A stretch of 64,000 nt of DNA from Ruditapes philippinarum (taxonomy: Eukaryota), in contig NW_026866839.1 of assembly GCF_026571515.1 (NCBI RefSeq), positions 1 to 64,000 on the forward strand, read 5' to 3'. The position numbers and the translations under genes were made by a program. The notes below the pieces were generated by a model that ran no database searches, had not been told where the DNA came from, and was given only the letters and a program-made list of their open reading frames with translations. Below are positions 1-64,000 of the stretch, one piece after another (positions within the stretch are counted from its first letter, which is position 1; every line of letters starts with the position of its first letter).

Positions 1-260
1 AGATAATCTGATATTGTGAATTGCACAAACTATCGAATCATTTAAAAATCTGAAAACAAAGTGATCCCTCGGAAGTTTAATCACAACAAAATTACATAAG
101 AATTGCAAGTCGGTTTGAATTTTGAGTCTGTACATGAGGGATAATGAATAAATTCAACATCCCTCGCCCCCTAGCACCGGCTTGAGCGGTACTCAATTCT
201 CAACACTTAATAGTGCTGGCATTAATGGTCCCGAAGGAAAAGAAAAAAAAAAACACTGAA
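1..260. repeat. Diverged copy of the cGLR upstream flank (homologous to ~20640-20860 and ~61100-61320)
   Basis: Shared strings, e.g. 'aatctgaaaa..gtgatccctc' and 'caccggcttgagcggtactcaattctcaacactta' vs 'caccggctaagcggtattcaatgttcaacactta' at ~20783. Suggests the cluster continues left of the window. Confidence 0.6.
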
Positions 261-1027
261 GTAAAAACATAATCTTCAAAGCACAAATAAAAACGTAATC
301 TTAAAAGCACAAATAATAAGCACACATAAATCAATGAATGAAATATATTTTTTATAGAACACAATTATTAAAGAATAAACCAAAATATATCTTTTCAACG
401 TTATTTGGTAGAAGCTAGAAGTTAGAAAACATTTGATTCAAATAACATCAATCAGTTAGAATAACTGTTAATTGTTAAGTTCGGTTAGATAGATGATGGA
501 TAAGTTCATCTCGCAATACAGTTTGAGATAATTTTTATCATTTCATTTGTACTTATCATTTTTCAATATCTCTGCTTTGAATTACTTTATATAGTACATG
601 CACAATGATTTTACAATACAAATAAATTATACTTTATATACATGTTTCAAAAATGTTTCAATACACTGAATGGTATCGATAACCCCAAAAGCTGTTAATA
701 TTCCTGTTGCGAAGATTGTAAATGTTGCAGGTTCGGTTTGATTGGGCATGTTCATGGAAGGTACTTGCAAATGGATGAAAATGAAAGTGCAAATTACTGT
801 ACTCAAATCCTTGCACAGACTTTAGAAGAATCAAACATATAATCATGATACTGATAAGCCCAGCACACCAAAAAAAATTTTGCCTGATGTCAAAAACCCT
901 ATTTCTGTTTGTTTATTTACATGTAAAATTTTTAAAAAACCGATTTAAACTCATAGGTTTAAAAACCCATTACTTTCCCTTAAAGGAACTATTGTTTTGT
1001 AATTTTGAATTTTAAAGTACTTTTTTT

Positions 1028-1439
1028 TTAATAAAGCCTAAACCAACATTGAGCTTACTATTTACAAATATGAAACTTTGAGCGTTTTTTCTGTTCGTTT
1101 TTTAGAGAAAAACATTAGCCTTTAAGCATAATCCTTTTTTTCTTTTCCTAAAAGATTTAGTGCTGTTTCTTTGTGTCTGAAATTTGGCTCCTCTACAATG
1201 CATTTAGCAAGGTTGGAAGTTGCCACATGTTTATCCCGACTCCTTCTGAGATGAGAATATGTCTTATACTATAGAAAGTACAAATAATGTAGAGAATCTA
1301 CCACAGCCAAATCCATCTATTTATCATCTTCACTTCTATAAGGGAGGTATTGTTGTGATGACCTTAACATTTCATGTTGGAGTTCGTAGATTCATATCGC
1401 AGAAATCTAACACAGGATGAAGTTATACTGTGTAACAAT
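1028..1439 (-). pseudogene. Decayed 3' remnant of a cGLR/Mab-21 gene
   Basis: Clear nucleotide similarity to the last ~450 nt of 54809-56917 (e.g. 'aatttggctcctctacaatgcatttagcaaggttggaa', 'acatttcatgttggagttc'), with indels and no long ORF. A further ~25 nt continues after the insertion, at ~2412-2440. Confidence 0.85.
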
Positions 1440-2411
1440 ATAGGGTTAATGCACGTTTTTCCGTGTTATAACGTCTGCAGAGTCCCGAGGAACGATTGGC
1501 TCCAACAGTTCCGAGGGACTCTGCAGACTTATAAACACGAAAAATAAACGTGCGTTGACGGCTATTATAGCATAACATTTTCAAACAGATTCGTGATGTA
1601 TAGTTTATACAAAACACAATTACTTTAAATTCTTGTGCTTGGACGGTATTTATCCAATTCTATGTTTTACGTGTGCGTTTCATTTTTCCCGGGGCCAACA
1701 ACTTGGAAAATTCTCGGAACCGAACGAAATTTGGAATTTTAATTGATTTAACAAAGCTTGGCCTTTGGAGATTTATTATCTCAAGAAAAAAAACGTTACA
1801 TTACTCTACCCTCTACCCAAGACAAAACATGACCCTCATAAATTCTTAAAATGATTTCAGATTGACGGTAGAAAAGATCAGTGACATCAGAATCGGTTTT
1901 TTTTTAAGCAAACAAGTTTACAAAAATTCAGGCACTAAGCATTATTCTCTCAAAGAAATATAAAGAGCATTTATCAACATAAAACATAAATAAAAAACAT
2001 TTTCTCATATTAATTTGTGTTTATCTAGTTTTGTAAGTTAATCGGAGTTTTAATCTGAATGACAGGTAGATTCTACTGTATTTGTTTACATTGACAACTG
2101 TCAGTTTCTTAGAAAGGGCGACAACCACGATTAGCACCGATGTTTATACTCCGTTTTTTTTTCCGGCAAAGTTACTTGAATATGCGACTGAGGCCCTCGA
2201 ATCAAATGAATTTCAATATAACAAGAGCGCATGACTCAAATGGCAAACAGGCCAAATCGTCATTTTTTGTTTGTTTGTTTACTAGGCCCTGTATGTATTG
2301 CGCATAGGTGAAAACCGGGCAATAACAAAGAGCGCGTGACTATGTTAACACATGGTTTTGGTCCCGTTATAACATGGGCAAAAGAGGGAAAAATAGCCGA
2401 TTTTATGCTAT
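1440..2411. mobile_element. ~970-bp non-autonomous DNA-transposon-like insertion in the cGLR remnant
   Basis: Absent from the paralogous site at ~33640 ('tgtaacaatgtctattc'). Flanked by aat/aat, with termini atag...ctat and subterminal 'gttataac' at both ends. Confidence 0.6.
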
Positions 2412-2444
2412 AATGTATATTCATCATTTGCTTCATCAATGACC

Positions 2445-3590
2445 TTTTTCGTCTATAGTCTTAATATTTGGCATGGAGGTTAGACATGATTAATAGATGA
2501 CCCATATTGATTTTGAGGTCAATAGGTTTAAGGTCACAAGGACCTTGACTAAAATAAAGCTTGTCTGTCCAAAATAACTTAAGCAAATCCTTTGACGCCA
2601 CAGTCTTAATAATTTCGCATGGAGGTTAAGTCATGATTAATAGATGACCCCAATATATTTTGAGGTCACTGGGTCAAAGGTCAAGGTCACGGGGGCCTTG
2701 ACTAAAAAAGTTTTACTGCTCATAATAATTTAAGAATCCTGTGACCCACAGTCTTCATATTTGGCATGGAGGTTAGTCATGACCATTTGATGACCCATGT
2801 TAATTTTGGGGTCACTTGGTCAAAGGTCAAGGTCACAGGGACCTTAAGATCAAAAAGCCTGTCCGCTCAATTGCTTAAGATGACCCCTATTGATTTTAAG
2901 GTCACCAGGTCAAAGGGGCGTTGACTAAATAAAGCTTGTCCGCCCAATAACTTAAGAATCCTTTGACTCACAGTCTTTATATTTGGTATGGACGTTGGTC
3001 ATGACCATTTGATGACCAATTTTAATTTTGGGGTCACTTGGTCAAAGGTCAATGTCACAGGGACCTTAAGATAAAAAAACCTGTCCGCTCAATTGCATAA
3101 GACTGCTTTGGTCAACAGTCTTCAAATTTAGTGTTGAGGGGTTGGTCAGAAACTATTAAAAAATAACCTCATTGATTTTCAGGTGTACGATGTGTCAAAG
3201 GTCAAGGTCCGGGGCTTTTACTACAATAAACAAATTGTCTGCCCAAATGCTAGAATGCCTGTCGAAGTGAAAATTGGATTTCTGACTTTTCAATTTGGTG
3301 CATATAAATTTATGTTCTCTTATTCATCATAAAACATTCCCCTAGGCAAAGCTGCCATTAATTAGGGGGGGGTATTCAAGTATGAATGGCAGTTTCAGTT
3401 TTGAGGAAAATAAAAAAGGTAATGTCCTTTTGGAAAATTTGCAACTAAAAATAGAATAAATAATAAAAATACACTGGCCCTTAAGTTCCCCTTAGATTTG
3501 GCTGGGAGGTTGTCCTCGAGCTCTAAATGACCACTTTTGATTCTGACATAGTGGTATGCGGGGTTATTCACGCCATGACAGTGACAACTG
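2445..3590 (+). repeat. Interspersed repeat with internal tandem subunits (Helitron/Helentron-derived, non-autonomous)
   Basis: Repeated 'gatgacccctattgattttgaggtcac..ggtcaaaggtcaaggtcac' subunits. Paralog at 33675-34700. Confidence 0.6.
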
Positions 3591-5299
3591 ACAAATATTT
3601 CTTTAGGGAAAATATATTCATCAAATATATTGTGAAAATCATTACGTGACGGTGCATTTAAATTTACTTTTTAGATCACCTATTAAAGGAATAACGGGAC
3701 TGCCTGTATCACCGGCATCCACACCATTGTAATATTAATGAAAGTTTAATAGGCATTTTTGTACAGCATCACATCTTATCAATCATTTTGATATTTGCTT
3801 GTAACTTTACACATGTGGTTTTGAGATCATAATCACTAGTCCACAGTTCTGGATTTTGACTGATTTATGGCCGTTTTTTTGAAACCTTGAAAAAATCTAT
3901 CATAAAAACCGTTTGCAAGTAACACTAATCCTTCAAAACTACTGAAGGTTTTCCTCTTTGAAAATTGATACATGCCTTTTGATTATAATTTGAGGTCACT
4001 TTCAAACGCCCAGACATTTTGGCTTGAAATATTACTTAATTATTGAAATATTGGTGGAAGTTACTTTAAACTTACTAGTAATTCATATCTATAAAATCGT
4101 AATGAAAGCCACTTCCCAAGACACATAATTCTGACATTGATTTAATTTTAGAATAAAATAAATCGTAGCCTTTTTGTGAACATGACTTCATGGATTTAAT
4201 TTTAGAATGAAAGAAATCAAAGCCTTTTTGTGAACATGACTGGTAACTTTCTGTTTATTGGCCAAGCACTATAAATAGAGGCACGTGCTGTTCTGTCGTG
4301 CTGTTCTGTCGTGCTGTTCTGCCGACAGCTCTTAATAAATAAATTTCGGAAAGTTCATGTATTTTTTTTATCATTTTGACACAAAGTTTTCTTATTCTTT
4401 TATTAATGTTGAATTATTTCTCTCTTGTTTATCCACAATAGCATAAAATCCGATTGTCAATATTGCATTTTCATACTGCAGTAAATAGTTCCGCTACCCG
4501 TATTATACGCGGGTGCGTCTTTTACGCGGGTAATTTCTAAATACGCAGCTGTTACGCTAATGAATTAAAATCTAGCAAATGAATTAAACACGGCACGGGA
4601 AACCACAATGTAGCCTAACAGAAAGAAAACAGTGAAAATATAAGCCACTTAATTTTTGTTAAAATCTATTTTTATTTTGATACTCGGTTCCATGCAGTGG
4701 ATCACTGCAGTCAGATCTCTAACTCTGGTCTTCTTTGACTCTTGGATTATCAAAGTCTCGTTTAAGGCCCAGTCCTGCAGGGACAGTTAGACTGAGAATT
4801 TGAAACATCCTTTGGTATTTTCGCGCTGAAATGACGCGTATATTTTATTTCTTTAGGTATCTTTAAATTGTAAACACATTAGATATAAAAAAAATGGACA
4901 ACAGCAAAACTCACATTAGCAACTTATAGTTTAACTCAAAATAAATAATCAAAATTTTAATTAAAGTGTAAAATGAATTTTATGATACTTCTTAATTTTG
5001 TGAAATAGATGGATACATAGCTTGTAGGATTGTGGAATCGAAATACTTACATGAAGATATTGTGCCATAAATTTAGACTATTTGCACAGGTAAACGGATT
5101 ACGTACTTTTGAAATTTACATTTATTTAGCCAGCATAACCCATATTTAGTTTATTTCAACCGACGCCGTCGTCTTGTTCTACGACTGTATTGTGGTCAAC
5201 TTATTTAAAATATATTCTATTTTTAGAATAACTTATACAATTATATATTTATATGTAATGCTAATATAATGTCCCTACTAAATGATCTCCACTTTTAAA

Positions 5300-5401
5300 T
5301 GATAAGAGACTATATATAGAAACATAGAGCTAGTTCAGTCTATATAAGGTCGTGTATTTCAGAACTATCTATTTGTTTATAATACAATAGTTCAGGTAAG
5401 T
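5300..5401 (+). promoter_or_regulatory. Putative core promoter and non-coding first exon of the glycoside hydrolase gene
   Basis: TGATAAG (GATA site, ~5300), TATATATAG (5311), Inr-like TCAGT (5335-5339) and donor CAG|GTAAGT at 5396. All are conserved in unit B (~37287-37388). An acceptor TTTTCAG (8125) lies 6 nt before the ATG. Confidence 0.5.
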
Positions 5402-6584
5402 TTAAGAAGTTTTTAAATAAATATATATAAATATATTTGATAATCCATAGTTTGACAACCAGGGGTTAAAACATATTACTTTTTCCAAACACCAATATAA
5501 TCCTTATTTTTAAATGAATGCGCGTTATTCTATATTTTCATCTTATGCTTAACATAATGTACTGTAATACGTACAATTTACGGAGTATGCAAGTCTATTT
5601 TAATTACAATTTTCATCATGCCTCATATTTCGGTCGGTAAAGGACCACAGAGAGGGCCAAACTATGCGATAAAAGAATTAAAGGAGTATGGTAAATCGAC
5701 CTGATATGGTTATTCGAAAACAAATCTTCCCTTGTTTGTAACTTGGTAAAAAATATGTCGATAAAGTTCGTAAATCATGTCATACATACGAAGCGCCATG
5801 TTGATAAAACATATGAATAATGAACATGAATATTGATATTTTTTCTATAGCTTGAATATTTCACTTATCTGAAGGCTTTCGACTTTTAAAAACAAAATAT
5901 TACTGTGCACACCTATATGTATGTAGTTTCAATCAATCGTTTGATTGGAGAATAATTGTTAATAACTGATACACAACGGTGTAATAATGTTTAAATCGCA
6001 CCAGGATTTTGCATATTTTGACGAAAAACACTGAAAGAAGGATTGACATAAAAAACATTAATACATTTAATTTAAAGAAGGATTGACTTAAACTTAATTG
6101 ATATACATTTTATATTAACTAGAACATATCTACGTCACTGACCGATGTTTTAATTTCGTGGTCCAGTGACTTCATGAATTATTCAAAAACAAAATATTAC
6201 GCTTCTTATTTTAACTACTATTGCACAGAAAGAAAAAAAGATGATCAATCTGTTAATTGTTCTATATTGTATTTATTGTCATTGTTATATTTAAATATTT
6301 ATATATCACTATTCATTCCCGTGTTATATAACATTCCCGTGTTATAAAGCATTAACGTGTTATAATTAAAGCATTAACGTGTTATATAGCATTAACGTAA
6401 ACAATCAAATAACAGTAATACTTCAAACGGTAACATGTGAGGCATGTAATAAAAATATAGATTTAAAATATTTTTCAAATAATATATAAACTTTATAGAA
6501 TGATGCACACAATATCCAGCCATGTTCCATATTTATAAAAAGCAAACAAGTTATGTTCAAAGCTTCCCTCCTCTCCCGTTCTTT

Positions 6585-7205
6585 TTATTGTGTCGCCTCT
6601 ACGGAGTAGTGGGATCACTTCTCCGTCGTCTGTCTGTCTGTCTGTCCGTCCGTCTGTCTGTCCGTCCGTCCGTCCGTCCGTCCGTCACAAAACTTGTCCG
6701 GACTACTCCTCATGAACTACTGGTGCAATTTCATCCAAACTTTACAGGAATGATCAGTACCAAGTCTAGTTGTGCATATTGTCAGCATTTTCCGGTTCAA
6801 TGATTTTTGTCAGAGTTATGGCCCTTTAATAATTTTTATTTTTAAAGTTTGTCCGGACTACTTCTCTTATACCACTAATGCAATTTCAATGAAACTTTAC
6901 AGGATTGATCTGTAGCTCAAGTTGTTGCGCATATTGCACGGGTTTTCCGGTTGAATGATTTTTGGCAGGGTTATGGCCCTTTGATAAAAAGGTGTTTTTT
7001 TTCTGTGTGTTGCCAGATACACAAAAGCTTGTCCAGACTACTCCTCATAAACTACTGGTGCAATTTTATCCAAACTTTACAGGAATGATCTGTACCAAGT
7101 CTAGTTGTGCACTGTCCGTCTGTCTGTCCGTCTGTCACAAAACTTGTCCCAGCATGAAATTGGCCATCATGAGGCGACACATATGTGATCACTGATCGCT
7201 CTTGT
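6585..7205 (+). mobile_element. Pearl/HINE-like non-autonomous Helentron element
   Basis: 11-bp subterminal inverted repeat tgtgtcgcctc (6589) / gaggcgacaca (7171), (GTCT/GTCC)n microsatellite, internal tandem cores and a 3' mini-hairpin gatcactgatc. Inserted in a T-run; absent from unit B (~38940). Confidence 0.75.
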
Positions 7206-8131
7206 AAAGAAAATTCAGACATTTTACTAACGACTGTAGATAACTTATATATCCCACTCTTTATTTCAGCATGAAATTAACCGTAATATAACCGTTACTA
7301 TGTTACTGCAAGAATCCATTTTGACGAAAAGCTTTGACTTTTTTGTTGTAGTTGGTAGTCGTTGCTTTTTGTGTGTGTGTGGGGGGGGTGTTTTTTTTAG
7401 CAGATGACCTCCAAGTAAACTCGAATGTGACGTCAAAAATAAGAGTTTTAACAAACTTTATAGTCTAACGTACGACAGTCCAATCTACATCACCACCTTC
7501 CCTTTAGATATAACATTATCTATTCATTAAATTTACAAACGGTTCATAAAACTATACCATCCCCGGGACACTAATGATTGATCTATATATAACAGGATAG
7601 ATAAAAGATGATACATTGATGTAACATCAAAACATTCGTACGTACATCCTGTTTTAAGTGTCTCTATATAAACCTATTTAAACTGAATATGTGGCACATA
7701 TGATTGTATAATGTGGTAGGTTCAATGAAAATTAACTTGTTAACGTTTTAATGTTCATTTTTATAATCAGAGTATGTTTTTTTTATTAAATCTTTTTTTC
7801 TTTTTTCTTTTTTTTTTTTTTTGGGGGGGGGGGGTCGATAAATGATACAGAATTATAACAAAATGTGAAGATGACTTTTTAAATCAAGAAGAATTGTTAT
7901 ACTGAATTTTGCAGCCAATAAGTGTATATCAATTGAAATAAAAATTAGGGGTATTCTTAGAGAACTTAAAAAGTATCATCTAATCAATAAAAATAATATT
8001 AATATACTGTTTTTTGTTTTTGTTTTTTTTTTGCATGCATGCGTGCCAGTGTGCGTGCGCTTGTGTATTCTTCCAATTTGTATTTAGTCAAGTAATGGAC
8101 TATAGTTGATACCGTTTATTTTCAGATAAAC

Positions 8132-10438
8132 ATGTTGTCTCCATTTCTGAAATACACTATATTCTGCGCGTTGTTCATTGGTTCAATTAGAAGCTGGGAT
8201 CCAGATGCTGGCCTCATCAAGTCCTATACGAAGTTACATAACGTTACAGTCCAAGCATCGTCTGGTACCCATCCTGAAAATGTTATTGACAGTAACGACA
8301 ACACGAACTGGGTATCAGCGCACTGTTTACCATACGGGTATCTGAATAGAAATGATGTTAATATAATTTTTGGCGCGTGCAAAACTGGCGCGTGCTTATC
8401 AAGTGGGAATTCTGGGAATGGTCTCGGAGTCGCGACAGACGGAAACCCTTATACGGCAGCGCACGTGCAGAAAAACGGGTCATCAGCGTTTCTTTCTGTG
8501 GATTTAGTAAATTCCCAAGTTTTGCAAATAATTTCAGTCGGCGGGGTGTTTCCAAGTCCTACACATCTATATGTGTATGAAGTAACAAAATTTGGCTCTC
8601 AAAAACATTTACTGAAAACTTTTACATCCACTGATAATTATAAGAATATTAATATTCCTGGAACGAACTTCACAGTTAACAAACTAGAGCTCGTTTCTGA
8701 TTCAGGTTTCACTGTAAAGGACATGGGTGCAATTGGAGAAAATGGGTGCACAGAGCATATAACAGTTGATCTTGGTCATGAACGCAGCGTCGGTACGATT
8801 CGAACACGCCACTGGGCCGGAAGTAATGCGGCTACAAAACTTGTACTTAAAACATCAACAAACGGACATATATGGAATATGGTTGCTGATTTAGACCCAA
8901 ACGCTGTACACGCCGTCACTACACGTATTCAGCCAGCTGATATTCGTTACATTACTTTAGAATACAAAGTCCATATGGTTAATCATAAAAAGGTTTATTG
9001 TTTTGAAGTGGATGCTTGGGACGAAAACGGCATATGGGGACCTGAAATATCCGCTAAACCACAGGTTAACACATTTCGAGAAATCCTCGGTGTGAACGGG
9101 ATCTGGGGCTGGGGAACAAAAAGTTACAGTGACAAATTAGGACCTAACGAAGGACCTTTGTTATATAGTGAAGTTGCAAGTCACGCGCGTAATTATCATA
9201 ATCTCGTCTGGGACGTGACTGATCCCGATCTTGACCCTGAATACGATGCAATGGCAGCCGGGCATGGAACACAAGCAATGTGGTGGTTGAACTGGGATAC
9301 AGAATACCGTGCATGGAATGCAGCAAATTTAACCGTAGATATTTCCATACAATTCACAAATAAAACAGTACCGGAGAGCAAATGGAACACACCTGAGCAG
9401 TCTGCTTTTCACTACGGGCAACAGGTAGCAAAACATTTTGGTTCAGTTCAGGGCAATGGTCTTGTTCAAGCAGTCGAGGTCGGCAACGAACCATGGGACT
9501 ATAACGCTGCATTTTATGCCTCGGTCTTAAAAGGAATGGCAAGCGGTCTTAAAAGCATGGATAACAAATTGATTGTTATTCCTGGTACTTTCCAGGCCGA
9601 GGATAAAGACCACGAAAATACTTACATTGGTACCCGGGTTCTTCCGGAAGTAGCGGACAATATAGATGTCATTAACTGTCATACTTACAGTTTTATCAAT
9701 GATGACGCAGGTATACGAAAAGGAACGTATCCAGAAAATAAACTGTCCACATTTAATAACATCCGACCAATAACAAGATGGCGGGACACAAACACACCGA
9801 AGAAACCCATATGGGTTACAGAATGGGGATGGGATTCTGATGGTGTGGGAGAACAGTGTAGAGGAACAGAATGTGTAAGTGAGCGTGCACAAGCTGTGTA
9901 CGCTGTACGAGGTCTTTTATTGCTGGCAAGGTCAAATATTGAAAGAGCCACGTGGTATTTCTACGCCAACACCGAATGTGATACTTTATTCTGCCGCAGT
10001 GGACTCACTTCGTCTCACAAGAATAATTTTCAGAAGAAAGCAGTATTTTACACATTTCAAAAATTCTTACAGTACGTTGGTAACACTTACTTTCTTGGTA
10101 TTATCCAAGAAAACGACAACGGTTTTGTTTATGCTTTAAGTGACAAGCCACATGCATGTTTGGAAAATGCAAGCGTCTCTGACTTGCTTCAACATGCATC
10201 GCACGTAATCGGTTGGCTTCCGGTTGATATTAGTAATAAAAATTCAAGACAAACCACATTACAACTTCCGGCGGAAACACAAGTATCATTTGCATGGAGA
10301 ATCGCCGGAAGTTCAAATGATCGATTATTCAAGACGACAGATTATCAGCAAAGCGGCAATTCACTGGAAATAACTTTAAAAACTGAGCCTTTGGTTTTGA
10401 AATTTAACCACAAAACTATCACAAGTATTGTAGGGTGA
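8132..10438 (+). CDS. Secreted clan GH-A glycoside hydrolase (GH39/GH5-like TIM barrel) with N-terminal F5/8 type C (discoidin/CBM32)-like domains, 768 aa, single coding exon
   Basis: Hydrophobic signal peptide. Discoidin motifs 'ASS..PENVIDSNDNTNW', 'ITVDLG', 'STNGHIW', 'RYITL'. Acid/base motif 'VEVGNEPW', 'DVINCHTY', nucleophile motif 'KPIWVTEWGW'. Uninterrupted ORF. Confidence 0.85.
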   Translation: MLSPFLKYTIFCALFIGSIRSWDPDAGLIKSYTKLHNVTVQASSGTHPENVIDSNDNTNWVSAHCLPYGYLNRNDVNIIFGACKTGACLSSGNSGNGLGVATDGNPYTAAHVQKNGSSAFLSVDLVNSQVLQIISVGGVFPSPTHLYVYEVTKFGSQKHLLKTFTSTDNYKNINIPGTNFTVNKLELVSDSGFTVKDMGAIGENGCTEHITVDLGHERSVGTIRTRHWAGSNAATKLVLKTSTNGHIWNMVADLDPNAVHAVTTRIQPADIRYITLEYKVHMVNHKKVYCFEVDAWDENGIWGPEISAKPQVNTFREILGVNGIWGWGTKSYSDKLGPNEGPLLYSEVASHARNYHNLVWDVTDPDLDPEYDAMAAGHGTQAMWWLNWDTEYRAWNAANLTVDISIQFTNKTVPESKWNTPEQSAFHYGQQVAKHFGSVQGNGLVQAVEVGNEPWDYNAAFYASVLKGMASGLKSMDNKLIVIPGTFQAEDKDHENTYIGTRVLPEVADNIDVINCHTYSFINDDAGIRKGTYPENKLSTFNNIRPITRWRDTNTPKKPIWVTEWGWDSDGVGEQCRGTECVSERAQAVYAVRGLLLLARSNIERATWYFYANTECDTLFCRSGLTSSHKNNFQKKAVFYTFQKFLQYVGNTYFLGIIQENDNGFVYALSDKPHACLENASVSDLLQHASHVIGWLPVDISNKNSRQTTLQLPAETQVSFAWRIAGSSNDRLFKTTDYQQSGNSLEITLKTEPLVLKFNHKTITSIVG

Positions 10439-10660
10439 AAGAAAATATTGCGCTCATCTATTATTCCATTTATTTTGCTGGTCAAATTATTAAATATTCG
10501 AACTGATTTTGATTGAGCGTTTTGTCCTTATACTTGTATACTTTTTCCTAAAACATCTCAGACAATCTTAATTTATTCAAATCTCTTGAACTTAATGTTT
10601 AGTTCGTAATAGAAAATGGAACCGTCATTTTTTATTTGAAAAAACAACTTTGCATATTCG

Positions 10661-12566
10661 TTCATTTTATTGGCGTCCGCGCCGAAGCGCCGAAGCGCGG
10701 CGCTCTTATGGAATGAGATCAGATTTTGTGAAAGGGCGACAGCAACTTCTCGAGCCTTTTAGTCGGTCATAATAAAAGCCGAAAATTCCGATCGGTATAA
10801 GGGTGCTTGATTATTAAATAAGAATGAAATGTCGCGATATGTTACAATGAATTTTCGCAATGCAAACATTTACAAATGAAATAACCTTTTCCGTCAATAA
10901 ATCGCGCTCTTCGGGGTTTTTTATTTATCATTTTGTAGTACACAGTCGGTTATCATGTCATGGTATGTTATTGTTGTACATGTATCCTAGAATGATCAGT
11001 TGATGACCTAAATATTCCAAAAACCTATTTATAGATATATCTTTTTATCACTCCTATCGGTAAATGCCGGTCTCTCCCGGTCTATTTTGACCAGGATTTA
11101 CTAGTGACCGGCGAATAGTACCACACGTTTATTGTCCGGTCTCTCCCGGTTTTGGAGTAGATGTTTGATATCGTTACAATTAGAAAAAAACAACAATAGC
11201 ATGTTTCATTTTATCTATATGAGATAAAAACAATAAATATGTACACGGATTTATATGTAATATAAATCCGTGATATGTACAATAATTGAGAAAAAGGTAC
11301 ATTTTTTATGGTATTAAAATGACATTATCAACTTTGAAACATTTTATTTAATTATTCAATTTGTTATCCGTGTTTAGTAAAGATGCCGAGGAATTATTCA
11401 AAGTTACAAATTAGATTTTATGAATTATTCAATTGATCGATAATTTATAAAATGATAAAGAAAAATACAATGTACATGTACATGGTTTAAGAATAAACAA
11501 TATTATATATTGAAAGATAAACCATAATTTACTGACTTTTTCCAGTTAAGCTTTGACTTATAATCGTCGGTCAATATGACAATTGAATTCTTAAAATTTA
11601 TTTTACAATTTTATTAAAAAAGATAATTATATACTTGTAAATGAAATATTGAGAAATATTGATGAAATAAAATGCGTATTTTCATTTACCGTATTTTCAC
11701 TGTAAAAATTTATTTTTCACTGCAGTGAAACATATTTTCCGTATTTTCACTGGTGTCTTGCCGGACTACTTTCTTTTAAATTCTGACAGAACACAAAATT
11801 TAAGGGAAAAGCTTTCAAATTTTATAGCAAAAAAGAGAAAAATGTATATAATAAACAGAAAATTCAAGTTTTTTCTATAAATACATGATTTATTTTCATC
11901 TTGTGGCATGAAAATTACCATATTTCACTCGTGGCTACCGCCACTCATGAAATAATTATTTTCATACCACTCGATGAAAATAAATCATGTATTTATAGAA
12001 AAAACTTGAATATCCTCTATGTAGTAAAAACTCAGTATTAAAATAGCACATAAAACACAAAAAAGAATAAAGCAAACATTATTCATAAAATTTGTATTTT
12101 TTTTTAAATTAAAATTAATAGATATTACAATTATTGTATAATAAACAATTATGCTCAACATGATCAACATGGTAATATAACCAGTGTCATATTTTTACTA
12201 ACTTAAAGTGTGAACAGATACCTTAAGGGGGTCTTCGCTAATAGCGATAACATGTGCATAATAAGGGACAAATGTGTGGTACGTGTTGATCATGCGTTAC
12301 ACATATGGATTATAAATGATTGCATACATGTATATCCGTTGCTATTAATAACCACGATCATAAAGAAATAACAAGTAATATTCTAATCTCTAGCATGCCA
12401 ATCAAAGTTCATAATGAACAATGTCTTTCGTCCGCTCATTCATAAGTGGTATACATTTCTGGTAGTTTATAAGAATATCTTGTCATCATATGTGTACTAG
12501 TTCATCTTCACTTGCTGCATTTCTTGCTTGGACGCCCTTTGATGCTTTGCATCAATGCTTTTCTTG
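10661..12566. mobile_element. Composite repeat insertion present only in unit A, including a long palindrome at ~11859-12013
   Basis: Unit B joins the flanks directly at ~52930. Contains GC-rich 'gcgccgaagcgccgaagcgcggcgc' and an end 'cactggtgtcttgccggacta' related in reverse to ~36555. Confidence 0.55.
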
Positions 12567-14569
12567 TAAATTGTTATAATAGAAAAGTTGAAATATTGTA
12601 ATATATATGTTTCTACCAAATCACATTTTTTGAGTCATCACGCCTGAATATTATACATGTAGTACAATTGTATAGGTATTTTATGTCTATCTCAATAGTG
12701 TTCAGTGATTTAAGCATTATTGTTCATTACATAACATTACATTACATTAGTTGTTGTTGTTTTTTCAACACTGATGAAATTGAATATAAAAATGGTTCTG
12801 AATATATTCAATGAAGTAAATATACTTCAGTTCACCTTCTTTATAAAAAAATAAATTCATGCACGGGTAACTACACGTGGGTCTCTAATTTGAGCATCGG
12901 TAAAATATACATGAATTTAAGCTGATCCAACTGTGCACTATAATAAAATGGGTTCTGACGTGTCAAAAAATGTCATGCTTAGAAAAAGAATCAAACAAAC
13001 TACTTTGAAACATTCATTGAGATTTTGCTTCAAACAACCGAATTTGCTATTAAATTCCATATGTGCTGTAGAGACCCATTGGTGCATAATATGAAAGTCA
13101 TTAAAACAGTTACGGAATACTTTTCATAAAGCATTCAATATTTTAATCGTTTTTGTATCACTCTGAAATAGGAAGTAATATTTGGAAATAATATTTATAA
13201 TTTATTCAGTTGAAACACGAAAAGATTTCAAATAAAAACATGTCAACTAATAATTAAAGAAATTCCATATATAAGCGAACCTTGTTTTAATTCTGTATTA
13301 TAAGAAGGCATCATACAAGGACATTTTTTAATTCTAGGTATAAATATAGCAAGACTAATATTGTACCAGAGATATAGATAACAGAGAATGAAAATAAGTC
13401 GTATTTTGCTTGAAAATACGTATAGATAATTCTTGTGCTTATTTTTCACTATGTAACTCGGTAAGTCCCTATGAAGAATTAAAACATAAGACTATGGAAT
13501 TCAGACACGAATAACTTTTTTCAGTTTACTTAAGACTGTCCTTATAACATATGATTTATAAATTACAAACATTTACATGACTTTTGTACTAAAATATAAA
13601 ATAAGATATGAATTTCATATTTCATTTCTTCTTTCTTTTCACAATATCTTTGCACAAATATACAATGTTTATTTATTACAAATTGCGACAAAAGAATTGG
13701 ATCAATGTTATTTTTATACATTCAGAAATATTTGACTTCCCATTTATATCATCGTACAATTGGGAAATATTTTCCATAAATGGCTAACTCCTAAATAAAT
13801 GGAAAATTTGAACGGAACATAGAATCTTTACAAGAATAAAAACATTTTTGAACAATTAAATGACGAAATCTTTCATTGATCATACACATCTGTTCCCAAG
13901 CTAGAAGATCTTATTGAAAACCTATAACCTCAAACTAATTTATTTAAACATACAATTTTGCTTGGCACGTTGACACGTTCGATAAAACTTAGACAATCAA
14001 ACAGTTGCATGTTTGCTTAATATTTTAAGATTGGTCATTGAAAATATTTGATACATAATCCTTTTCATACAACTATAAGAAATGACTTTACATTCACGTA
14101 TTATAATTAGATAGTAATTTCTATTTTGTTAAAATTTACGTTAAAGAAAATTTTACATCATGCTTTCAATATTCTAAGTCTCCTTACAAGTCTGACAAAT
14201 GCATTACATAACAATCTAACTCCTGGTTGAATGCATCCAAATAACCATACACACCGCCAAGAAGTCACATATTTTATCATAGATGAAAAAAAACTGTAAT
14301 ATTATCTTGCTGTTCCATTTTCAAATTGTATGACAAGCTTAGCCTTTCTATAAAGGGATCACATGTATTCATATTTTCAGTTCGAAGTCACGAAAAGGAA
14401 ATATTTTCACATTTATTTTAATGGAAGCCTGAACCCAACAGTGAGTTTACAAGTCTACAGATATGAAACTTTGCAGAGTTATGTCTGCCTCGTATTTTCA
14501 GAGAGGACAGATAGCACTTTAGAGCAGCATCCATTCTGTTTTCTTGCTCCATACACTGACCTAGAATGT

Positions 14570-16531
14570 TTAGTGCTGTATCTTTGTGTCCGAAAATGGT
14601 TCCTCTATAATACATTTAGCAAGGTTGGAAAGTGCCGCCTGTTTATCCCGATGCCTTCTGAGATGAGAATATGTCTTATACTGTAGAAAGTATAAATATG
14701 GCAGAGAATCTACCACAGCCATATCCATCCATTCATCATTTTTACCTCTATAGGGGAGGTCTTGTTGCGGTGATCTGAACATTTCATGTTGGAGTTCATG
14801 GGGACAACAGTTTATTTCATATCGTAGAAACTTGACACAAGATGCAGTTATACTCTGTAGCAATGTATATTCATCATCTGCTTCATAACATAATTTATCA
14901 AATGCCCTTTTACTTTTTTTATGTTTAAAATCGTAGCATTGGCATATTGGTTCAACTACATTGTGGTCATAACTTTCTTCAATATTTTTCAAAATAAGTT
15001 CAGCCCTCTCAATTTCTCCTGTACAATAGAAAATTGATGCTAGTTTCACTTTACTCGATATTAGGTCAACGTTTAGACATAACGACATCAAAACGGTAGA
15101 TTCTCGGCATAAACCAACTTGACTATGTATGTTCATTGAAGCTAGAGCGGAACCTAAATGCATGCTTAGAAATTTAGCCAATGCACTACATGCTAATTTA
15201 TTTTGCCCTTGATTCATGTAATGAGTTAATTTCATAAGGTATTTATATAATGTCTGCAATAGAACTCTTATGTGACTGATGTTATTCGTATGTTTGAGGA
15301 AATCCAAGTGCAATTCATTGACAAACAGACCAATATCTCCCACGAGGTTGCCTGAAATCTCACAAGACATATCTTCAGGAACAATCTCTACTAACCTCAA
15401 AAAAGTATTTTGAATTCTGAAACCAAGTTGATCACATTCTATTTCAAGTAATGCACTTCCTTTACTGCTTAAAATGTAAGAAATAGTACCTAGTATGACT
15501 TGTTTTGTCACTGGAGTAAAACGTCTCGCCATTAAATTGTTCTCCGGGATGATAAAATGTGGACAGTTTTCATTTAAAACACAATTGTAAAGAATTGTCA
15601 GACAATAATTCAAACAGATTAGCAAAGTGTTTTCGTTCCAAGCATGGTTTTCTGTACTTGAAATACAGTGAAGCATGACCGTTTTACACATGTAACTTGA
15701 AATGCTATCAGGGCATTGTGTATTTATAAATGATTTTAAAATCATTTTCATTAGGACATAGCATCTGATTTGTGTTATATTCAGATTAAACATTAAATAT
15801 CGCTCGGCAAGGGAAGTGGATATTCTCCATTCAAGTTCTTCATTTTCACTGTCTTTGCCTCCAACTCCTACAACGAAACACCCCATATCTTTACAATATT
15901 GTTTCATATCATATGTAGGCCACTGACCTTCACCTTGCTGAGCAATCCATTGTCTAGCTTGCAATGGCCACTGTTGACAAAGTATTGCAAGGACAAGGTC
16001 ATTACCATAGAAACCAGGCATTTCATCCATTGATTGTGCTGGACCATGTCTAACAAATTCAGCACCAGCCCTGCTATTGACTATTGCATTCTTTAATAGT
16101 ACTCTTCCTATTCTATCTCTATACCAGTACTGATCATACACATTATCTTCTGGAAGTGGAGCATCCTGTCTCAGTATCTGTAATAAGCAATATCCTGGTG
16201 ATACAGTATCGTCCTGTATCATTAACAGGTTTATTTTACCAGGTTCCCATTCACTCAAGTCTTGTATCACTGTGTACGCGGCAAGTGTGAAAAGTAAATC
16301 TGTGTCAGAATTAAGTCCAAGTGTTGTAGTACCCTCTACTCTACTACCTAAGGTATACATATTCCCGTCTTCATCTTCATCTTTTAACTTGTGAGCTAAC
16401 GTACATAACGATTCATTCATTAGTTGTAGTCGCCTTGTTTTTATCACCATTCTTTCGTTCACTCCTATCTCATCAAGTACTTTAGACAGACTAAGTGACA
16501 CATTGCGAGTATAATCAGGAATTTCCGACAT
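14570..16531 (-). CDS. cGAS-like receptor (cGLR; Mab-21 nucleotidyltransferase), copy 1; 1-nt frameshift at ~14595 removes the last ~50 aa (ancestral end at 14418)
   Basis: NTase motif 'LGSRVEG...SDTD', third Asp in 'NDLV', Mab-21 motifs 'EWRISTSLAE', 'SSYMCKT', 'CPHFIIPENNL'. The tail 'FGHKDTALNILGQCMEQ...GFH' continues in the shifted frame 14418-14615. Splice acceptor TTTACAG sits 1 nt before the ATG. Confidence 0.85.
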   Translation of the reverse strand: MSEIPDYTRNVSLSLSKVLDEIGVNERMVIKTRRLQLMNESLCTLAHKLKDEDEDGNMYTLGSRVEGTTTLGLNSDTDLLFTLAAYTVIQDLSEWEPGKINLLMIQDDTVSPGYCLLQILRQDAPLPEDNVYDQYWYRDRIGRVLLKNAIVNSRAGAEFVRHGPAQSMDEMPGFYGNDLVLAILCQQWPLQARQWIAQQGEGQWPTYDMKQYCKDMGCFVVGVGGKDSENEELEWRISTSLAERYLMFNLNITQIRCYVLMKMILKSFINTQCPDSISSYMCKTVMLHCISSTENHAWNENTLLICLNYCLTILYNCVLNENCPHFIIPENNLMARRFTPVTKQVILGTISYILSSKGSALLEIECDQLGFRIQNTFLRLVEIVPEDMSCEISGNLVGDIGLFVNELHLDFLKHTNNISHIRVLLQTLYKYLMKLTHYMNQGQNKLACSALAKFLSMHLGSALASMNIHSQVGLCRESTVLMSLCLNVDLISSKVKLASIFYCTGEIERAELILKNIEESYDHNVVEPICQCYDFKHKKSKRAFDKLCYEADDEYTLLQSITASCVKFLRYEINCCPHELQHEMFRSPQQDLPYRGKNDEWMDMAVVDSLPYLYFLQYKTYSHLRRHRDKQAALSNLAKCIIEEPFSDTKIQH

Positions 16532-16863
16532 TCTGTAAATTTAATTAAATATTATTATTTTCATCATAAAAACAAGTTACAATAATTAAAGAAAATGCAT
16601 GTCTACAATTGACTTTGCAAATATCAAATCCAATTTTCTTTTGGAGCTGTAATTTTTAGCGCAATATCAATAATTATTCAGTTTCTTAATTGTTAATATT
16701 TGTGTTTGTTTTTCCTCGAGCTAATTGTTCAATTTTACTATGTTTATTGCAGCTTTAAGGAACCTTGAGGTTTAATCTGCAGCGAGAACAAAGTTGAATT
16801 CGTAACTCCTTATCTTATTAGATTTTTCTATCAACCTATATATATATATATATATAAATCAAT

Positions 16864-17670
16864 ACAAGAACCGGTTATGTCCCGGGTAAAGTTCAAAATG
16901 TAAAAATGAACAAAGGGCAATAACTCCAAAATTAGACAAGACAGAGTTATGATTCGCAATGCACTTCTACCTAATGAGACCTATCTATCTTCAAAGTTTC
17001 ATGTTGATATCTCTTATAATTTTAGAGTAATTTCCCGGACAAAGTTCAAAGTGTCAAAATTAAGAAAGGGCAATAACTCCAAAATTAGGCCAGACAGAGT
17101 AACGGTTCTTGTGCACTGCAAACCTACTTAATGATATATATCTACCTACAAAGTTTTATGTTGATACCTATTATAGTTTTAGAGTTTTGTCCTGGACAAA
17201 GATCAAAGTATGAAAATAGACAAAGGGGAATAATTCAAAAATTAGGCAAGGCAGGGTTACTGTTCTTGTGCACTGCACAGCTACTTAATGAGATATATCT
17301 ACGTACAGAGGTTCATGTTGATAATTCTTATACATTTAGAGTGATGTCCCGGACAAAGTTCAAAGTGTAAAAATAAACAAAGGGGAATAATTCAAAAATT
17401 AGGCAAGGCAGAGTTACAGTTCTTGTGCGCTACACGCCTATTTAATGAGATCTTTCTACCTACAGAGTTTCATGTTGATACCTCTTATAGTTTTTGAGGT
17501 ATGTCCCGGAAAATGTTCAAAGTGTAAAATTAACAAAGGGGGATAATTCAAAAATTAGGCAAGGCAGAATCACCGTTCTTGTGCACTGCACACCTACTCA
17601 ATGAGATCTATCTACCTACAAAGTTTCATTTGATACCTCTAATAGTTTTAAAGTTATGTCCCGGGCAAAA
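16864..17670. repeat. Satellite-like Helentron-type insertion with ~5 x ~160-bp units in the cGLR copy 1 intron
   Basis: Repeated 'gtcccggacaaagttcaaagtg...aaagggcaataactccaaaattaggc...gttcttgtgcactgc...aaagtttcatgttgata'. Not present in copies 2 and 3. Confidence 0.75.
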
Positions 17671-17684
17671 CGTCTGTCATTGGT

Positions 17685-18125
17685 ATTCAAATGTAACAAC
17701 AAAGGAGAGAGGGAAAATCAGAGAATGTTCTGGTCACGGTTACAAGTGTCACAACAAAGGAGAGAGGGAAAATCAGAGGATATTCTGGTCACGGTTTCAA
17801 ATGTCACAACAAAGGAGAGAGGGAAAAATCAGAGGGTGTTCTTGTCACGGTTACAAATGTCACAACAAAGGAGGGAGGAAAAATCAGAGGATATTCTGGT
17901 CACGGTTTCAAATGTCACAACAAAGGAGCGAGGGAAAATCAGAGGATATTTTGGTCACGGTTTATCGACGCAGTATCTTGACATAGTGAGATAACATCTC
18001 CATTAAAGATATGTAAATAGAGCGCAGAATAGTGTTTAATCCATTAAAGATATGTATAAAAAGAGCGCAGAATAGTGTTTGATCCATTAAAGATATGTAA
18101 AAAGAGCACAGAATAGTGTTTGATG
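17685..18125. repeat. Two adjacent minisatellites: 5 x ~55 bp (17685-17963) and 3 x ~41 bp (18000-18122)
   Basis: Units 'tgtcacaacaaaggagagagggaaaatcagaggatattctggtcacggtttcaaa' and 'tccattaaagatatgtaaatagagcgcagaatagtgttt'. Each is single-copy in the paralog at ~57590-57720. Confidence 0.9.
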
Positions 18126-19612
18126 GAGGATCACTCATCCTAATGATCGTCAATAAGAAAATTACCATCCAGCACCCGTCTACCTGTTGGATACCTTATT
18201 TTTGTTCACCAAAGCGAAATTATTTTATGATAATTTTACCATTATTGATTAATCAAGACTGCAGACTTTCATTGTTGATCTTGTTTATCATATTTTTGGG
18301 GATAACATAGTTTGGTTTACTACATATTTATAGGAATGCTCATTTCTTTGCTCAAATGTAGTGATTATTTTTATACAATATAACGGTAATTTTCATTATG
18401 AATTGTTAATTTGAGTATTTAAACTCAGAAACTTTGAAATGCTGTTGTTGGATTTTTACCATTACATACATATATGGTAGATAATATTAAAAATGAACTG
18501 TTTTGACTATAATATCTACTAGAATTAAGTTGTTATACTTTATAACTAACACTAGTCAACTAGTAAATAGCGTGTACATTGCATTGAAGTATGACATCCG
18601 AAACACCTTAATTATAATCTAATATTTTTAGAAAAAGAATAGCAGGTGATGAAAAATAAAGGCATGCAGCTTAATTACTTTTATCATTTATAAAAAATAC
18701 ATGATTCAGATCCTGCGTAAGATAATGTGAAACAAAGCGAATTATCTTGTATAATTTATGCGTGTTAACAGATGAAACTTTTGTAGACAGTTAAACAATT
18801 GAAATAATTCTTCAACATCAAAGTAAAGCATGGACCGGTAAATGTTATTTTTATAGAGAAGAACGACCATGGTTATGTACTAGACACTCTTCTTACTTTA
18901 CTTTTACTTAAACAATAATTTAAAAAAAAACTTGAAAATTTTACCACTTGAGAAATAACTTTTTTTCTTTAATATTATTACCTGTTTGCGAATTTTCTGC
19001 CAATGTATTACACATATTCAGTGATGAGAGAAATCACAAGTCTCTAGTTCAAAGTCTAAAATAATGAATGTCATACCACATCAACTTCAACGATCATGTA
19101 GGCTACACTCTTTCCCTTATTCATTTGATTTCAAACAAGGATTTTTTTCTTTTGTCCTATCGGTTTGTCAAACGAAAATGCCTATTGTAAGTGTATTTCG
19201 CATGAACTAGGTCAAAGATTAAGGAAGTTAAAAGATGAGATATATTACGCAAATTAGAGAAAAATGGCGTTCATTGTAAAACATTTACCAAATTTATGAA
19301 ATTAAATGGTTAAAGTACGGCGAATTTACGACCAATTTCATTTGGAAAACTAGCCATTTAAGTGTTCGAAACGCTTGAGGATTTACCACAGTAAATGTTT
19401 TACGATTTAATTTTAAATGAAATCAATCAATTGAACATCTTTAACACATACTGTTGCTCCTACGTCACTCCTTTTCAGCTGTTTCAATCGTTTACCTTTT
19501 TCTAATTAGTGCTTTACTATTTCTTATTTATTCAAACATAGATTAATGATCGATCGATACTAAATTAAGAATGAAATAAGATATAAATACATGAAAAAAA
19601 ATTAATCAAAAT

Positions 19613-19782
19613 AAATACCTGTTACTTAGTCAACTTGAAAACTTGAACATAAATTGAAATAGAAACTTGGGAGTTCCAACTGTTGATAAAACTACGTATC
19701 TAGCAAACAGAACACCTCGACGATTAATAATGATAATCAGTCAATCGTAACATGAATTGTCAATGTCCGGAGATTGACGTAA
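19613..19782 (-). promoter_or_regulatory. Putative cGLR copy 1 first-exon donor and immune promoter (ISRE, kappaB-like, CRE-like)
   Basis: Minus-strand donor CAG|GTATTT at 19618. GAAATAGAAACT at 19656-19667, TGGGAGTTCC at 19668-19677, TGACGTAA at 19775-19782. Confidence 0.5.
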
Positions 19783-20071
19783 ACGGCCGAAAATTTGCGA
19801 TTATGCTCCACATATTTACTTCCTTTTATTATACCTGAAAAAAAACTTGTGTTTTATAATTGATTTTATAGGCTAATTTGCCAATAAGTAGCGTTTTGTA
19901 AACTGTAATTTAACCAAATCAAAAAAAAAATAAATATGAAATTTATTATGTGCATTTTTTTATTAAAAAGTAATAAATAATTTTCGTAATAACATGTACA
20001 GAAAACTTCCGTTCATATGAAATCTCATTTATAATACCCAAATGTTTAAATTATAAAGCTAAATATCCTTT

Positions 20072-20305
20072 GAGTCGCGTCACGACAAAACCAACATTGT
20101 GGGTTTGCGACCAGCATGGATCCAGACCAGCCTGCGCCTCCGCGCAGTATGATTAACATCCATGCTGTACGCTATCAGTTTTTCTACTTGTAATAGGGTT
20201 TGTAAGCGAACAGCATGGATCCTGATCAGACAGCGCGGATGTGCAGGCTGTCTGGATCCATGCTTGTCGCAAACACATTACGTTGGATTTGTCATGACGC
20301 GGCTC
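20072..20305. mobile_element. Palindromic MITE, GAG...CTC termini (family copy 1)
   Basis: Long inverted arms 'gag.cgcgtcacgacaaaaccaac...tttgcgaccagcatggatccagaccagcctg'. Other copies at 39265-39468 and 60554-60749. Confidence 0.8.
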
Positions 20306-23300
20306 ATTTTATCAAATTACTTCTTTTCATAAGTACTGATTCGTCCCAAGCCATTGTTAGGATGATGAACATTTCCTGTCATCTATATTCTTATCTAAAC
20401 ATATATTTAATTCAAATATGTTCCTGCCTCATTTAAACATGTCATATAGTCATATTAAATCATCATCAGATGTTATGTTTATAACTGGGAAGGTGTAGGT
20501 TTATAAGAATGGCATGTTCCTTTCTTTGACACAATGTTTCTGACATGTAAATAAGTGTCATCCCTACAGATGTGTCCTGATAATAGAACAACAGAGCAAC
20601 TGTGGTCCTAGAATGTTCAACTGAGATCTATTACAATAGATGAGGTAATAACTTCTCCAATTCAAACAAAAACAATCTGAAAATATAGGTGAACCCTCAA
20701 AGGCAAACAACAATATCAATTGGAAATAGCAGTCTCATTTTGAATTATATGTGAAAATACATCACCCCTCACGCACCCCTTACACCGGCTAAGCGGTATT
20801 CAATGTTCAACACTTAGTCAATATTCTGGAGTGACGAGAAAAAAAATAACACTATAAAAGTGAACTATGGGGCAACTTTTATAGCTGCCACACTGCACAT
20901 AACAATATGAAAATTTGGAAAACAGGTGCTCCCGCCAAAGCAACGAAAACAACAATATTAATTGATAATTACAGACTCTGTTTGATTGGGACTGATCATG
21001 AGATAAAATCTTAAAGTGCATCATGTCACACACCCTCTTACACCTAGAAAAATGTCACTGTGTCATATTCAATTTCATTCAAACTCAAACTCTAAAATCT
21101 CTCACCTAAATGAACAAGTGGTTAAAATAGTGACCGGCTTTGACTGTATAGGGGCATGTTATACATAGCTTATGGGCCGAGGGAAACAGTCGTGTATCTT
21201 CTGTAAAGTGTCACTAGGCAATGCTACATGCGAATGAACAACACTAGGATCTAGTTAATGGGCTGGCTACATAAAAGTTGCACGATGACGGGATTTCAGC
21301 CAGGAATCATAATTATAGCTTTCCGAAACAAGTGAGCACCAATATATTTTGATGAACGATTAATAAATTTTTAAATAAATTAAACCATTGTTTTTTATGA
21401 CCTTTTAGATTTTTTCTATTATATTATGGCAGATGCTGACATCTTTTATATAATATTTCTGAAATCTATATTTCACTAGTGAGAATAAAGTATCAAAACA
21501 TTTGTTCAATTCATATACTTTTATTCATTAATAAACCACATAACACATCTACTCTACATTGTTTCAACATTATATTACAGACTAGTTGAACAATTTTAAG
21601 TATTTCATAAACATTTCATTCACACAATAGCCAAAAACCCTTTGTAACTGATAGTGTATTTGATGAATAAAGAAAAATACATGAATAGATATTTTGGCAA
21701 TAGTAGACGTTCTTGTGAAATATGTCTAATCATAATATGAATCAGAGCTCATAAATCTTTTATAATAAATGTCACAACATTTCTATTATATCTTTAGTTA
21801 AAATCTACAACATGACAAATATTTCTTCATCTATATAGACTAAAAATAGGTGCAAAGGACAGGGATTCCAGCTCATTTCACTGTTTTGTGAGTCTTTATA
21901 TACACAGTATGGCAACTTGGTGAGCAGACAATGCCAAATCTGTAAGAAAAGAAATAAAAACCTTAAACAGAAATAACAGGTATTTAGCAATAAAGCTGCA
22001 TGCCTCCAGATAAGAATGTACAACGTATGTAAGGATAGCTGCATTCCCTATAACAGGGCGAGTTAAGATGGTCCTGTCTTAAAAAATCTGCCAGTTTTTT
22101 TTAACGACACTAAATACTCATATTGTGGTATCCAGTAGTGTGTGGAGGTTAAAACATATCTACTTTGTTAAAAAGATACAGTGTAACAATTATCAGTTAA
22201 TCCAAACATCAAATTTGAGCATAATATTTCTTTCTTTTAAAAACAATTTAAAAAACTTTCTGAAAATAGCATGAACTCGCAGGCATGCTACTTTAAGCTA
22301 AATAATACAAAACATATTTGTACTAGTATATAATTTGGAAAGTATATAACACCATATCTTTTCTCCAGCAAATTCATTACAAAACCGGGCTTAGAAAGTG
22401 GCGGCGAGGTACCTTAAATTTAGTTTAAATGGCAGTGATAAAAGATTATCATCGAAATTTTACTCAACTTCGACTTCTTAGGGTGACGTTGATAGCCGAA
22501 AAAAGTCGTATTTTGCTTGAAAATACATATATATATTCTTGTGCTTACTTTTCACTATATAACTCGTTAAGTCCCTATGAAAAACTAAAACATAAGAATA
22601 TGGAATTCAGACACAAATAACTCTTTTCAGTTTACTTAACACTGTCCTTATAACATAAGATTACTTAATTAAAAACATTTACATGCTTTTGTACTAAAAT
22701 ATAAAATAAGATAAGAATTTCATATTTCATTTTTTTATTGTTTTTTGCACAAATACTCGTACATATACAATGTTTCATTATTACAAATTGCGACAAAAGA
22801 ATTTAATCAATGTTAAATTTTTACAAATATTTGACTTCCCATTATATTTATATCATCGTTCAAATTGGGAAATATTACAAGAATAAAAACATTTTTGAAC
22901 AATTAAATGACGAAATATTTCATTTATCATACACATATGTTTCCAAACTAGAAGATATTATTGAAAACCTAGAACCTCAAACTAATTTATTTAAATATAC
23001 AATTTTGCTTGGCACGTTGACACGTTCGATAAAACTTAAGACAATCATACAGTTGCAGGTTTGCTTAATATTTTAAAATTGTTCATTGAAAATACTTGAA
23101 ACATAATCCTTTTCATACAACTATAATAAATGAATTTACGTATTATAATTAGATAGTAATTTCTACTTTGTTAAAATTTACGTTAAAGACAATTTTACAT
23201 CATGCTTTCAATATTCTAAGTCACCTTACAAGTCTGACAAATGCATAACATGACAACTCCTGGTTCGATGCATACAAATAACCATACACACCGCAAAAAG

Positions 23301-23451
23301 TGACATATTTTTATCCTAGATAAAAAAACTGTAATATATCTTGCTGTTCCATTTTCAAATTGTATGACAAGCTAGGCCTTTCTATAAAGGGATCACATGT
23401 ATTCATATTTTCAGTTCGAAGTCACGAAAAGTAAATATTTCCACATTTATT

Positions 23452-25523
23452 TTAATGGAAGCCTGAACACAACATTGAGCTTACAAGTCTACAGATATGA
23501 AAGTTTGCAGCATTATTTCTGCCTCGTATTTTCAGAGATAACAGATAGCACTTTAAGGCCTCGTCCATTTTTTTTATTGCTCCATACACTGACCTAGAAG
23601 ATTTAATGCTGTTTCTTTGTGTCCGAAATTTGGTTCCTCTACAATGCATTTAGCAAGATTGGAAATTGCCGCCTGTTTATCACGATTCCTTCTGAGATGT
23701 GAATATGTCTTAAACTGTAGAAAGTATAAATATGGTAGAGAGTCTACAACAGCCAAATTCATACATTCATCATTGAAACTTTTATAAGGGAGGTCTGGTT
23801 GCGTTGATCTGAACATTTCATATTGGAGTTCTTTGGGACAGCAGTTTATTTCACATCGTAGAAACATGACACATGATGCAGTTATACTCTGTAACAATGC
23901 ATATTCATTATCTGCTTCATAACATAACTTATCGAATGCCCTTTTGCGTTTAGGTTGTCGAAAATCGTAGCAACAACATATTGGTTCAACCACATTGTGG
24001 TCATAACTTTCTTCAATATTTTTCAAAATAAGTTCAGCCCTCTCAATTTCTCCTGTACAATAGAAAATTGATGCTAGTTTCACTTTATTTGATATTAGGT
24101 CTAAGTTTAGACATAACGACAACAAAACGGTAGATTCTCGGCACAAACCAACTTGACTATGTATGTTAATTGAAGCTAGAGCGGAACCTAAATGCATGCT
24201 TAGAAATTTAGCCAATGCACCACATGCTAATTTATTTTGCCTTTGATTCATATAATGAGTTAATTGCATAAGGTATTTATATAATGTCTGCAATAGAACT
24301 CTTATGTCATTGATTTTATTCGTTTTTTTGAGGACAGAATAATGCATGTCACTGAAGGAAAAACCAATATTTTTTACGAGACTACCTGAAATCTTACAAG
24401 ACATAGCTTCAGGTACAATCTCTACTAACCTCAAAAAAGTGTTTTGAATTCTGAAACCAAGTTGATCACATTCTATTTCAAGTAATGCACTTCCGTTACT
24501 GCTTATAATGTAAGAGAGTGTATCTAGTATGACTTGTTTTGTCAATGGAGTAAAACGTCTAGCCATTAAATTGTTCTCAGGGATGATAAAATGTGGACAA
24601 TTATCATTTAAAACACAATTGTAAAGAATTGTCAGACAATAATTCAGACAGATTAGCAAGGTGTTTTCATTCCAAGCGTTGTTATCTGTACTTGAAATAC
24701 AATGAAGCATGACCGTTTTACACATAAAACTTGAAATGCTGTCAGGGCATTGTGTATTTATAAATGATTTTAAGATCATTTTCATTAAGACATAGCATCT
24801 GATTTGTGTTATATTCAAATTAAACATTAAATATCGCTCGGCAAGGGAAGTGGATATTCTCCATTCAAGTTCTTCATTTTCACTTCCTTTGCCTCCAACT
24901 CCTACAACGAAACACCCCATATCTTCACCTTGCTGAGCAATCCATTGTCTAGCTTGCAATGGCCACTGTTGACAAGACATTGCAGAGACAAGGTCATGAC
25001 TTAAGAAACCAGGCCTTCCGTCCATTGATTGTGCTGGGCCATGTCTAACATGTTCAGCATGCTTCACGATATTTGCTATTGCATTATTTAATAGTACTCT
25101 TCCTAATCTATCTCTATGCGAGTATTGATCAAATACATTGACCTCTGGAAGTGGAGCATCACATCTCAGTATCTGTAATAAGCAGTATCCTGGTGATATA
25201 GTATCATCCTGTATCATTAACAGGTTTTGTTTACCAGGTTCCCATTCAGTCCAATCTTGTATAACACTATACATGGGACGTTTGAAAAGAATATCCACGT
25301 CAGAATTAAGTCCAAGTGTTGTAGTACCTTCTATTCTACTACCTAAGAGATACAAATTTACATCTTCATGTATTATTAATTTGTGCCCTATCGTACGTAT
25401 TGATTCTTTCATTAGCCCTTGTCGCCTTCTTTTTATTACTATTTTTTCGTTCACTCCTATCTCATCAAGTACTTTAGACAGTCTGAGTGACACATTGCGA
25501 GTGTAATCAGGCATTTCTGACAT
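23452..25523 (-). pseudogene. cGLR/Mab-21 copy 2, probably disabled (ORF 23574-25523, 649 aa)
   Basis: Same motifs ('GSRIEG...SDVD', 'HDLV', 'EWRIS'). In-frame 39-nt deletion at ~24923 removes GQWPTYDMKQYCK. Premature TAA at 23574 plus a 1-nt deletion in the adjacent A-run. Promoter motifs are degenerate. Confidence 0.8.
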
Positions 25524-27736
25524 CCTGTAAATTTAATTAGATATTATTATTTTCATCATAAATACAAGTTACAATAACTTAAGAAAATGCATGTCTACGA
25601 TTGACCTTTTAATATCAAATCAAATGTTCTACTGGAGATGTAATTTTAAGCGCAATATGAATTATTCAATAGTTTCTTAATTTTAAATGTTTGTATTTTT
25701 TCTCTTCGAGTCCATTGTTCAATTTTACTATGTTTATTGCCTTGAGGTTTTATTTGCAGCAAGATCAAAGTTGAATTCGTAAGTCCTTATTTTATTCGAT
25801 TTTTCTTTTAATCGAAATTTTTAAATCAATCAGATCGATCAATCAATATAAACTGCAAAACTGGAATTTGGTAATTTGATAGAAACGGTACTGCAGAAGT
25901 TAAAGAGATAATTATCGTTCAAAGGTAGTTTCATTATCACAGTTAACATTAAAGACATTAAGAAACAAAAATCATATTAATTTCTATGAAATGTTTGAAA
26001 AACAAATTTTGATTTTCCCACCATATAGATGTTTATTTATATGAATAACACTTTGAGTAATTTACTTGGTTTCTTTACTTCTTCAATAGGCATAAAAGTC
26101 TTCTTTACCTGATAATTCATTTCAAGTGTGATTTTAAAGTTTTGGTTTAGGTATTTTTCTTATTAATCTTGATTGAAAGTTAACAAACACTGACCCGAAT
26201 TTGACACAATGATGGAATTAATTACTATTTCAGTTGTTCCATTATTGTAATATGTTTTAAAAGTGGAAACAAAATGCTTTTTTTTAAAAAAGGATAGACA
26301 TGGATATTTGTTGTAAGGATAATGAAAATATTACCTGCGAAAGATAAAATAAATTTATACACTAAATGCATATCGTGGCTTGTAAACGAGTGGCAGATAT
26401 GTTGGATATTTCTTAAGGTCGAAGAAACTAAATGCACCCTTTCAATCATAACAGAACACAATTTCTGTCATAGTTATTCAACAAAGGGTGGAGGGAAAAT
26501 CAGAGGATATTAATTCTGGTCGCAGTATCTTAACATAGTGAGGTTACATGTCCATTATGTAAAAAGAGCGCAGAATAGTGTTTGATTGAGGAGCACTCAT
26601 CTTGAAAAAACTCCTGTTGATCGTCAATAAGAAAATTACTATCAAGCACCCTGTCTACCTGTTGGAGACCTTATTTTGTTCACCAAAGGGAAATTATTTT
26701 ATGTTAATTTTACATTATTGATTTGTCAAGACAGAAGACTTTCATTGTTGATCTTGTTTATCATATTTTTTGGGATAACATAGTTTGGTTTACTACATAC
26801 ATTTGTATTTATAAGGGAAATTGTGTAAGAATGCTTATTTCATTGCTCAAATGTAGAGATTATTGTTATACAATATAACAGTAATTTTCATAATGAATGT
26901 TAATATGAGTATTTAAACTCAGAAACTTTGAAATGTTGTTGTTGATTTTTACCATTACACACACATATATGATAGATAATTTTAAAAATGCACTCCCCTA
27001 AAAGAATGTTTTGACCATTATATCTATTAGAATTTAGTTGTTATACTTTATAACTAACACTAGTTAACTAGTAAATAGCGTGTACATTGCATTGAAGTAT
27101 GACATCCGAAACACCTTAATTATAATCTAATATGTTTAGAAAAAAATAGCAGGTGACGAAAAATAAAGGCATGCAGCTTCATTACTTTTATCATTTATAA
27201 AAAAAAATATATGATTTAGATCTTGCGTAAGATAATGTGTAACAAATCGAATAATCTTGTATAATTTTTGAGTATAAATAAATGAAACTTTTTTAAACAG
27301 TTAAACAATTGAAATAATTCTTCATCATCGAAGTAAAACATGGTCCGGTAAATGTTAAATCAAAATAAATACCTGTTACTTAAGCAACTTGAAACTTGAA
27401 CATAAATTGAAATACAAACTTGAGGATTTCCAAGGCCAAAAAAAAAATATGTTTGTTTCCCCTTCCCGACCCATTAAAATTAGGGTATGAACCAAAATTT
27501 ATATGTGCATAATGATAAATAATCTGCATATAGATGTATAATGAACTGTTAAAATTAATTTATTAAGTGCAATAGTATATGTACATGCATTACCATATTC
27601 ACAACTGACAGATGTAACAATTTATTAACAGTGCTAGTTGTCTAAAATATCAGATTAGATTGTACCTATTGTACTATCAAAGAAAAAAAATACTTCATCC
27701 CCTAAGACATGTAAGACCCTGAAAAAATCTTTTGGG

Positions 27737-28180
27737 TAGAAAGTATAAATACGACAGAGAATCTACCACAGCGAAATTTGTCCATTGATAATATTGACCT
27801 CTATGAAGGAAGGTATTGTTGTGATGAACATTTCATGTTGGAGTCCCTTTGGGAAACAGTTAATTTCGCATCATTCGTTTCGTTTGTATTGTCGAAAATC
27901 GTAGTAATGACATACTGGTTCGACTACACTGAGATCATAATTTTCTTCAATATTTTTCAAAATAGGTCCAGTCTTATCAAAATCGCTAGTTATATCGAAA
28001 AACTGATGCTAAAAAAAGTGCGGATTCTAAAGGCATGATGTTTTATTACATGCAAATTTATTTTCCCCATGATTCATATAATGAGTTAATACATCGTATA
28101 TTTATAAATGTCTGCAATATAACTCTTATGTTATGTGATTGACTTCATTGCGTTTGTGAGAGGAAATGCGTGTGTAATGC
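27737..28180 (-). pseudogene. Heavily decayed internal remnant of a cGLR gene
   Basis: Matches to cGLR coding sequence: 'gtagaaagtataaat..agagaatctaccacagc', 'gagatcataattttcttcaatatttttcaaaata', 'tgattcatataatgagttaat', with large deletions. Confidence 0.75.
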
Positions 28181-28327
28181 ATTGGCTAGACGAATAGTTC
28201 TTTTGATTAAGTGGCCCGAACATGAATCATTTTATGTAAAGGTTTTTAGAAACAAAAATATATATCAAGAGGTATTCGTAACTTGACTGACATACGCCTA
28301 TATCGATTTTTTTTTCAAATTCATTTA

Positions 28328-28951
28328 GGCCCTGCCACATTAGACTGCTCTTTCACTGCGTTTGACCGACGCTGTAAAATTTAACAAAACGCCGCGAGAT
28401 CCTAATAAAAGTGTTATAATTTTAATGACATGGAGACTTCACTGAGTCTTCACTGCGTCCTCATTGCAATCATGGCTATGCTAGGGAGCATCCATGGCGT
28501 TTTAACTGGTGATTGTCTGCGTTCAGAATGTGCTTCTACTGCGTTCTTTGCGCTTCCACTGCACTTTTACGGTGCTCACGCGTCATTCGTACTGCGCTGA
28601 ATTCGAAAATTCCGTAAATTAGCAGAGCACACTTAATACTAGACGTAGTATAAGTTTAATTTCCGTACAAGCGCGCATTCTTTCGGAGTTCCTTTTACGC
28701 TTTCGGGGCGCACATGTTGCGTTGTCGTAGATGCTACTCAGTTTCTACGGCGTCCTTACTGCGATCCCACAGCGCTCTTATCAGAACGCCGAGTTACGGC
28801 GTTTGTTATGAGCATGCTCAAATTGCGCGTCGTCGGTCAGCATTCTATGCGATACCACTACGATACTGTCACGATGCTGCGGCGATGTTTGTAATCTTAC
28901 TGCGCTCACCTCGGCGTTCTGAATTTACGCCGCCCTAGTGTGACAGGGGTT
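28328..28951. mobile_element. GC-richer non-autonomous DNA element, PIF/Harbinger-like
   Basis: Imperfect terminal inverted repeats ccctgccacattag / ctagtgtgacaggg, flanked by TTA. Confidence 0.55.
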
Positions 28952-31848
28952 TTATTTCGGCATAATGAAGGCGTAGTCTCTACTGTAATTCTTATAATTC
29001 TCACCACATTAATGAATCTAGACAACTTCAGAGTCAACCTCTAATAACTACGTAGATAAAAAAATGTACTGTTTATCATTCCATTTTTTATTACTATGAA
29101 ATATGAAATATATTTATAAATATAAAGAAATACATGTAGCATAATTATCATCTATAAAAGACCTAGGGGACACAAACTTTTGATAATACTACTTATTTCT
29201 GTGTGAACGCTAAATTAATGTTGTAACAACTTTTAAGTGACATTTTATATATACATACAATTATTCTTCTAAACCATTTTCTAAACATTAAAAAATATGT
29301 TAAATATGTACTCCAAATGTTTATTCGCATTATAATTAATCATTAAAATTTATGCATTCATTCCTTATTGAAAAGTTTAGCTATGACTTAATCGAAAATA
29401 AATTTCTATTATCTTTCTTTATTAACATGAAATGAAAATTCGGTAATATCTTTACAAAAAATGTTTTTTTTGAACTTACAATATTAATAAATCGTCATTA
29501 GAGCGTTAGATTTATGATATAAAACCATAAAAATTGAGTTACAGGATCTTTAAGTGCATTACAATATGTGAAATTACTAAATATATTTTTGCCCTTTTAT
29601 GAACGATAAAATTGATATGATCGTGTGATGCTTTTAAACCAAAAAGATCAGTTTGTAGTTTAAATGACATGATTCTCCAAATTGGAAACGAACGATTTAT
29701 TCAATTTATAAAGTTGTTAGGTAGCTTAAGTTTCTTTATATAATTATCCCAAAATAATGCTTTATTAAAGCAGGACATAAACGTACATGAAAAGCTTTTT
29801 TACAAAATCACAAGGTGATTAATATTTTCAGCATTCATTGCTCTGCAAAATCAAACTGGCCCTTAATTAGAGTACAGATTTATCATTGAAAGCATTTGCA
29901 TTTTGCAAATACTAAAATAACCGAAGGTAAATTGTATTCAACATAACTATGGCAATATATAATTTACATAGGAAGAACGTCCAAAACTTCGTATCAACAA
30001 AATCATTTATTAATTGTATAAATATATATAAGTACACTCTATTAATAAAATTTAATATCTCATCTACAACAGCAGGTTAAAATAGGACATATCAACAAGA
30101 TATGATTAAAAAGATATGATATCATTTATTGAAATTGTTTAAATACCTGACACCACTATCTTAATGTTAGTGTGAGTACGAAATAACTTTCAATGACTTG
30201 TATTATTGTACTCAAACATGAGCATGCTTGCGATACATAACATAAATTGAAAGTAAAACTCATTTTGTCTCCCAGCATCAAATTCTTGTATCATGAATGG
30301 TGTCCCCCAGTTTAACTTATGTACTTTACTTTCAACCCTGCTCATCCTCCCCTGAAAATTAAACGATACTTCTTTATTAAACAGAAAAAAAGTTTAAGTA
30401 TTATTTACTTTGTTTATGGGCAGTACCGGAAAGTGCAATCTACCGTCCCCCTTGAGCTTCAGCAGAGATAAACTTGGAAATGATTTGAATTTGGAAACAT
30501 CGGCTAATGTGTTCATACGGCGGTGAGCGTCGAATCGTCAATGTTACATGTCTGTGCCATTCCCTGAAAAAAACAGAAACAGACTTGTTTTATGTAGAAT
30601 TGCTTCAGTGTGATATACAAGTTATCAATAGATGCTTTAAATCTCTCATATATAAAGAGAAACATAATTGTTAGAAACATAGTATGTCGATTAACAAAAT
30701 AAATACACGTTTCTGCGATCGACCATTTTTTTTATTCATCGAGAGACTTAGTAGTACTCACTTTTAGAAAAAAATATGTCGATAGTAAATAAACCATTCT
30801 AAATAAAGCCTTAGAACAAAACCTCTACAACTTTCGATAATGAAATGTACATATAAGATTATATTATTTTCTATAAAGAAAAGATTAAACAAAATCTTTT
30901 GACTCTTTATCAAATATTTTACTATCATCAAAATTTAACCGTATATCGAAGTGAGGTGTTATATATGTGAATGTTGGTGTATGTATTTTATACATGTGTT
31001 AATACAAAATTACAGCGGAAAAACAATATGCAGTAGACGTAAAAATACATTTTAATACATGAAAATAGATACATACATCTCTTTCATCATGAGACGTTAA
31101 TTTCATTTCCACCGAACGTCTGGCTAGGTGGATACATGTATGTTCAAAATCTTAAAACGCACTTCTCTGACTGACAAATAAGATAATCTAAATAACAAAT
31201 AAGAAAATAAATATGATTAACAATAGATAGAGTCTTATGTTAGTATATTTGAAAGGCAAATTACTTACTTGTTTAAAGATGAAATGTTGTATGAAACAAA
31301 TGAAACGTTTCTGATGACTTTATATTGTACGTATGCAATCTCTGTTGCTATCATAGATAAATAAGATAAACATAAAATTTGATAAAATCAACAATTTAAA
31401 TAATGAAATACGTAAACCAAAACCACGATAAGTTAGATAGTAAAGTACAGTTTCATACTCCACAACAGCAGGTTTCAAGATCAACGTGGCAGCTGTAACA
31501 GGTTGCCCTGTACTACACTTCAGTGTTGTTATCTTTTACTGGCCCTTCTTGATAATTTCTTTTTACCAAATTAGTTTTGAAAACTGAACACCGCTTAAGC
31601 TGGTGCTACAGTCGTGAAGATTGATGCATTTTCCTAGTATCGCTCATGCACAGATTTAAAACACAGAGTATTTTCATGTAACTGTGGTTTTCTTTTTCCC
31701 CGAGTTCCAAGCGGGCGGGGAGAGGCGCAGAAAAGTGAAAGAACTGAGATGTAATTAAATGAGAAGATACTAGTACTTATAGTAGATGAGGTGACAGGCG
31801 GGACACATACGTGTCATAAAATTTGTATGTCACAATAAACAAGACATA

Positions 31849-32416
31849 CGAGGTATGTTCAAAAAGTTCGTGGATTTTTGCTGTCATTTTTTACTTGGTT
31901 CATAAAAACACCTTTAGTGGATATGAATCGAAAGAGTGTCTTTATTTCTAAAAGTAAGATTTACTTTCATTGTAAACTTGTATTTCCTTTACGAGTTATG
32001 TACACTTTAATAACCATGGCAACGTTACATCGGCGCACGCCAAATTTTTCATATAATGTTTAAATATAAACAAATGTTGAAACAAACTGAATGATTGTTT
32101 TATGAAGTAAAATACAAGTAATCATTTACTAATATTTAACTGATGTAAATCTGAAATTTGACGTCGTCTGGACGTTGAATAGCTGAACAAACAGGTTTTG
32201 AGTAGCAGTAGACAGACGGGTTAGATGGGAAGTATAAAGCCCGTTTAAAACTAGAAATTCGCTCTTTCAGAAATTTTGTAAACATATTGTATTGATTTTT
32301 TCACTGTTTATTAAGGACATATTTTCATATATGTCTCTTGTAAAATCATATACGCAAATAAAAAAAAAGATGTGAACAGTAGAACCGGAGTCCACGAACT
32401 TTTTGAACAGCCCTCG
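31849..32416. mobile_element. Non-autonomous Tc1/mariner element (568 bp)
   Basis: TIRs cgaggtatgttcaaaaagttcgtgga / tccacgaactttttgaacagccctcg with TA target-site duplication on both sides. No transposase ORF. Confidence 0.85.
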
Positions 32417-33390
32417 TACATCTGAAGAGAATAGAGCGGCGGCGCCTTGGAAGCGTCAGCAGCATTAACACTCCCCGGAGTTAAAATTGATTAATGGTGC
32501 ACCATACCTCACTGTTAGCCCCTAAACATGATCTTTTTTAAACAAGCCATGTAAATAAAATGAATTCCTACCATCTGTAAAAGTGTTTGAACATTAAGCA
32601 TGTAGTATGTCTTAAAGGAGTAGGGTCATAACCCCTATTTATAAAATGTTGCATTATTTTGGTGAAAAAGAAAATTATCATGACCCAAGATCTTTCGAAG
32701 TTTGTGAATCATATCCCCATCAAAATCAAATCCTTATACATCACAACAGCAGGTAAAAAGGGCCGTCTTGTAGCCCGGACTTAACGTCAGTGGTGTTATA
32801 TGTATTTCATGGTCGTTCGGGATATTAGGATAATATTGCGTCAATGCACTGCGGTGTGCTTTAGTTTTAAACATTTTACGAGGGTCATTTTTGAATGTTT
32901 TATGACGGTAATTTCATTCCATGAAATATGAGAGCAAACAAAACCTTGTTTGACTCAGTATAATTCAGTGTAGCTAGATTTAATAACACAATACGTAAGG
33001 ATAAGTCTCCTTATTTCTAATATTAAATTTACCTCTACTCTTTGGATACTGTGCATAGTACGAACTCTCGATATTTTGAATAATTTAAATCATAAAAAAC
33101 ATATATCATGAAATATATATAGAATGTAATAAATAAGATTTTAACTTTTCAGAGCATAAACAAGTATATAGGGGTATAAAAATATTTATTGTAGGCAGTT
33201 CAGAAACTGGAAGTTGAAAGATCATATGATTTAAATGATATCACATCAAATAGTTTCATTGTTAACTGATAAAATGAAATAAGTAAATACCGGGTTAGTT
33301 TATCAGACACATTTATTAAGGTTATGTCCTATTCAAATGTACAAATTAATACAGATAAGTAAGTTTTGTACTGTTACACCTCATAAGATT

Positions 33391-33668
33391 TGCATTTTGC
33401 AAGGTTGGAAATTGCCGCCTGTTTATCCCTAACTTCTAAGATGAGACTATGTCTTACACTGTAGAAAGTATAAATAAGGCAGAGAATCTACCAAAGCCAA
33501 ATCCATCCATTCATCATCTTCACTTCTATAAGGGAGGACTTGTTTTGATGACCTTAACATTTCATGTTGGAGTTCGTAGGGGCAGCAGCTTCTTTCAAAT
33601 CGCAGAAATCTAACACAGGATGCAGTTATACTCTGTAACAATGTCTATTCATAATCTGCTTCATAAAT
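33391..33668 (-). pseudogene. cGLR remnant, paralog of 1028-1439
   Basis: ORF 33447-33641 translates 'LQSITASCVRFLR...HEMLRS...EWMDLALVDSLPYLYFLQ', matching the cGLR C-terminal region. Confidence 0.9.
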
Positions 33669-33674
33669 TGCTTT

Positions 33675-34700
33675 TTCGTCTATAGTTTTAATATTTGACA
33701 TGGAGGCTATTCATAATTAGTAGATGACCTCTATTGATTTTGAGGTCAATATGTCAAAGGTCACAAGGAAATTGCCTAAATAAAGCTTGTCTGCCCAATA
33801 ACTTAAGAATCCTTTGACCCACAGTCTTTATATTTTGCATGAAAGTTGGTCATGATAAAAAGAAGACCCCAACAGATTTTTAGGTCACTGGGTCAAAGGT
33901 CAAGGTCTCGGTGGCCTTGACTAAAAAATTTTTTTTTGCTCAATAATTTAAGAATCATTCACCCCACAGTCTACATATTTGGCATGGAGGTTAGTCATGA
34001 TAATTAGATGACCCCTATTGATTTTGAGGTCACAAGGTCAAAGGGGCCTTGACTAAATAAAGCTTGTCCACCAAATAAATTAAGAATCCTTTGACTCACA
34101 TTCTTCATATTTGGCATGGAAGTTGGTCATGACCATATGATGACCCATGTTGCTTTTGAGGTCACTTGGTCAAAGGTCAATGTCACAGGGACCTTAAGAT
34201 CAAAAAGCCTGTCCGCTCAATTGCATAAGAATGCTTTGGTCAACAGTCTTCAAATTTAGTGTTGAGGTTGGGTATGACTATAAAATGACCTCTATTGATT
34301 TTCAGGTGACTGTGTCAAAGGTCAAGGTCACAGGGGCTTTTACTACAATAACATTGTCTGCTCAAATGCTAAGAATGCCTGTCAGAAGTGAATTGATTCT
34401 GACATTTTCACATTTGGTGCATATAATTATGTTCTCATATATTCATCATAAAACATCCCTAGGCAAAGCTGCATGAATTAGGGGGGGGTATTCAAGTCAT
34501 GCAGTGGCAGTTTTAGTTTTCAGGTCAGTAGGTCAAAGTTAAAAGCATGTAGAATACTGAATTTAGCAATTCACTGGCTTACTACCCTCAGGTTTGGCTG
34601 AGGATTGTCCCTGAGCTCTAAATGACCACTGTTTATTCTGACAAAGTGGTATGCGGGGGGGGGGGGTATTCACGCCATGACATTGGCAGTTCTAGTCTAC
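33675..34700 (+). repeat. Helitron/Helentron-derived repeat, paralog of 2445-3590
   Basis: Same subunits. Ends with hairpin-like 'gccatgacattggc' followed by 'agttCTAGt'. Confidence 0.6.
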
Positions 34701-37700
34701 AACTAGTAATACCCAAACCCAATGACCTACCTCACAAATATTTCTTTTAGGAAAACAAATTCATCAACAGTGAAAATCATTAAGTGACGGTGCATATAAA
34801 TTTACTTTTCAGCTCCTCTATTAAAAGAATAGCAGGGCTAAATGTAATCACTGGAATCCACAACATTGTATTATTTCTGAAAGTTTAATGGGCATTTTTG
34901 TGCAGCATCATATCTTATCAATAATTTGAATATTTGCTTGCAACTTTACACATGTGGTTTTGAGATCATAATTGGTAACTAGTCTACAGTTCCGGACTTT
35001 GACTGATTTATGGCCCCTGATGAACCAAAAAAAATCTTTGTTGAAATCACTCATCACAGGTACTCGCGGTGTTCTCTTGAAACTTATAACATATATTCAT
35101 GGTGATAAACGGGGTCAGACTAAAGGGCCCTAAACTCTGAGGTGGATTTTGTTGGCAATTCTGTATGGCCATTTGTGAGATTAAATAAATTGTGTTTAAA
35201 ATTTCACATGAAATATCAATATTTAAAAGTTCTTAATAAAATACTCATTTGAAACTTAATACACATCTCCATGATTATCTACAATTAGAGTTCACTTTCC
35301 ATTGTCCATAACTCGGGTATGAATTTTTTACTTGAGTTAAGCTTTGCATGTTACAATTTTCTCAACTACTGAAGGTTTTCTCTTGAAAATTGATACATGC
35401 CTTCTTGATTATAATTATAGGTCACTTTCAAAGACCCAAATATTTGCCTTGAAATATTACTGTATTATAGAAACTATTGATGGAAGTTTCATTAAACTAA
35501 ATTCATGTCTCTAAATCGTAATGAAAGTCACTTACAAAGACAAATAACTCTGACGTGATTAAAGTAAATTATAGCCTTTTTTGTGAACATGCAAATATCT
35601 GGGTCACTGTCCAAGACTCGTATGTGTCTGTTCATTCTTAGATTACCAAGACCTAGCACTGGAAATAGTTGCATGTGAAGTTCTGCTGACAGCTCTTATA
35701 AAATATTTTGCGGGAAATTCGTTTACTTTTTTTCTCGATTATTCAAGCAAGCAGTTCTCTAATTGTTTTTATAATGTTTAATAATATCTCTATTGTGTAT
35801 CCACAATTTCATAAAATCAGATTGCCAATATTGAATTTTAGTACTACAGTAGATGGTTCCGCTACCCGTCTTATGCGCGGGTGCGTCTTTTATGAAGGTA
35901 ATTGTGTGCGTTTTTTACGCGGGTAATTTCTAAAAACGCAGTGATATAATCGCTGCTGTTACGCTAATGAATTAAAATCTAGCAAATGAAACAAACACGG
36001 CATGGGAAGCAACAATGCAGACTAAAAGAAAGAAAACGATGAATATGTAAGCCACTTAATCTTCTATGTTATTTTTTTATTATTTTAATACTCGGTTTCA
36101 TGCAGTGGATCACTGCAGTCAGATCTTTAACTATGGCTTTCTTTGACTCTTGGATTATCAAAGTCTCGGTTAAGGTCCGGTTCTGCAGGGACAGTTAGAT
36201 GTCAAAACTATTCGAAATGTGACTTTGAAATATCCATTGGTATTTTAACGCCGAAACAAAATCACCATAGTGCCTCATTTATCCCGCTAATCCCGCATTG
36301 CCCCCATTGGTTACCGTGTTGTGTTTGTACCATGTTTTCTATTGATTCATTGAGCGGTGTAGGCAATATTTCAAGACTGGCGATAGTCCACGAGTGAAAT
36401 AGGATAAATTTAATTCCACAAGGTGAAAATAAATAATGTATTGATTGAAAAAATGAACAAAAAAAACGTTTCCTGTTTATTACATTTGTCTCTTTTTTGA
36501 GATCACAATCTGAATGCTTCCCCCCTTTAATGGCTGAATAGAAGGAAGTAATATGACAAGACACCAGTGAAGAATGCGGAAACAAAAATACGCTTTTATT
36601 TCATCAATATTTTATTTATCAGTATATAATATATTTTCTTAATTAATTTACATGAAAACAATAACAAAATGATATTGTTCTTCACAATTTATTATACCAG
36701 TTAACAGTACAATGTGACGCAGATGGCACAAATAATTCCATTTTTAGGTATCTTTTAATTATAGACACATAAGATATCACAAAAAATGGACAACATCAAA
36801 ACTTACATTGGCAACTAATTGATTAATTGAAAATAAATAAATACATTTTTAATTAAGAAAAATTAAAAGAATTTTGTATTATGTATTGATGATGCTACTT
36901 AATTCTATGAAATAGGTGGATATATTGGACCAAGCATAGCTTGAAGGATTATAGAGTCGAAATAATTGCATGAAGACATTGTGGTATAAATTTAAACTAT
37001 TTGTTCAAAACGGGTTTTATGAACTAATTGTTTTTTGTTTGTTTGTTTTTTGTTGTTTTTTTTTTAATTTTTTTTTATAACTGATATAACCATCTGTTGC
37101 TTCCAACTTCTCCCATGTTACATGTATAATTTACAACTGTCGTCATCGTTTTCAACAGTTGTCTTGTTCTTCGACTGTATGTCGCGGTCAAATAATATGT
37201 TTGTAGAATAACATAATACAATTATATATAGATAGATATAGATTGTTATTATAAAATGTCCCTACAAAATGATCTCCACATTTAAATGATAAGAAACTAT
37301 ATATAGAAGCATCGAGCTAGTTCAGTGTATATAAGGTCGTGTATATCAGAACTATCTATTTGTTTATGGTGCAGTATTTCAGGTATGTAAAATACATTTT
37401 TGAAATAAAAATTATACTTTTTCGATCATACATATTTTGACGACTGGGAGTTAAAGCATATTACTTTTTTGAAACACAAATATATATAACTCTTATATTA
37501 ACTTTTAATGAATGCGCGTTACTCTATATTTTCATCTTATGCTTAACATAATGTACTGTAATACCTACAATTTACGGAGTATGCAAGTCTTATTTTAATT
37601 ACAATTTTCATCATGCCTCATATTTCGGTCGGTAAAGGACCACAGGGCGGGCCAAACTATGCGATAAAAGAATCTCAAAAACAATACTAAAGGAGTAAGG

Positions 37701-38344
37701 GTAAATCGACCTGATATGGTTATTCGAAAACAAATCTTCCCATGTTTGTAACTTGGTAAAAATATGGCGATAAAGTTCGTAAATTATGTCATACGTTCCA
37801 TAAAGCATACGAAGCGCCATGTTGATAAAAATATATACATGAATATTGATATTTTTTCTATAGCTTGAATATTTCACTTATCTGAAGGCTTGCAGCTTTT
37901 AAAAACAAAATATTACTGTGCACACCTATGAATGTAATTTCAATCAATCGTTTGATTGGAGAATGATTGTTAATAACTGATACACAACGGTGTAATAATG
38001 TTTTAATCGCACCAGGATTTTGCATATGTTGACGAAAAACACTTAAGGAAGGATTGACACAAAAAACATGAATATATTTTGTTTAAAGAAGGATTGACTT
38101 AAACTAAATTGATATACATTTTATTATATTAACTAGTACATATCTACGTCACTAATCGATGTTTTTATTACGTGGTCCAGTAACTTTATGAATTATTCAA
38201 AACAACGAAAGTATTACGTTTAGATATTTTGGCATCTTATTTTAACTACTATTGCACAGAAGGAAAAAAAGATGAACAATCCGTAAATTTTTCTATATTG
38301 TATTTATTGTCCTTGTTATATTTAAAGATTTATATATCACTATT

Positions 38345-38782
38345 TATTCCCGTGTTATATAGCATTAACGTGTTATATAGCATTAACGTGTTATATACCA
38401 TTCCCGTGTTATAAAGCATTCCCGCGTTTATAGCATAAACGTGTTATATAGCATTAACGTGTTATATAGCATTAGCGTGTTATATAGCATTAATGTGTTA
38501 TATATCATTCCCGTGTTATAAAGCATTAGCGTGTTATATAGCATTAACGTGTTATATATCATTCCCGTGTTATAAAGCATTCCCGCGTCTATAGCATCAA
38601 CGTGTTATATAGCATTCCCGTGTTATAAAGCATGAGCGTGTTATACAGCATTAACGTGTTATATATCATTCCCGTGTTATAAAGCATTCCCACATTTATA
38701 GCATAAACGTGTTTTATAACATTCCCGTGTTATATAGCATTAACGTGTTATATAGCATAAACGTGTTATATGGCATTAACGT
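38345..38782. repeat. 18-bp minisatellite (~24 units)
   Basis: Variants gcattaacgtgttatata / cattcccgtgttataaag. Only ~5 units at the paralogous site 6314-6398. Confidence 0.9.
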
Positions 38783-39264
38783 AAACAATTAAATAACAGT
38801 AATACTTCAAACGGTAAAAAGTGAGGCATTGATAAAAAGATAGATTTAAAATATTTTTTAAATAATATATAAACTTTTTAATGATGCACACAATATCCAG
38901 CCATGTTCCATATGTATGAAAAGCATACAATGTATGTTTCCTTTCTGTTTATAAAGAAAATTCGGACATTTTTCAATTAAACGACTATAGAAAACTGATA
39001 TAATTATATACAAATGTACCCCACTGTTAATCAGCAAGAAATTAACCGTAATTAAATATAACGGGTTGATAGTTGTTGCTTTTTTTTTTTTTTTTTTTGG
39101 GGGGGGGGGTGTTTGTTTGTTTTAACTTCTAGCAAATAACCTTCAAGTAAACTCAAATGTGACGTCAAAAATAACAGTTTTAACAAACTTTATAAGAGCC
39201 TTTTGTGTCTAATTAACGTACGGCAGTACCATCTATATCACCACCTTCCCTTTAGATCTAATAT

Positions 39265-39468
39265 GAGCCACGTACGACAAAACCAACGTAATGCGTTTGC
39301 GACCAGCATGGATCCAGACCAGCCTGCGCATCCGCGCAGTCTGATCAGGATCCATGCTGTTGGCTATCAGTTTCTCTACTTGTAATAGGGTTTGTAAGCG
39401 AACAGCATGTATCCTGATCAGACTGCTGGTCGCAAACGCATTACGTTGGTTTTGTCGTGACGCGGCTC
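39265..39468. mobile_element. Palindromic MITE (family copy 2)
   Basis: GAG...CTC termini flanked by atat/atat. Absent at the paralogous site ~7512. Confidence 0.8.
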
Positions 39469-40526
39469 ATATTATCAATACATTAAATCTACAACCGGTT
39501 CATAAAACTAAACAATCCCCGGGACACTAATGATTGATCTCTGTATAACAGGATAGGTAAAATCTAGATAAAGATGATGATACATTGATGTAACATCAAA
39601 ACATTCGTACGTACATCCTGTTTTAAGTGTCTCTATATAAACATATTTGAACTGAATATGTGGCACATATGATTGTATATAGTTTGTAGGTTCAGGGGAA
39701 ATTAACTTGTTACGTTTTTATGTTCATTTTTATAACCAGAGTATGTTTTTTATTAAATCTTTTTTTTTCCTTTTTTTATTGAGCGATAAATGATACAGAA
39801 TTATAACAAAAAATGTGAAGATGACTTTTTAAATCTAGAAGAATTGTTATACTGAATTTTGCAGCCAAAAAGAGTATATCAATTGAAAAAATTTTAGGGG
39901 TGTTCTCAGAGAACTTAAAAAAGTATCTTCTAATCAATAAATATAATATTAATATTCTGTTTTTTGTTTTTTTATTTGTGCATGCATGCGTGCCAGTGTG
40001 CGTGCGCTTGTGTGTCCTTCCAATTTGTATTTAGTCATGTAATGGACTATATTTGATATTTTTTATTTTCAGATAAACATGTTGTCTCCATTTCTGAAAT
40101 ACACTATATTCTGCGCCTTGTTCATTGGTTCAATTAAAAGCTGGGATCCAGATGCTGGCCTCATCAAGTCATATACGAAGTTACATAACGTAACAGTCCA
40201 AGCATCGTCTGGTACCCATCCTGAAAATGTTATTGACAGTAACGACAACACGAACTGGGTATCAGCGCACTGTTTACCATACGGGTATCTGAATAGAAAT
40301 GATGTTAATATAATTTTTGGCGCGTGCAAAACTGGCGCGTGCTTATCAAGTGGGAATTCTGGGAATGGTCTCGGAAACGCGACAGACGGAAACCCTTATA
40401 CGGCAGCGCACGTGCAGAAAAACGGGTCATCAGCGTTTCTTTCTGTGGATTTAGTAAATTCCCAAGTTTTGCAAATAATTTCAGTCGGCGGGGTGTTTCC
40501 AAGTGTCACAGGGTGAGAAAAATGTG

Positions 40527-40599
40527 CAGCCTGACCGGGACTCGAACCCGGGACCCTCGGAATACCGTACCGCGGCTCTACCGACTGAGCTATCCGGCC
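40527..40599 (-). ncRNA. tRNA-Lys(UUU)-derived tRNA-like sequence in the TRIM LTR (repeated at ~40778-40850, ~41028-41100, ~41279-41351); not a decoding tRNA
   Basis: GGCCGGATAGCTCAGTCGGTAGAGC...GAGGGTCCCGGGTTCGAGTCCCGGTCAGGCTG. A box, B box, D arm and T arm are intact. The anticodon arm is mismatched and lacks U33. T5 run lies 4 nt downstream. Confidence 0.75.
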
Positions 40600-41235
40600 G
40601 CTTACACATCTTCTCTCCCTATATAGTGAACAGTTCTGAACCGTGACATACTCCCCTGCTATATTGAAATTCATCCTCGAATTTCTAAGGTTACAGAGCA
40701 ATGTGAATTAAACTCTAAGCTATATTCAGTCACGGTCCCCCTTTGGGCACCACATGTCACAGGGTGAGAAAAACGTGCAGCCTGACCAGGACTCGAACCG
40801 GGGACCTTCGGAATACCGTACTGCGGCTCTACCGACTGAGCTATCCGGCCGCTTACACATCTTCTCCCCTAAATAGTGAACAGTTCTGAACCGTGACATA
40901 CTCCCCTGCTATATTGAAATTCGTCCTCGAATTTCACAGAGTTACAGAGCAATGTAAATTAAACTCTGAGCTATATCAGTCACGGCCTCATGTTGGGCGC
41001 CAAATGTCACAGGGTGAGAAAAATGTGCAGCCTGACCGGGACTCGAACCCGGGACCCTCGGAATACCGTACTGCGGCTCTACCGACTGAGCTATCCGGGC
41101 GCTTACACATCTTCTCCCCTATATAGTGAACAGTTCTGAACCGTGACATACTCCCCTGCTATATTGAAATTTGTCCTCGAATTTCACAGAGTTACAGAGC
41201 AATGTGAATTAAACTCTGAGCTATATTCAGTCACG

Positions 41236-41253
41236 GCCCCACGTTGGGCGCCA
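41236..41253 (-). other. 18-nt primer-binding site complementary to tRNA-Lys(CUU) 3' end (second perfect copy at 41487-41504)
   Basis: TGGCGCCCAACGTGGGGC is the known Lys1,2 PBS and sits 2 nt after the LTR-terminal CA. Confidence 0.9.
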
Positions 41254-41552
41254 AATGTCACAGGGTGAGAAAAATGTGCAGCCTGACCGGGACTCGAACC
41301 CGGGACCCTCGGAATACCGTACCGCGGCTCTACCGACTGAGCTATCCGGCCGCTTACACATCTTCTCCCCTAAATAGTGAACAGTTCTGAACCGTGACAT
41401 ACTTCACCACAATATTGAAATTTGTCCTCGAATTTCACAAAGCTACAGTGCAATGCTAATGGAACTCTGAGCTATAAGCAGTCACGGCCCCACGTTGGGC
41501 GCCAAATGTCACAGGGTGAGAAAAATGTGCAGCCTGACCGGGACTCGAACCC

Positions 41553-41797
41553 ATGACAACAGCTCTCGCTAAAAGTTCTCATTTCTTGTGCGCATGCGTA
41601 AAGGTTAGCGTGACCGAATTCAAAAATGAAGTGAATGAGGCCCGTCAACGTGTTACAGGTCAAATGAAGTTATTAGTATGAAGTTGAATAATGATATGAA
41701 TGATTGAAAAAGAGACGATAGGGGAATCATGGGAATGATATAGAGTATGGGTATGAATTACAGAGTATTCTAGCAAAGACAAAATGACCCTGTGACA
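41553..41797 (-). repeat. Truncated Gypsy 3' LTR (U3 side), preceded on the minus strand by PPT ggcggggaagta (41798-41809)
   Basis: 41556-41797 matches 50558-50799 with one substitution seen (gttattagta vs gttataagta). Confidence 0.9.
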
Positions 41798-42837
41798 TAC
41801 TTCCCCGCCAAGGATAAAATGGCGTCCCGACATTTTCAACTCATAAACAAAAATTACTGATACCTGCATATATATCAAAAACCATACTGTCTAACTACAG
41901 TAGAACTAATACTAAGGACATGGGACTCGTTAAAGTACTTCTGTCCTAACAGTGAAATTACCAATAAAGGTAATGTATACTGCTTGAAAATGCTGTAAGG
42001 CATTAACAACCAGAAAAGTGCCCGAAGCACTGTTGGGAATGGTGAACGCGTTCTTTGGGATTGTGAACCATGCACGTTAGTACACTGACTCATCTACAAA
42101 ACTGTAGAACTTGTGTTATGTTTTCACATTACACAATATTCAAAGTAACTCTTTCAGAGTAAATAAAATTTGTCAAATTTCTTTGAAGAAATTTTACAAA
42201 TCGGTTAAATACAAACCATACTTACAAATATATATGACGAAACCCTACACTCATATGATAACACATATGAATAAACACTAATCTCAAACATCAGTAAACC
42301 AACACTGACAATTTGAAATAAAGATTAATATACAAAACTCAACTGAAACAATTTATTGTTCTCATCTTTTGTAAAACAATTTACAAAAAATGACAAAATC
42401 AAATTTGACATCTGCCTGAGAATCTGTACTACCGTTTCCTACTCAAATTCCAATCATCAGTCATCCAGCGCCCCACTGTGTTCCTCAGATGTATGTCTAT
42501 GTTGTTTCATACTGTTTTGGTGACACTTTTGCTTGTGTCCCTTGTTGTTTTCTCGTCTACGGTAAGTATCTTCCCCATTGCCTCTAGTTTTTATTTCTTT
42601 GATTAACCCCCCCCCCCTTCCCCCGGTCTCCTGTCCCTTTCCCCTTTGTGGGCCTATTATTATTTTCTTTGAATTCCTAATCAGTTACAAATTATTTATC
42701 ATTTAATGATTAACGTGTCGTTGCCCTGTCCTTTTTATGTTTGGGGTCCGCCTGGGCTCCTTGCCATTGGTTCTTGTTGCTGGGTCATATGGGGGTTGCG
42801 TTCATTGAACGCCGCCTTTCCTTGTTGATCTTGTTTT

Positions 42838-45800
42838 TCATATTTTCTCTCTTACTCTAGAAGTTCTTCGTGGAAGAAAAGGTGGAGCTTCCGGTCTTAA
42901 CAAACTATTACCTGTACGTCTTGCAGGAATTACATACTTATCAGATTCCGCGGATACGACTGATGGATTGTCTGAAATAGAGGTTTTAATGGAAGTACTC
43001 GAAGACTCAGAAGATTTAGGTGCTGCTGTGTCTGAAAAGGAAAGAGAATTGACAGGAGAACTTTGTTGAAAATTACCATTACTGGGAGAGTGATGTGACA
43101 GTCGTTTCGGTTCCTGTAGCGGGAGACCCATGAACGAAAGTAGCATATTACGGTGAAGTAATTTTGGTGCATCATCACTATCTTCCGGCTTAACCTGAAA
43201 TATAGGTAAATCTAGGTTAGGCTGATCAACTACAATGTAGATAGTTTTACTCCAACGATTAGCTAACTTACACTTGCCTTTTAAACCAACGTTTCTCACC
43301 AATACACGGTCACCTGGAACAAGGCGTACTTCCCGAACACGCAGATTGTAACGCTTCTTGTGTCGTTTCGCTTGACGTTTCGCCTCACGACTAGCAACTC
43401 TGTAAGCGAAATTCAAGCGCTTCCTTAAGCCTTCAACAAATTCAGCTGGCTTCTTGGTGTGAAAAGAAATGTCTGGGTCGATCCCGAGGAAAGCGTCTAA
43501 TGCAAGGCGAGGATGGCGCCCAAACATAAGAAAATGTGGTGTCAGACCTGTCGTCTCATGCCGAGTTGAGTTGTATGCATGTACTAGAGCTGGTACATGA
43601 GCTTTCCAATTCAGCTTCTTTTTATCCTCCAAAGTACCTTGCATATTCAGAAGTGTCTGGTTGAATCTTTCAGGCATTCCGTTACCCTGGGGATGATAAG
43701 GCGTAGTCCTAGACTTAGTGATGTTAGCAAGCTGACATAACTCCTTAATAACCGCTCCATCAAAATTCCTGCCTTGATCACTATGTAGGCGACTGGGGAA
43801 ACCATAATGACAAATGAAATTATCAAAAAGTGCTTTCGCCGTGGTGCGTGCCGTTTGGTTCCTAGTCGGTATGGCTTGTGCATAATGGGTAAAGTGATCA
43901 GTGATTACTAACACGTTCTCATATCCACCTGCTAACATCTCTAAGGTCAAAAAGTCCATGCAGACAAGCTCTAGAGGATAAGAAGAATGGATTGGAATAA
44001 GTCCTGCAGAAGTTGACAAAGGTGTTTTCCGCCGAATACAACGAGGACACTTCCGTACTCGAGTTTCAACAAAACCATCTAAACCTGGCCAAAAGAAACG
44101 AGATTTGATGAGGGAATTGGTTCTGTCAATACCTTGATGTCCGGCATTGTCATGGAGACCAGTGAAAAACCATATCCTTAAATGAGTCTGGCAGAAACAA
44201 GCTGATCTACGGGATGATTACATACCTGACCATGACGATAAAGTATACCATCCTTGATAAAAAGACTGGGCCACTCTCGAAGGTATTGACGAACAGATTC
44301 AGTTTCCCGTGAAGAAAGTCTTCTAGTTGGTTTATGACCAGTAGAAAAGATCTGTATAAACCTTGAAATTGTAGGATCTTTTGTCTGTTCCAGCTTCCAA
44401 TCAACATCACTAAGGTAGTCTGATGAAACATCAGTAGTTATGTCAACAACTTTCTGACTCATAGAGATACATTCAACAGCAGGTAATTCCTTAATATACA
44501 TACAACCTTGTATAATAGCCTTGACAGCGTCATTGAAAACCACAGTTTCAGATGAATTAGGAACTCTTGAAAGAAAGTCTGCATCTATGTTTGAACGTCC
44601 AGCACGATACTGTAAGGTGAAGTTGAAAGATGCTAACGCAGCTAACCATCTATGTGAAGTTGCATCTAGTTTGGCGGAAGAGAGCACATACGTTAATGGG
44701 TTGTTATCTGTACGAACTTTGAAGGAGTTACCATACAAATAATCGTTAAATTTGTCAACAACAGCCCATTTCAACGCAAGAAACTCTAACTTATGAGCAG
44801 GATAATTTCGCTCATTAATACGTAACCCTCTGCTGGCGTAGGCGATTACGCGTTCTTGACCGTCCTGCTCCTGATAGAGGATCGCTCCTAAACCGGAAGT
44901 ACTTGCATCGATGTTCAAGATGAACGGCATTGTAAAATCGGCATAGCCAAGAATAGGAGGAGTAGTCAACTTCTCAATGAGTTGTTCATATGCCTCTTGT
45001 TGATCTGAATTCCAAGTCCAAGTAGCTGCATCCTTCTTACTCTTACCTTTAGTGTTTGTCGGGTGTCCAGCAAGGAGGTCATTCAAAGGCTTGGCTATAC
45101 TAGCATAACCGGGAACAAAACGACGATAGTAGCCGGTAAAACCTAAAAAACTGCGAAGATCCTTAAGACACTTCGGAACGGGCCACTCCTTCAAAACTCT
45201 GGTCTTCTCCGGGTCAGTCTCCACTCCGTCAGCACTAACAACATGACCGAGATATGTGACACGAGGGAGGAAAAACTCACACTTGCTGCCTTTAAGCTTC
45301 AAACCAGCTTCCTTGAGGCGTTGAAAAACAGCATCAAGTCGTTTAAAGTGCTCATCTAACGTCTTGGAATAAACGATGACGTCATCCAAATAAATCAAAC
45401 ACTCCTTTAGATGAAGTTCCCCCATACATCTTTCCATCAGGCGCTGGAAGGTGGCGGGAGCGTTGGTTAGTCCGAATGCCATCCTTTCACACTCATAAAA
45501 ACCAAGTGGGCCGACCGAAAAAGCAGTCTTGGGCTTGTCAGACTCCTTCATGGCAACTTGCCAGTAACCCGATCGTAGGTCAAGTTTGCTGAAGATTTTG
45601 GAACCTGCGAGGGAATCAATGGTTTCATCAATCCTTGGCAAAGAGTAGGCATCAGTAACTGTCCGACTATTCAACTTTCTGAAGTCTATGCAGAACCTGA
45701 GCGAATTGTCTTTCTTGCGAACAAGGACGACGTTACTTGAGAAAGGGCTTTTGGATTCCCTAATGGCTCCTGCAGCAAGCATATCTTGGAGATGTTCCCT

Positions 45801-46829
45801 AACCTCTTCATACATACCAGGAGGGATGCGACGATAGGGGTCCTTGAAAGGCTGTGGATCAGTCAAGTTGATCTCATGCTCAACAAGATTAGTGCAGCCA
45901 AGGTCTGTAATACCAGTAGAAAATATACCTTTCCATTTCTCGAGGAATTGTGTAGCGTCTCTAAGATGATCTTGTAATAAAGTGCTCTTGGATAAGTCTA
46001 CTCCTAAATCTGCCAAAGACATATCTTTAGTACTGATATTAGACGATGTGGCTTCCAAAGGGTCAACTGATCGAACAACTTTCACATCTTGAAGAAGGCA
46101 GATTGAACTTTTAGGCATGATACGAACAGGTCTGACACTCATGTTACAAATGCGAACCGGAACTTTAGAGAAGGAACGGCTAGGGTCAACTTCAACAAGG
46201 CGAGGGCAAACATTGAAAGAGTGCAAGTTCTCATCATCCTCTGTAACACCATGTCTAATGGAATGACTTCCACGAACAATACCTGGAACAGTACAAACCT
46301 GAAAAGGCTGAATATACATAGGTCTGGTGATAAAAGCCTTCACCTGAACTGCAGTGTTATCCGGAATAGAAGAAAAGACTTCACCCCATGGAGATGGAAC
46401 TGAATCTGGTGTGGTAATACATCTCTTGTAGTGGCTAGTAACATTAGTACCAATAATAAGAGGTATAGACTTGGAATAAGAAGTATCAGGTACTATCAAC
46501 ACAGGAACAGAGACAACAGAATCTGAAGAAAGACAAGGAACAGAAATATCCAGGATAGAGTAACCAATATAAGGAATAGATGAATCATTTGCTCCTTTGA
46601 CACAGAAATCAGAAATACTCAACAGCTCTGGACAAGGATCTAAAGATGTAAAGTAAGAATGAGCAAGAGTTGTGACCATAGAACCAGAGTCTAAAAGTGC
46701 TGTAGCAGGGCATCCATTAACAAGAACATCTGTTTCATTGGAATGTCCAACCAAAGGGATACTTGGTGGGCCTCTCTGACTGGGCGGTCCTCCTACTGGC
46801 CCTTTGGTGGAGGAGCCTGCTGGTTTAAA
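42838..46829 (-). pseudogene. pol: Gypsy pol (protease, RT, RNase H, integrase), frameshifted between RNase H/tether and the integrase zinc finger
   Basis: PR 'ALLDSGS', RT 'LRFCIDFRKLN...YLDD', RNase H 'IDASTSGLGAIL...LEFLAL...TDNNPL', IN 'HSDQGRNF...PQGNGMPERFN'. Two single-T insertions at ~44196 and ~44166 break 'QLVLPDSFKDMVFTGLHDNAGHQG'. ORFs 44178-46754 and 42838-44019. Confidence 0.93.
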
Positions 46830-48147
46830 GGCTTATCTGTCTTGGATGGGGTAGCAGAGTTAGAACTTGATGGTGGTTGCGGCTCTGTCTCTTGACTTCG
46901 GATGTCAGTACCTCTACCTCGCCATCGGTTCCCATCTGACCTATACCTATTCTTCTTGACATCATCAAGGTCTCTTTCAATGCGAGTGACTCTGCTGTTC
47001 AATGTCTTCAACTGAGCTGTAACATCCTGTAACTCCTGTAAAATTTTGGATTCAACAGAGGTGTTACACTGTCTTACATCCTGCACTTTGGACCTGTCTG
47101 AAGAATTAGAAGGAAAAGAAGAAGTAGAAGAAGTGGAAGATCTATCCCTGGTAAAGGTACCTGATGATTTAACTCCTTGTTGAGCCAACTTCATCTCCTC
47201 TTCAACAAGTCGCAACTCTCGCCTAAACCTTGTATAATCAAGTTCTGCCTCAAACTTGTACCTTGTGGCGTTCTTCAAATCCTGGTTCCTTAGTCCAGAC
47301 CACAATCTGTTCCTCAACATGTCATCCCGTGTCTTTCTATCGAGTGTGATTTGGGAATCAACAAGAAGATGTTCCAATCGAAGACTATAGTCGACAATTG
47401 ATTCACCCTCCCGTTGACTTGCAGAGTAGAATTGCTCTTTCAGCCTCTCTGTTGATGCCACATTACCATAAGTTGCATCCATTTCTCGAACGATTTCATC
47501 CACAGTCGCCCACTCCCCAAGATGTAACAAAACTGATCTGGCCTTCCCACGCAGACTGCGCCGAATCGATTCCAAAATGGAATGTTCAGAATACATACCG
47601 CTTTTGAGAATACAGTTGACTTCATACTTCCAAACAACAAATTCCACATCTTCTTTCTTCAATTCCCTGAAAACTGAGGTAATTTAGGAAGTCTCTGTGG
47701 TGGAAAATTGTAAGGACTGCTATAAGAATCATGCTGTGGGAGAGAAGCAGATCTGGGAAAGGATTGTGATAATTCTTCAAACTCAGGCCTAGAATAATAA
47801 TCAGATTTTCTGGGCAAGCTTGAGCCAAGAGGGGTGGAATCGAAATCAGGACGAAAAGAAACACGACTCTGACGCCTATCAACAAAGGGTGACGGGGCAC
47901 TTTCATGAATAGAATGCAACCTATGAGGAGATAACACAGGAGGAGAACGATCACGATGTCTATGTCGGGACTCCCTATTAGGTGTATGTGTATCAGGATC
48001 AGCATCAGTGGAGAGTGAACGTCTATCAGTTCTAGGTTGCACTGTATCAACAGTATAACCAGAACTCAAAACACGTCTCTAACAATATTCCAGATCTAAC
48101 TCATCACGACTATCTTTTCCTCTAGGTGTGGTATCGTCATTATCCAT
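46793..48147 (-). pseudogene. gag: Gypsy gag (PNMA-like capsid), disabled
   Basis: 'LPKLPQFSG/KKEDVEFVVWKYEV...IRRSLRGKA...Q.EGESIVDYSLRLE' is typical of PNMA/Gypsy gag. 1-nt deletion at ~47665. In-frame TAG between the ATG at 48147 and ORF 47659-48069. Confidence 0.85.
46823..46829 (-). other. Putative -1 ribosomal frameshift heptamer T TTA AAC joining gag to pol
   Basis: X XXY YYZ heptamer at the gag end. The -1 frame is open for 25 codons into the protease ORF at 46754, and GC-rich sequence follows. Confidence 0.7.
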
Positions 48148-49421
48148 ATTGATAATAACTGACATAACGTGTCAACAAATCAACAACAACAACTTAGACT
48201 GATCAAAATAAATAAAATGAAGGGCACTTCTTACTTGAAATATTATTCCAAATAAAAACTTTCAAATGAAAATAGATAAACTCAACTAATACACAAAAAT
48301 AAATTTTTGTTCACAAGATGGCATACATTGTACACCATACACAAATATTGCAATTGAAATTTGTAATGGTAATATGTATATCTAGCAGAATTTACACACC
48401 AGATGAATTTTATTTACCAAAGACAATTCAGGCCTTCAGTAAATGAATAATTAAAACACACAAAAATGATGTCCCATATTGTACACCATATAATTTTTTT
48501 TCTTTACAAACAAAATAAATATCACATAAATAAACTTTCAAATTTGCAGCTTTTATGTGCACCAATTAAATGTCTGTAAATGCAAGCACTATATTCAATG
48601 CTGGTAATTCCTTTACACTGTACTAACTTCTATAGTTTTCCAATGTGAGAATGTATGCAATATATAAATATCAAGTCCAGTACTGTATCCAACTTGTAAT
48701 AAAATTGATTGGATTTCACCTACCAAACAATTCACAAGGGAAATTCAAATAACAATGAAGACAATATATGCACACACTACTTTCATATGACTGCTATTCC
48801 CAAATGTCTTCAATAATCACTTGATTTAATTCAAACTAGAGCACAATGTTTCATGTACTTTCCTGGCTAAACCAGTACTGTAAAATTCACAACAACAAGG
48901 ATTCAATTGTACCACACTATAATACCTGGTCCAACTAGTTGCGGAAAATTACTTCAATTTCCAATCTTCTCCGGAAAACTGCATTCAAAAACCCGAGAAA
49001 AGTCTAAACAAAATACAATTGTCACTGCAAGTACACCGCAATTGTAAAATGTTTTGTTTTTATTTCAAAAACAGTTCAATTTTAAATAAATGGAACAATT
49101 TTATACACGGACTAGAATATTTAAATAATATAAGAGATTTTATCAAAGGAGTATCTAATCCCTGTGATAAAATGTCAATTATTTTATAGTATTTCTTGTA
49201 TTTTGATATTTATTAGGCTTTCACTGTTATGACAGAAGTACCAACAAGTTGAACTAAACTATCATTACACTACAAGACTACATTACTGACTTTTTCATAC
49301 TCAGGCACCTAATACAAAACATTTTCCAAAGACACATAAATTTTATGAAGTGTATGTGAGCCGCCAAAAGATTAATTAATTAATAAAGCTTCCAAAATTA
49401 AATTTCTTCCAAAGATGAAAT

Positions 49422-49460
<39 letters not shown>

Positions 49461-50268
49461 GGTAATAGTACAAAAGTATGTCACAAGCTTTTCAATAAAG
49501 TGGACTGTTAAAGTGGGGATGTCTTACAGGAGTATAGTAAGAATAAGACAATACAGATGGTAAAATGGAAAGAAATGGCTTCTAAAGTATACATGTAGTA
49601 TCAGGGACCAGAAGAAAGATATGAAATGGTTATCTCACCAATCACCAGTTACCAAAATGAAAATGTATTAATGCAATGAAATCTGTTATTCTGTTAATGT
49701 AGTGCTCAGTGCCAAGGTTGACTTCCACACAATACACACAACTTCAATGCCAAACAACCTGTCAAATATAAACAATAACTGTAGAAATCTATGACAGTGA
49801 AGAAAAATATACAATGAACAATTCTTAGATGGTAACTACAAAGGATTTTAAGAAATGTTATATAAATCAATATATCTAAAGGTTAAATCACTAATTAATG
49901 TCATTCAAGTCAATGTTTATCACTGTAATCTCCTTCCAATAAAAATGTAAACAAAATGTCCAGAGGTAGAATCCAACGTTGAAAAATAAAGAAATCCTGG
50001 TCTGTTGAGTTTATGCACTAGTGTTTCAATGTAGAGTACTGTATATTAATTAAAGAGGCCTATATTTACTTTAGAAAGCTTTCATTTGATTGTTAAAACA
50101 AAATATAAAATTTTCGATACAACATGATGGACGGATTTCCTTGTTGACATTCACTATGTGACGTAAGCAGGGTTTCCCAATTCTCATTGGCTGATACAAG
50201 CGGGGAGAAAATCCACCCGAACTGAGTTCGTCCTCAACTGTTTCGCACCAAAACGTCCCAAATGTAAC

Positions 50269-50279
50269 ACTGGCCACCA
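50269..50279 (-). other. Gypsy primer-binding site TGGTGGCCAGT (tRNA-Ile(AAU)-like)
   Basis: Lies 2 nt after the LTR end (..CCGTGACA-TT-TGG). 11-nt complement to tRNA-Ile 3' ends of the ...ACTGGCCACCA type. Confidence 0.65.
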
Positions 50280-50281
50280 AA

Positions 50282-50799
50282 TGTCACGGATATACGTGAG
50301 TTCTCACTCGGGAGGATAGGGCGTTCAAAGAGGAACCTGTAAATATATTGTTGGCACACAATAAAATAGAATACGGAGTCAATGAAAAAAACAACAGCTC
50401 TCGCTAAAAGTTCTCATTTCTTGTGCTATTGATAATTCCAAGCGAAATACATACACATATCATAGTAATTCATGTTTACAATGTTTTATAACCTCAAATA
50501 TACCTGTAAATATATTGTTGGCACACAATAAAATAGAATACGGAGTCAATGAAAAAAACAACAGCTCTCGCTAAAAGTTCTCATTTCTTGTGCGCATGCG
50601 TAAAGGTTAGCGTGACCGAATTCAAAAATGAAGTGAATGAGGCCCGTCAACGTGTTACAGGTCAAATGAAGTTATAAGTATGAAGTTGAATAATGATATG
50701 AATGATTGAAAAAGAGACGATAGGGGAATCATGGGAATGATATAGAGTATGGGTATGAATTACAGAGTATTCTAGCAAAGACAAAATGACCCTGTGACA
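50282..50799 (-). repeat. Gypsy 5' LTR (518 bp) with internal 92-bp direct duplication
   Basis: TGTCAC...GTGACA ends. 50335-50426 is repeated at 50502-50593. Confidence 0.88.
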
Positions 50800-53700
50800 C
50801 AAGTCCTACACATCTATATATGTGCATGTATGGAGTAACAAAATTTGGCTCTCAAAAACATTTACTGAAAACTTTTACATCCACTGGTAATTATAAGAAT
50901 ATTAATATTACTGGAACGAACTTCACAGTTAAAAAACTAGAGCTCGTTTCAGATTCAGGTTTCACTGTAAAGGACATGGGTGCAATTGGAGAAAATGGGT
51001 GCACAGAGCATATAACAGTTGATCTTGGTCATGAACGCAGCGTCGGTACGATTCGAACACGCCACTGGGCCGGAAGTAATGCGGCAACAAAACTTGTACT
51101 TAAAACATCATCAAACGGACATATATGGAATATGGTTGCTGATTTAGACCCAAACGCTGTACACGCCGTCACTACACGTATTCAGCCAGCTGGTATTCGT
51201 TACATTACTTTAGAATACAAAGTCCATATGGTTAATCATAAAAAGGTTTATTGTTTTGAAGTGGATGCTTGGGACGAAAACGGCATATGGGGACCTGAAA
51301 TATCCGCTAAACCACAGGTTAACACATTTCGAGAAATCCTCGAGGTGAACGGGATCTGGGGCTGGGGAACAAAAAGTTACAGTGACAAATTAGGACCTAA
51401 CGAAGGACCTTTGTTATATAGTGAAGTTGCAAGTCACGCGCGTAATTATCATAATCTCGTCTGGGACGTGACTGATCCCGATCTTGACCCTGAATACGAT
51501 GCAATGGCAGCCGGGCATGGAACACAAGCAATGTGGTGGTTGAACTGGGATACAGAATACCGTGCATGGAATGCAGCAAATTTAACCGTAGATATTTCCA
51601 TACAATTCACAAATAAAACAGTACCGGAGAGTAAATGGAACACACCTGAGCAGTCTGCTTTTCACTACGGGCAACAGGTAGCAAAACATTTTGGTTCTGT
51701 TCAGTGTTCAGGGCAATGGTCTTGTTCAAGCAGTCGAGGTCGGCAACGAACCATGGGACTATAACGCTGCATTTTATGCCTCGGTCTTAAAAGGAATGGC
51801 AAGCGGTCTTAAAAGCATGGATAACAAATTGATTGTTATTCCTGGTACTTTCCAGGCCGAGGATAAAGACCACGAAAATACTTACATTGGTACCCGGGTT
51901 CTTCCGGAAGTAGCGGACAACATTGATGTTATTAACTGTCATACTTACAGTTTTATCAACGATGACGCAGGTATACGAAAAGGAACGTATCCAGAAAATA
52001 AACTGTCCACATTTAATAACATCCGACCAATAACAAGATGGCGGGACACAAACACACCGAAGAAACCCGTATGGGTTACAGAATGGGGATGGGATTCTGA
52101 TGGTGTGGGAGAACAGTGTAGAGGAACAGAATGTGTAAGTGAGCGTGCACAAGCTGTGTACGCTGTACGAGGTCTTTTATTGCTGGCAAGGTCAACTATT
52201 GAAAGAGCCACGTGGTACTTCTACGCCAACACCGACTGTGATACTTTATTCTGCCGCAGTGGACTCACTTCGTCTAACAAGAATAATTTTCAGAAGAAAG
52301 CAGTATTTTACACATTTCAAAAATTCTTACAGTACGTTGGTAACACTTACTTTCTTGGTATTATCCAAGAAAATGACAACGGTTTTGTTTATGCTTTAAG
52401 TGACAAGCCACATGCATGTTTGGAAAATGCAAGCGTCTCTGACTTGCTCAAACATGCATCTCACGTAATTGGTTGGCTTCCAGTTGATATTAGCAATCAA
52501 AATTCAAGACAGACCACATTACAACTTCCGGCGGAAACACAAGTATCATTTGCATGGAGAATCACCGGAAGTTTAAATGATCGATTATCCAAGACGACAG
52601 ATTATCAGCAAAGCGGCAATTTACTGGAAATGACTTTAAAAACTGAGCCTTTGGTTTTGAAATTTAACCACAAAACTATCACAAGTATTGTAGGGTGAAA
52701 GAAACTATTGTGCTCATCTATTTTTCCATTTATTTTGCTGGTCAAATTATTAAATATATGAACTTATTTTGATTGAGCGTTTTGTCCTTATACTTGTATA
52801 CTTTTCCCTAAAATATCTCAGACAATCTAAACTCATTTAAAACTCTTGAACCTAAAGTCGTAATGATAAATGGAAAATGGCACCGTAATTTCTGATTTGA
52901 AAATAAAACACTTTGAATATTCGTTAATTTTATAAATTGTAATAATACAAATGTTGAAATATTGTTGTATATATATATTTCTACCAAACGACATTTTGTG
53001 AGTTATCACGCCTGAATATTATAGTACAATTGTATTGGAATCTTATGTCGATCTCAATAGTGTTCAGTGATGAAAACATTACTGTTCATTACATTACATT
53101 ACATTACATTACATTACATTAGTTGTTGTTGTTTTTTAACACTGATAAAATTGAATATAAAATGGTTCTGAATATATGTATTAAAGTAAATATACTTCAG
53201 TTTACCTTCTTTGTCAAAAAATAAATTCATGCACGGGTTATTACACGTGGGTCTCTAAATTGAGCATCGGTAAAAATATACACGAATTTAAGCTGATCCA
53301 AATGTGCACTTTAACCCCCAGACAATATGTGAAACCAAATGAGTTCTGACGTGTCAAAAAAATTCATGCTTAAAAAATCAAACAAACTCCTTTTGAAACA
53401 TTCATTAAGATTTTGCTTCAAACAACCAAATTGGCTATCAAATTACATCTCGGCTCCATATGTGCTGTAGAGATCCATAGGTGCATAATATAAAAATCAT
53501 CAAAACAGTTACGGATACCTTTTCATAAACCATTCAATATTTTATTCGTTTTTGTGTCATTCTGAAATAGGAAGTAATATTTGGAAATAATATATATAAT
53601 TTATTCAGTTGAAAGACGAAAAGATTTTTAACTAAAAACATGTCAACTAATAATTTAAGAAATTCCATATATAAGCGAACCTTTTTTTAATTTTATATTA

Positions 53701-54808
53701 TAAGAAGGCACAAGTACATTTTTTAAGTTTAGGTATAAATATAGCAATACTAGTATTGTATCAGATATATAGATAACAGAGAATGGAAATAAGTCGTATT
53801 TTGCTTGAAAATACGTATAGATAATTCTTATGTTGTGTTTTCACTATGTAACTCGGTAAGTCCCTATGAAGAATTAAAACATAAGACTATGGAATTCATA
53901 CACGAATATCTTTTTTCAGTTTACTTAAGACTGTCCTTATGACATATGATTTATAAACTACAAATATTGACATGACTTTTGTACTTATATATAAAATAAG
54001 ATATGAATTTCATATTTCATCTCTTCTTTCTTTTCACAATATCTTTGCACAAATATACAATGTTTATTTATTACAAATTGCGGCAAAAGAATTGGACCAA
54101 TATTATTTTATACATTCAGAAATATTTGAATTCCTATTATATTTATATCATCGTACAATTGGGAAATATTTTCCATAAATGGCTAACTCCTAAATAAATG
54201 GAAAATTTTAACTGAACATAGAATCTTTACAAGAATAAAAACATTTTTGAACAATTAAATGATGAAATCTTTCATTGATCATACACATTTGTTCCCAAAA
54301 TAGAAGATCTAATTGAAAACCCATAACTTCAAACTAATTTATTTAAATATACAATTTTGCATGGCACGTTGACACGTTCGATAAAACTTAAGACAATCAA
54401 ACAGTTGCATGTTTGCTTAATATTTTAAGATTGGTCATTGAAAGTCTCTGATACATAATTCTTTTCATGAAACTTTAAGACATGACTTTATATACCAGTT
54501 TTATCATATTATCATTAGCTAGTAAATTCTATTTTGTTAAAATTTACGTCAGAGAAAATTTTACATAATGCTTTCAAAATATTAAGTCTCCTCACAAGTC
54601 TGACAATCTAACTTCTGGTTCAATGCATCCAAATAACCATACACACCGTCTAGAAGTCACATATTTTTATCAAAGATAAAAAAAACTGTGACATTTGTTG
54701 CTGTTCCATTTTCAAATTGTATGACAAACTAGGCATTTCTATAAAGGGATCACATGTATTCCTATTTTCAGTTCGAAGTTACGAAGAGTAAATATTTCCA
54801 CATTTATT

Positions 54809-56917
54809 TTAATGGAAGCCTTGACTCATAATTGAGCTTACAAGTCTACAGATATGAAACTTTGCAGCGTTATTTCTGCCTCGTATGTTCAGAGAAAGCA
54901 GGTAGCACTTAAAAGCAGCATCCATTCTTTTTTCCTGCTCCATACACTGACCTAGAAGGTTTAGTGCTGTTTCTTTATGTCCGAAATTTGGCTCCTCTAC
55001 AATGCATTTAACAAGATTGGAAATTGCCGCATGTTTATCCGGATGTCTTCTAAGATGAGAATACGTCTTATACTGTAGAAAGTATAAATAGGGTAGAGAA
55101 TCAATCACAGCTATATCCATCCATTCATCATATTCACCTCTATAAGGGAGGTCTTGTTGTGATGATCTGAACATTTCATGTTGGAGTTCTTGGGGACAAC
55201 AGTTCATTTCACATTGTAGAAACTTGACACAATATGCAGTTATACTCTGCAGCAATGTATATTCATCATCTGCTTCATAACATAATTTATCAAATGCCCT
55301 TTTACATTTTTTATGTTCAAAATCGTAGCAATGGCATATTGGTTCAACTACATCGAGATCATAACTTTCTTCAATATTTTTCAAAATAAGTTCCACCCTC
55401 TCAATTTCTCCTGTACAATAGAAAATTGATGCTAGTTTCAGTTTACTCGATATAAGGTCAACGTTCAGACATAACGACATCAAAACGATAGATTCTCGGC
55501 ATAAACCAACTTGACTATGTACGTTAATTGAAGCTAGAGCGGAACCTAAATGCATGCTTAGAAATTTAGCCAATGCACAACATGCTAATTTATTTTGCCC
55601 TTGATTCATATAATCAGTTAATTTCATCAGGTATTTATATAATGTCTGCAATAGAACTCTTATGTGGTTGATTTTATTCGTATCGTTGAGGAAAAAAATA
55701 TGCATGGTACTGACGAAAATACCAATATTTCTGACGAGATAACCTGAAATCTCACAAGATATATCTTCTGGAACAATATCTACTAACCTCAAAAAAGTGT
55801 TTTGAATTCTGAAACCAAGATGATCACATTCTATTTCAAGTAATGCACTTCCATTACTGCTTATAATGTAAGAGAGTGTATCAAGTATGACTTGTTTTGT
55901 CACTGGAGTAAAACGTCTAGCCATTAAATTGTTCTCCGGGATGATAAAATGTGGACAGTTATCATTTAAAATACAATTGTAAAGAATTGTCAGACAATAA
56001 TTCAGACAGATGAGCAAGGTGTTTTCGTTCCAAGCGTTATTGTCTGTACTTGAAATACAATGAAACATGACCGTTTTACACATAAAACTTGAAATGCTAT
56101 CAGGGCATTGTGTATTTATAAATGATTTTGAAATCATTTTCATTAGAACATAGCATCTGATTTGTGTTATATTCAGATTAAACATTAAATATCGCTCGGC
56201 AAGGGAAGTGGATATTCTCCATTCAAGTTCTTCATTTTCACTGTCTTTGCCTCCAACTCCTACAACGAAACACTCCGTATCTTTAGAATATTGTTTCATA
56301 TCATATGTAGGCCACTGACCTTCACCTTGCTGAATAATCCATTGTCTAGCTTGCAATGGCCACTTTTGACAAGTAATGGCAAAGACAATGTCAGAACTAA
56401 AGAAACCAGGTTTTTCATCCAATGATTGTGCTGGACCATGTCTTACAAATTCAGCACCAGCCCGGTAATTTACTATTGTATTCTTTAATAGTACTCTTCC
56501 TATTCTATCTCTATACATGTACTGATGGTACACATTATCTTCTGGAAGTGGAGCATCCTGTCTCAGTATCTGTAATAAGCAATATCCTGGTGATACAGTA
56601 TCGTCCTGTATCATTAACAGTTTTCTGTTACCAGGTTCCCATTCACTCCAGTCTTGTATAACTTTGTACCTGGGATGTTTTAAAAGAATATCCAGGTCAG
56701 AGCGAAGTCCAAGGGTTGTAGTGCCTTCTACTCTACTACCTAAGAAATACACATTTACATCTTCATGTATGAATCGGTGTCCTATCGTATGCATTGATTC
56801 ATTCATTAGCTCTAGTCGCCTTGTTTTTATCACCATTCTTTCGTTCACTCCTATTTCATCAAGTACTTTAGACAGTCTGAGTGACACATTGCGAGTGTAA
56901 TCCGGAATTTCCGACAT
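54809..56917 (-). CDS. cGAS-like receptor (cGLR; Mab-21 nucleotidyltransferase) with C-terminal helical/TPR-like region, intact, 702 aa, single coding exon
   Basis: 'LGSRVEGTTTLGLRSDLD', 'SDIVFAI', 'QWP', 'EWRISTSLAE', 'CPHFIIPENNL'. TPR-like 'ETALNLLGQCMEQEKRMDAAFKCYLLSLNI..RNNAA'. Splice acceptor TTTACAG 1 nt before the ATG. Confidence 0.92.
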   Translation of the reverse strand: MSEIPDYTRNVSLRLSKVLDEIGVNERMVIKTRRLELMNESMHTIGHRFIHEDVNVYFLGSRVEGTTTLGLRSDLDILLKHPRYKVIQDWSEWEPGNRKLLMIQDDTVSPGYCLLQILRQDAPLPEDNVYHQYMYRDRIGRVLLKNTIVNYRAGAEFVRHGPAQSLDEKPGFFSSDIVFAITCQKWPLQARQWIIQQGEGQWPTYDMKQYSKDTECFVVGVGGKDSENEELEWRISTSLAERYLMFNLNITQIRCYVLMKMISKSFINTQCPDSISSFMCKTVMFHCISSTDNNAWNENTLLICLNYCLTILYNCILNDNCPHFIIPENNLMARRFTPVTKQVILDTLSYIISSNGSALLEIECDHLGFRIQNTFLRLVDIVPEDISCEISGYLVRNIGIFVSTMHIFFLNDTNKINHIRVLLQTLYKYLMKLTDYMNQGQNKLACCALAKFLSMHLGSALASINVHSQVGLCRESIVLMSLCLNVDLISSKLKLASIFYCTGEIERVELILKNIEESYDLDVVEPICHCYDFEHKKCKRAFDKLCYEADDEYTLLQSITAYCVKFLQCEMNCCPQELQHEMFRSSQQDLPYRGEYDEWMDIAVIDSLPYLYFLQYKTYSHLRRHPDKHAAISNLVKCIVEEPNFGHKETALNLLGQCMEQEKRMDAAFKCYLLSLNIRGRNNAAKFHICRLVSSIMSQGFH

Positions 56918-58145
56918 CCTGTAAATTTAATTAAAAATTATTATTATCATCATAAATACAAGTTACAATAACTAAAGAAAATGCATTTCTACAATTGACT
57001 TTGTAAATATCAAATCAAATTTTCTTCTGGAGATGAAAAATTTAACAGTTTCATACTTGTTAATGTTTCTGTTTTAATTGTTCAATTTTACTATGTTTAT
57101 TGCAGCTTTAAGGAACCTTGAGGTTTAATCTGAAGCAAGAACAAAGTTGATTTCGTACGTAAGGTCTTATCTAATTCGATTTTTCTATTTTTATCAATAT
57201 ATATATATATATATAATAATCAATACTATCAATCGATATTGGAATCTTCGAATTGGAATTTGTAATTTGATAGAAACGGAACAACTGCAGAAGTAAAAGA
57301 GATAATTATCGTTCAAAGATAGTTTCATTATTACAGTTAAAATTAAAGACATAAAGGAACAAAAATAATATTAATTTCTAGGAAATGTTTGAAAAACAAA
57401 TTTTGATTTTGCCACCATGTGTTTATTTATATGAATTGTACCTTGAGTAATTTACTTCGTTTCTTTACTTCCCTTCAGGAGGCATTAAAGGTCTTCTTTA
57501 CCTTATAATTCACTTCAAAGGTGATTTTTAAGCATTTTCTTTATTAATCTTGATTGAAAGTTAATAAACCCTGACACGAATTTAGGTGTTCAAATGTCAC
57601 AACTTAGGAGAGGGGGAAAATCAGAGGATATTCTGGTTACGCTTGATCGACGCAGTATCTTAACATAGTGAGATTACATGCCCATTAAAGATATGTAAAT
57701 AGAGCGCAGAATAGTGTTTGATGGAGGATCACTCATCTTGTTGATCGTTAATAAGAAAATTACCATCCAGCAGCCGTCTACCTTTTGGATACGTTATTTC
57801 TGTTCACCAAAGGGAAATTATTTTATGATAGTTTTACCATTATTGATAAGTCAAGACTGCAGACTTTCCTTGTTGATCTTGTTTATCATAATTTTTGTGA
57901 CAACATAGCTTGGTTTAATACATATTTATAGGAGAAATTGTGTAAGAATGTATATTTCTTTCCTCAAATGTAGTGTATATTGTTAACCAATATAACGGTT
58001 ATTTTCATAATGAATTGTTAATATGAGTATTTTAACTTAGAAACTTCGTAATGTTGTTGTTGTTTTTATGATAGATAACATTAAAAATGAACTCACATAA
58101 AGAATGTTTAGACTGTAATATCTACTAGAATTAAGTTGTATTACT

Positions 58146-58745
58146 TTTTATTATATGATCTAAATATAGCTGCAATCTCATTGGTCCAAACAGTAGTCAA
58201 CAGAACTTTTTATAAAATCATATTTACTGGGTTGGTATCATATTCACTGGCTGAATTGGATTTTCCCAGTCTAAAAATAGATTGAGACTCATATTCAATG
58301 ACCATACACCTTTGACTGTTAATTACGCGTGTTAATTAAAAAAATATTGTTGCGTTTTGTTCTTTATGGCATATTTCTCGATTAAAATGTCATTACTTTA
58401 CTATTTTACTTAAAGGCTACAGCGCAATGATGAGTATAAACTTGAATTACTTTTGTATGCGCAGCGTTCGAGTACTCGTTGCACGCCTAACACGTGCGTC
58501 TTTTTTCCCGCGCTTCAACGAGGCAAAATGTGTACATGTATATAAGGTTGTACTTTTTGTGATTTTTTTTTAATTCTTAGCCTATTCATATAATAAAACA
58601 ATTATTGACTTGTGAGCCATTGAATATGATGTGATATTCACCGGCAGAAAGTCATATTGACCTCGGCTATCGCCTCGGTCAATATGTCATCTGCCGGTGA
58701 ATATCACATCATATTCAATGGCTCACAAGTCAATAATTGTATAAT
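58146..58745. mobile_element. Non-autonomous element ending in a ~145-bp near-perfect palindrome (58598-58740), Crypton-like
   Basis: 'acaattattgacttgtgagccattgaatatgatgtgatattcaccggcaga' and its exact reverse complement surround 'gacctcggctatcgcctcggtc'. Absent from copies 1 and 2. Confidence 0.6.
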
Positions 58746-59780
58746 AACTAACACTAGCCAACTAGTAAATAGCCTTCACATTGCATTGAAGTATGACATC
58801 CGAAACACCTTAATTATAGATTAATATTTTTAGAAAAAGAATAGCAGGTGACGAAGAATAAAGACATGCAGCTTAATTACTTTTATCATTATTAAAATAT
58901 ACATGATTCAGATCCTGCGTAAGATAATGTGAAACAAATCGAATAATATTGTATAATTTATGCTTGTAAACAGATGAAAATTTTGTAAACAATTGAAATA
59001 ATTCTTCAACATCAAAGTCAAAACTCATCCGGTAAATGTTATTTATATAGATAATATTTCAGAGAAGAACAACCATGGTTATGTACTGGCACTTACTTAC
59101 CTACGACTAAAACAATTATTTCAAGAAATAAACTTGAAAATTACTACTTGAGAAATAACCTATTTTCTTAAATATTATACCTGTTGGGGAATTTTCTGCC
59201 AAGTATAACAACGATTCAGTGATGAAAGAAATCACAAGATACACCATGTAATCTCTAGTTCAAAGTCTAAAATAATGAATGTCATACCACATCAAATCAA
59301 CTAATTTCAATCAACCATCAAGTACATTCCTTCTTTTATTCATTTGACATTATTTTTTATCTTTGTCCTAATGTTTTGTTAATGTCTAATGTCAGTCTAT
59401 TTCGCATGAATTAGGTCAAAGATAAAGAAAGTTAAAAGATATGATATATTAGGCATATTAGAAAAATTGGCGATTTACCAAATTTACGAAATTAAATGTT
59501 AAAAAACGGCGCATTTACGAAACTAACCATTTAAGTGTTTGAAACACTCGATTTACAAGCTGGACGATTTACCACAGTAAATGTTTTAACATTTATTTTT
59601 AAATGAAATCAAACATTTAAACATCTTTAACAGATAGTGTTGCTCCGACATCAATCCTTTTGAGCTGTTTAAATCGTTTACTTTTTAATAATTATTCATT
59701 CGTTTAAACATAGAGTACTTATCGCTAATTAATTAAGAATAAAAGAAGATATAAATACATGAAAAACAATAAATCAAGAT

Positions 59781-59939
59781 AAATACCTGTTACTTAAAGC
59801 AACTTGAAAACTTGAACATAAATTGAAATAGAAACTTGGGGATTTCCAACTGTTGATAAAACTACGTATCTAGCAAACAGAACACCTCGATAATCAGTCA
59901 ATCGTAACATGAATAATCAATATCCGGAGATTGACGTAA
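59781..59939 (-). promoter_or_regulatory. Putative cGLR copy 3 first-exon donor and immune promoter (ISRE + kappaB + CRE-like)
   Basis: Donor CAG|GTATTT at 59786. GAAATAGAAACT at 59825-59836, GGGGATTTCC at 59838-59847, TGACGTAA at 59932-59939. Confidence 0.55.
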
Positions 59940-60553
59940 AAGGCCGAAGATTTGCGATTATGCTACATATATTAACTTCCTTTAAGAAATCTTGTGTTTT
60001 ATAAATGATTTTATAGGCTATCTTGCCAATAAGTAGCGTTGTGTAAACTGTAATAGAACCAAATTTAAATAAAAAATATGAAACTAAATATACGCTTTTC
60101 TTTATTATAGAGTAATTAAACATTTTCGTAATAACATGTACAGAAAACTTCCGTTTATATAATATCTCATTTACAATACCCAAATGTTTAAATTATTAAG
60201 TTAAATATCATTTTATAAAATGACTTTTTTCACAAATTTGAATTATCAATATCCGGAGATTGACGTAAAAGGCCGAAAATTTGCGATTATGCTCCACATA
60301 TCAACTTCCTTTTATTATACCTTGAAGAAATCTTGTGTTTTATAAATGACTTTATAATTATCTTATCAATAAGTAGCGTTGTATAATCTGTAATAGAACC
60401 AAATTCAAATAAAAAATATGAAACTAAATATATGCTTTTCTCTATTATAGAGTAATTAAGCATTTTCGTAATAACATGAACAGAAAACTTTCGTTTATAT
60501 AATATTTCATTTACAATACCGAAATGGTTAAAATATTAAGTTAAATATCATTT
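59916..60553. repeat. ~330-bp tandem duplication upstream of cGLR copy 3
   Basis: 'atcaatatccggagattgacgtaaaaggccgaa...ttaagttaaatatcattt' occurs from 59916 and again from 60245. Confidence 0.9.
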
Positions 60554-60749
60554 GAGCCTCGTAACGACAAAACAATCTACCTCCGCGCAGTCTGATCAGT
60601 ATCCATGCTGTTCGCTATCAGTTTCTCTACTTGTAATAGAGTTTGTAAGCGAACAGCATGGATCCTGGTCAGACTGCGTGGATGCGCAGGCTGGTCTGGA
60701 TCCATGCTGGTCGCAAACGCATTACGTTGGTTTTGTCATGACCCGGCTC
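60554..60749. mobile_element. Palindromic MITE (family copy 3), same site as copy 1
   Basis: GAG...CTC termini flanked by attt/attt; the empty site is at ~60210. Confidence 0.8.
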
Positions 60750-61914
60750 ATTTTATAAATTGACTTCTTTTCACAAATTCAGATTCGTCCCAAGCCGTTG
60801 TTAGGATGATGAACATTTCCTGTCATATATATTTTACCTATCTAAACATTTGTTTAATTCAAATATGTTCCTGCCTCATTGAAACATGTCATATAGTCAC
60901 ATTAATTTAATTAACCATCATCAGATGCTATGTTTATAACTGGGAAGTTGTAGGTTTATAATAATGGCATGTTCCTTTCTTTTACACAATGTTCCTGACA
61001 TGTAAATAAGTGTCATCCCTACAGATGTGTCCTGATAATAGAACAACAGAGCAATTGTGGTCCTAGAATGTTCAACTGAGATTTATTACAATAGATAAGG
61101 TAATGACTTCTCCCATTTCAGACAAAAACAATCTGAAAAAATAGGTGATCCCTAAGAGGCAAACAACAATATCAATGGAAATTACAGTCTCATTTTAAAT
61201 CATATGTTAAAATGCATCACTCCTCACGCACCCCTTACAACGGCTAAGCGATATTCAATGTTCAACACTTAATCATAAATCTGGAGGGACCAGAAAAATA
61301 ACATCAAAAAGTGAACTATGGGGCAACTTTGATATCTGCACACTGCACTTAACATTTACTGTTGTAATATATGAAAATTTGGAAAACAGGTGCTCCCGCC
61401 AAAGCAACGAAAACAACAATATTAGTTGACAATTACAGACTTTGTCTGATTGGGAATGATAAGAGATAATCTAAAGGTACATCAAGTAACACATTCTGTT
61501 ACACCTAGAAAAATGTGTCATATTCAATTTCATTCAAACTCAAACTCTAAATTCATTCACCTAAATGGATATTGACCTACAATGGACCCATAATGCTAGC
61601 AAAAAGTTGCAACCATGTGTGAATCTGTGAATCGCAGACACAGAGCCTATACACACATCATATTGATAGGCTAGCCAAATGGTTGACATCAATGAAAACA
61701 GTATCCCTAAAAACCATCAGGTCAACTCTGCCCATTTTATACTGCTGTCATGCTGGTTATTTTATGTTTTTCAGGACATGTAATTTTATTTTATAACAAA
61801 ATGAATCTTAATCATGTAAAGTACAATTAAATCAAATTTGATAATTGAAATGTTTTAAATTATATCACAATTACAATATTGTCAAGTTAATGCAACTTTC
61901 ATTTTAAATGATTA

Positions 61915-62280
61915 TATATAGAGGATATTACATGAGTGTAGTTAGATACTAAATTTATTGAACGAGTTGAATAAAATCATATAATGCGAGCCTCTGGCGA
62001 GCATAATATTGTTTTATTCAACGAGTTCAATAAATTTAGTATTGAATCTGCACAAATATAATATTCTTTTTATCACATATATAAAATAAGAACAGTTAAC
62101 TGTTAAAATAAGTATGTTTTCAATGACGCGCCTATAGTGTAACGCTAACATTAGCGCGCTTTAACGCTATGTTTCTATATAGCGCAAATGACGTCATGTC
62201 AAAGTGTTATTACACTAGTGTAATATCGTTTTTATTAAATGGCTTTATTACACTCCTGCGCCGCGTTTTATGTGATAAAT
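61915..62280. mobile_element. Palindromic non-autonomous element (Crypton-like)
   Basis: 'tactaaatttattgaacgagttgaataaaa' ... 'ttttattcaacgagttcaataaatttagta' arms. The start 'tagaggatatt' is shared in reverse with ~12010. Confidence 0.45.
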
Positions 62281-64000
62281 TGTGTTACGATATCAAGATC
62301 AGATAACTCTGTGCATAACGGGATTTCTTCCCTTTACTTGATATTCATTAATGCTTTATTATATATATGATCATGCCTCTCTGATACCTGGGCATTCTCA
62401 CTTGAGCTCTGGTCTTTACAACATGGATTAAATGGTTATAATAGAGTAGTAGAATAGTTTGAATCTTGTCATCATCCATACAACATAACATATCGTAAAC
62501 TAATATTTCAGTTAAAATAACGGGCTTTTTATGAAACCAATAAAAAGGAAATTGGAAATGTTCATTTTTATTTTTGTTCTTAAAAAATTGTGATGACACA
62601 GTGAAAAAGTAATTAATGTCCCATAAGCCCGTTCTACAAGTAACAATATTTTTTACATTTTACCAAAATAACAAAAACAATATTCATACTCGTATTCAAT
62701 CAATCTATTTAATGTCTGATGAAGTATCTAGTTTTAAATCAAGACAGTATCTAGTTTTAAATCAAGACATTGAAAAAGGTCTCTATTTTAATTGTAATAT
62801 TTGGTCACTTCATGGTCAATATGTTACGCATAATAACCTGCTTTCGTTGTCAGTTTTCTTTTAATTAAAATTTGTGGACATTATGATGTGTACATATTTT
62901 TTGTAATAGTTCAGAGACTTAGAATAACATGAATTCGTCTATATATAAAATAAGATAATAAGACTTACTTTTCACTGCAGATCAACTTTTCCCAAAAAGA
63001 TAGAGATGTATAATTACGACATTTACTCATGGAAGATAAAAAAAACCTCAAATGTGTGAATGTTAAACAAATGAATAAAAAATCTAGAGTTTTTATAATT
63101 TGTTACCTTTATTTGATAATTCAACCATAAATTTAAGCATCGAAATATTTTCCTTAAAGCAAAATTTTCAAAAACTTTTTAATGAATGTAAATATATTAC
63201 AATTACATTTACCAGTTAAATAACTGAATTCCATTTTTGAAAAAAAAAATTTGCTTTTCATAAAAAGTTACAACAATAACAAAACAACAACAACAACAAA
63301 AACACAAACAAATGTAAAACAACAGAAATACTTTGTTTAATCTAGCCATTTTTGTCAAAGCTATAATGCTGAAATTTCAATAAGTCATCTTCCTTATTTA
63401 CTTATTTACTTCAAGCCATGTTTGTATTATTATTTTTTGTTTTGTTGATTGTTCACTCTTATGCCCTTAAGGGTCATGAGTTTGTTTTATAAATAAAAAA
63501 AAGAAAAACAAACAAATGCGAATATATACCTGTTAAAATCATTGACAAGTTTATTGAAATATGAAACAGGAACTTTGGGATTCCAACACGTATTTTGACG
63601 AATAAAATTAAGAAAAAAACAACAACATGGTTCACAATTATCTCCATTATAATGGACTAGTCTTAAGTGTACGTTAATTCCTACTGGCTTTCTAATTTGA
63701 AAGGCAAACAATCAACATTTTCATTAAATATATACATGATATACATTTTTTAATGATTTGATGCAGAACTAGAAGCTTTAAAACTGACTTTAATATGATT
63801 TAGAATCCTTAATACAAATTGACAAACTTACATATAGAATCTGGAAAAAAATGTTACAGTGAAAAATAATACTTTGCATAAATATTTAAAACACGATTCC
63901 CTCCCTTAAATCAGTATTTAATGAAATTTCAAAATGAATAAGATCTATATACTTTTAATCTAACTGTTTGCATGCATCAAATCGTTAATGCATTACAAAA

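Follow-up and report, generated by a model that had tools for sequence, protein, structure and literature searches.

The 64-kb window (the whole stretch of DNA that was analysed) contains a tandem array of small LTR-bounded units which abuts a Ty3/Gypsy element, both of them lying within a host gene. This locus raises the question of what the array is, and how it came to share one target site duplication with the other element.

Structure and classification of the array

TRF placed the tandem array at 40499-41552 (period 251, 4.2 copies, 93% matches, score 1819), and mapping of LTRs on the minus strand of 40504-41552 revealed four TG..CA LTRs of 144-145 bp and a 46-bp LTR stub, alternating with four spacers of 106-107 bp each. 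Both analyses agree with the first-pass annotation, in which an LTR-PBS-spacer-PPT-LTR array with a period of ~251 bp was described at 40504..41552, except that 41552 is not the end of the feature, as was assumed there: a Gypsy element is joined at this point, and the right copy of the target duplication lies at 50800-50803. All four whole LTRs have the termini TGTCAC..GTGACA. The monomer of ~395 bp has two LTRs and no coding capacity, and is shorter than the 1000-bp limit for TRIMs. No extra copies of the array unit were found by blastn elsewhere in the window. The array is almost certainly a Helenus-type TRIM, and the earlier suspicion that such a class was probably known proved correct, as the array agrees with the definition of Helenus (Kojima 2024, PMC10886601). 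Its parts are as follows:

40504..40648, minus strand: last Helenus LTR (L5), 145 bp, with the tRNA-like cassette at 40527-40599
40649..40754, minus strand: spacer I4; PPT (40649-40659) intact, PBS with 4/18 differences from that of the first unit
40755..40898, minus strand: Helenus LTR L4, 144 bp, the most divergent LTR (5-7 differences from the others)
40899..41004, minus strand: spacer I3; PPT intact, PBS with 2/18 differences
41005..41148, minus strand: Helenus LTR L3, 144 bp, whole, with an Rfam tRNA match
41149..41255, minus strand: spacer I2; both PBS and PPT intact
41256..41399, minus strand: Helenus LTR L2, 144 bp, with an Rfam tRNA match at 41279-41351
41371-41376, 41333-41344, 41290-41300 and 41270-41274, minus strand: motifs of L2 (TATA-like, box A, box B and T5, respectively)
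41400..41506, minus strand: spacer I1; 18-nt tRNA-Lys(CUU) PBS (41487-41504) intact, PPT decayed (4/11 differences)
41507..41552, minus strand: truncated first Helenus LTR, beginning at box B; the final 46 bp are left and 98 bp are lost

The truncated first LTR is identical to L5, L3 and L2 (46/46) and shows 3 differences from L4. The PBS corresponds to tRNA-Lys(CUU) over its full 18 nt (judged by eye from the tRNA 3' termini in Fig. S2 of PMC10886601), whereas the match is shorter in the bivalve rows of Fig. S2C. Both PBS and PPT had been assigned to every unit; they are present as motif types, but the PBS is intact in two of the four units and decayed in the other two, and the PPT before the 3' LTR is intact in three. 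The first PBS and the last PPT of the array are preserved, and the most changed sites are the last PBS (4/18) and the first PPT (4/11), a pattern read from n=4 units in which part of the I4 PBS difference (2 of the differences in this region) consists of common variants of the family.

Exact breaks at each LTR terminus into unrelated flanks were observed in 85-103 contigs or 348-428 reads (two DNA runs, one RNA run), and loose ends at both exact LTR termini appeared in 4/4 runs. Together with the CAAG duplication described below, these breaks corroborate the earlier view of dispersed, TG...CA-ended copies with a TSD, and not of a SINE satellite. In DNA, the depth of the LTR is ~14-15 times that of the spacer, which is undercounted, and the summed LTR depth is ~1,300-1,500 times that of the Gypsy interior, a value that is not a copy number. 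The consensus letters of the LTR flanks indicate a loose Y-A-T-R target preference, and in run X23 another copy perhaps has the same 4-mer on both sides (mixed consensus, agreement 0.57-0.66).

A scan with a 19-nt PBS/LTR pattern yielded three metagenome, no viral and two genome loci. One of these (L001) represents a sister family, 72% alike over 399 bp, and no target duplication was seen by eye around its copies. Another (L003) is a Helenus-like LTR without a T-run after box B, an observation that counts against the explanation favoured below. The remaining loci (L002, L004 and L005) were chance 19-mers and were dropped. A 24-nt LTR pattern had 0 matches in viral or genome contigs.

Among the Helenus families compared (PMC10886601), the array is most similar to the bivalve Lys-primed group, i.e. 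Helenus-3_CGi, -3_CVi, -4_SaGl and -4B_SaGl, with Helenus-3_CGi (oyster) being the closest. Compared by eye, this group shares with the array the TGTCAC..CCTGTGACA ends, a tRNA-like cassette whose loop is similarly of Thr(GGU) type, the T-run after box B, the Lys(CUU) PBS, the short stem-loop before the PPT and the 4-bp duplication; its LTRs measure 139-140 and its inner parts 103-120, compared with 144-145 and 106-107 here. By eye, the LTR ends, anticodon-loop letters, an inner motif and the PPT are common to the array and Helenus-3_CGi/4_SaGl. An identical family was not found in parts 1 and 5-9 of Data S1 of the same paper (six motifs, 0 matches). All 51 bivalve Helenus families come from Pteriomorphia (PMC10886601). 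Unlike the published families, the one described here is arrayed and joined to Gypsy, and its host is likely a venerid, either the Manila clam or a near relative. The range of Helenus is thereby likely widened beyond Pteriomorphia to a venerid, which matters for the age that Kojima estimates for its origin: Helenus either predates the pteriomorph ancestor or has moved sideways. By itself, the array is only a new family record, as the Helenus class is published.

The TRIM layout, solo repeats and tandem arrays are also known from biv-TRIM of other bivalves and of Ruditapes, likely the host genus here too, for which no partner element was found (PMC6934838). However, biv-TRIM has repeats of 202-218 bp, an inner part of 77-80 bp and no canonical PBS (PMC6934838), and it is by these sizes and the PBS alone that the array is set apart from it. 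Cassandra (PMC7215508) likewise has a Pol III cassette and a terminator in each LTR and forms LTR-inner-LTR arrays, but it is a plant element with 5S and measured transcripts, whereas the cassette of the array is tRNA-like and its transcription is a prediction.

The tRNA-like cassette of the LTRs

All four whole LTRs match the Rfam tRNA family (32.6-44.5 bits, gathering score 29) and are also called as tRNAs by ARAGORN. Box A (LTR position 56/57), box B (100/101) and the T5 run (126/127) are each present in 4/4 LTRs, all of which conform to the TRGCY..YGG (box A) and GGTTC (box B) pattern, and T5 invariably sits 16 nt before the PBS. The TATA-like word at LTR position 24, which is 20-25 nt upstream of the tRNA-like start, reads TATATA in two LTRs and TATTTA in two. 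The A/B boxes, the upstream TATA-like motif and the T run just downstream, as listed in the first-pass annotation, were thus all recovered.

ARAGORN assigns the cassette to Pro(CGG), the Rfam alignment places GGU (Thr) in its anticodon loop, as in Helenus-3_CGi, and the D arm may resemble that of tRNA-Lys(UUU). Judged from these calls, the isotype is not settled; it differs between the families compared. An Rfam scan of 39500-50000 with E up to 1 returned tRNA matches only, and the 5S segment characteristic of Cassandra and Ajax was absent.

Across two families, 19/23 columns of the A/B boxes are invariant versus 7/18 of the anticodon arm, so on this scale the boxes are better conserved than that arm, but within the array alone a difference was not detectable (0/8 variable columns fall in the 23 box columns, p = 0.24, not significant). 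Cloverleaf pairs are kept in 86% of cells. Stem covariation, which had been suggested as a check, is seen in 3 pairs changed on both sides between the two families, but it reflects two related families only. In line with the scrambled anticodon arm of the first-pass annotation, the anticodon stem pairs least well of all the helices (69% over 7 LTRs), with 2/5 positions unpaired in all four window LTRs.

The four tRNAs called by ARAGORN and Rfam, and the degree of cloverleaf pairing, might suggest a tRNA gene cluster or a tRNA-SINE satellite instead of an LTR element. We consider the chance of this negligible, given the PBS, the PPT, the TG..CA ends, the target duplication and the exact-terminus dispersal, to which the weakness of the anticodon stem and the difference in isotype between families may be added; the LTR flank data refute it. 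A cluster of functional tRNA genes was also rejected, as the anticodon arm is not intact and the isotype is inconsistent. tRNA finders will inflate their counts here, with 4/4 LTRs passing as tRNA genes.

The composite insertion in a host gene

The array occupies the left end of a 10,296-bp insertion (40504-50799), and a Ty3/Gypsy element makes up its right part. The insertion splits a gene for a secreted-type protein with an F5/8 type C domain (the domain was read from the paralog). The first-pass annotation mentions neither this join and the gene disruption nor that the PBSs have decayed unequally from unit to unit. The features around and to the right of the array are:

8132..10438, plus strand: intact paralog with a 768-aa frame, the empty-site control outside the element
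40079..40503, plus strand: 5' part of the host gene, 6 mismatches in 425 bp versus the intact paralog (8132-8556)
40500..40503, plus strand: target site duplication CAAG, left copy; single copy at the empty site of the paralog (8553-8556)
41553..41555, minus strand: junction filler of 3 bp; CAAG copy and end microhomology absent
41556..41797, minus strand: truncated Gypsy 3' LTR, first 242/518 bp, 276 bp lost; 241/242 identical to the 5' LTR
41798..41809, minus strand: Gypsy polypurine tract
42838..44217, minus strand: Gypsy integrase frame (H2C2 zinc finger, rve), different from the frame of RT/RNase H
44178..46832, minus strand: Gypsy pol frame (RVT_1, E 1.5e-34; RT_RNaseH_2, E 1.9e-30)
46793..48078, minus strand: Gypsy gag region, two overlapping frames, with a PNMA-type domain in 46793-47683
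50269..50279, minus strand: Gypsy PBS, 11-nt match to tRNA-Ile(AAU), by eye against Fig. S2C of PMC10886601
50282..50799, minus strand: complete Gypsy 5' LTR, 518 bp, within which a stretch of 92 bp is exactly duplicated
50800..50803, plus strand: target site duplication CAAG, right copy (chance of the 4-mer 0.003)
50804..52698, plus strand: 3' part of the host gene, 36 mismatches in 1882 bp versus the paralog, with its own 6-bp and 7-bp insertions

The region 47659-48078, which gave no Pfam match, is assigned to gag by inference. The Gypsy pol had no relative in viral contigs and the host protein none in the PDB; the paralog protein is 96% identical to a Ruditapes philippinarum protein. The left flank aligns to paralog positions 7515-8556 and the right flank to 8553-10670, an overlap of 4 bp, and this one duplication, CAAG, encloses the Helenus array and Gypsy together. 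The comparison with the paralog confirms the 4-bp TSD of the first-pass annotation, although it is not assignable to Helenus alone, because it encloses the composite.

The spacer pairs differ at 5-24 of 107 columns, and the host paralogs at 42 of 2307 (1.8%); 5/6 spacer pairs exceed twice the paralog divergence (p < 0.001), I2-I3 being the exception. As the spacers diverge more than the host paralogs, the four-unit array appears to have arrived preformed, which this sequence comparison makes fairly probable, and its expansion in place after insertion is ruled out, assuming no gene conversion between the paralogs. The identity of the outer LTRs (46/46) is uninformative here, because two inner LTRs match equally.

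Both elements have TGTCAC..GTGACA ends, with TT preceding the PBS and TA following the PPT. The 3' end of Helenus is identical to the 5' end of Gypsy for 11 bp, and its 5' end to the 3' end of Gypsy for 8 bp, the first 6 bp being common to all four termini. The inner ends of both the array and Gypsy are truncated, and the outer ends of the composite are alike only in the 11 terminal bp, not as homologous outermost LTRs. A shared packaging hairpin was considered and rejected, since two similar-looking Gypsy stretches did not surpass shuffled sequences in folding (z +0.8 and +1.2). The stem-loop before the PPT forms in 4/4 spacers and was set aside as evidence, because the folding z-scores of the spacers (-1.8 to +0.7 for whole spacers) and of Gypsy are unremarkable.

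Proposed origin of the composite and of its mobile RNA

As one duplication spans both elements and their termini are compatible, we suggest that multi-unit Helenus DNA was integrated jointly with Gypsy DNA in a single event, to which we give an even chance at this one locus. More tentatively, and with somewhat greater doubt than belief, the locus may be the fossil of one integrase complex that inserted an end of Gypsy DNA together with one of multi-unit Helenus DNA at one target. In the joint event, an integrase complex would link the array by its 3' end, and Gypsy by its 5' end, to the two strands of one target. The partners would have entered either separately or already joined, and the two inner ends would be trimmed and closed by end-joining of the host. 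An ordinary strong-stop template switch was ruled out, because both ends would come out alike; this rejection does not cover a double non-standard switch. Template-switch complex insertions (Sabot and Schulman 2007, PMC1950507) also have two elements under one target duplication and are interpreted as one integration, but those elements belong to one family with near-identical outer LTRs, whereas here the outer ends are unrelated and both inner LTRs are cut.

The main rival is that two independent insertions occurred at the same CAAG site, in either order or on two haplotypes, and that the inner CAAG was later deleted together with 98 bp of Helenus and 276 bp of Gypsy. We regard this as rather unlikely, with evidence on both sides. 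Head-to-tail dimers produced by double insertion at one site are documented by McGurk and Barbash (10.1101/158386), where deletions across such junctions are common for hobo (24/36). The Helenus LTR is very abundant (by summed depth, not copy number), and CAAG fits the loose flank preference, which makes two same-site insertions less unlikely. The unlike PBS types point to separate helpers, and the Gypsy end would lie ~50 bp upstream of the tRNA-like box A, a distance targeted by the non-LTR element TRE5 of Dictyostelium (PMC5911963). On the other hand, tRNA-targeting Gypsy elements mostly insert 1-33 bp upstream according to the same paper, and three events are required. The dimers of 10.1101/158386 are usually of one family and keep a target copy at the junction, whereas here none is left, only the 3-bp filler; this lowers the probability of two insertions without excluding them, because the later deletion would erase the target copy. 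In that study, LTR recombination is held responsible for tandems of LTR elements, and double insertion is attributed to DNA transposons and non-LTR elements. Finally, no Gypsy end is seen in the consensus of the loose ends that lie upstream of 90 and 97 Helenus LTR starts (agreement 0.42-0.43), although a consensus would conceal a minority of such ends.

In the Gypsy LTR, the letters of the filler occur again after another 6 nt. Such recurrence is a hallmark of templated end-joining. It fits a normal insertion after which an LTR end was replaced by DNA of the other element, through break repair or through nested insertion and deletions, with the common TGTCAC terminus, shared by all four ends, serving as microhomology. 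Chimeric and reshuffled TRIMs are common in sugar beet (PMC13570524). We nevertheless find this replacement improbable, as the outer breakpoint must hit the 6-bp terminus exactly, a second unrelated junction is needed, and an inner target duplication is absent. An assembly join of two repeats or haplotypes at 41553 is less probable still. The sequence on both sides is repetitive, and in the two DNA runs (X1, X2) none of the 16 contig pieces listed, beyond which there are 19,050 more, bridges the junction, a weak test, as these runs may derive from other individuals. Against such a join, the outer ends are consistent with a single target duplication, and the sequence of the host gene continues precisely from the empty site.

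According to Kojima, it is not known how TRIMs remain helper-dependent, and animal helpers have been inferred through PBS likeness alone, Helenus being matched to Gypsy families via a common PBS (PMC10886601). Here the Gypsy PBS is of the Ile(AAU) type and that of the array is Lys(CUU), which counts against a routine Helenus-Gypsy partnership. If the reading of one integrase complex is true, a helper of an animal tRNA-promoter TRIM would be physically documented at this locus, and the partnership would be set by compatible DNA ends rather than a common tRNA primer. The composite matters more than the array: if unlike ends that share one duplication were counted genome-wide, the identity of helpers could be tested directly from assemblies. 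Being one locus with a live rival, it is a lead rather than a result.

As to the RNA step, the cassette is probably a promoter, judging from its motifs. Transcription by Pol III from the cassette, as in a TRIMp3, would begin near LTR position 50 and mostly end at T5, leaving an ~80-nt by-product, and occasional read-through would give monomer RNA, or multi-unit RNA from an array, in which the tRNA-like stretch would serve as terminal repeat. Reverse transcription by a Gypsy-type enzyme would then be primed by tRNA-Lys(CUU) at the first PBS and also at the last PPT; as priming needs just these two sites, decayed inner ones would be carried along. That precisely the two sites which a multi-unit RNA requires are intact supports the one-RNA view, and the array likely derives from an older one by way of a single read-through RNA.

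Discrete RNA starts or ends were not found in the 4-6% analysed of each of two unstranded 150-nt libraries, which were hardly suited to showing any; RNA rows X18-X20, with small shares, are left out of this result. Most RNA reads are likely LTRs within host transcripts, because 84% (X21) and 55% (X23) of the mapped reads continue into unlike sequence. These reads, and the position of T5 ahead of the PBS in every LTR, would also suit a mainly TFIIIC-binding or structural cassette, with the mobile RNA made by Pol II entering from outside, which we think possible, at roughly one chance in three. However, two families ~72% alike have box A/B, the T arm and the T-run in common, but not the TATA-like word, and Cassandra offers a Pol III precedent. 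We lean slightly towards Pol III read-through as the source of the mobile RNA, in which case a leaky T5 would allow whole arrays to move as one RNA. Multi-unit (2-5-unit) read-through transcripts are reported for Cassandra arrays (PMC7215508), and first T-tracts are partially read through in yeast (10.1101/2021.08.27.457903).

Structure and family of the Helenus array

The tandem repeat at 40499-41552 (93% matches, 4.2 copies, period 251) is composed of the parts listed below. The minus strand is the reading direction of the Helenus element, a miniature LTR element (TRIM) with a tRNA-like cassette in its LTR.

40504-41552, minus strand: Helenus array
Four whole LTRs: 144-145 bp, start TGTCAC, end GTGACA
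Fifth LTR: 46-bp stub
Four spacers (I1 first, 41400-41506; I4 last, 40649-40754): 106-107 bp, TT followed by an 18-nt primer site (PBS), purine tract (PPT) last

The LTR-PBS-spacer-PPT layout at about 251 bp proposed in the first-pass annotation is therefore borne out, as are box A, box B and a T5 run, which occur in 4/4 whole LTRs. The TATA-like motif noticed earlier in some units reads TATATA in two LTRs and TATTTA in the other two. The Rfam tRNA model matched all four whole LTRs above its gathering score, and no other Rfam match was found in 39500-50000 at E up to 1. The isotype of the cassette is inconsistent: Pro(CGG) by ARAGORN, loop GGU by Rfam and Thr(UGU) in a sister family. By eye, the primer site matches the tRNA-Lys(CUU) 3' ends in Fig. 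S2 of PMC10886601 at 18/18 positions for bee and 17/18 for Aplysia. The 9 nt directly after it (41478-41486 and the equivalent places in the other spacers) match part of the tRNA-His PBS of the same figure, which may be the trace of an earlier primer switch or a chance likeness.

These features are the ones that define Helenus in the accessible part of Kojima 2024 (PMC10886601), where animal families have 4-bp duplications; the tRNA-bearing class had thus already been described, as the first-pass annotation noted. By eye, the nearest families there are Helenus-3_CGi, -3_CVi and -4/-4B_SaGl, whose LTR ends and loop letters agree with those of the array and which also have its Lys primer and its stem-loop word ahead of the PPT. 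No identical family was present in the accessible text and supplement, and six motifs searched there gave no match. We conclude that the array is a new family of the known Helenus class, set apart from the Kojima 2024 families by eye and motif. All 51 bivalve Helenus families of that paper belong to Pteriomorphia, and the terms 'Venerida' and 'Heterodonta' are absent from its accessible text. The protein of the intact paralog of the interrupted host gene is 96% identical to a protein of Ruditapes philippinarum (order Venerida), and the array likely extends the range of Helenus beyond this bivalve set. The biv-TRIM element of the same genus differs in its sizes and in being without a PBS (PMC6934838, in part), and the accessible part of PMC11481361, which treats bivalve SINE arrays, does not mention Helenus.

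The sister family, about 72% alike, lies on a metagenome contig (L001). Positions 48-625 hold a full Helenus element and, at a distance of about 20 bp, one more LTR, and near 1000-1070 there is an additional tRNA-like box B stretch.

Dispersal and conservation of the LTR cassette

Two DNA runs (X1, X2) and two RNA runs (X21, X23) were placed on 41302-42550, a stretch running from one permuted unit across the junction into the Gypsy tail; 9,964 contigs were placed in X1, 8,245 in X2, and 6,738 reads in X21. At least 90 contigs (X1) and 97 (X2) break at the LTR start, and at least 85 and 103, respectively, at the LTR end; the corresponding numbers of X21 reads are at least 348 and 428. The flanks beyond the termini are mixed and AT-rich (agreement 0.40-0.43 among the X1/X2 loose ends listed), and their letters suggest a loose Y-A-T-R target preference. 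Such breaks into varied flanks refute the SINE-derived satellite that the first-pass annotation had named as the alternative.

In the DNA runs, the LTR has about 14-15 times the summed depth of the spacer and 1,300-1,500 times that of the Gypsy interior; depth does not equal copy number, and spacer depth is undercounted because I1 is a deviant copy. Over I1 (41400-41506), X23 RNA showed one spacer haplotype, seen in neither X1 nor X2 DNA, with an LTR/spacer depth of 2.7, likely a single full-length copy within a host transcript.

Within the array, 8/145 LTR columns vary versus 27/107 in the spacer (p = 1e-5). The earlier expectation that the A and B boxes are better conserved held across two families, but not within the array alone (p = 0.24 against the rest of the LTR). 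Over the 7 LTRs of the two families, whose rows are non-independent, 19/23 box columns are invariant versus 73/121 elsewhere (p = 0.03) and 7/18 in the anticodon arm (p = 0.005). In the proposed stem check, pairing was kept in the D stem (100%) and T stem (97%) and less so in the anticodon stem (69%). L001 retained the T-run, but not the TATA-like word, and another locus, L003, has a Helenus-like LTR without a T-run. Judged from sequence, this pattern would fit a promoter and a bare TFIIIC site equally.

No discrete RNA start or end appeared in the RNA runs, whose libraries are unstranded and whose reads mostly continue into the flanks. Fewer T can suffice to stop metazoan Pol III, and Pol III leakiness in the clam is therefore only our inference. 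In yeast, the first T-tracts are often read through and the minimal terminator is 5 T (10.1101/2021.08.27.457903, in part). Cassandra arrays yield transcripts of 2-5 units, according to the accessible part of PMC7215508.

The composite of Helenus and Gypsy

The array interrupts a host gene together with a Ty3/Gypsy element:

40500-40503 and 50800-50803: CAAG copies
40504-50799: composite; right 9.2 kb Ty3/Gypsy, same strand as the array
8132-10438: intact paralog with empty site

On the paralog, the alignment of the left flank stops at 8556 and that of the sequence beyond 50799 starts at 8553. The two thus overlap at 8553-8556, which makes CAAG a duplication flanking 10,296 bp (by chance, 0.003). 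The Gypsy part encodes a PNMA-type gag, RT, RNase H and integrase, with frame changes near 47.67 kb, 46.8 kb and 44.2 kb; that at 46.8 kb may be a natural gag-pol shift, and the others probably mark breaks. The element has a complete 5' LTR (518 bp), and of the 3' LTR 242 bp are left, 241 of them identical (0.4% difference, 95% interval up to 2.3%). At the junction, Gypsy has lost 276 bp and Helenus 98 bp, 3 filler bases are present and CAAG is absent.

We favor, at about even confidence, a single integration of Helenus and Gypsy with unlike ends, followed by repair, since one such event would account for the single duplication, the common orientation and the trimming of both inner ends. More tentatively, one integrase complex may have joined a Gypsy DNA end and a multi-unit Helenus DNA end into a single target. 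Two insertions at one site plus a deletion, for which there is precedent (10.1101/158386, in part), seem rather unlikely, although the abundance of the Helenus LTR, the loose target preference and the mismatch of primers (Gypsy Ile(AAU) vs Helenus Lys(CUU)) favor them. The termini of the two elements are alike crosswise, with 11 and 8 bp in common, and both have TA after the PPT and TT before the PBS. End replacement via the common TGTCAC is improbable, and an assembly join at the junction is very improbable. Among the 16 contig pieces listed of 19,066 in X1 and X2, none bridges the junction.

In the accessible parts of the sources, published single-duplication complexes are of one family with outer LTRs alike (PMC1950507), chimeras between TRIM families occur in beet (PMC13570524), and tRNA-targeting retroelements are treated in PMC5911963. 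In a literature search limited largely to open-access papers, no case turned up of a TRIM and a Gypsy element, or of unlike ends, inserted within a single duplication. The composite is unusual and could reveal how Helenus-type elements meet helpers.

Other features of the Gypsy element were also observed. Its 5' LTR carries an exact 92-bp duplication (50335-50426 and 50502-50593), with a splice-acceptor-like word at the end of either copy, and the composite junction falls within this repeated segment. Words resembling the Helenus pre-PPT loop lie at 50230-50245, just after the Gypsy PBS, and 41820-41835, just before the PPT; folding was unsupportive. In the 3' untranslated region, a second very high-copy repeat starts at 42468 and may run to roughly 42830 (depth >1 million in X1 and X2; 1,145 X21 RNA loose ends at 42468), likely a nested insertion.

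Origin of the array units and neighboring sequences

Of 2,307 coding bases, 42 (1.8%) differ between the two host copies; provided there was no gene conversion, this difference sets a limit on the age of the insertion. Five of the six spacer pairs differ by 11-22%, far above twice this value (I2-I3, at 4.7%, does not). Under the same proviso, divergence of the units in place is therefore ruled out.

Among the four units, a small sample, it is the first PPT and the last PBS that have changed most, with the first PBS and last PPT still intact; two letters of the I4 PBS region are common family variants. A multi-unit RNA primed at its outer sites would predict an intact first PBS and last PPT. 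The array could instead have been built up in place through repeated recombination of incoming DNAs, a process mentioned for yeast (PMC11899658, in part), but decayed sites would be unexpected in fresh incoming DNAs.

The F5/8 type C domain protein encoded by the intact paralog (8132-10438) has many full-length relatives (~40% identity) in bacteria, metagenomes, molluscs and one brachiopod; on these similarities, an old transfer is possible. Three tandem-duplicated long single-frame genes (14570-16540, 23574-25532, 54809-56926) lie in segmental duplicates that also contain the host gene, and the one scanned has Mab-21/cGAS-like domains. A dispersed MITE-like element of ~200-250 bp with long inverted arms is found at 20071-20315, 39259-39474 and 60547-60760, and an 18-bp minisatellite lies upstream of each host gene copy (38314-38782 and 6314-6557).

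Follow-up and report, generated by a model that had tools for sequence, protein, structure and literature searches.

The helpers of TRIMs are rarely identified. TRIMs that carry a tRNA-derived sequence in the LTR are known as Helenus or TRIMp3 (Kojima 2024, PMC10886601). The helpers of Helenus were inferred to be Gypsy elements from PBS similarity only, and hybrids were not reported (PMC10886601). In the Triticeae, complex LTR insertions were attributed to template switching, through abnormal strand transfer where two different RNAs share a particle (Sabot and Schulman 2007, PMC1950507; reviewed in PMC6894440). The TRIM Cassandra forms tandem arrays, for which concatenated transcripts together with template switching were proposed as one origin (PMC7215508), and TRIM-TRIM chimeras with LTRs from another family are recorded from sugar beet (PMC13570524).

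The window analysed here is a stretch of 64,000 nucleotides from Ruditapes philippinarum (positions 1 to 64,000 of contig NW_026866839.1). The hybrid block of Gypsy and TRIM sequence at 40504-50799 is one insertion of 10,296 bp on the minus strand. Read in element sense, it consists of a 518-bp Gypsy 5' LTR, a PBS, the gag, RT, RNase H and integrase regions, a PPT, a 242-nt part of a 3' LTR, and a TRIM array. CAAG (CTTG in element sense) is present on the plus strand at both ends, at 40500-40503 and 50800-50803, and the edges are exact, with the TRIM LTR end tgtcac beginning at 40504 and the Gypsy LTR end gtgaca stopping at 50799. Two paralogues of the flanks (window 8203-8556 and G000:C14408:257041-257394), both reading ...ggtgtttcCAAGtcctacacatc..., consist of the left flank, one CAAG and the right flank, i.e. 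an empty site. In the paralogous copy in the window, the single CAAG is at 8553-8556 (plus strand), inside an intact ORF of 768 codons (8132-10438). The alignment of the window locus with the paralogue is interrupted precisely at 40504 and 50800; together with the empty sites, this shows that CAAG is a genuine target duplication and that it flanks one insert. CAAG was also considered as a stray piece of a TRIM unit, which reads ccaaAtgtcac; the empty sites in the paralogues rule this out.

As in a complex insertion, two parents share one TSD, and the empty site can be shown. Like the complex insertions of the Triticeae (PMC1950507), this is a fused daughter of two parents that was inserted as a unit with one TSD. 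However, the Triticeae cases mostly involve related large elements joined via a shared LTR, whereas the present case, from an animal, links an autonomous Gypsy with a miniature element unrelated to it, at a point without homology. An earlier note on this DNA had already placed the Gypsy and the TRIM units within a single CAAG duplication, with a Gypsy LTR at the right end and a TRIM LTR at the left; both statements were confirmed by the empty sites and the exact termini, and all of its coordinates were reproduced.

Comparison of tandem repeats and LTRs delimits the Helenus-type TRIM array at 40504-41552 (minus strand, as are all of the Gypsy and TRIM features described below), and TRF reports a 251-bp unit in 4.2 copies (40499-41552). 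There are four complete LTRs of 144-145 bp (40504-40648, 40755-40898, 41005-41148 and 41256-41399), four internal regions of approximately 106 bp (40649-40754, 40899-41004, 41149-41255 and 41400-41506) and, at 41507-41552, a 46-nt LTR remnant that corresponds to LTR positions 100-145. The LTRs are 1-6 of 144 nt apart and the internal regions 4-23 of 106 nt. Every full LTR contains a tRNA-like sequence in sense orientation (40527-40599, 40778-40850, 41028-41100 and 41279-41351) that was called by ARAGORN and scored 32.6-44.5 bits with Rfam RF00005 (gathering score 29). The tRNA-like part has A and B boxes, with TAGCTCAGTCGG and GGTTCGAGTCC present. Besides this predicted internal Pol III promoter, a TATA-like box is found approximately 25 nt upstream of the tRNA-like part. 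[quoted passage not shown] The PPT is AGCAGGGGAGTA.

In free copies of this TRIM, two LTRs of 144-145 bp enclose an interior of approximately 105 bp; these copies are non-coding and approximately 395 bp in total. Thousands of candidate copies were found genome-wide. Free TRIMs with 4-bp TSDs had been expected in the earlier note, and perfect 4-bp TSDs flank six of ten complete copies or arrays, with three more matching at 3 of 4 positions. In contrast to the published Helenus, long arrays of up to 6 LTRs, flanked by TSDs, occur commonly in this genome. Inverted and truncated arrays were seen at three loci (L043, L049 and L052).

Judged by its sequence organization, the TRIM fits Helenus (PMC10886601) and is not a new kind of element. 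As in Helenus, two short LTRs flank a short interior in a non-coding element of <1 kb, and each LTR contains a sense tRNA-like sequence with A and B boxes. A PPT is present, a tRNA-Lys PBS after a TT spacer is shared with Helenus-3_CGi and Helenus-4_SaGl, 4-bp TSDs are shared with all animal Helenus, and the size is within the range of bivalve Helenus (Table S1, PMC10886601). None of the Helenus families listed in PMC10886601 has the dimensions 145/105/395, and none of three TRIM test strings occurs in the text of its supplement (0/3). Cassandra is likewise a TRIM that contains the remnant of a Pol III gene and is found in LTR-interior-LTR arrays, but the remnant is from 5S rather than tRNA and no autonomous partner of Cassandra is known.

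The complete Gypsy 5' LTR (50282-50799) is bounded by TGTCAC...GTGACA and contains a 92-nt repeat (50335-50426 and 50502-50593). A TT spacer (50280-50281) separates it from the PBS, TGGTGGCCAGTGT (50267-50279), of which 13 nt are complementary to a tRNA-Ile-AAT-like 3' end. A tRNA-like 3' end that the genome contains in multiple copies, ...CCCCCACACTGGCCA, fits this PBS and is one base from that of tRNA-Ile-AAT of Aplysia (PMC10886601 supplement). The gag region (46793-48069) was identified from the ORF list as two overlapping ORFs, 47659-48069 and 46793-47662, the second with a match to a PNMA/Ty3-type capsid (Pfam PF14893, E 1e-07). It is followed by a pol ORF (44178-46754) encoding reverse transcriptase and then RNase H (Pfam RVT_1, 1.5e-34; RT_RNaseH_2, 1.7e-30) and by an integrase ORF (rve, Pfam PF00665, E 9.6e-14) at 42838-44019. 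The Pfam matches are in Ty3/Gypsy order on the minus strand (capsid, then RT, RNase H and integrase), and no protease model in Pfam matched the Gypsy in the window. A break of approximately 160 nt lies between the RT/RNase H and integrase ORFs, so this copy proves nothing about activity. The PPT, GGCGGGGAAGTA (41798-41809), is also found before the 3' LTR in 12 other copies. The shortened 3' LTR (41556-41797) comprises positions 1-242 of 518 and differs from the 5' LTR by a single mismatch, at position 124. At least 40 copies belong to this 518-bp LTR family, in which both PBS and PPT are conserved. Normal copies with two LTRs, also anticipated in the earlier note, were recovered: six pairs of LTRs, spaced 6.5-10.3 kb, lie between perfect 4-bp duplications, and so do three solo LTRs.

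The internal junction at 41552/41553, which had been described as an abrupt switch from the Gypsy 3' LTR to the TRIM, joins position 242 of the Gypsy 3' LTR to position 100 of the TRIM LTR. Between the two are three bases (41553-41555; CAT in sense) that do not align in register with either parent, and the switch is indeed from a 242-nt LTR part, through filler, to TRIM positions 100-145. The parents share no homology at this point, and the Gypsy part ends at the point at which the full LTR enters a T7 run. Each genome search scored the best 40 candidates, and the counts are lower bounds that do not prove rarity; among the 40 candidates scored for this junction there was no second case, in keeping with the earlier prediction that it is restricted to the window. 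A donor array with a matching order of units was not found, the best array being 94 % identical with no diagonal signal. Filler without microhomology is as compatible with end-joining of two DNAs as with a template jump.

Three further, independent hetero-LTR elements were found, in each of which a Gypsy LTR is followed by a TRIM interior and then a TRIM LTR, with the junction at the PBS. The PBS is the place of plus-strand transfer. Hybrid C907 has the TSD AATA and the PBS TGGTGGCCAGTGTGGGGA, hybrid C1850 has the TSD TACA and a pure Lys PBS, and hybrid C5222, which is older, has the PBS TGGTGGCCAGTGTGGGGG; two of the three have 4-bp TSDs of their own. The 18-nt complement of many genomic tRNA-like 3' ends is exactly the PBS of C5222, whereas normal Gypsy copies match over 13 nt only. 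A second class of hybrid, with a PBS junction, goes beyond the Triticeae cases, and the sugar beet chimeras are between non-autonomous families, whereas here a TRIM is joined to its candidate helper.

The sequence common to the Gypsy and the TRIM is limited to GTGACATTTGG (LTR end, TT and TGG) and AGTATGTCAC (PPT end and LTR start). The cis signals in common are the TGTCAC/GTGACA ends, the TT spacer and a PPT ending in GGGGAAGTA or GGGGAGTA, and some TRIM PPT variants, e.g. AGCGGGGAAGTA, equal the last 11 nt of the Gypsy PPT. TSDs are 4 bp in both families. These common ends, spacer and near-identical PPT ends were correctly listed in the earlier note, as was the difference in primers (18/18 for tRNA-Lys-CTT in the TRIM, 13 nt for a tRNA-Ile-AAT-like primer in the Gypsy). 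A helper and its parasite would be expected to use the same primer tRNA, and these two families do not. If helpers are assigned by matching the PBS, as is usual (PMC10886601), a Lys-primed helper would be favoured.

We consider that the window element is probably a single integrant of chimeric cDNA, formed by template switching when reverse transcription within one particle involved both the genome of a Gypsy (Ty3-type) and an RNA spanning several units of a Helenus-type TRIM array. The polymerase would have switched between Gypsy and TRIM templates, producing chimeric DNA, in one of two ways. Plus-strand extension may have broken off on the Gypsy minus strand where the A7/T7 run starts and continued on minus-strand DNA of the TRIM array. 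Alternatively, minus-strand synthesis may have moved from TRIM RNA to Gypsy RNA, as was proposed in the earlier note. A minus-strand jump alone would copy the 5' LTR from the chimeric right end, so a second template or a plus-strand switch is needed; in the minus-strand version, the 5' LTR would come from normal Gypsy plus-strand strong-stop DNA made on a second Gypsy template. The single integration and the link between Gypsy and TRIM proposed in the earlier note are retained, but its minus-strand path does not suffice by itself, given the intact 518-bp 5' LTR. The two ends, which have the same terminal hexamer, would have been processed and joined by one integrase, most simply that of the Gypsy family. 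The TRIM array would have travelled as an array, and its heterogeneity would predate the insertion, since the units differ by up to 4 % (LTRs) and approximately 20 % (internal regions) and the Gypsy LTR parts by 1 in 242.

The three PBS hybrids are probably the simpler product of the same co-residence of Gypsy and TRIM. Gypsy plus-strand strong-stop DNA, ending in a copy of the tRNA-Ile primer (...GTGGGGG), would land on the PBS of the TRIM minus strand (...GTGGGGC/A), where the T-stem stretch shared by the Lys and Ile primers would supply the paired 3' end needed for extension. The position of these junctions favours their formation during reverse transcription.

Taken together, the hybrids point to the Gypsy family as a working helper of the TRIM despite the differing primer tRNAs, and from those under a single TSD we infer that Gypsy proteins can mobilize the TRIM. 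The Gypsy-TRIM link of the earlier note is strengthened by the three further hybrids, two with their own TSDs. A broader reading, to which we give about an even chance, is that hetero-LTR integrants are footprints of co-reverse-transcription and that those found here are the first to reveal which autonomous element partners a Helenus TRIM in an animal. Such a partner may differ in primer tRNA, the T-stem stretch shared by tRNA-Lys and tRNA-Ile sufficing for heterologous plus-strand transfer, and arrays would be copied and inserted as multi-unit cDNAs in the particle of the helper. It is possible, although unlikely, that the structure is real and this Gypsy family is not the usual helper, the abundant TRIM RNA being occasionally cross-packaged by several LTR families and its main helper being Lys-primed. 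The PBSs do differ, only four hybrids were found against thousands of TRIM copies, and Kojima matched Helenus to Gypsy families through a common PBS (PMC10886601). However, all four hybrids involve the one Gypsy family, the terminal hexamers, TT spacer and PPT ends are common to the TRIM and this 518-bp-LTR family, and a search for non-T-GTGACA LTR ends followed by TT and a Lys PBS recovered, among the candidates scored, only TRIM variants and hybrid C1850.

The helper link would also stand if the host had end-joined two linear cDNAs, a Gypsy broken in its 3' LTR and a TRIM array broken in an LTR, and the product had then been integrated once via its intact ends, because a single integrase able to use both ends would still be required. 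Three filler bases without microhomology are typical of end-joining, and the single TSD and exact ends fit equally well. This route requires two breaks, a ligation and an intasome on ends of different molecules, and it does not predict three hybrids located exactly at the strand-transfer point; we regard it as rather unlikely. Still less probable is assembly of the block after integration, in which a TRIM array inserted into a Gypsy already flanked by CAAG, or a Gypsy into a TRIM array, and deletions then cut the product back to its present form. Nested insertions and deletions are common in this repeat-rich genome (L043, L049 and L052), but such a history needs one deletion with its endpoint precisely on the final base of a TRIM LTR, beside an old TSD copy, and another that removed half of a TRIM LTR and 276 bp of Gypsy LTR, with a 6-bp terminus as the only shared sequence. 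Four bases would agree by chance in 1 of 256 cases, no further TSD is seen within the block, and clean TSDs flank two of the three other hybrids. A misassembled contig, in which a TRIM array abuts a Gypsy LTR that lies elsewhere in the genome of the animal, is highly improbable: the assembly is in 15,874 contigs, high-copy repeats lie on both sides of the junction, and read alignment is dominated by repeat copies, with no read across 41553 among the matches listed, but misjoins arise in shared repeats and the absence of homology at the junction makes one unlikely, and outer flanks that are contiguous in two paralogues, with a matching TSD, would not arise from a chimeric contig.

The new contribution is structural evidence of a direct kind that links a Helenus family of an animal to a single Gypsy family with a different primer, unlike the pairing by PBS in PMC10886601. 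Hybrids under a single TSD are evidence, both direct and searchable, of the family whose particle and integrase process a TRIM, and those found here indicate a partner that would have been overlooked by PBS matching. The window element is also relevant to the origin and spread of TRIM arrays, as a heterogeneous array of four units that arrived in one integration. The insertion disrupts the coding ORF in one paralogue of a secreted discoidin-domain gene, a concrete case of gene disruption by a Gypsy/TRIM composite.

In the sense direction, the block at 40504–50799 lies on the minus strand of the window and runs from 50799 to 40504. It opens with a complete 5′ LTR of the Gypsy family, a Ty3-type LTR retrotransposon (518 bp, TGTCAC...GTGACA; 50799–50282), followed by a TT spacer and the PBS TGGTGGCCAGTGT (50279–50267), a non-coding leader of ~2.2 kb without long ORFs (48070–50266) and, as judged from Pfam matches and ORFs, gag (PNMA/Ty3-type capsid), RT, RNase H and integrase in that order. 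The leader contains a run of 31 T on the plus strand (49424–49454). The PPT, GGCGGGGAAGTA (41809–41798), precedes a 3′ LTR of which only the first 242 nt are present (41797–41556; 1 mismatch to the 5′ LTR). Three filler bases (CAT in the sense direction), which match neither parent, are followed directly by the last 46 nt of a 145-bp TRIM LTR and then, on the same strand, by an array of four units, each made up of a ~106-bp interior and a 144–145-bp LTR, with a complete LTR at its end, 40504. A tRNA-like sequence is found in sense orientation in each mini-LTR (ARAGORN; Rfam tRNA, 32.6–44.5 bits). Each interior of the array opens with TT and TGGCGCCCAACGTGGGGC, and most end with AGCAGGGGAGTA; the unit adjacent to the junction instead has a degenerate tract, TGTGGTGAAGTA. 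The Gypsy LTR includes an exact 92-nt repeat (50335–50426 and 50502–50593, 167 bp apart), and this is a family-wide feature. One LTR (L040, in contig C8505 of the genome, G000) seems to have an extra 167-bp step, and another (L054) lacks positions 188–292.

CAAG is present at both ends of the block. As the TRIM unit itself reads ccaaAtgtcac, the left CAAG could have been the margin of a further unit, a possibility ruled out by two paralogues of the left flank, at 8203–8556 in the window (99 % identical) and G000:C14408:257041–257394 (98 %). Both continue ...ggtgtttcCAAGtcctacacatc..., namely left flank, one CAAG and right flank, and the alignment inside the window stops exactly at 40504 and restarts at 50800. 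Because of the single CAAG and the position of these breaks, the 10,296 bp at 40504–50799 came in as a unit, or at least fill one integrase-type target site. The block ends are exact LTR termini, each from a different family. The Gypsy/TRIM composite recorded in the earlier note is therefore confirmed and strengthened, and its proposal of one hybrid integration under a single TSD is borne out by the empty site with one CAAG in two paralogues.

The insertion splits a coding ORF (40079–40503 and 50804–51764), with 141 open codons before the site and a further ~320 codons in frame after it, then an early stop. The paralogue at 8132–10438 is an intact ORF of 768 codons whose product begins with a signal-peptide-like stretch and has an F5/8 type C (discoidin) domain. 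The paralogous genes lie on both copies of a large, diverged segmental duplication in the window (1–27400 versus 33800–61600; 80–96 % identity in blocks), and only the second copy carries the insertion.

Genome searches scored the best 40 candidates each. The 518-bp LTR family, including its 92-nt internal repeat, is represented by at least 40 copies, among them LTR pairs 6.5–10.3 kb apart. Perfect 4-bp TSDs were found for six LTR pairs and three solo LTRs, and the TT spacer with the PBS and the PPT are conserved across the family. The TRIM gave thousands of candidate matches, in the form of two-LTR copies and arrays of three to six LTRs, and six of the ten complete copies or arrays, including two 4-LTR arrays, have perfect 4-bp TSDs. 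Hence, both the free TRIMs with 4-bp TSDs and the normal Gypsy copies with paired LTRs that had been expected do occur. In the family comparison, the two share no sequence apart from the terminal signals GTGACATTTGG and AGTATGTCAC, and an extended likeness of the TRIM to the Gypsy interior was discounted, as there is none past these signals. Some TRIM PPT variants agree with the Gypsy PPT in its final 11 nt.

Two Gypsy 5′ LTRs with PBS (L024 and L028; G000:C9729:33508–34014 and 41543–42049) lie 8 kb apart, and their nearly identical 25-nt left flanks suggest a tandem duplication taking in the element. Rearranged TRIM clusters are common, with inverted abutting arrays or arrays ending inside LTRs at three loci (L043, 1101–2401; L049, 1231–2232; L052, 2001–2260). 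At G000:C11031:133557–133587, the reverse complement of the TRIM LTR start stands directly before TT and the Lys PBS, i.e. an inverted LTR beside a TRIM interior.

In the survey of Gypsy LTR flanks, an LTR was met that leads into a hybrid PBS and then TRIM sequence. Three loci are arranged as Gypsy LTR, PBS, TRIM interior, TRIM LTR. The hybrid in contig C907 has the TSD AATA and the PBS TGGTGGCCAGTGTGGGGA, that in C1850 has the TSD TACA and a pure TRIM Lys PBS, and that in C5222 (PBS TGGTGGCCAGTGTGGGGG) is older, with a truncated TRIM LTR and no assignable TSD. The junction in all three is the PBS, the landing point of plus-strand strong-stop DNA. One aberration would be enough to produce them, namely the transfer of plus-strand strong-stop DNA from a Gypsy element onto the minus strand of a TRIM, aided by 6–7 nt of terminal identity. 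Genome searches for the reverse hybrids gave one weak match with two mismatches (TRIM LTR end and Gypsy PBS) and normal Gypsy copies only (TRIM PPT and Gypsy LTR start), and the 34 matches to a Gypsy PPT followed by a TRIM LTR start were TRIM PPT variants.

Many tRNA-like 3′ ends reading GGTTCGACCCCCACACTGGCCA are present in the genome, and with CCA added their 18-nt complement is TGGTGGCCAGTGTGGGGG. They include a cluster of seven with a spacing of ~1.28 kb (G000:C13702:101487–109877), which are probably tandem tRNA-Ile-AAT-like genes. This type of end is one base off that of Aplysia tRNA-Ile-AAT as given in the supplement of Kojima (PMC10886601), where the oyster families Gypsy-167_CGi and Helenus-5_SaGl show the same PBS. 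Normal Gypsy copies match the tRNA-Ile-like end over 13 nt only, and the hybrids over 17–18 nt. This longer match is as expected for a PBS that was copied from the primer, and a crossover within GTGGGG, the stretch common to the Ile and Lys primers, could account for it as well.

Standard LTR replication uses the right end of a minus strand as the template for the 5′ LTR of the same molecule, so that a chimera at the right end should reappear in the 5′ LTR, which is in fact intact here. The earlier note had a minus strand primed on the TRIM array jump onto Gypsy RNA. Its central points hold, namely that hybrid DNA integrated once and that the Gypsy family probably acts as a helper of the TRIM, but the strand path is an incomplete proposal, which by itself does not account for the intact 5′ LTR. 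Two routes can be proposed for the window element. The note's path could have been completed by normal plus-strand strong-stop DNA from a second Gypsy template, or plus-strand extension could have changed template at the homopolymer run, leaving the Gypsy minus strand for minus-strand DNA of a TRIM array, giving a branched product resolved after integration. The sequence fits both equally. End-joining of two cDNAs before integration appears improbable; like every other route, it requires that a Gypsy end and a TRIM end be handled by a single integrase complex, and it is the only route in which the two nucleic acids need not have shared a reverse-transcription complex.

The array LTRs diverge at 1–6 of 144 nt and the interiors at 4–23 of 106 nt, with a decayed PBS in one unit, whereas the Gypsy LTR parts differ at 1 in 242. 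The array was thus already old when copied, most simply, it would seem, from a read-through transcript. The best other array, in contig C6582 (94 %), was rejected as donor as it lacks a unit-by-unit diagonal, and no donor array was found among the best 40 scored candidates.

At the junction, position 242 of the Gypsy LTR, the base just ahead of a T7 run, meets TRIM LTR position 100, which falls in the T-arm of the tRNA-like sequence. The exact 120-nt junction was found only in the window among the best 40 scored candidates, in line with the expectation that the 41552 junction occurs only here. As a microhomology or templated source of the filler, TCAT is found 7 nt further in the Gypsy LTR, past the T7 run, and was rejected; filler by T7-to-T1 contraction is possible but unconvincing. 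A stall of the m1A58 type in the tRNA-like T-loop was also dismissed as the cause, as the retained TRIM part has the whole T-loop. In the read alignment to the junction stretch, repeat copies dominate and no record across 41553 is listed. An assembly artefact is nevertheless very unlikely, as the two sides of the junction share no homology, which argues against repeat-driven misassembly, and the outer flanks are contiguous, which argues against a chimeric contig. A 636-nt contig from run X8, with a match (97 % identity) that ends at 40504 and a further 303 nt beyond it, could come from a paralogue and not from an empty allele.

The TRIM agrees in every criterion tested with Helenus, the tRNA-bearing TRIMs with 4-bp TSDs from pteriomorph bivalves and other animals (PMC10886601), so this kind of element is not itself new. 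Among the families in Kojima's supplement, none has its dimensions (145/105/395), and strings taken from this TRIM gave no match there. Gypsy helpers of animal Helenus have been inferred from PBS similarity only (PMC10886601). From Triticeae, fused LTR elements that arose by template switching have been described (PMC1950507), template switching has been discussed for Cassandra arrays (PMC7215508), fused elements between TRIM families are known from sugar beet (PMC13570524), and cross-packaging leading to inter-family recombination has been reviewed (PMC6894440). In the literature, no hybrid of a Helenus with an autonomous Gypsy element was found. The finding extends known phenomena and is of moderate relevance for transposon biologists.

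Another miniature LTR family (G000:C7107:59057–59633 and C13235:89564–89844) has LTRs that end in GTTACA, followed by TT and TGGTGGCCAGTGTGGGG, a full tRNA-Ile-type PBS, and this arrangement recurs every 256–280 bp. Its primer is the same as that of the Gypsy family.
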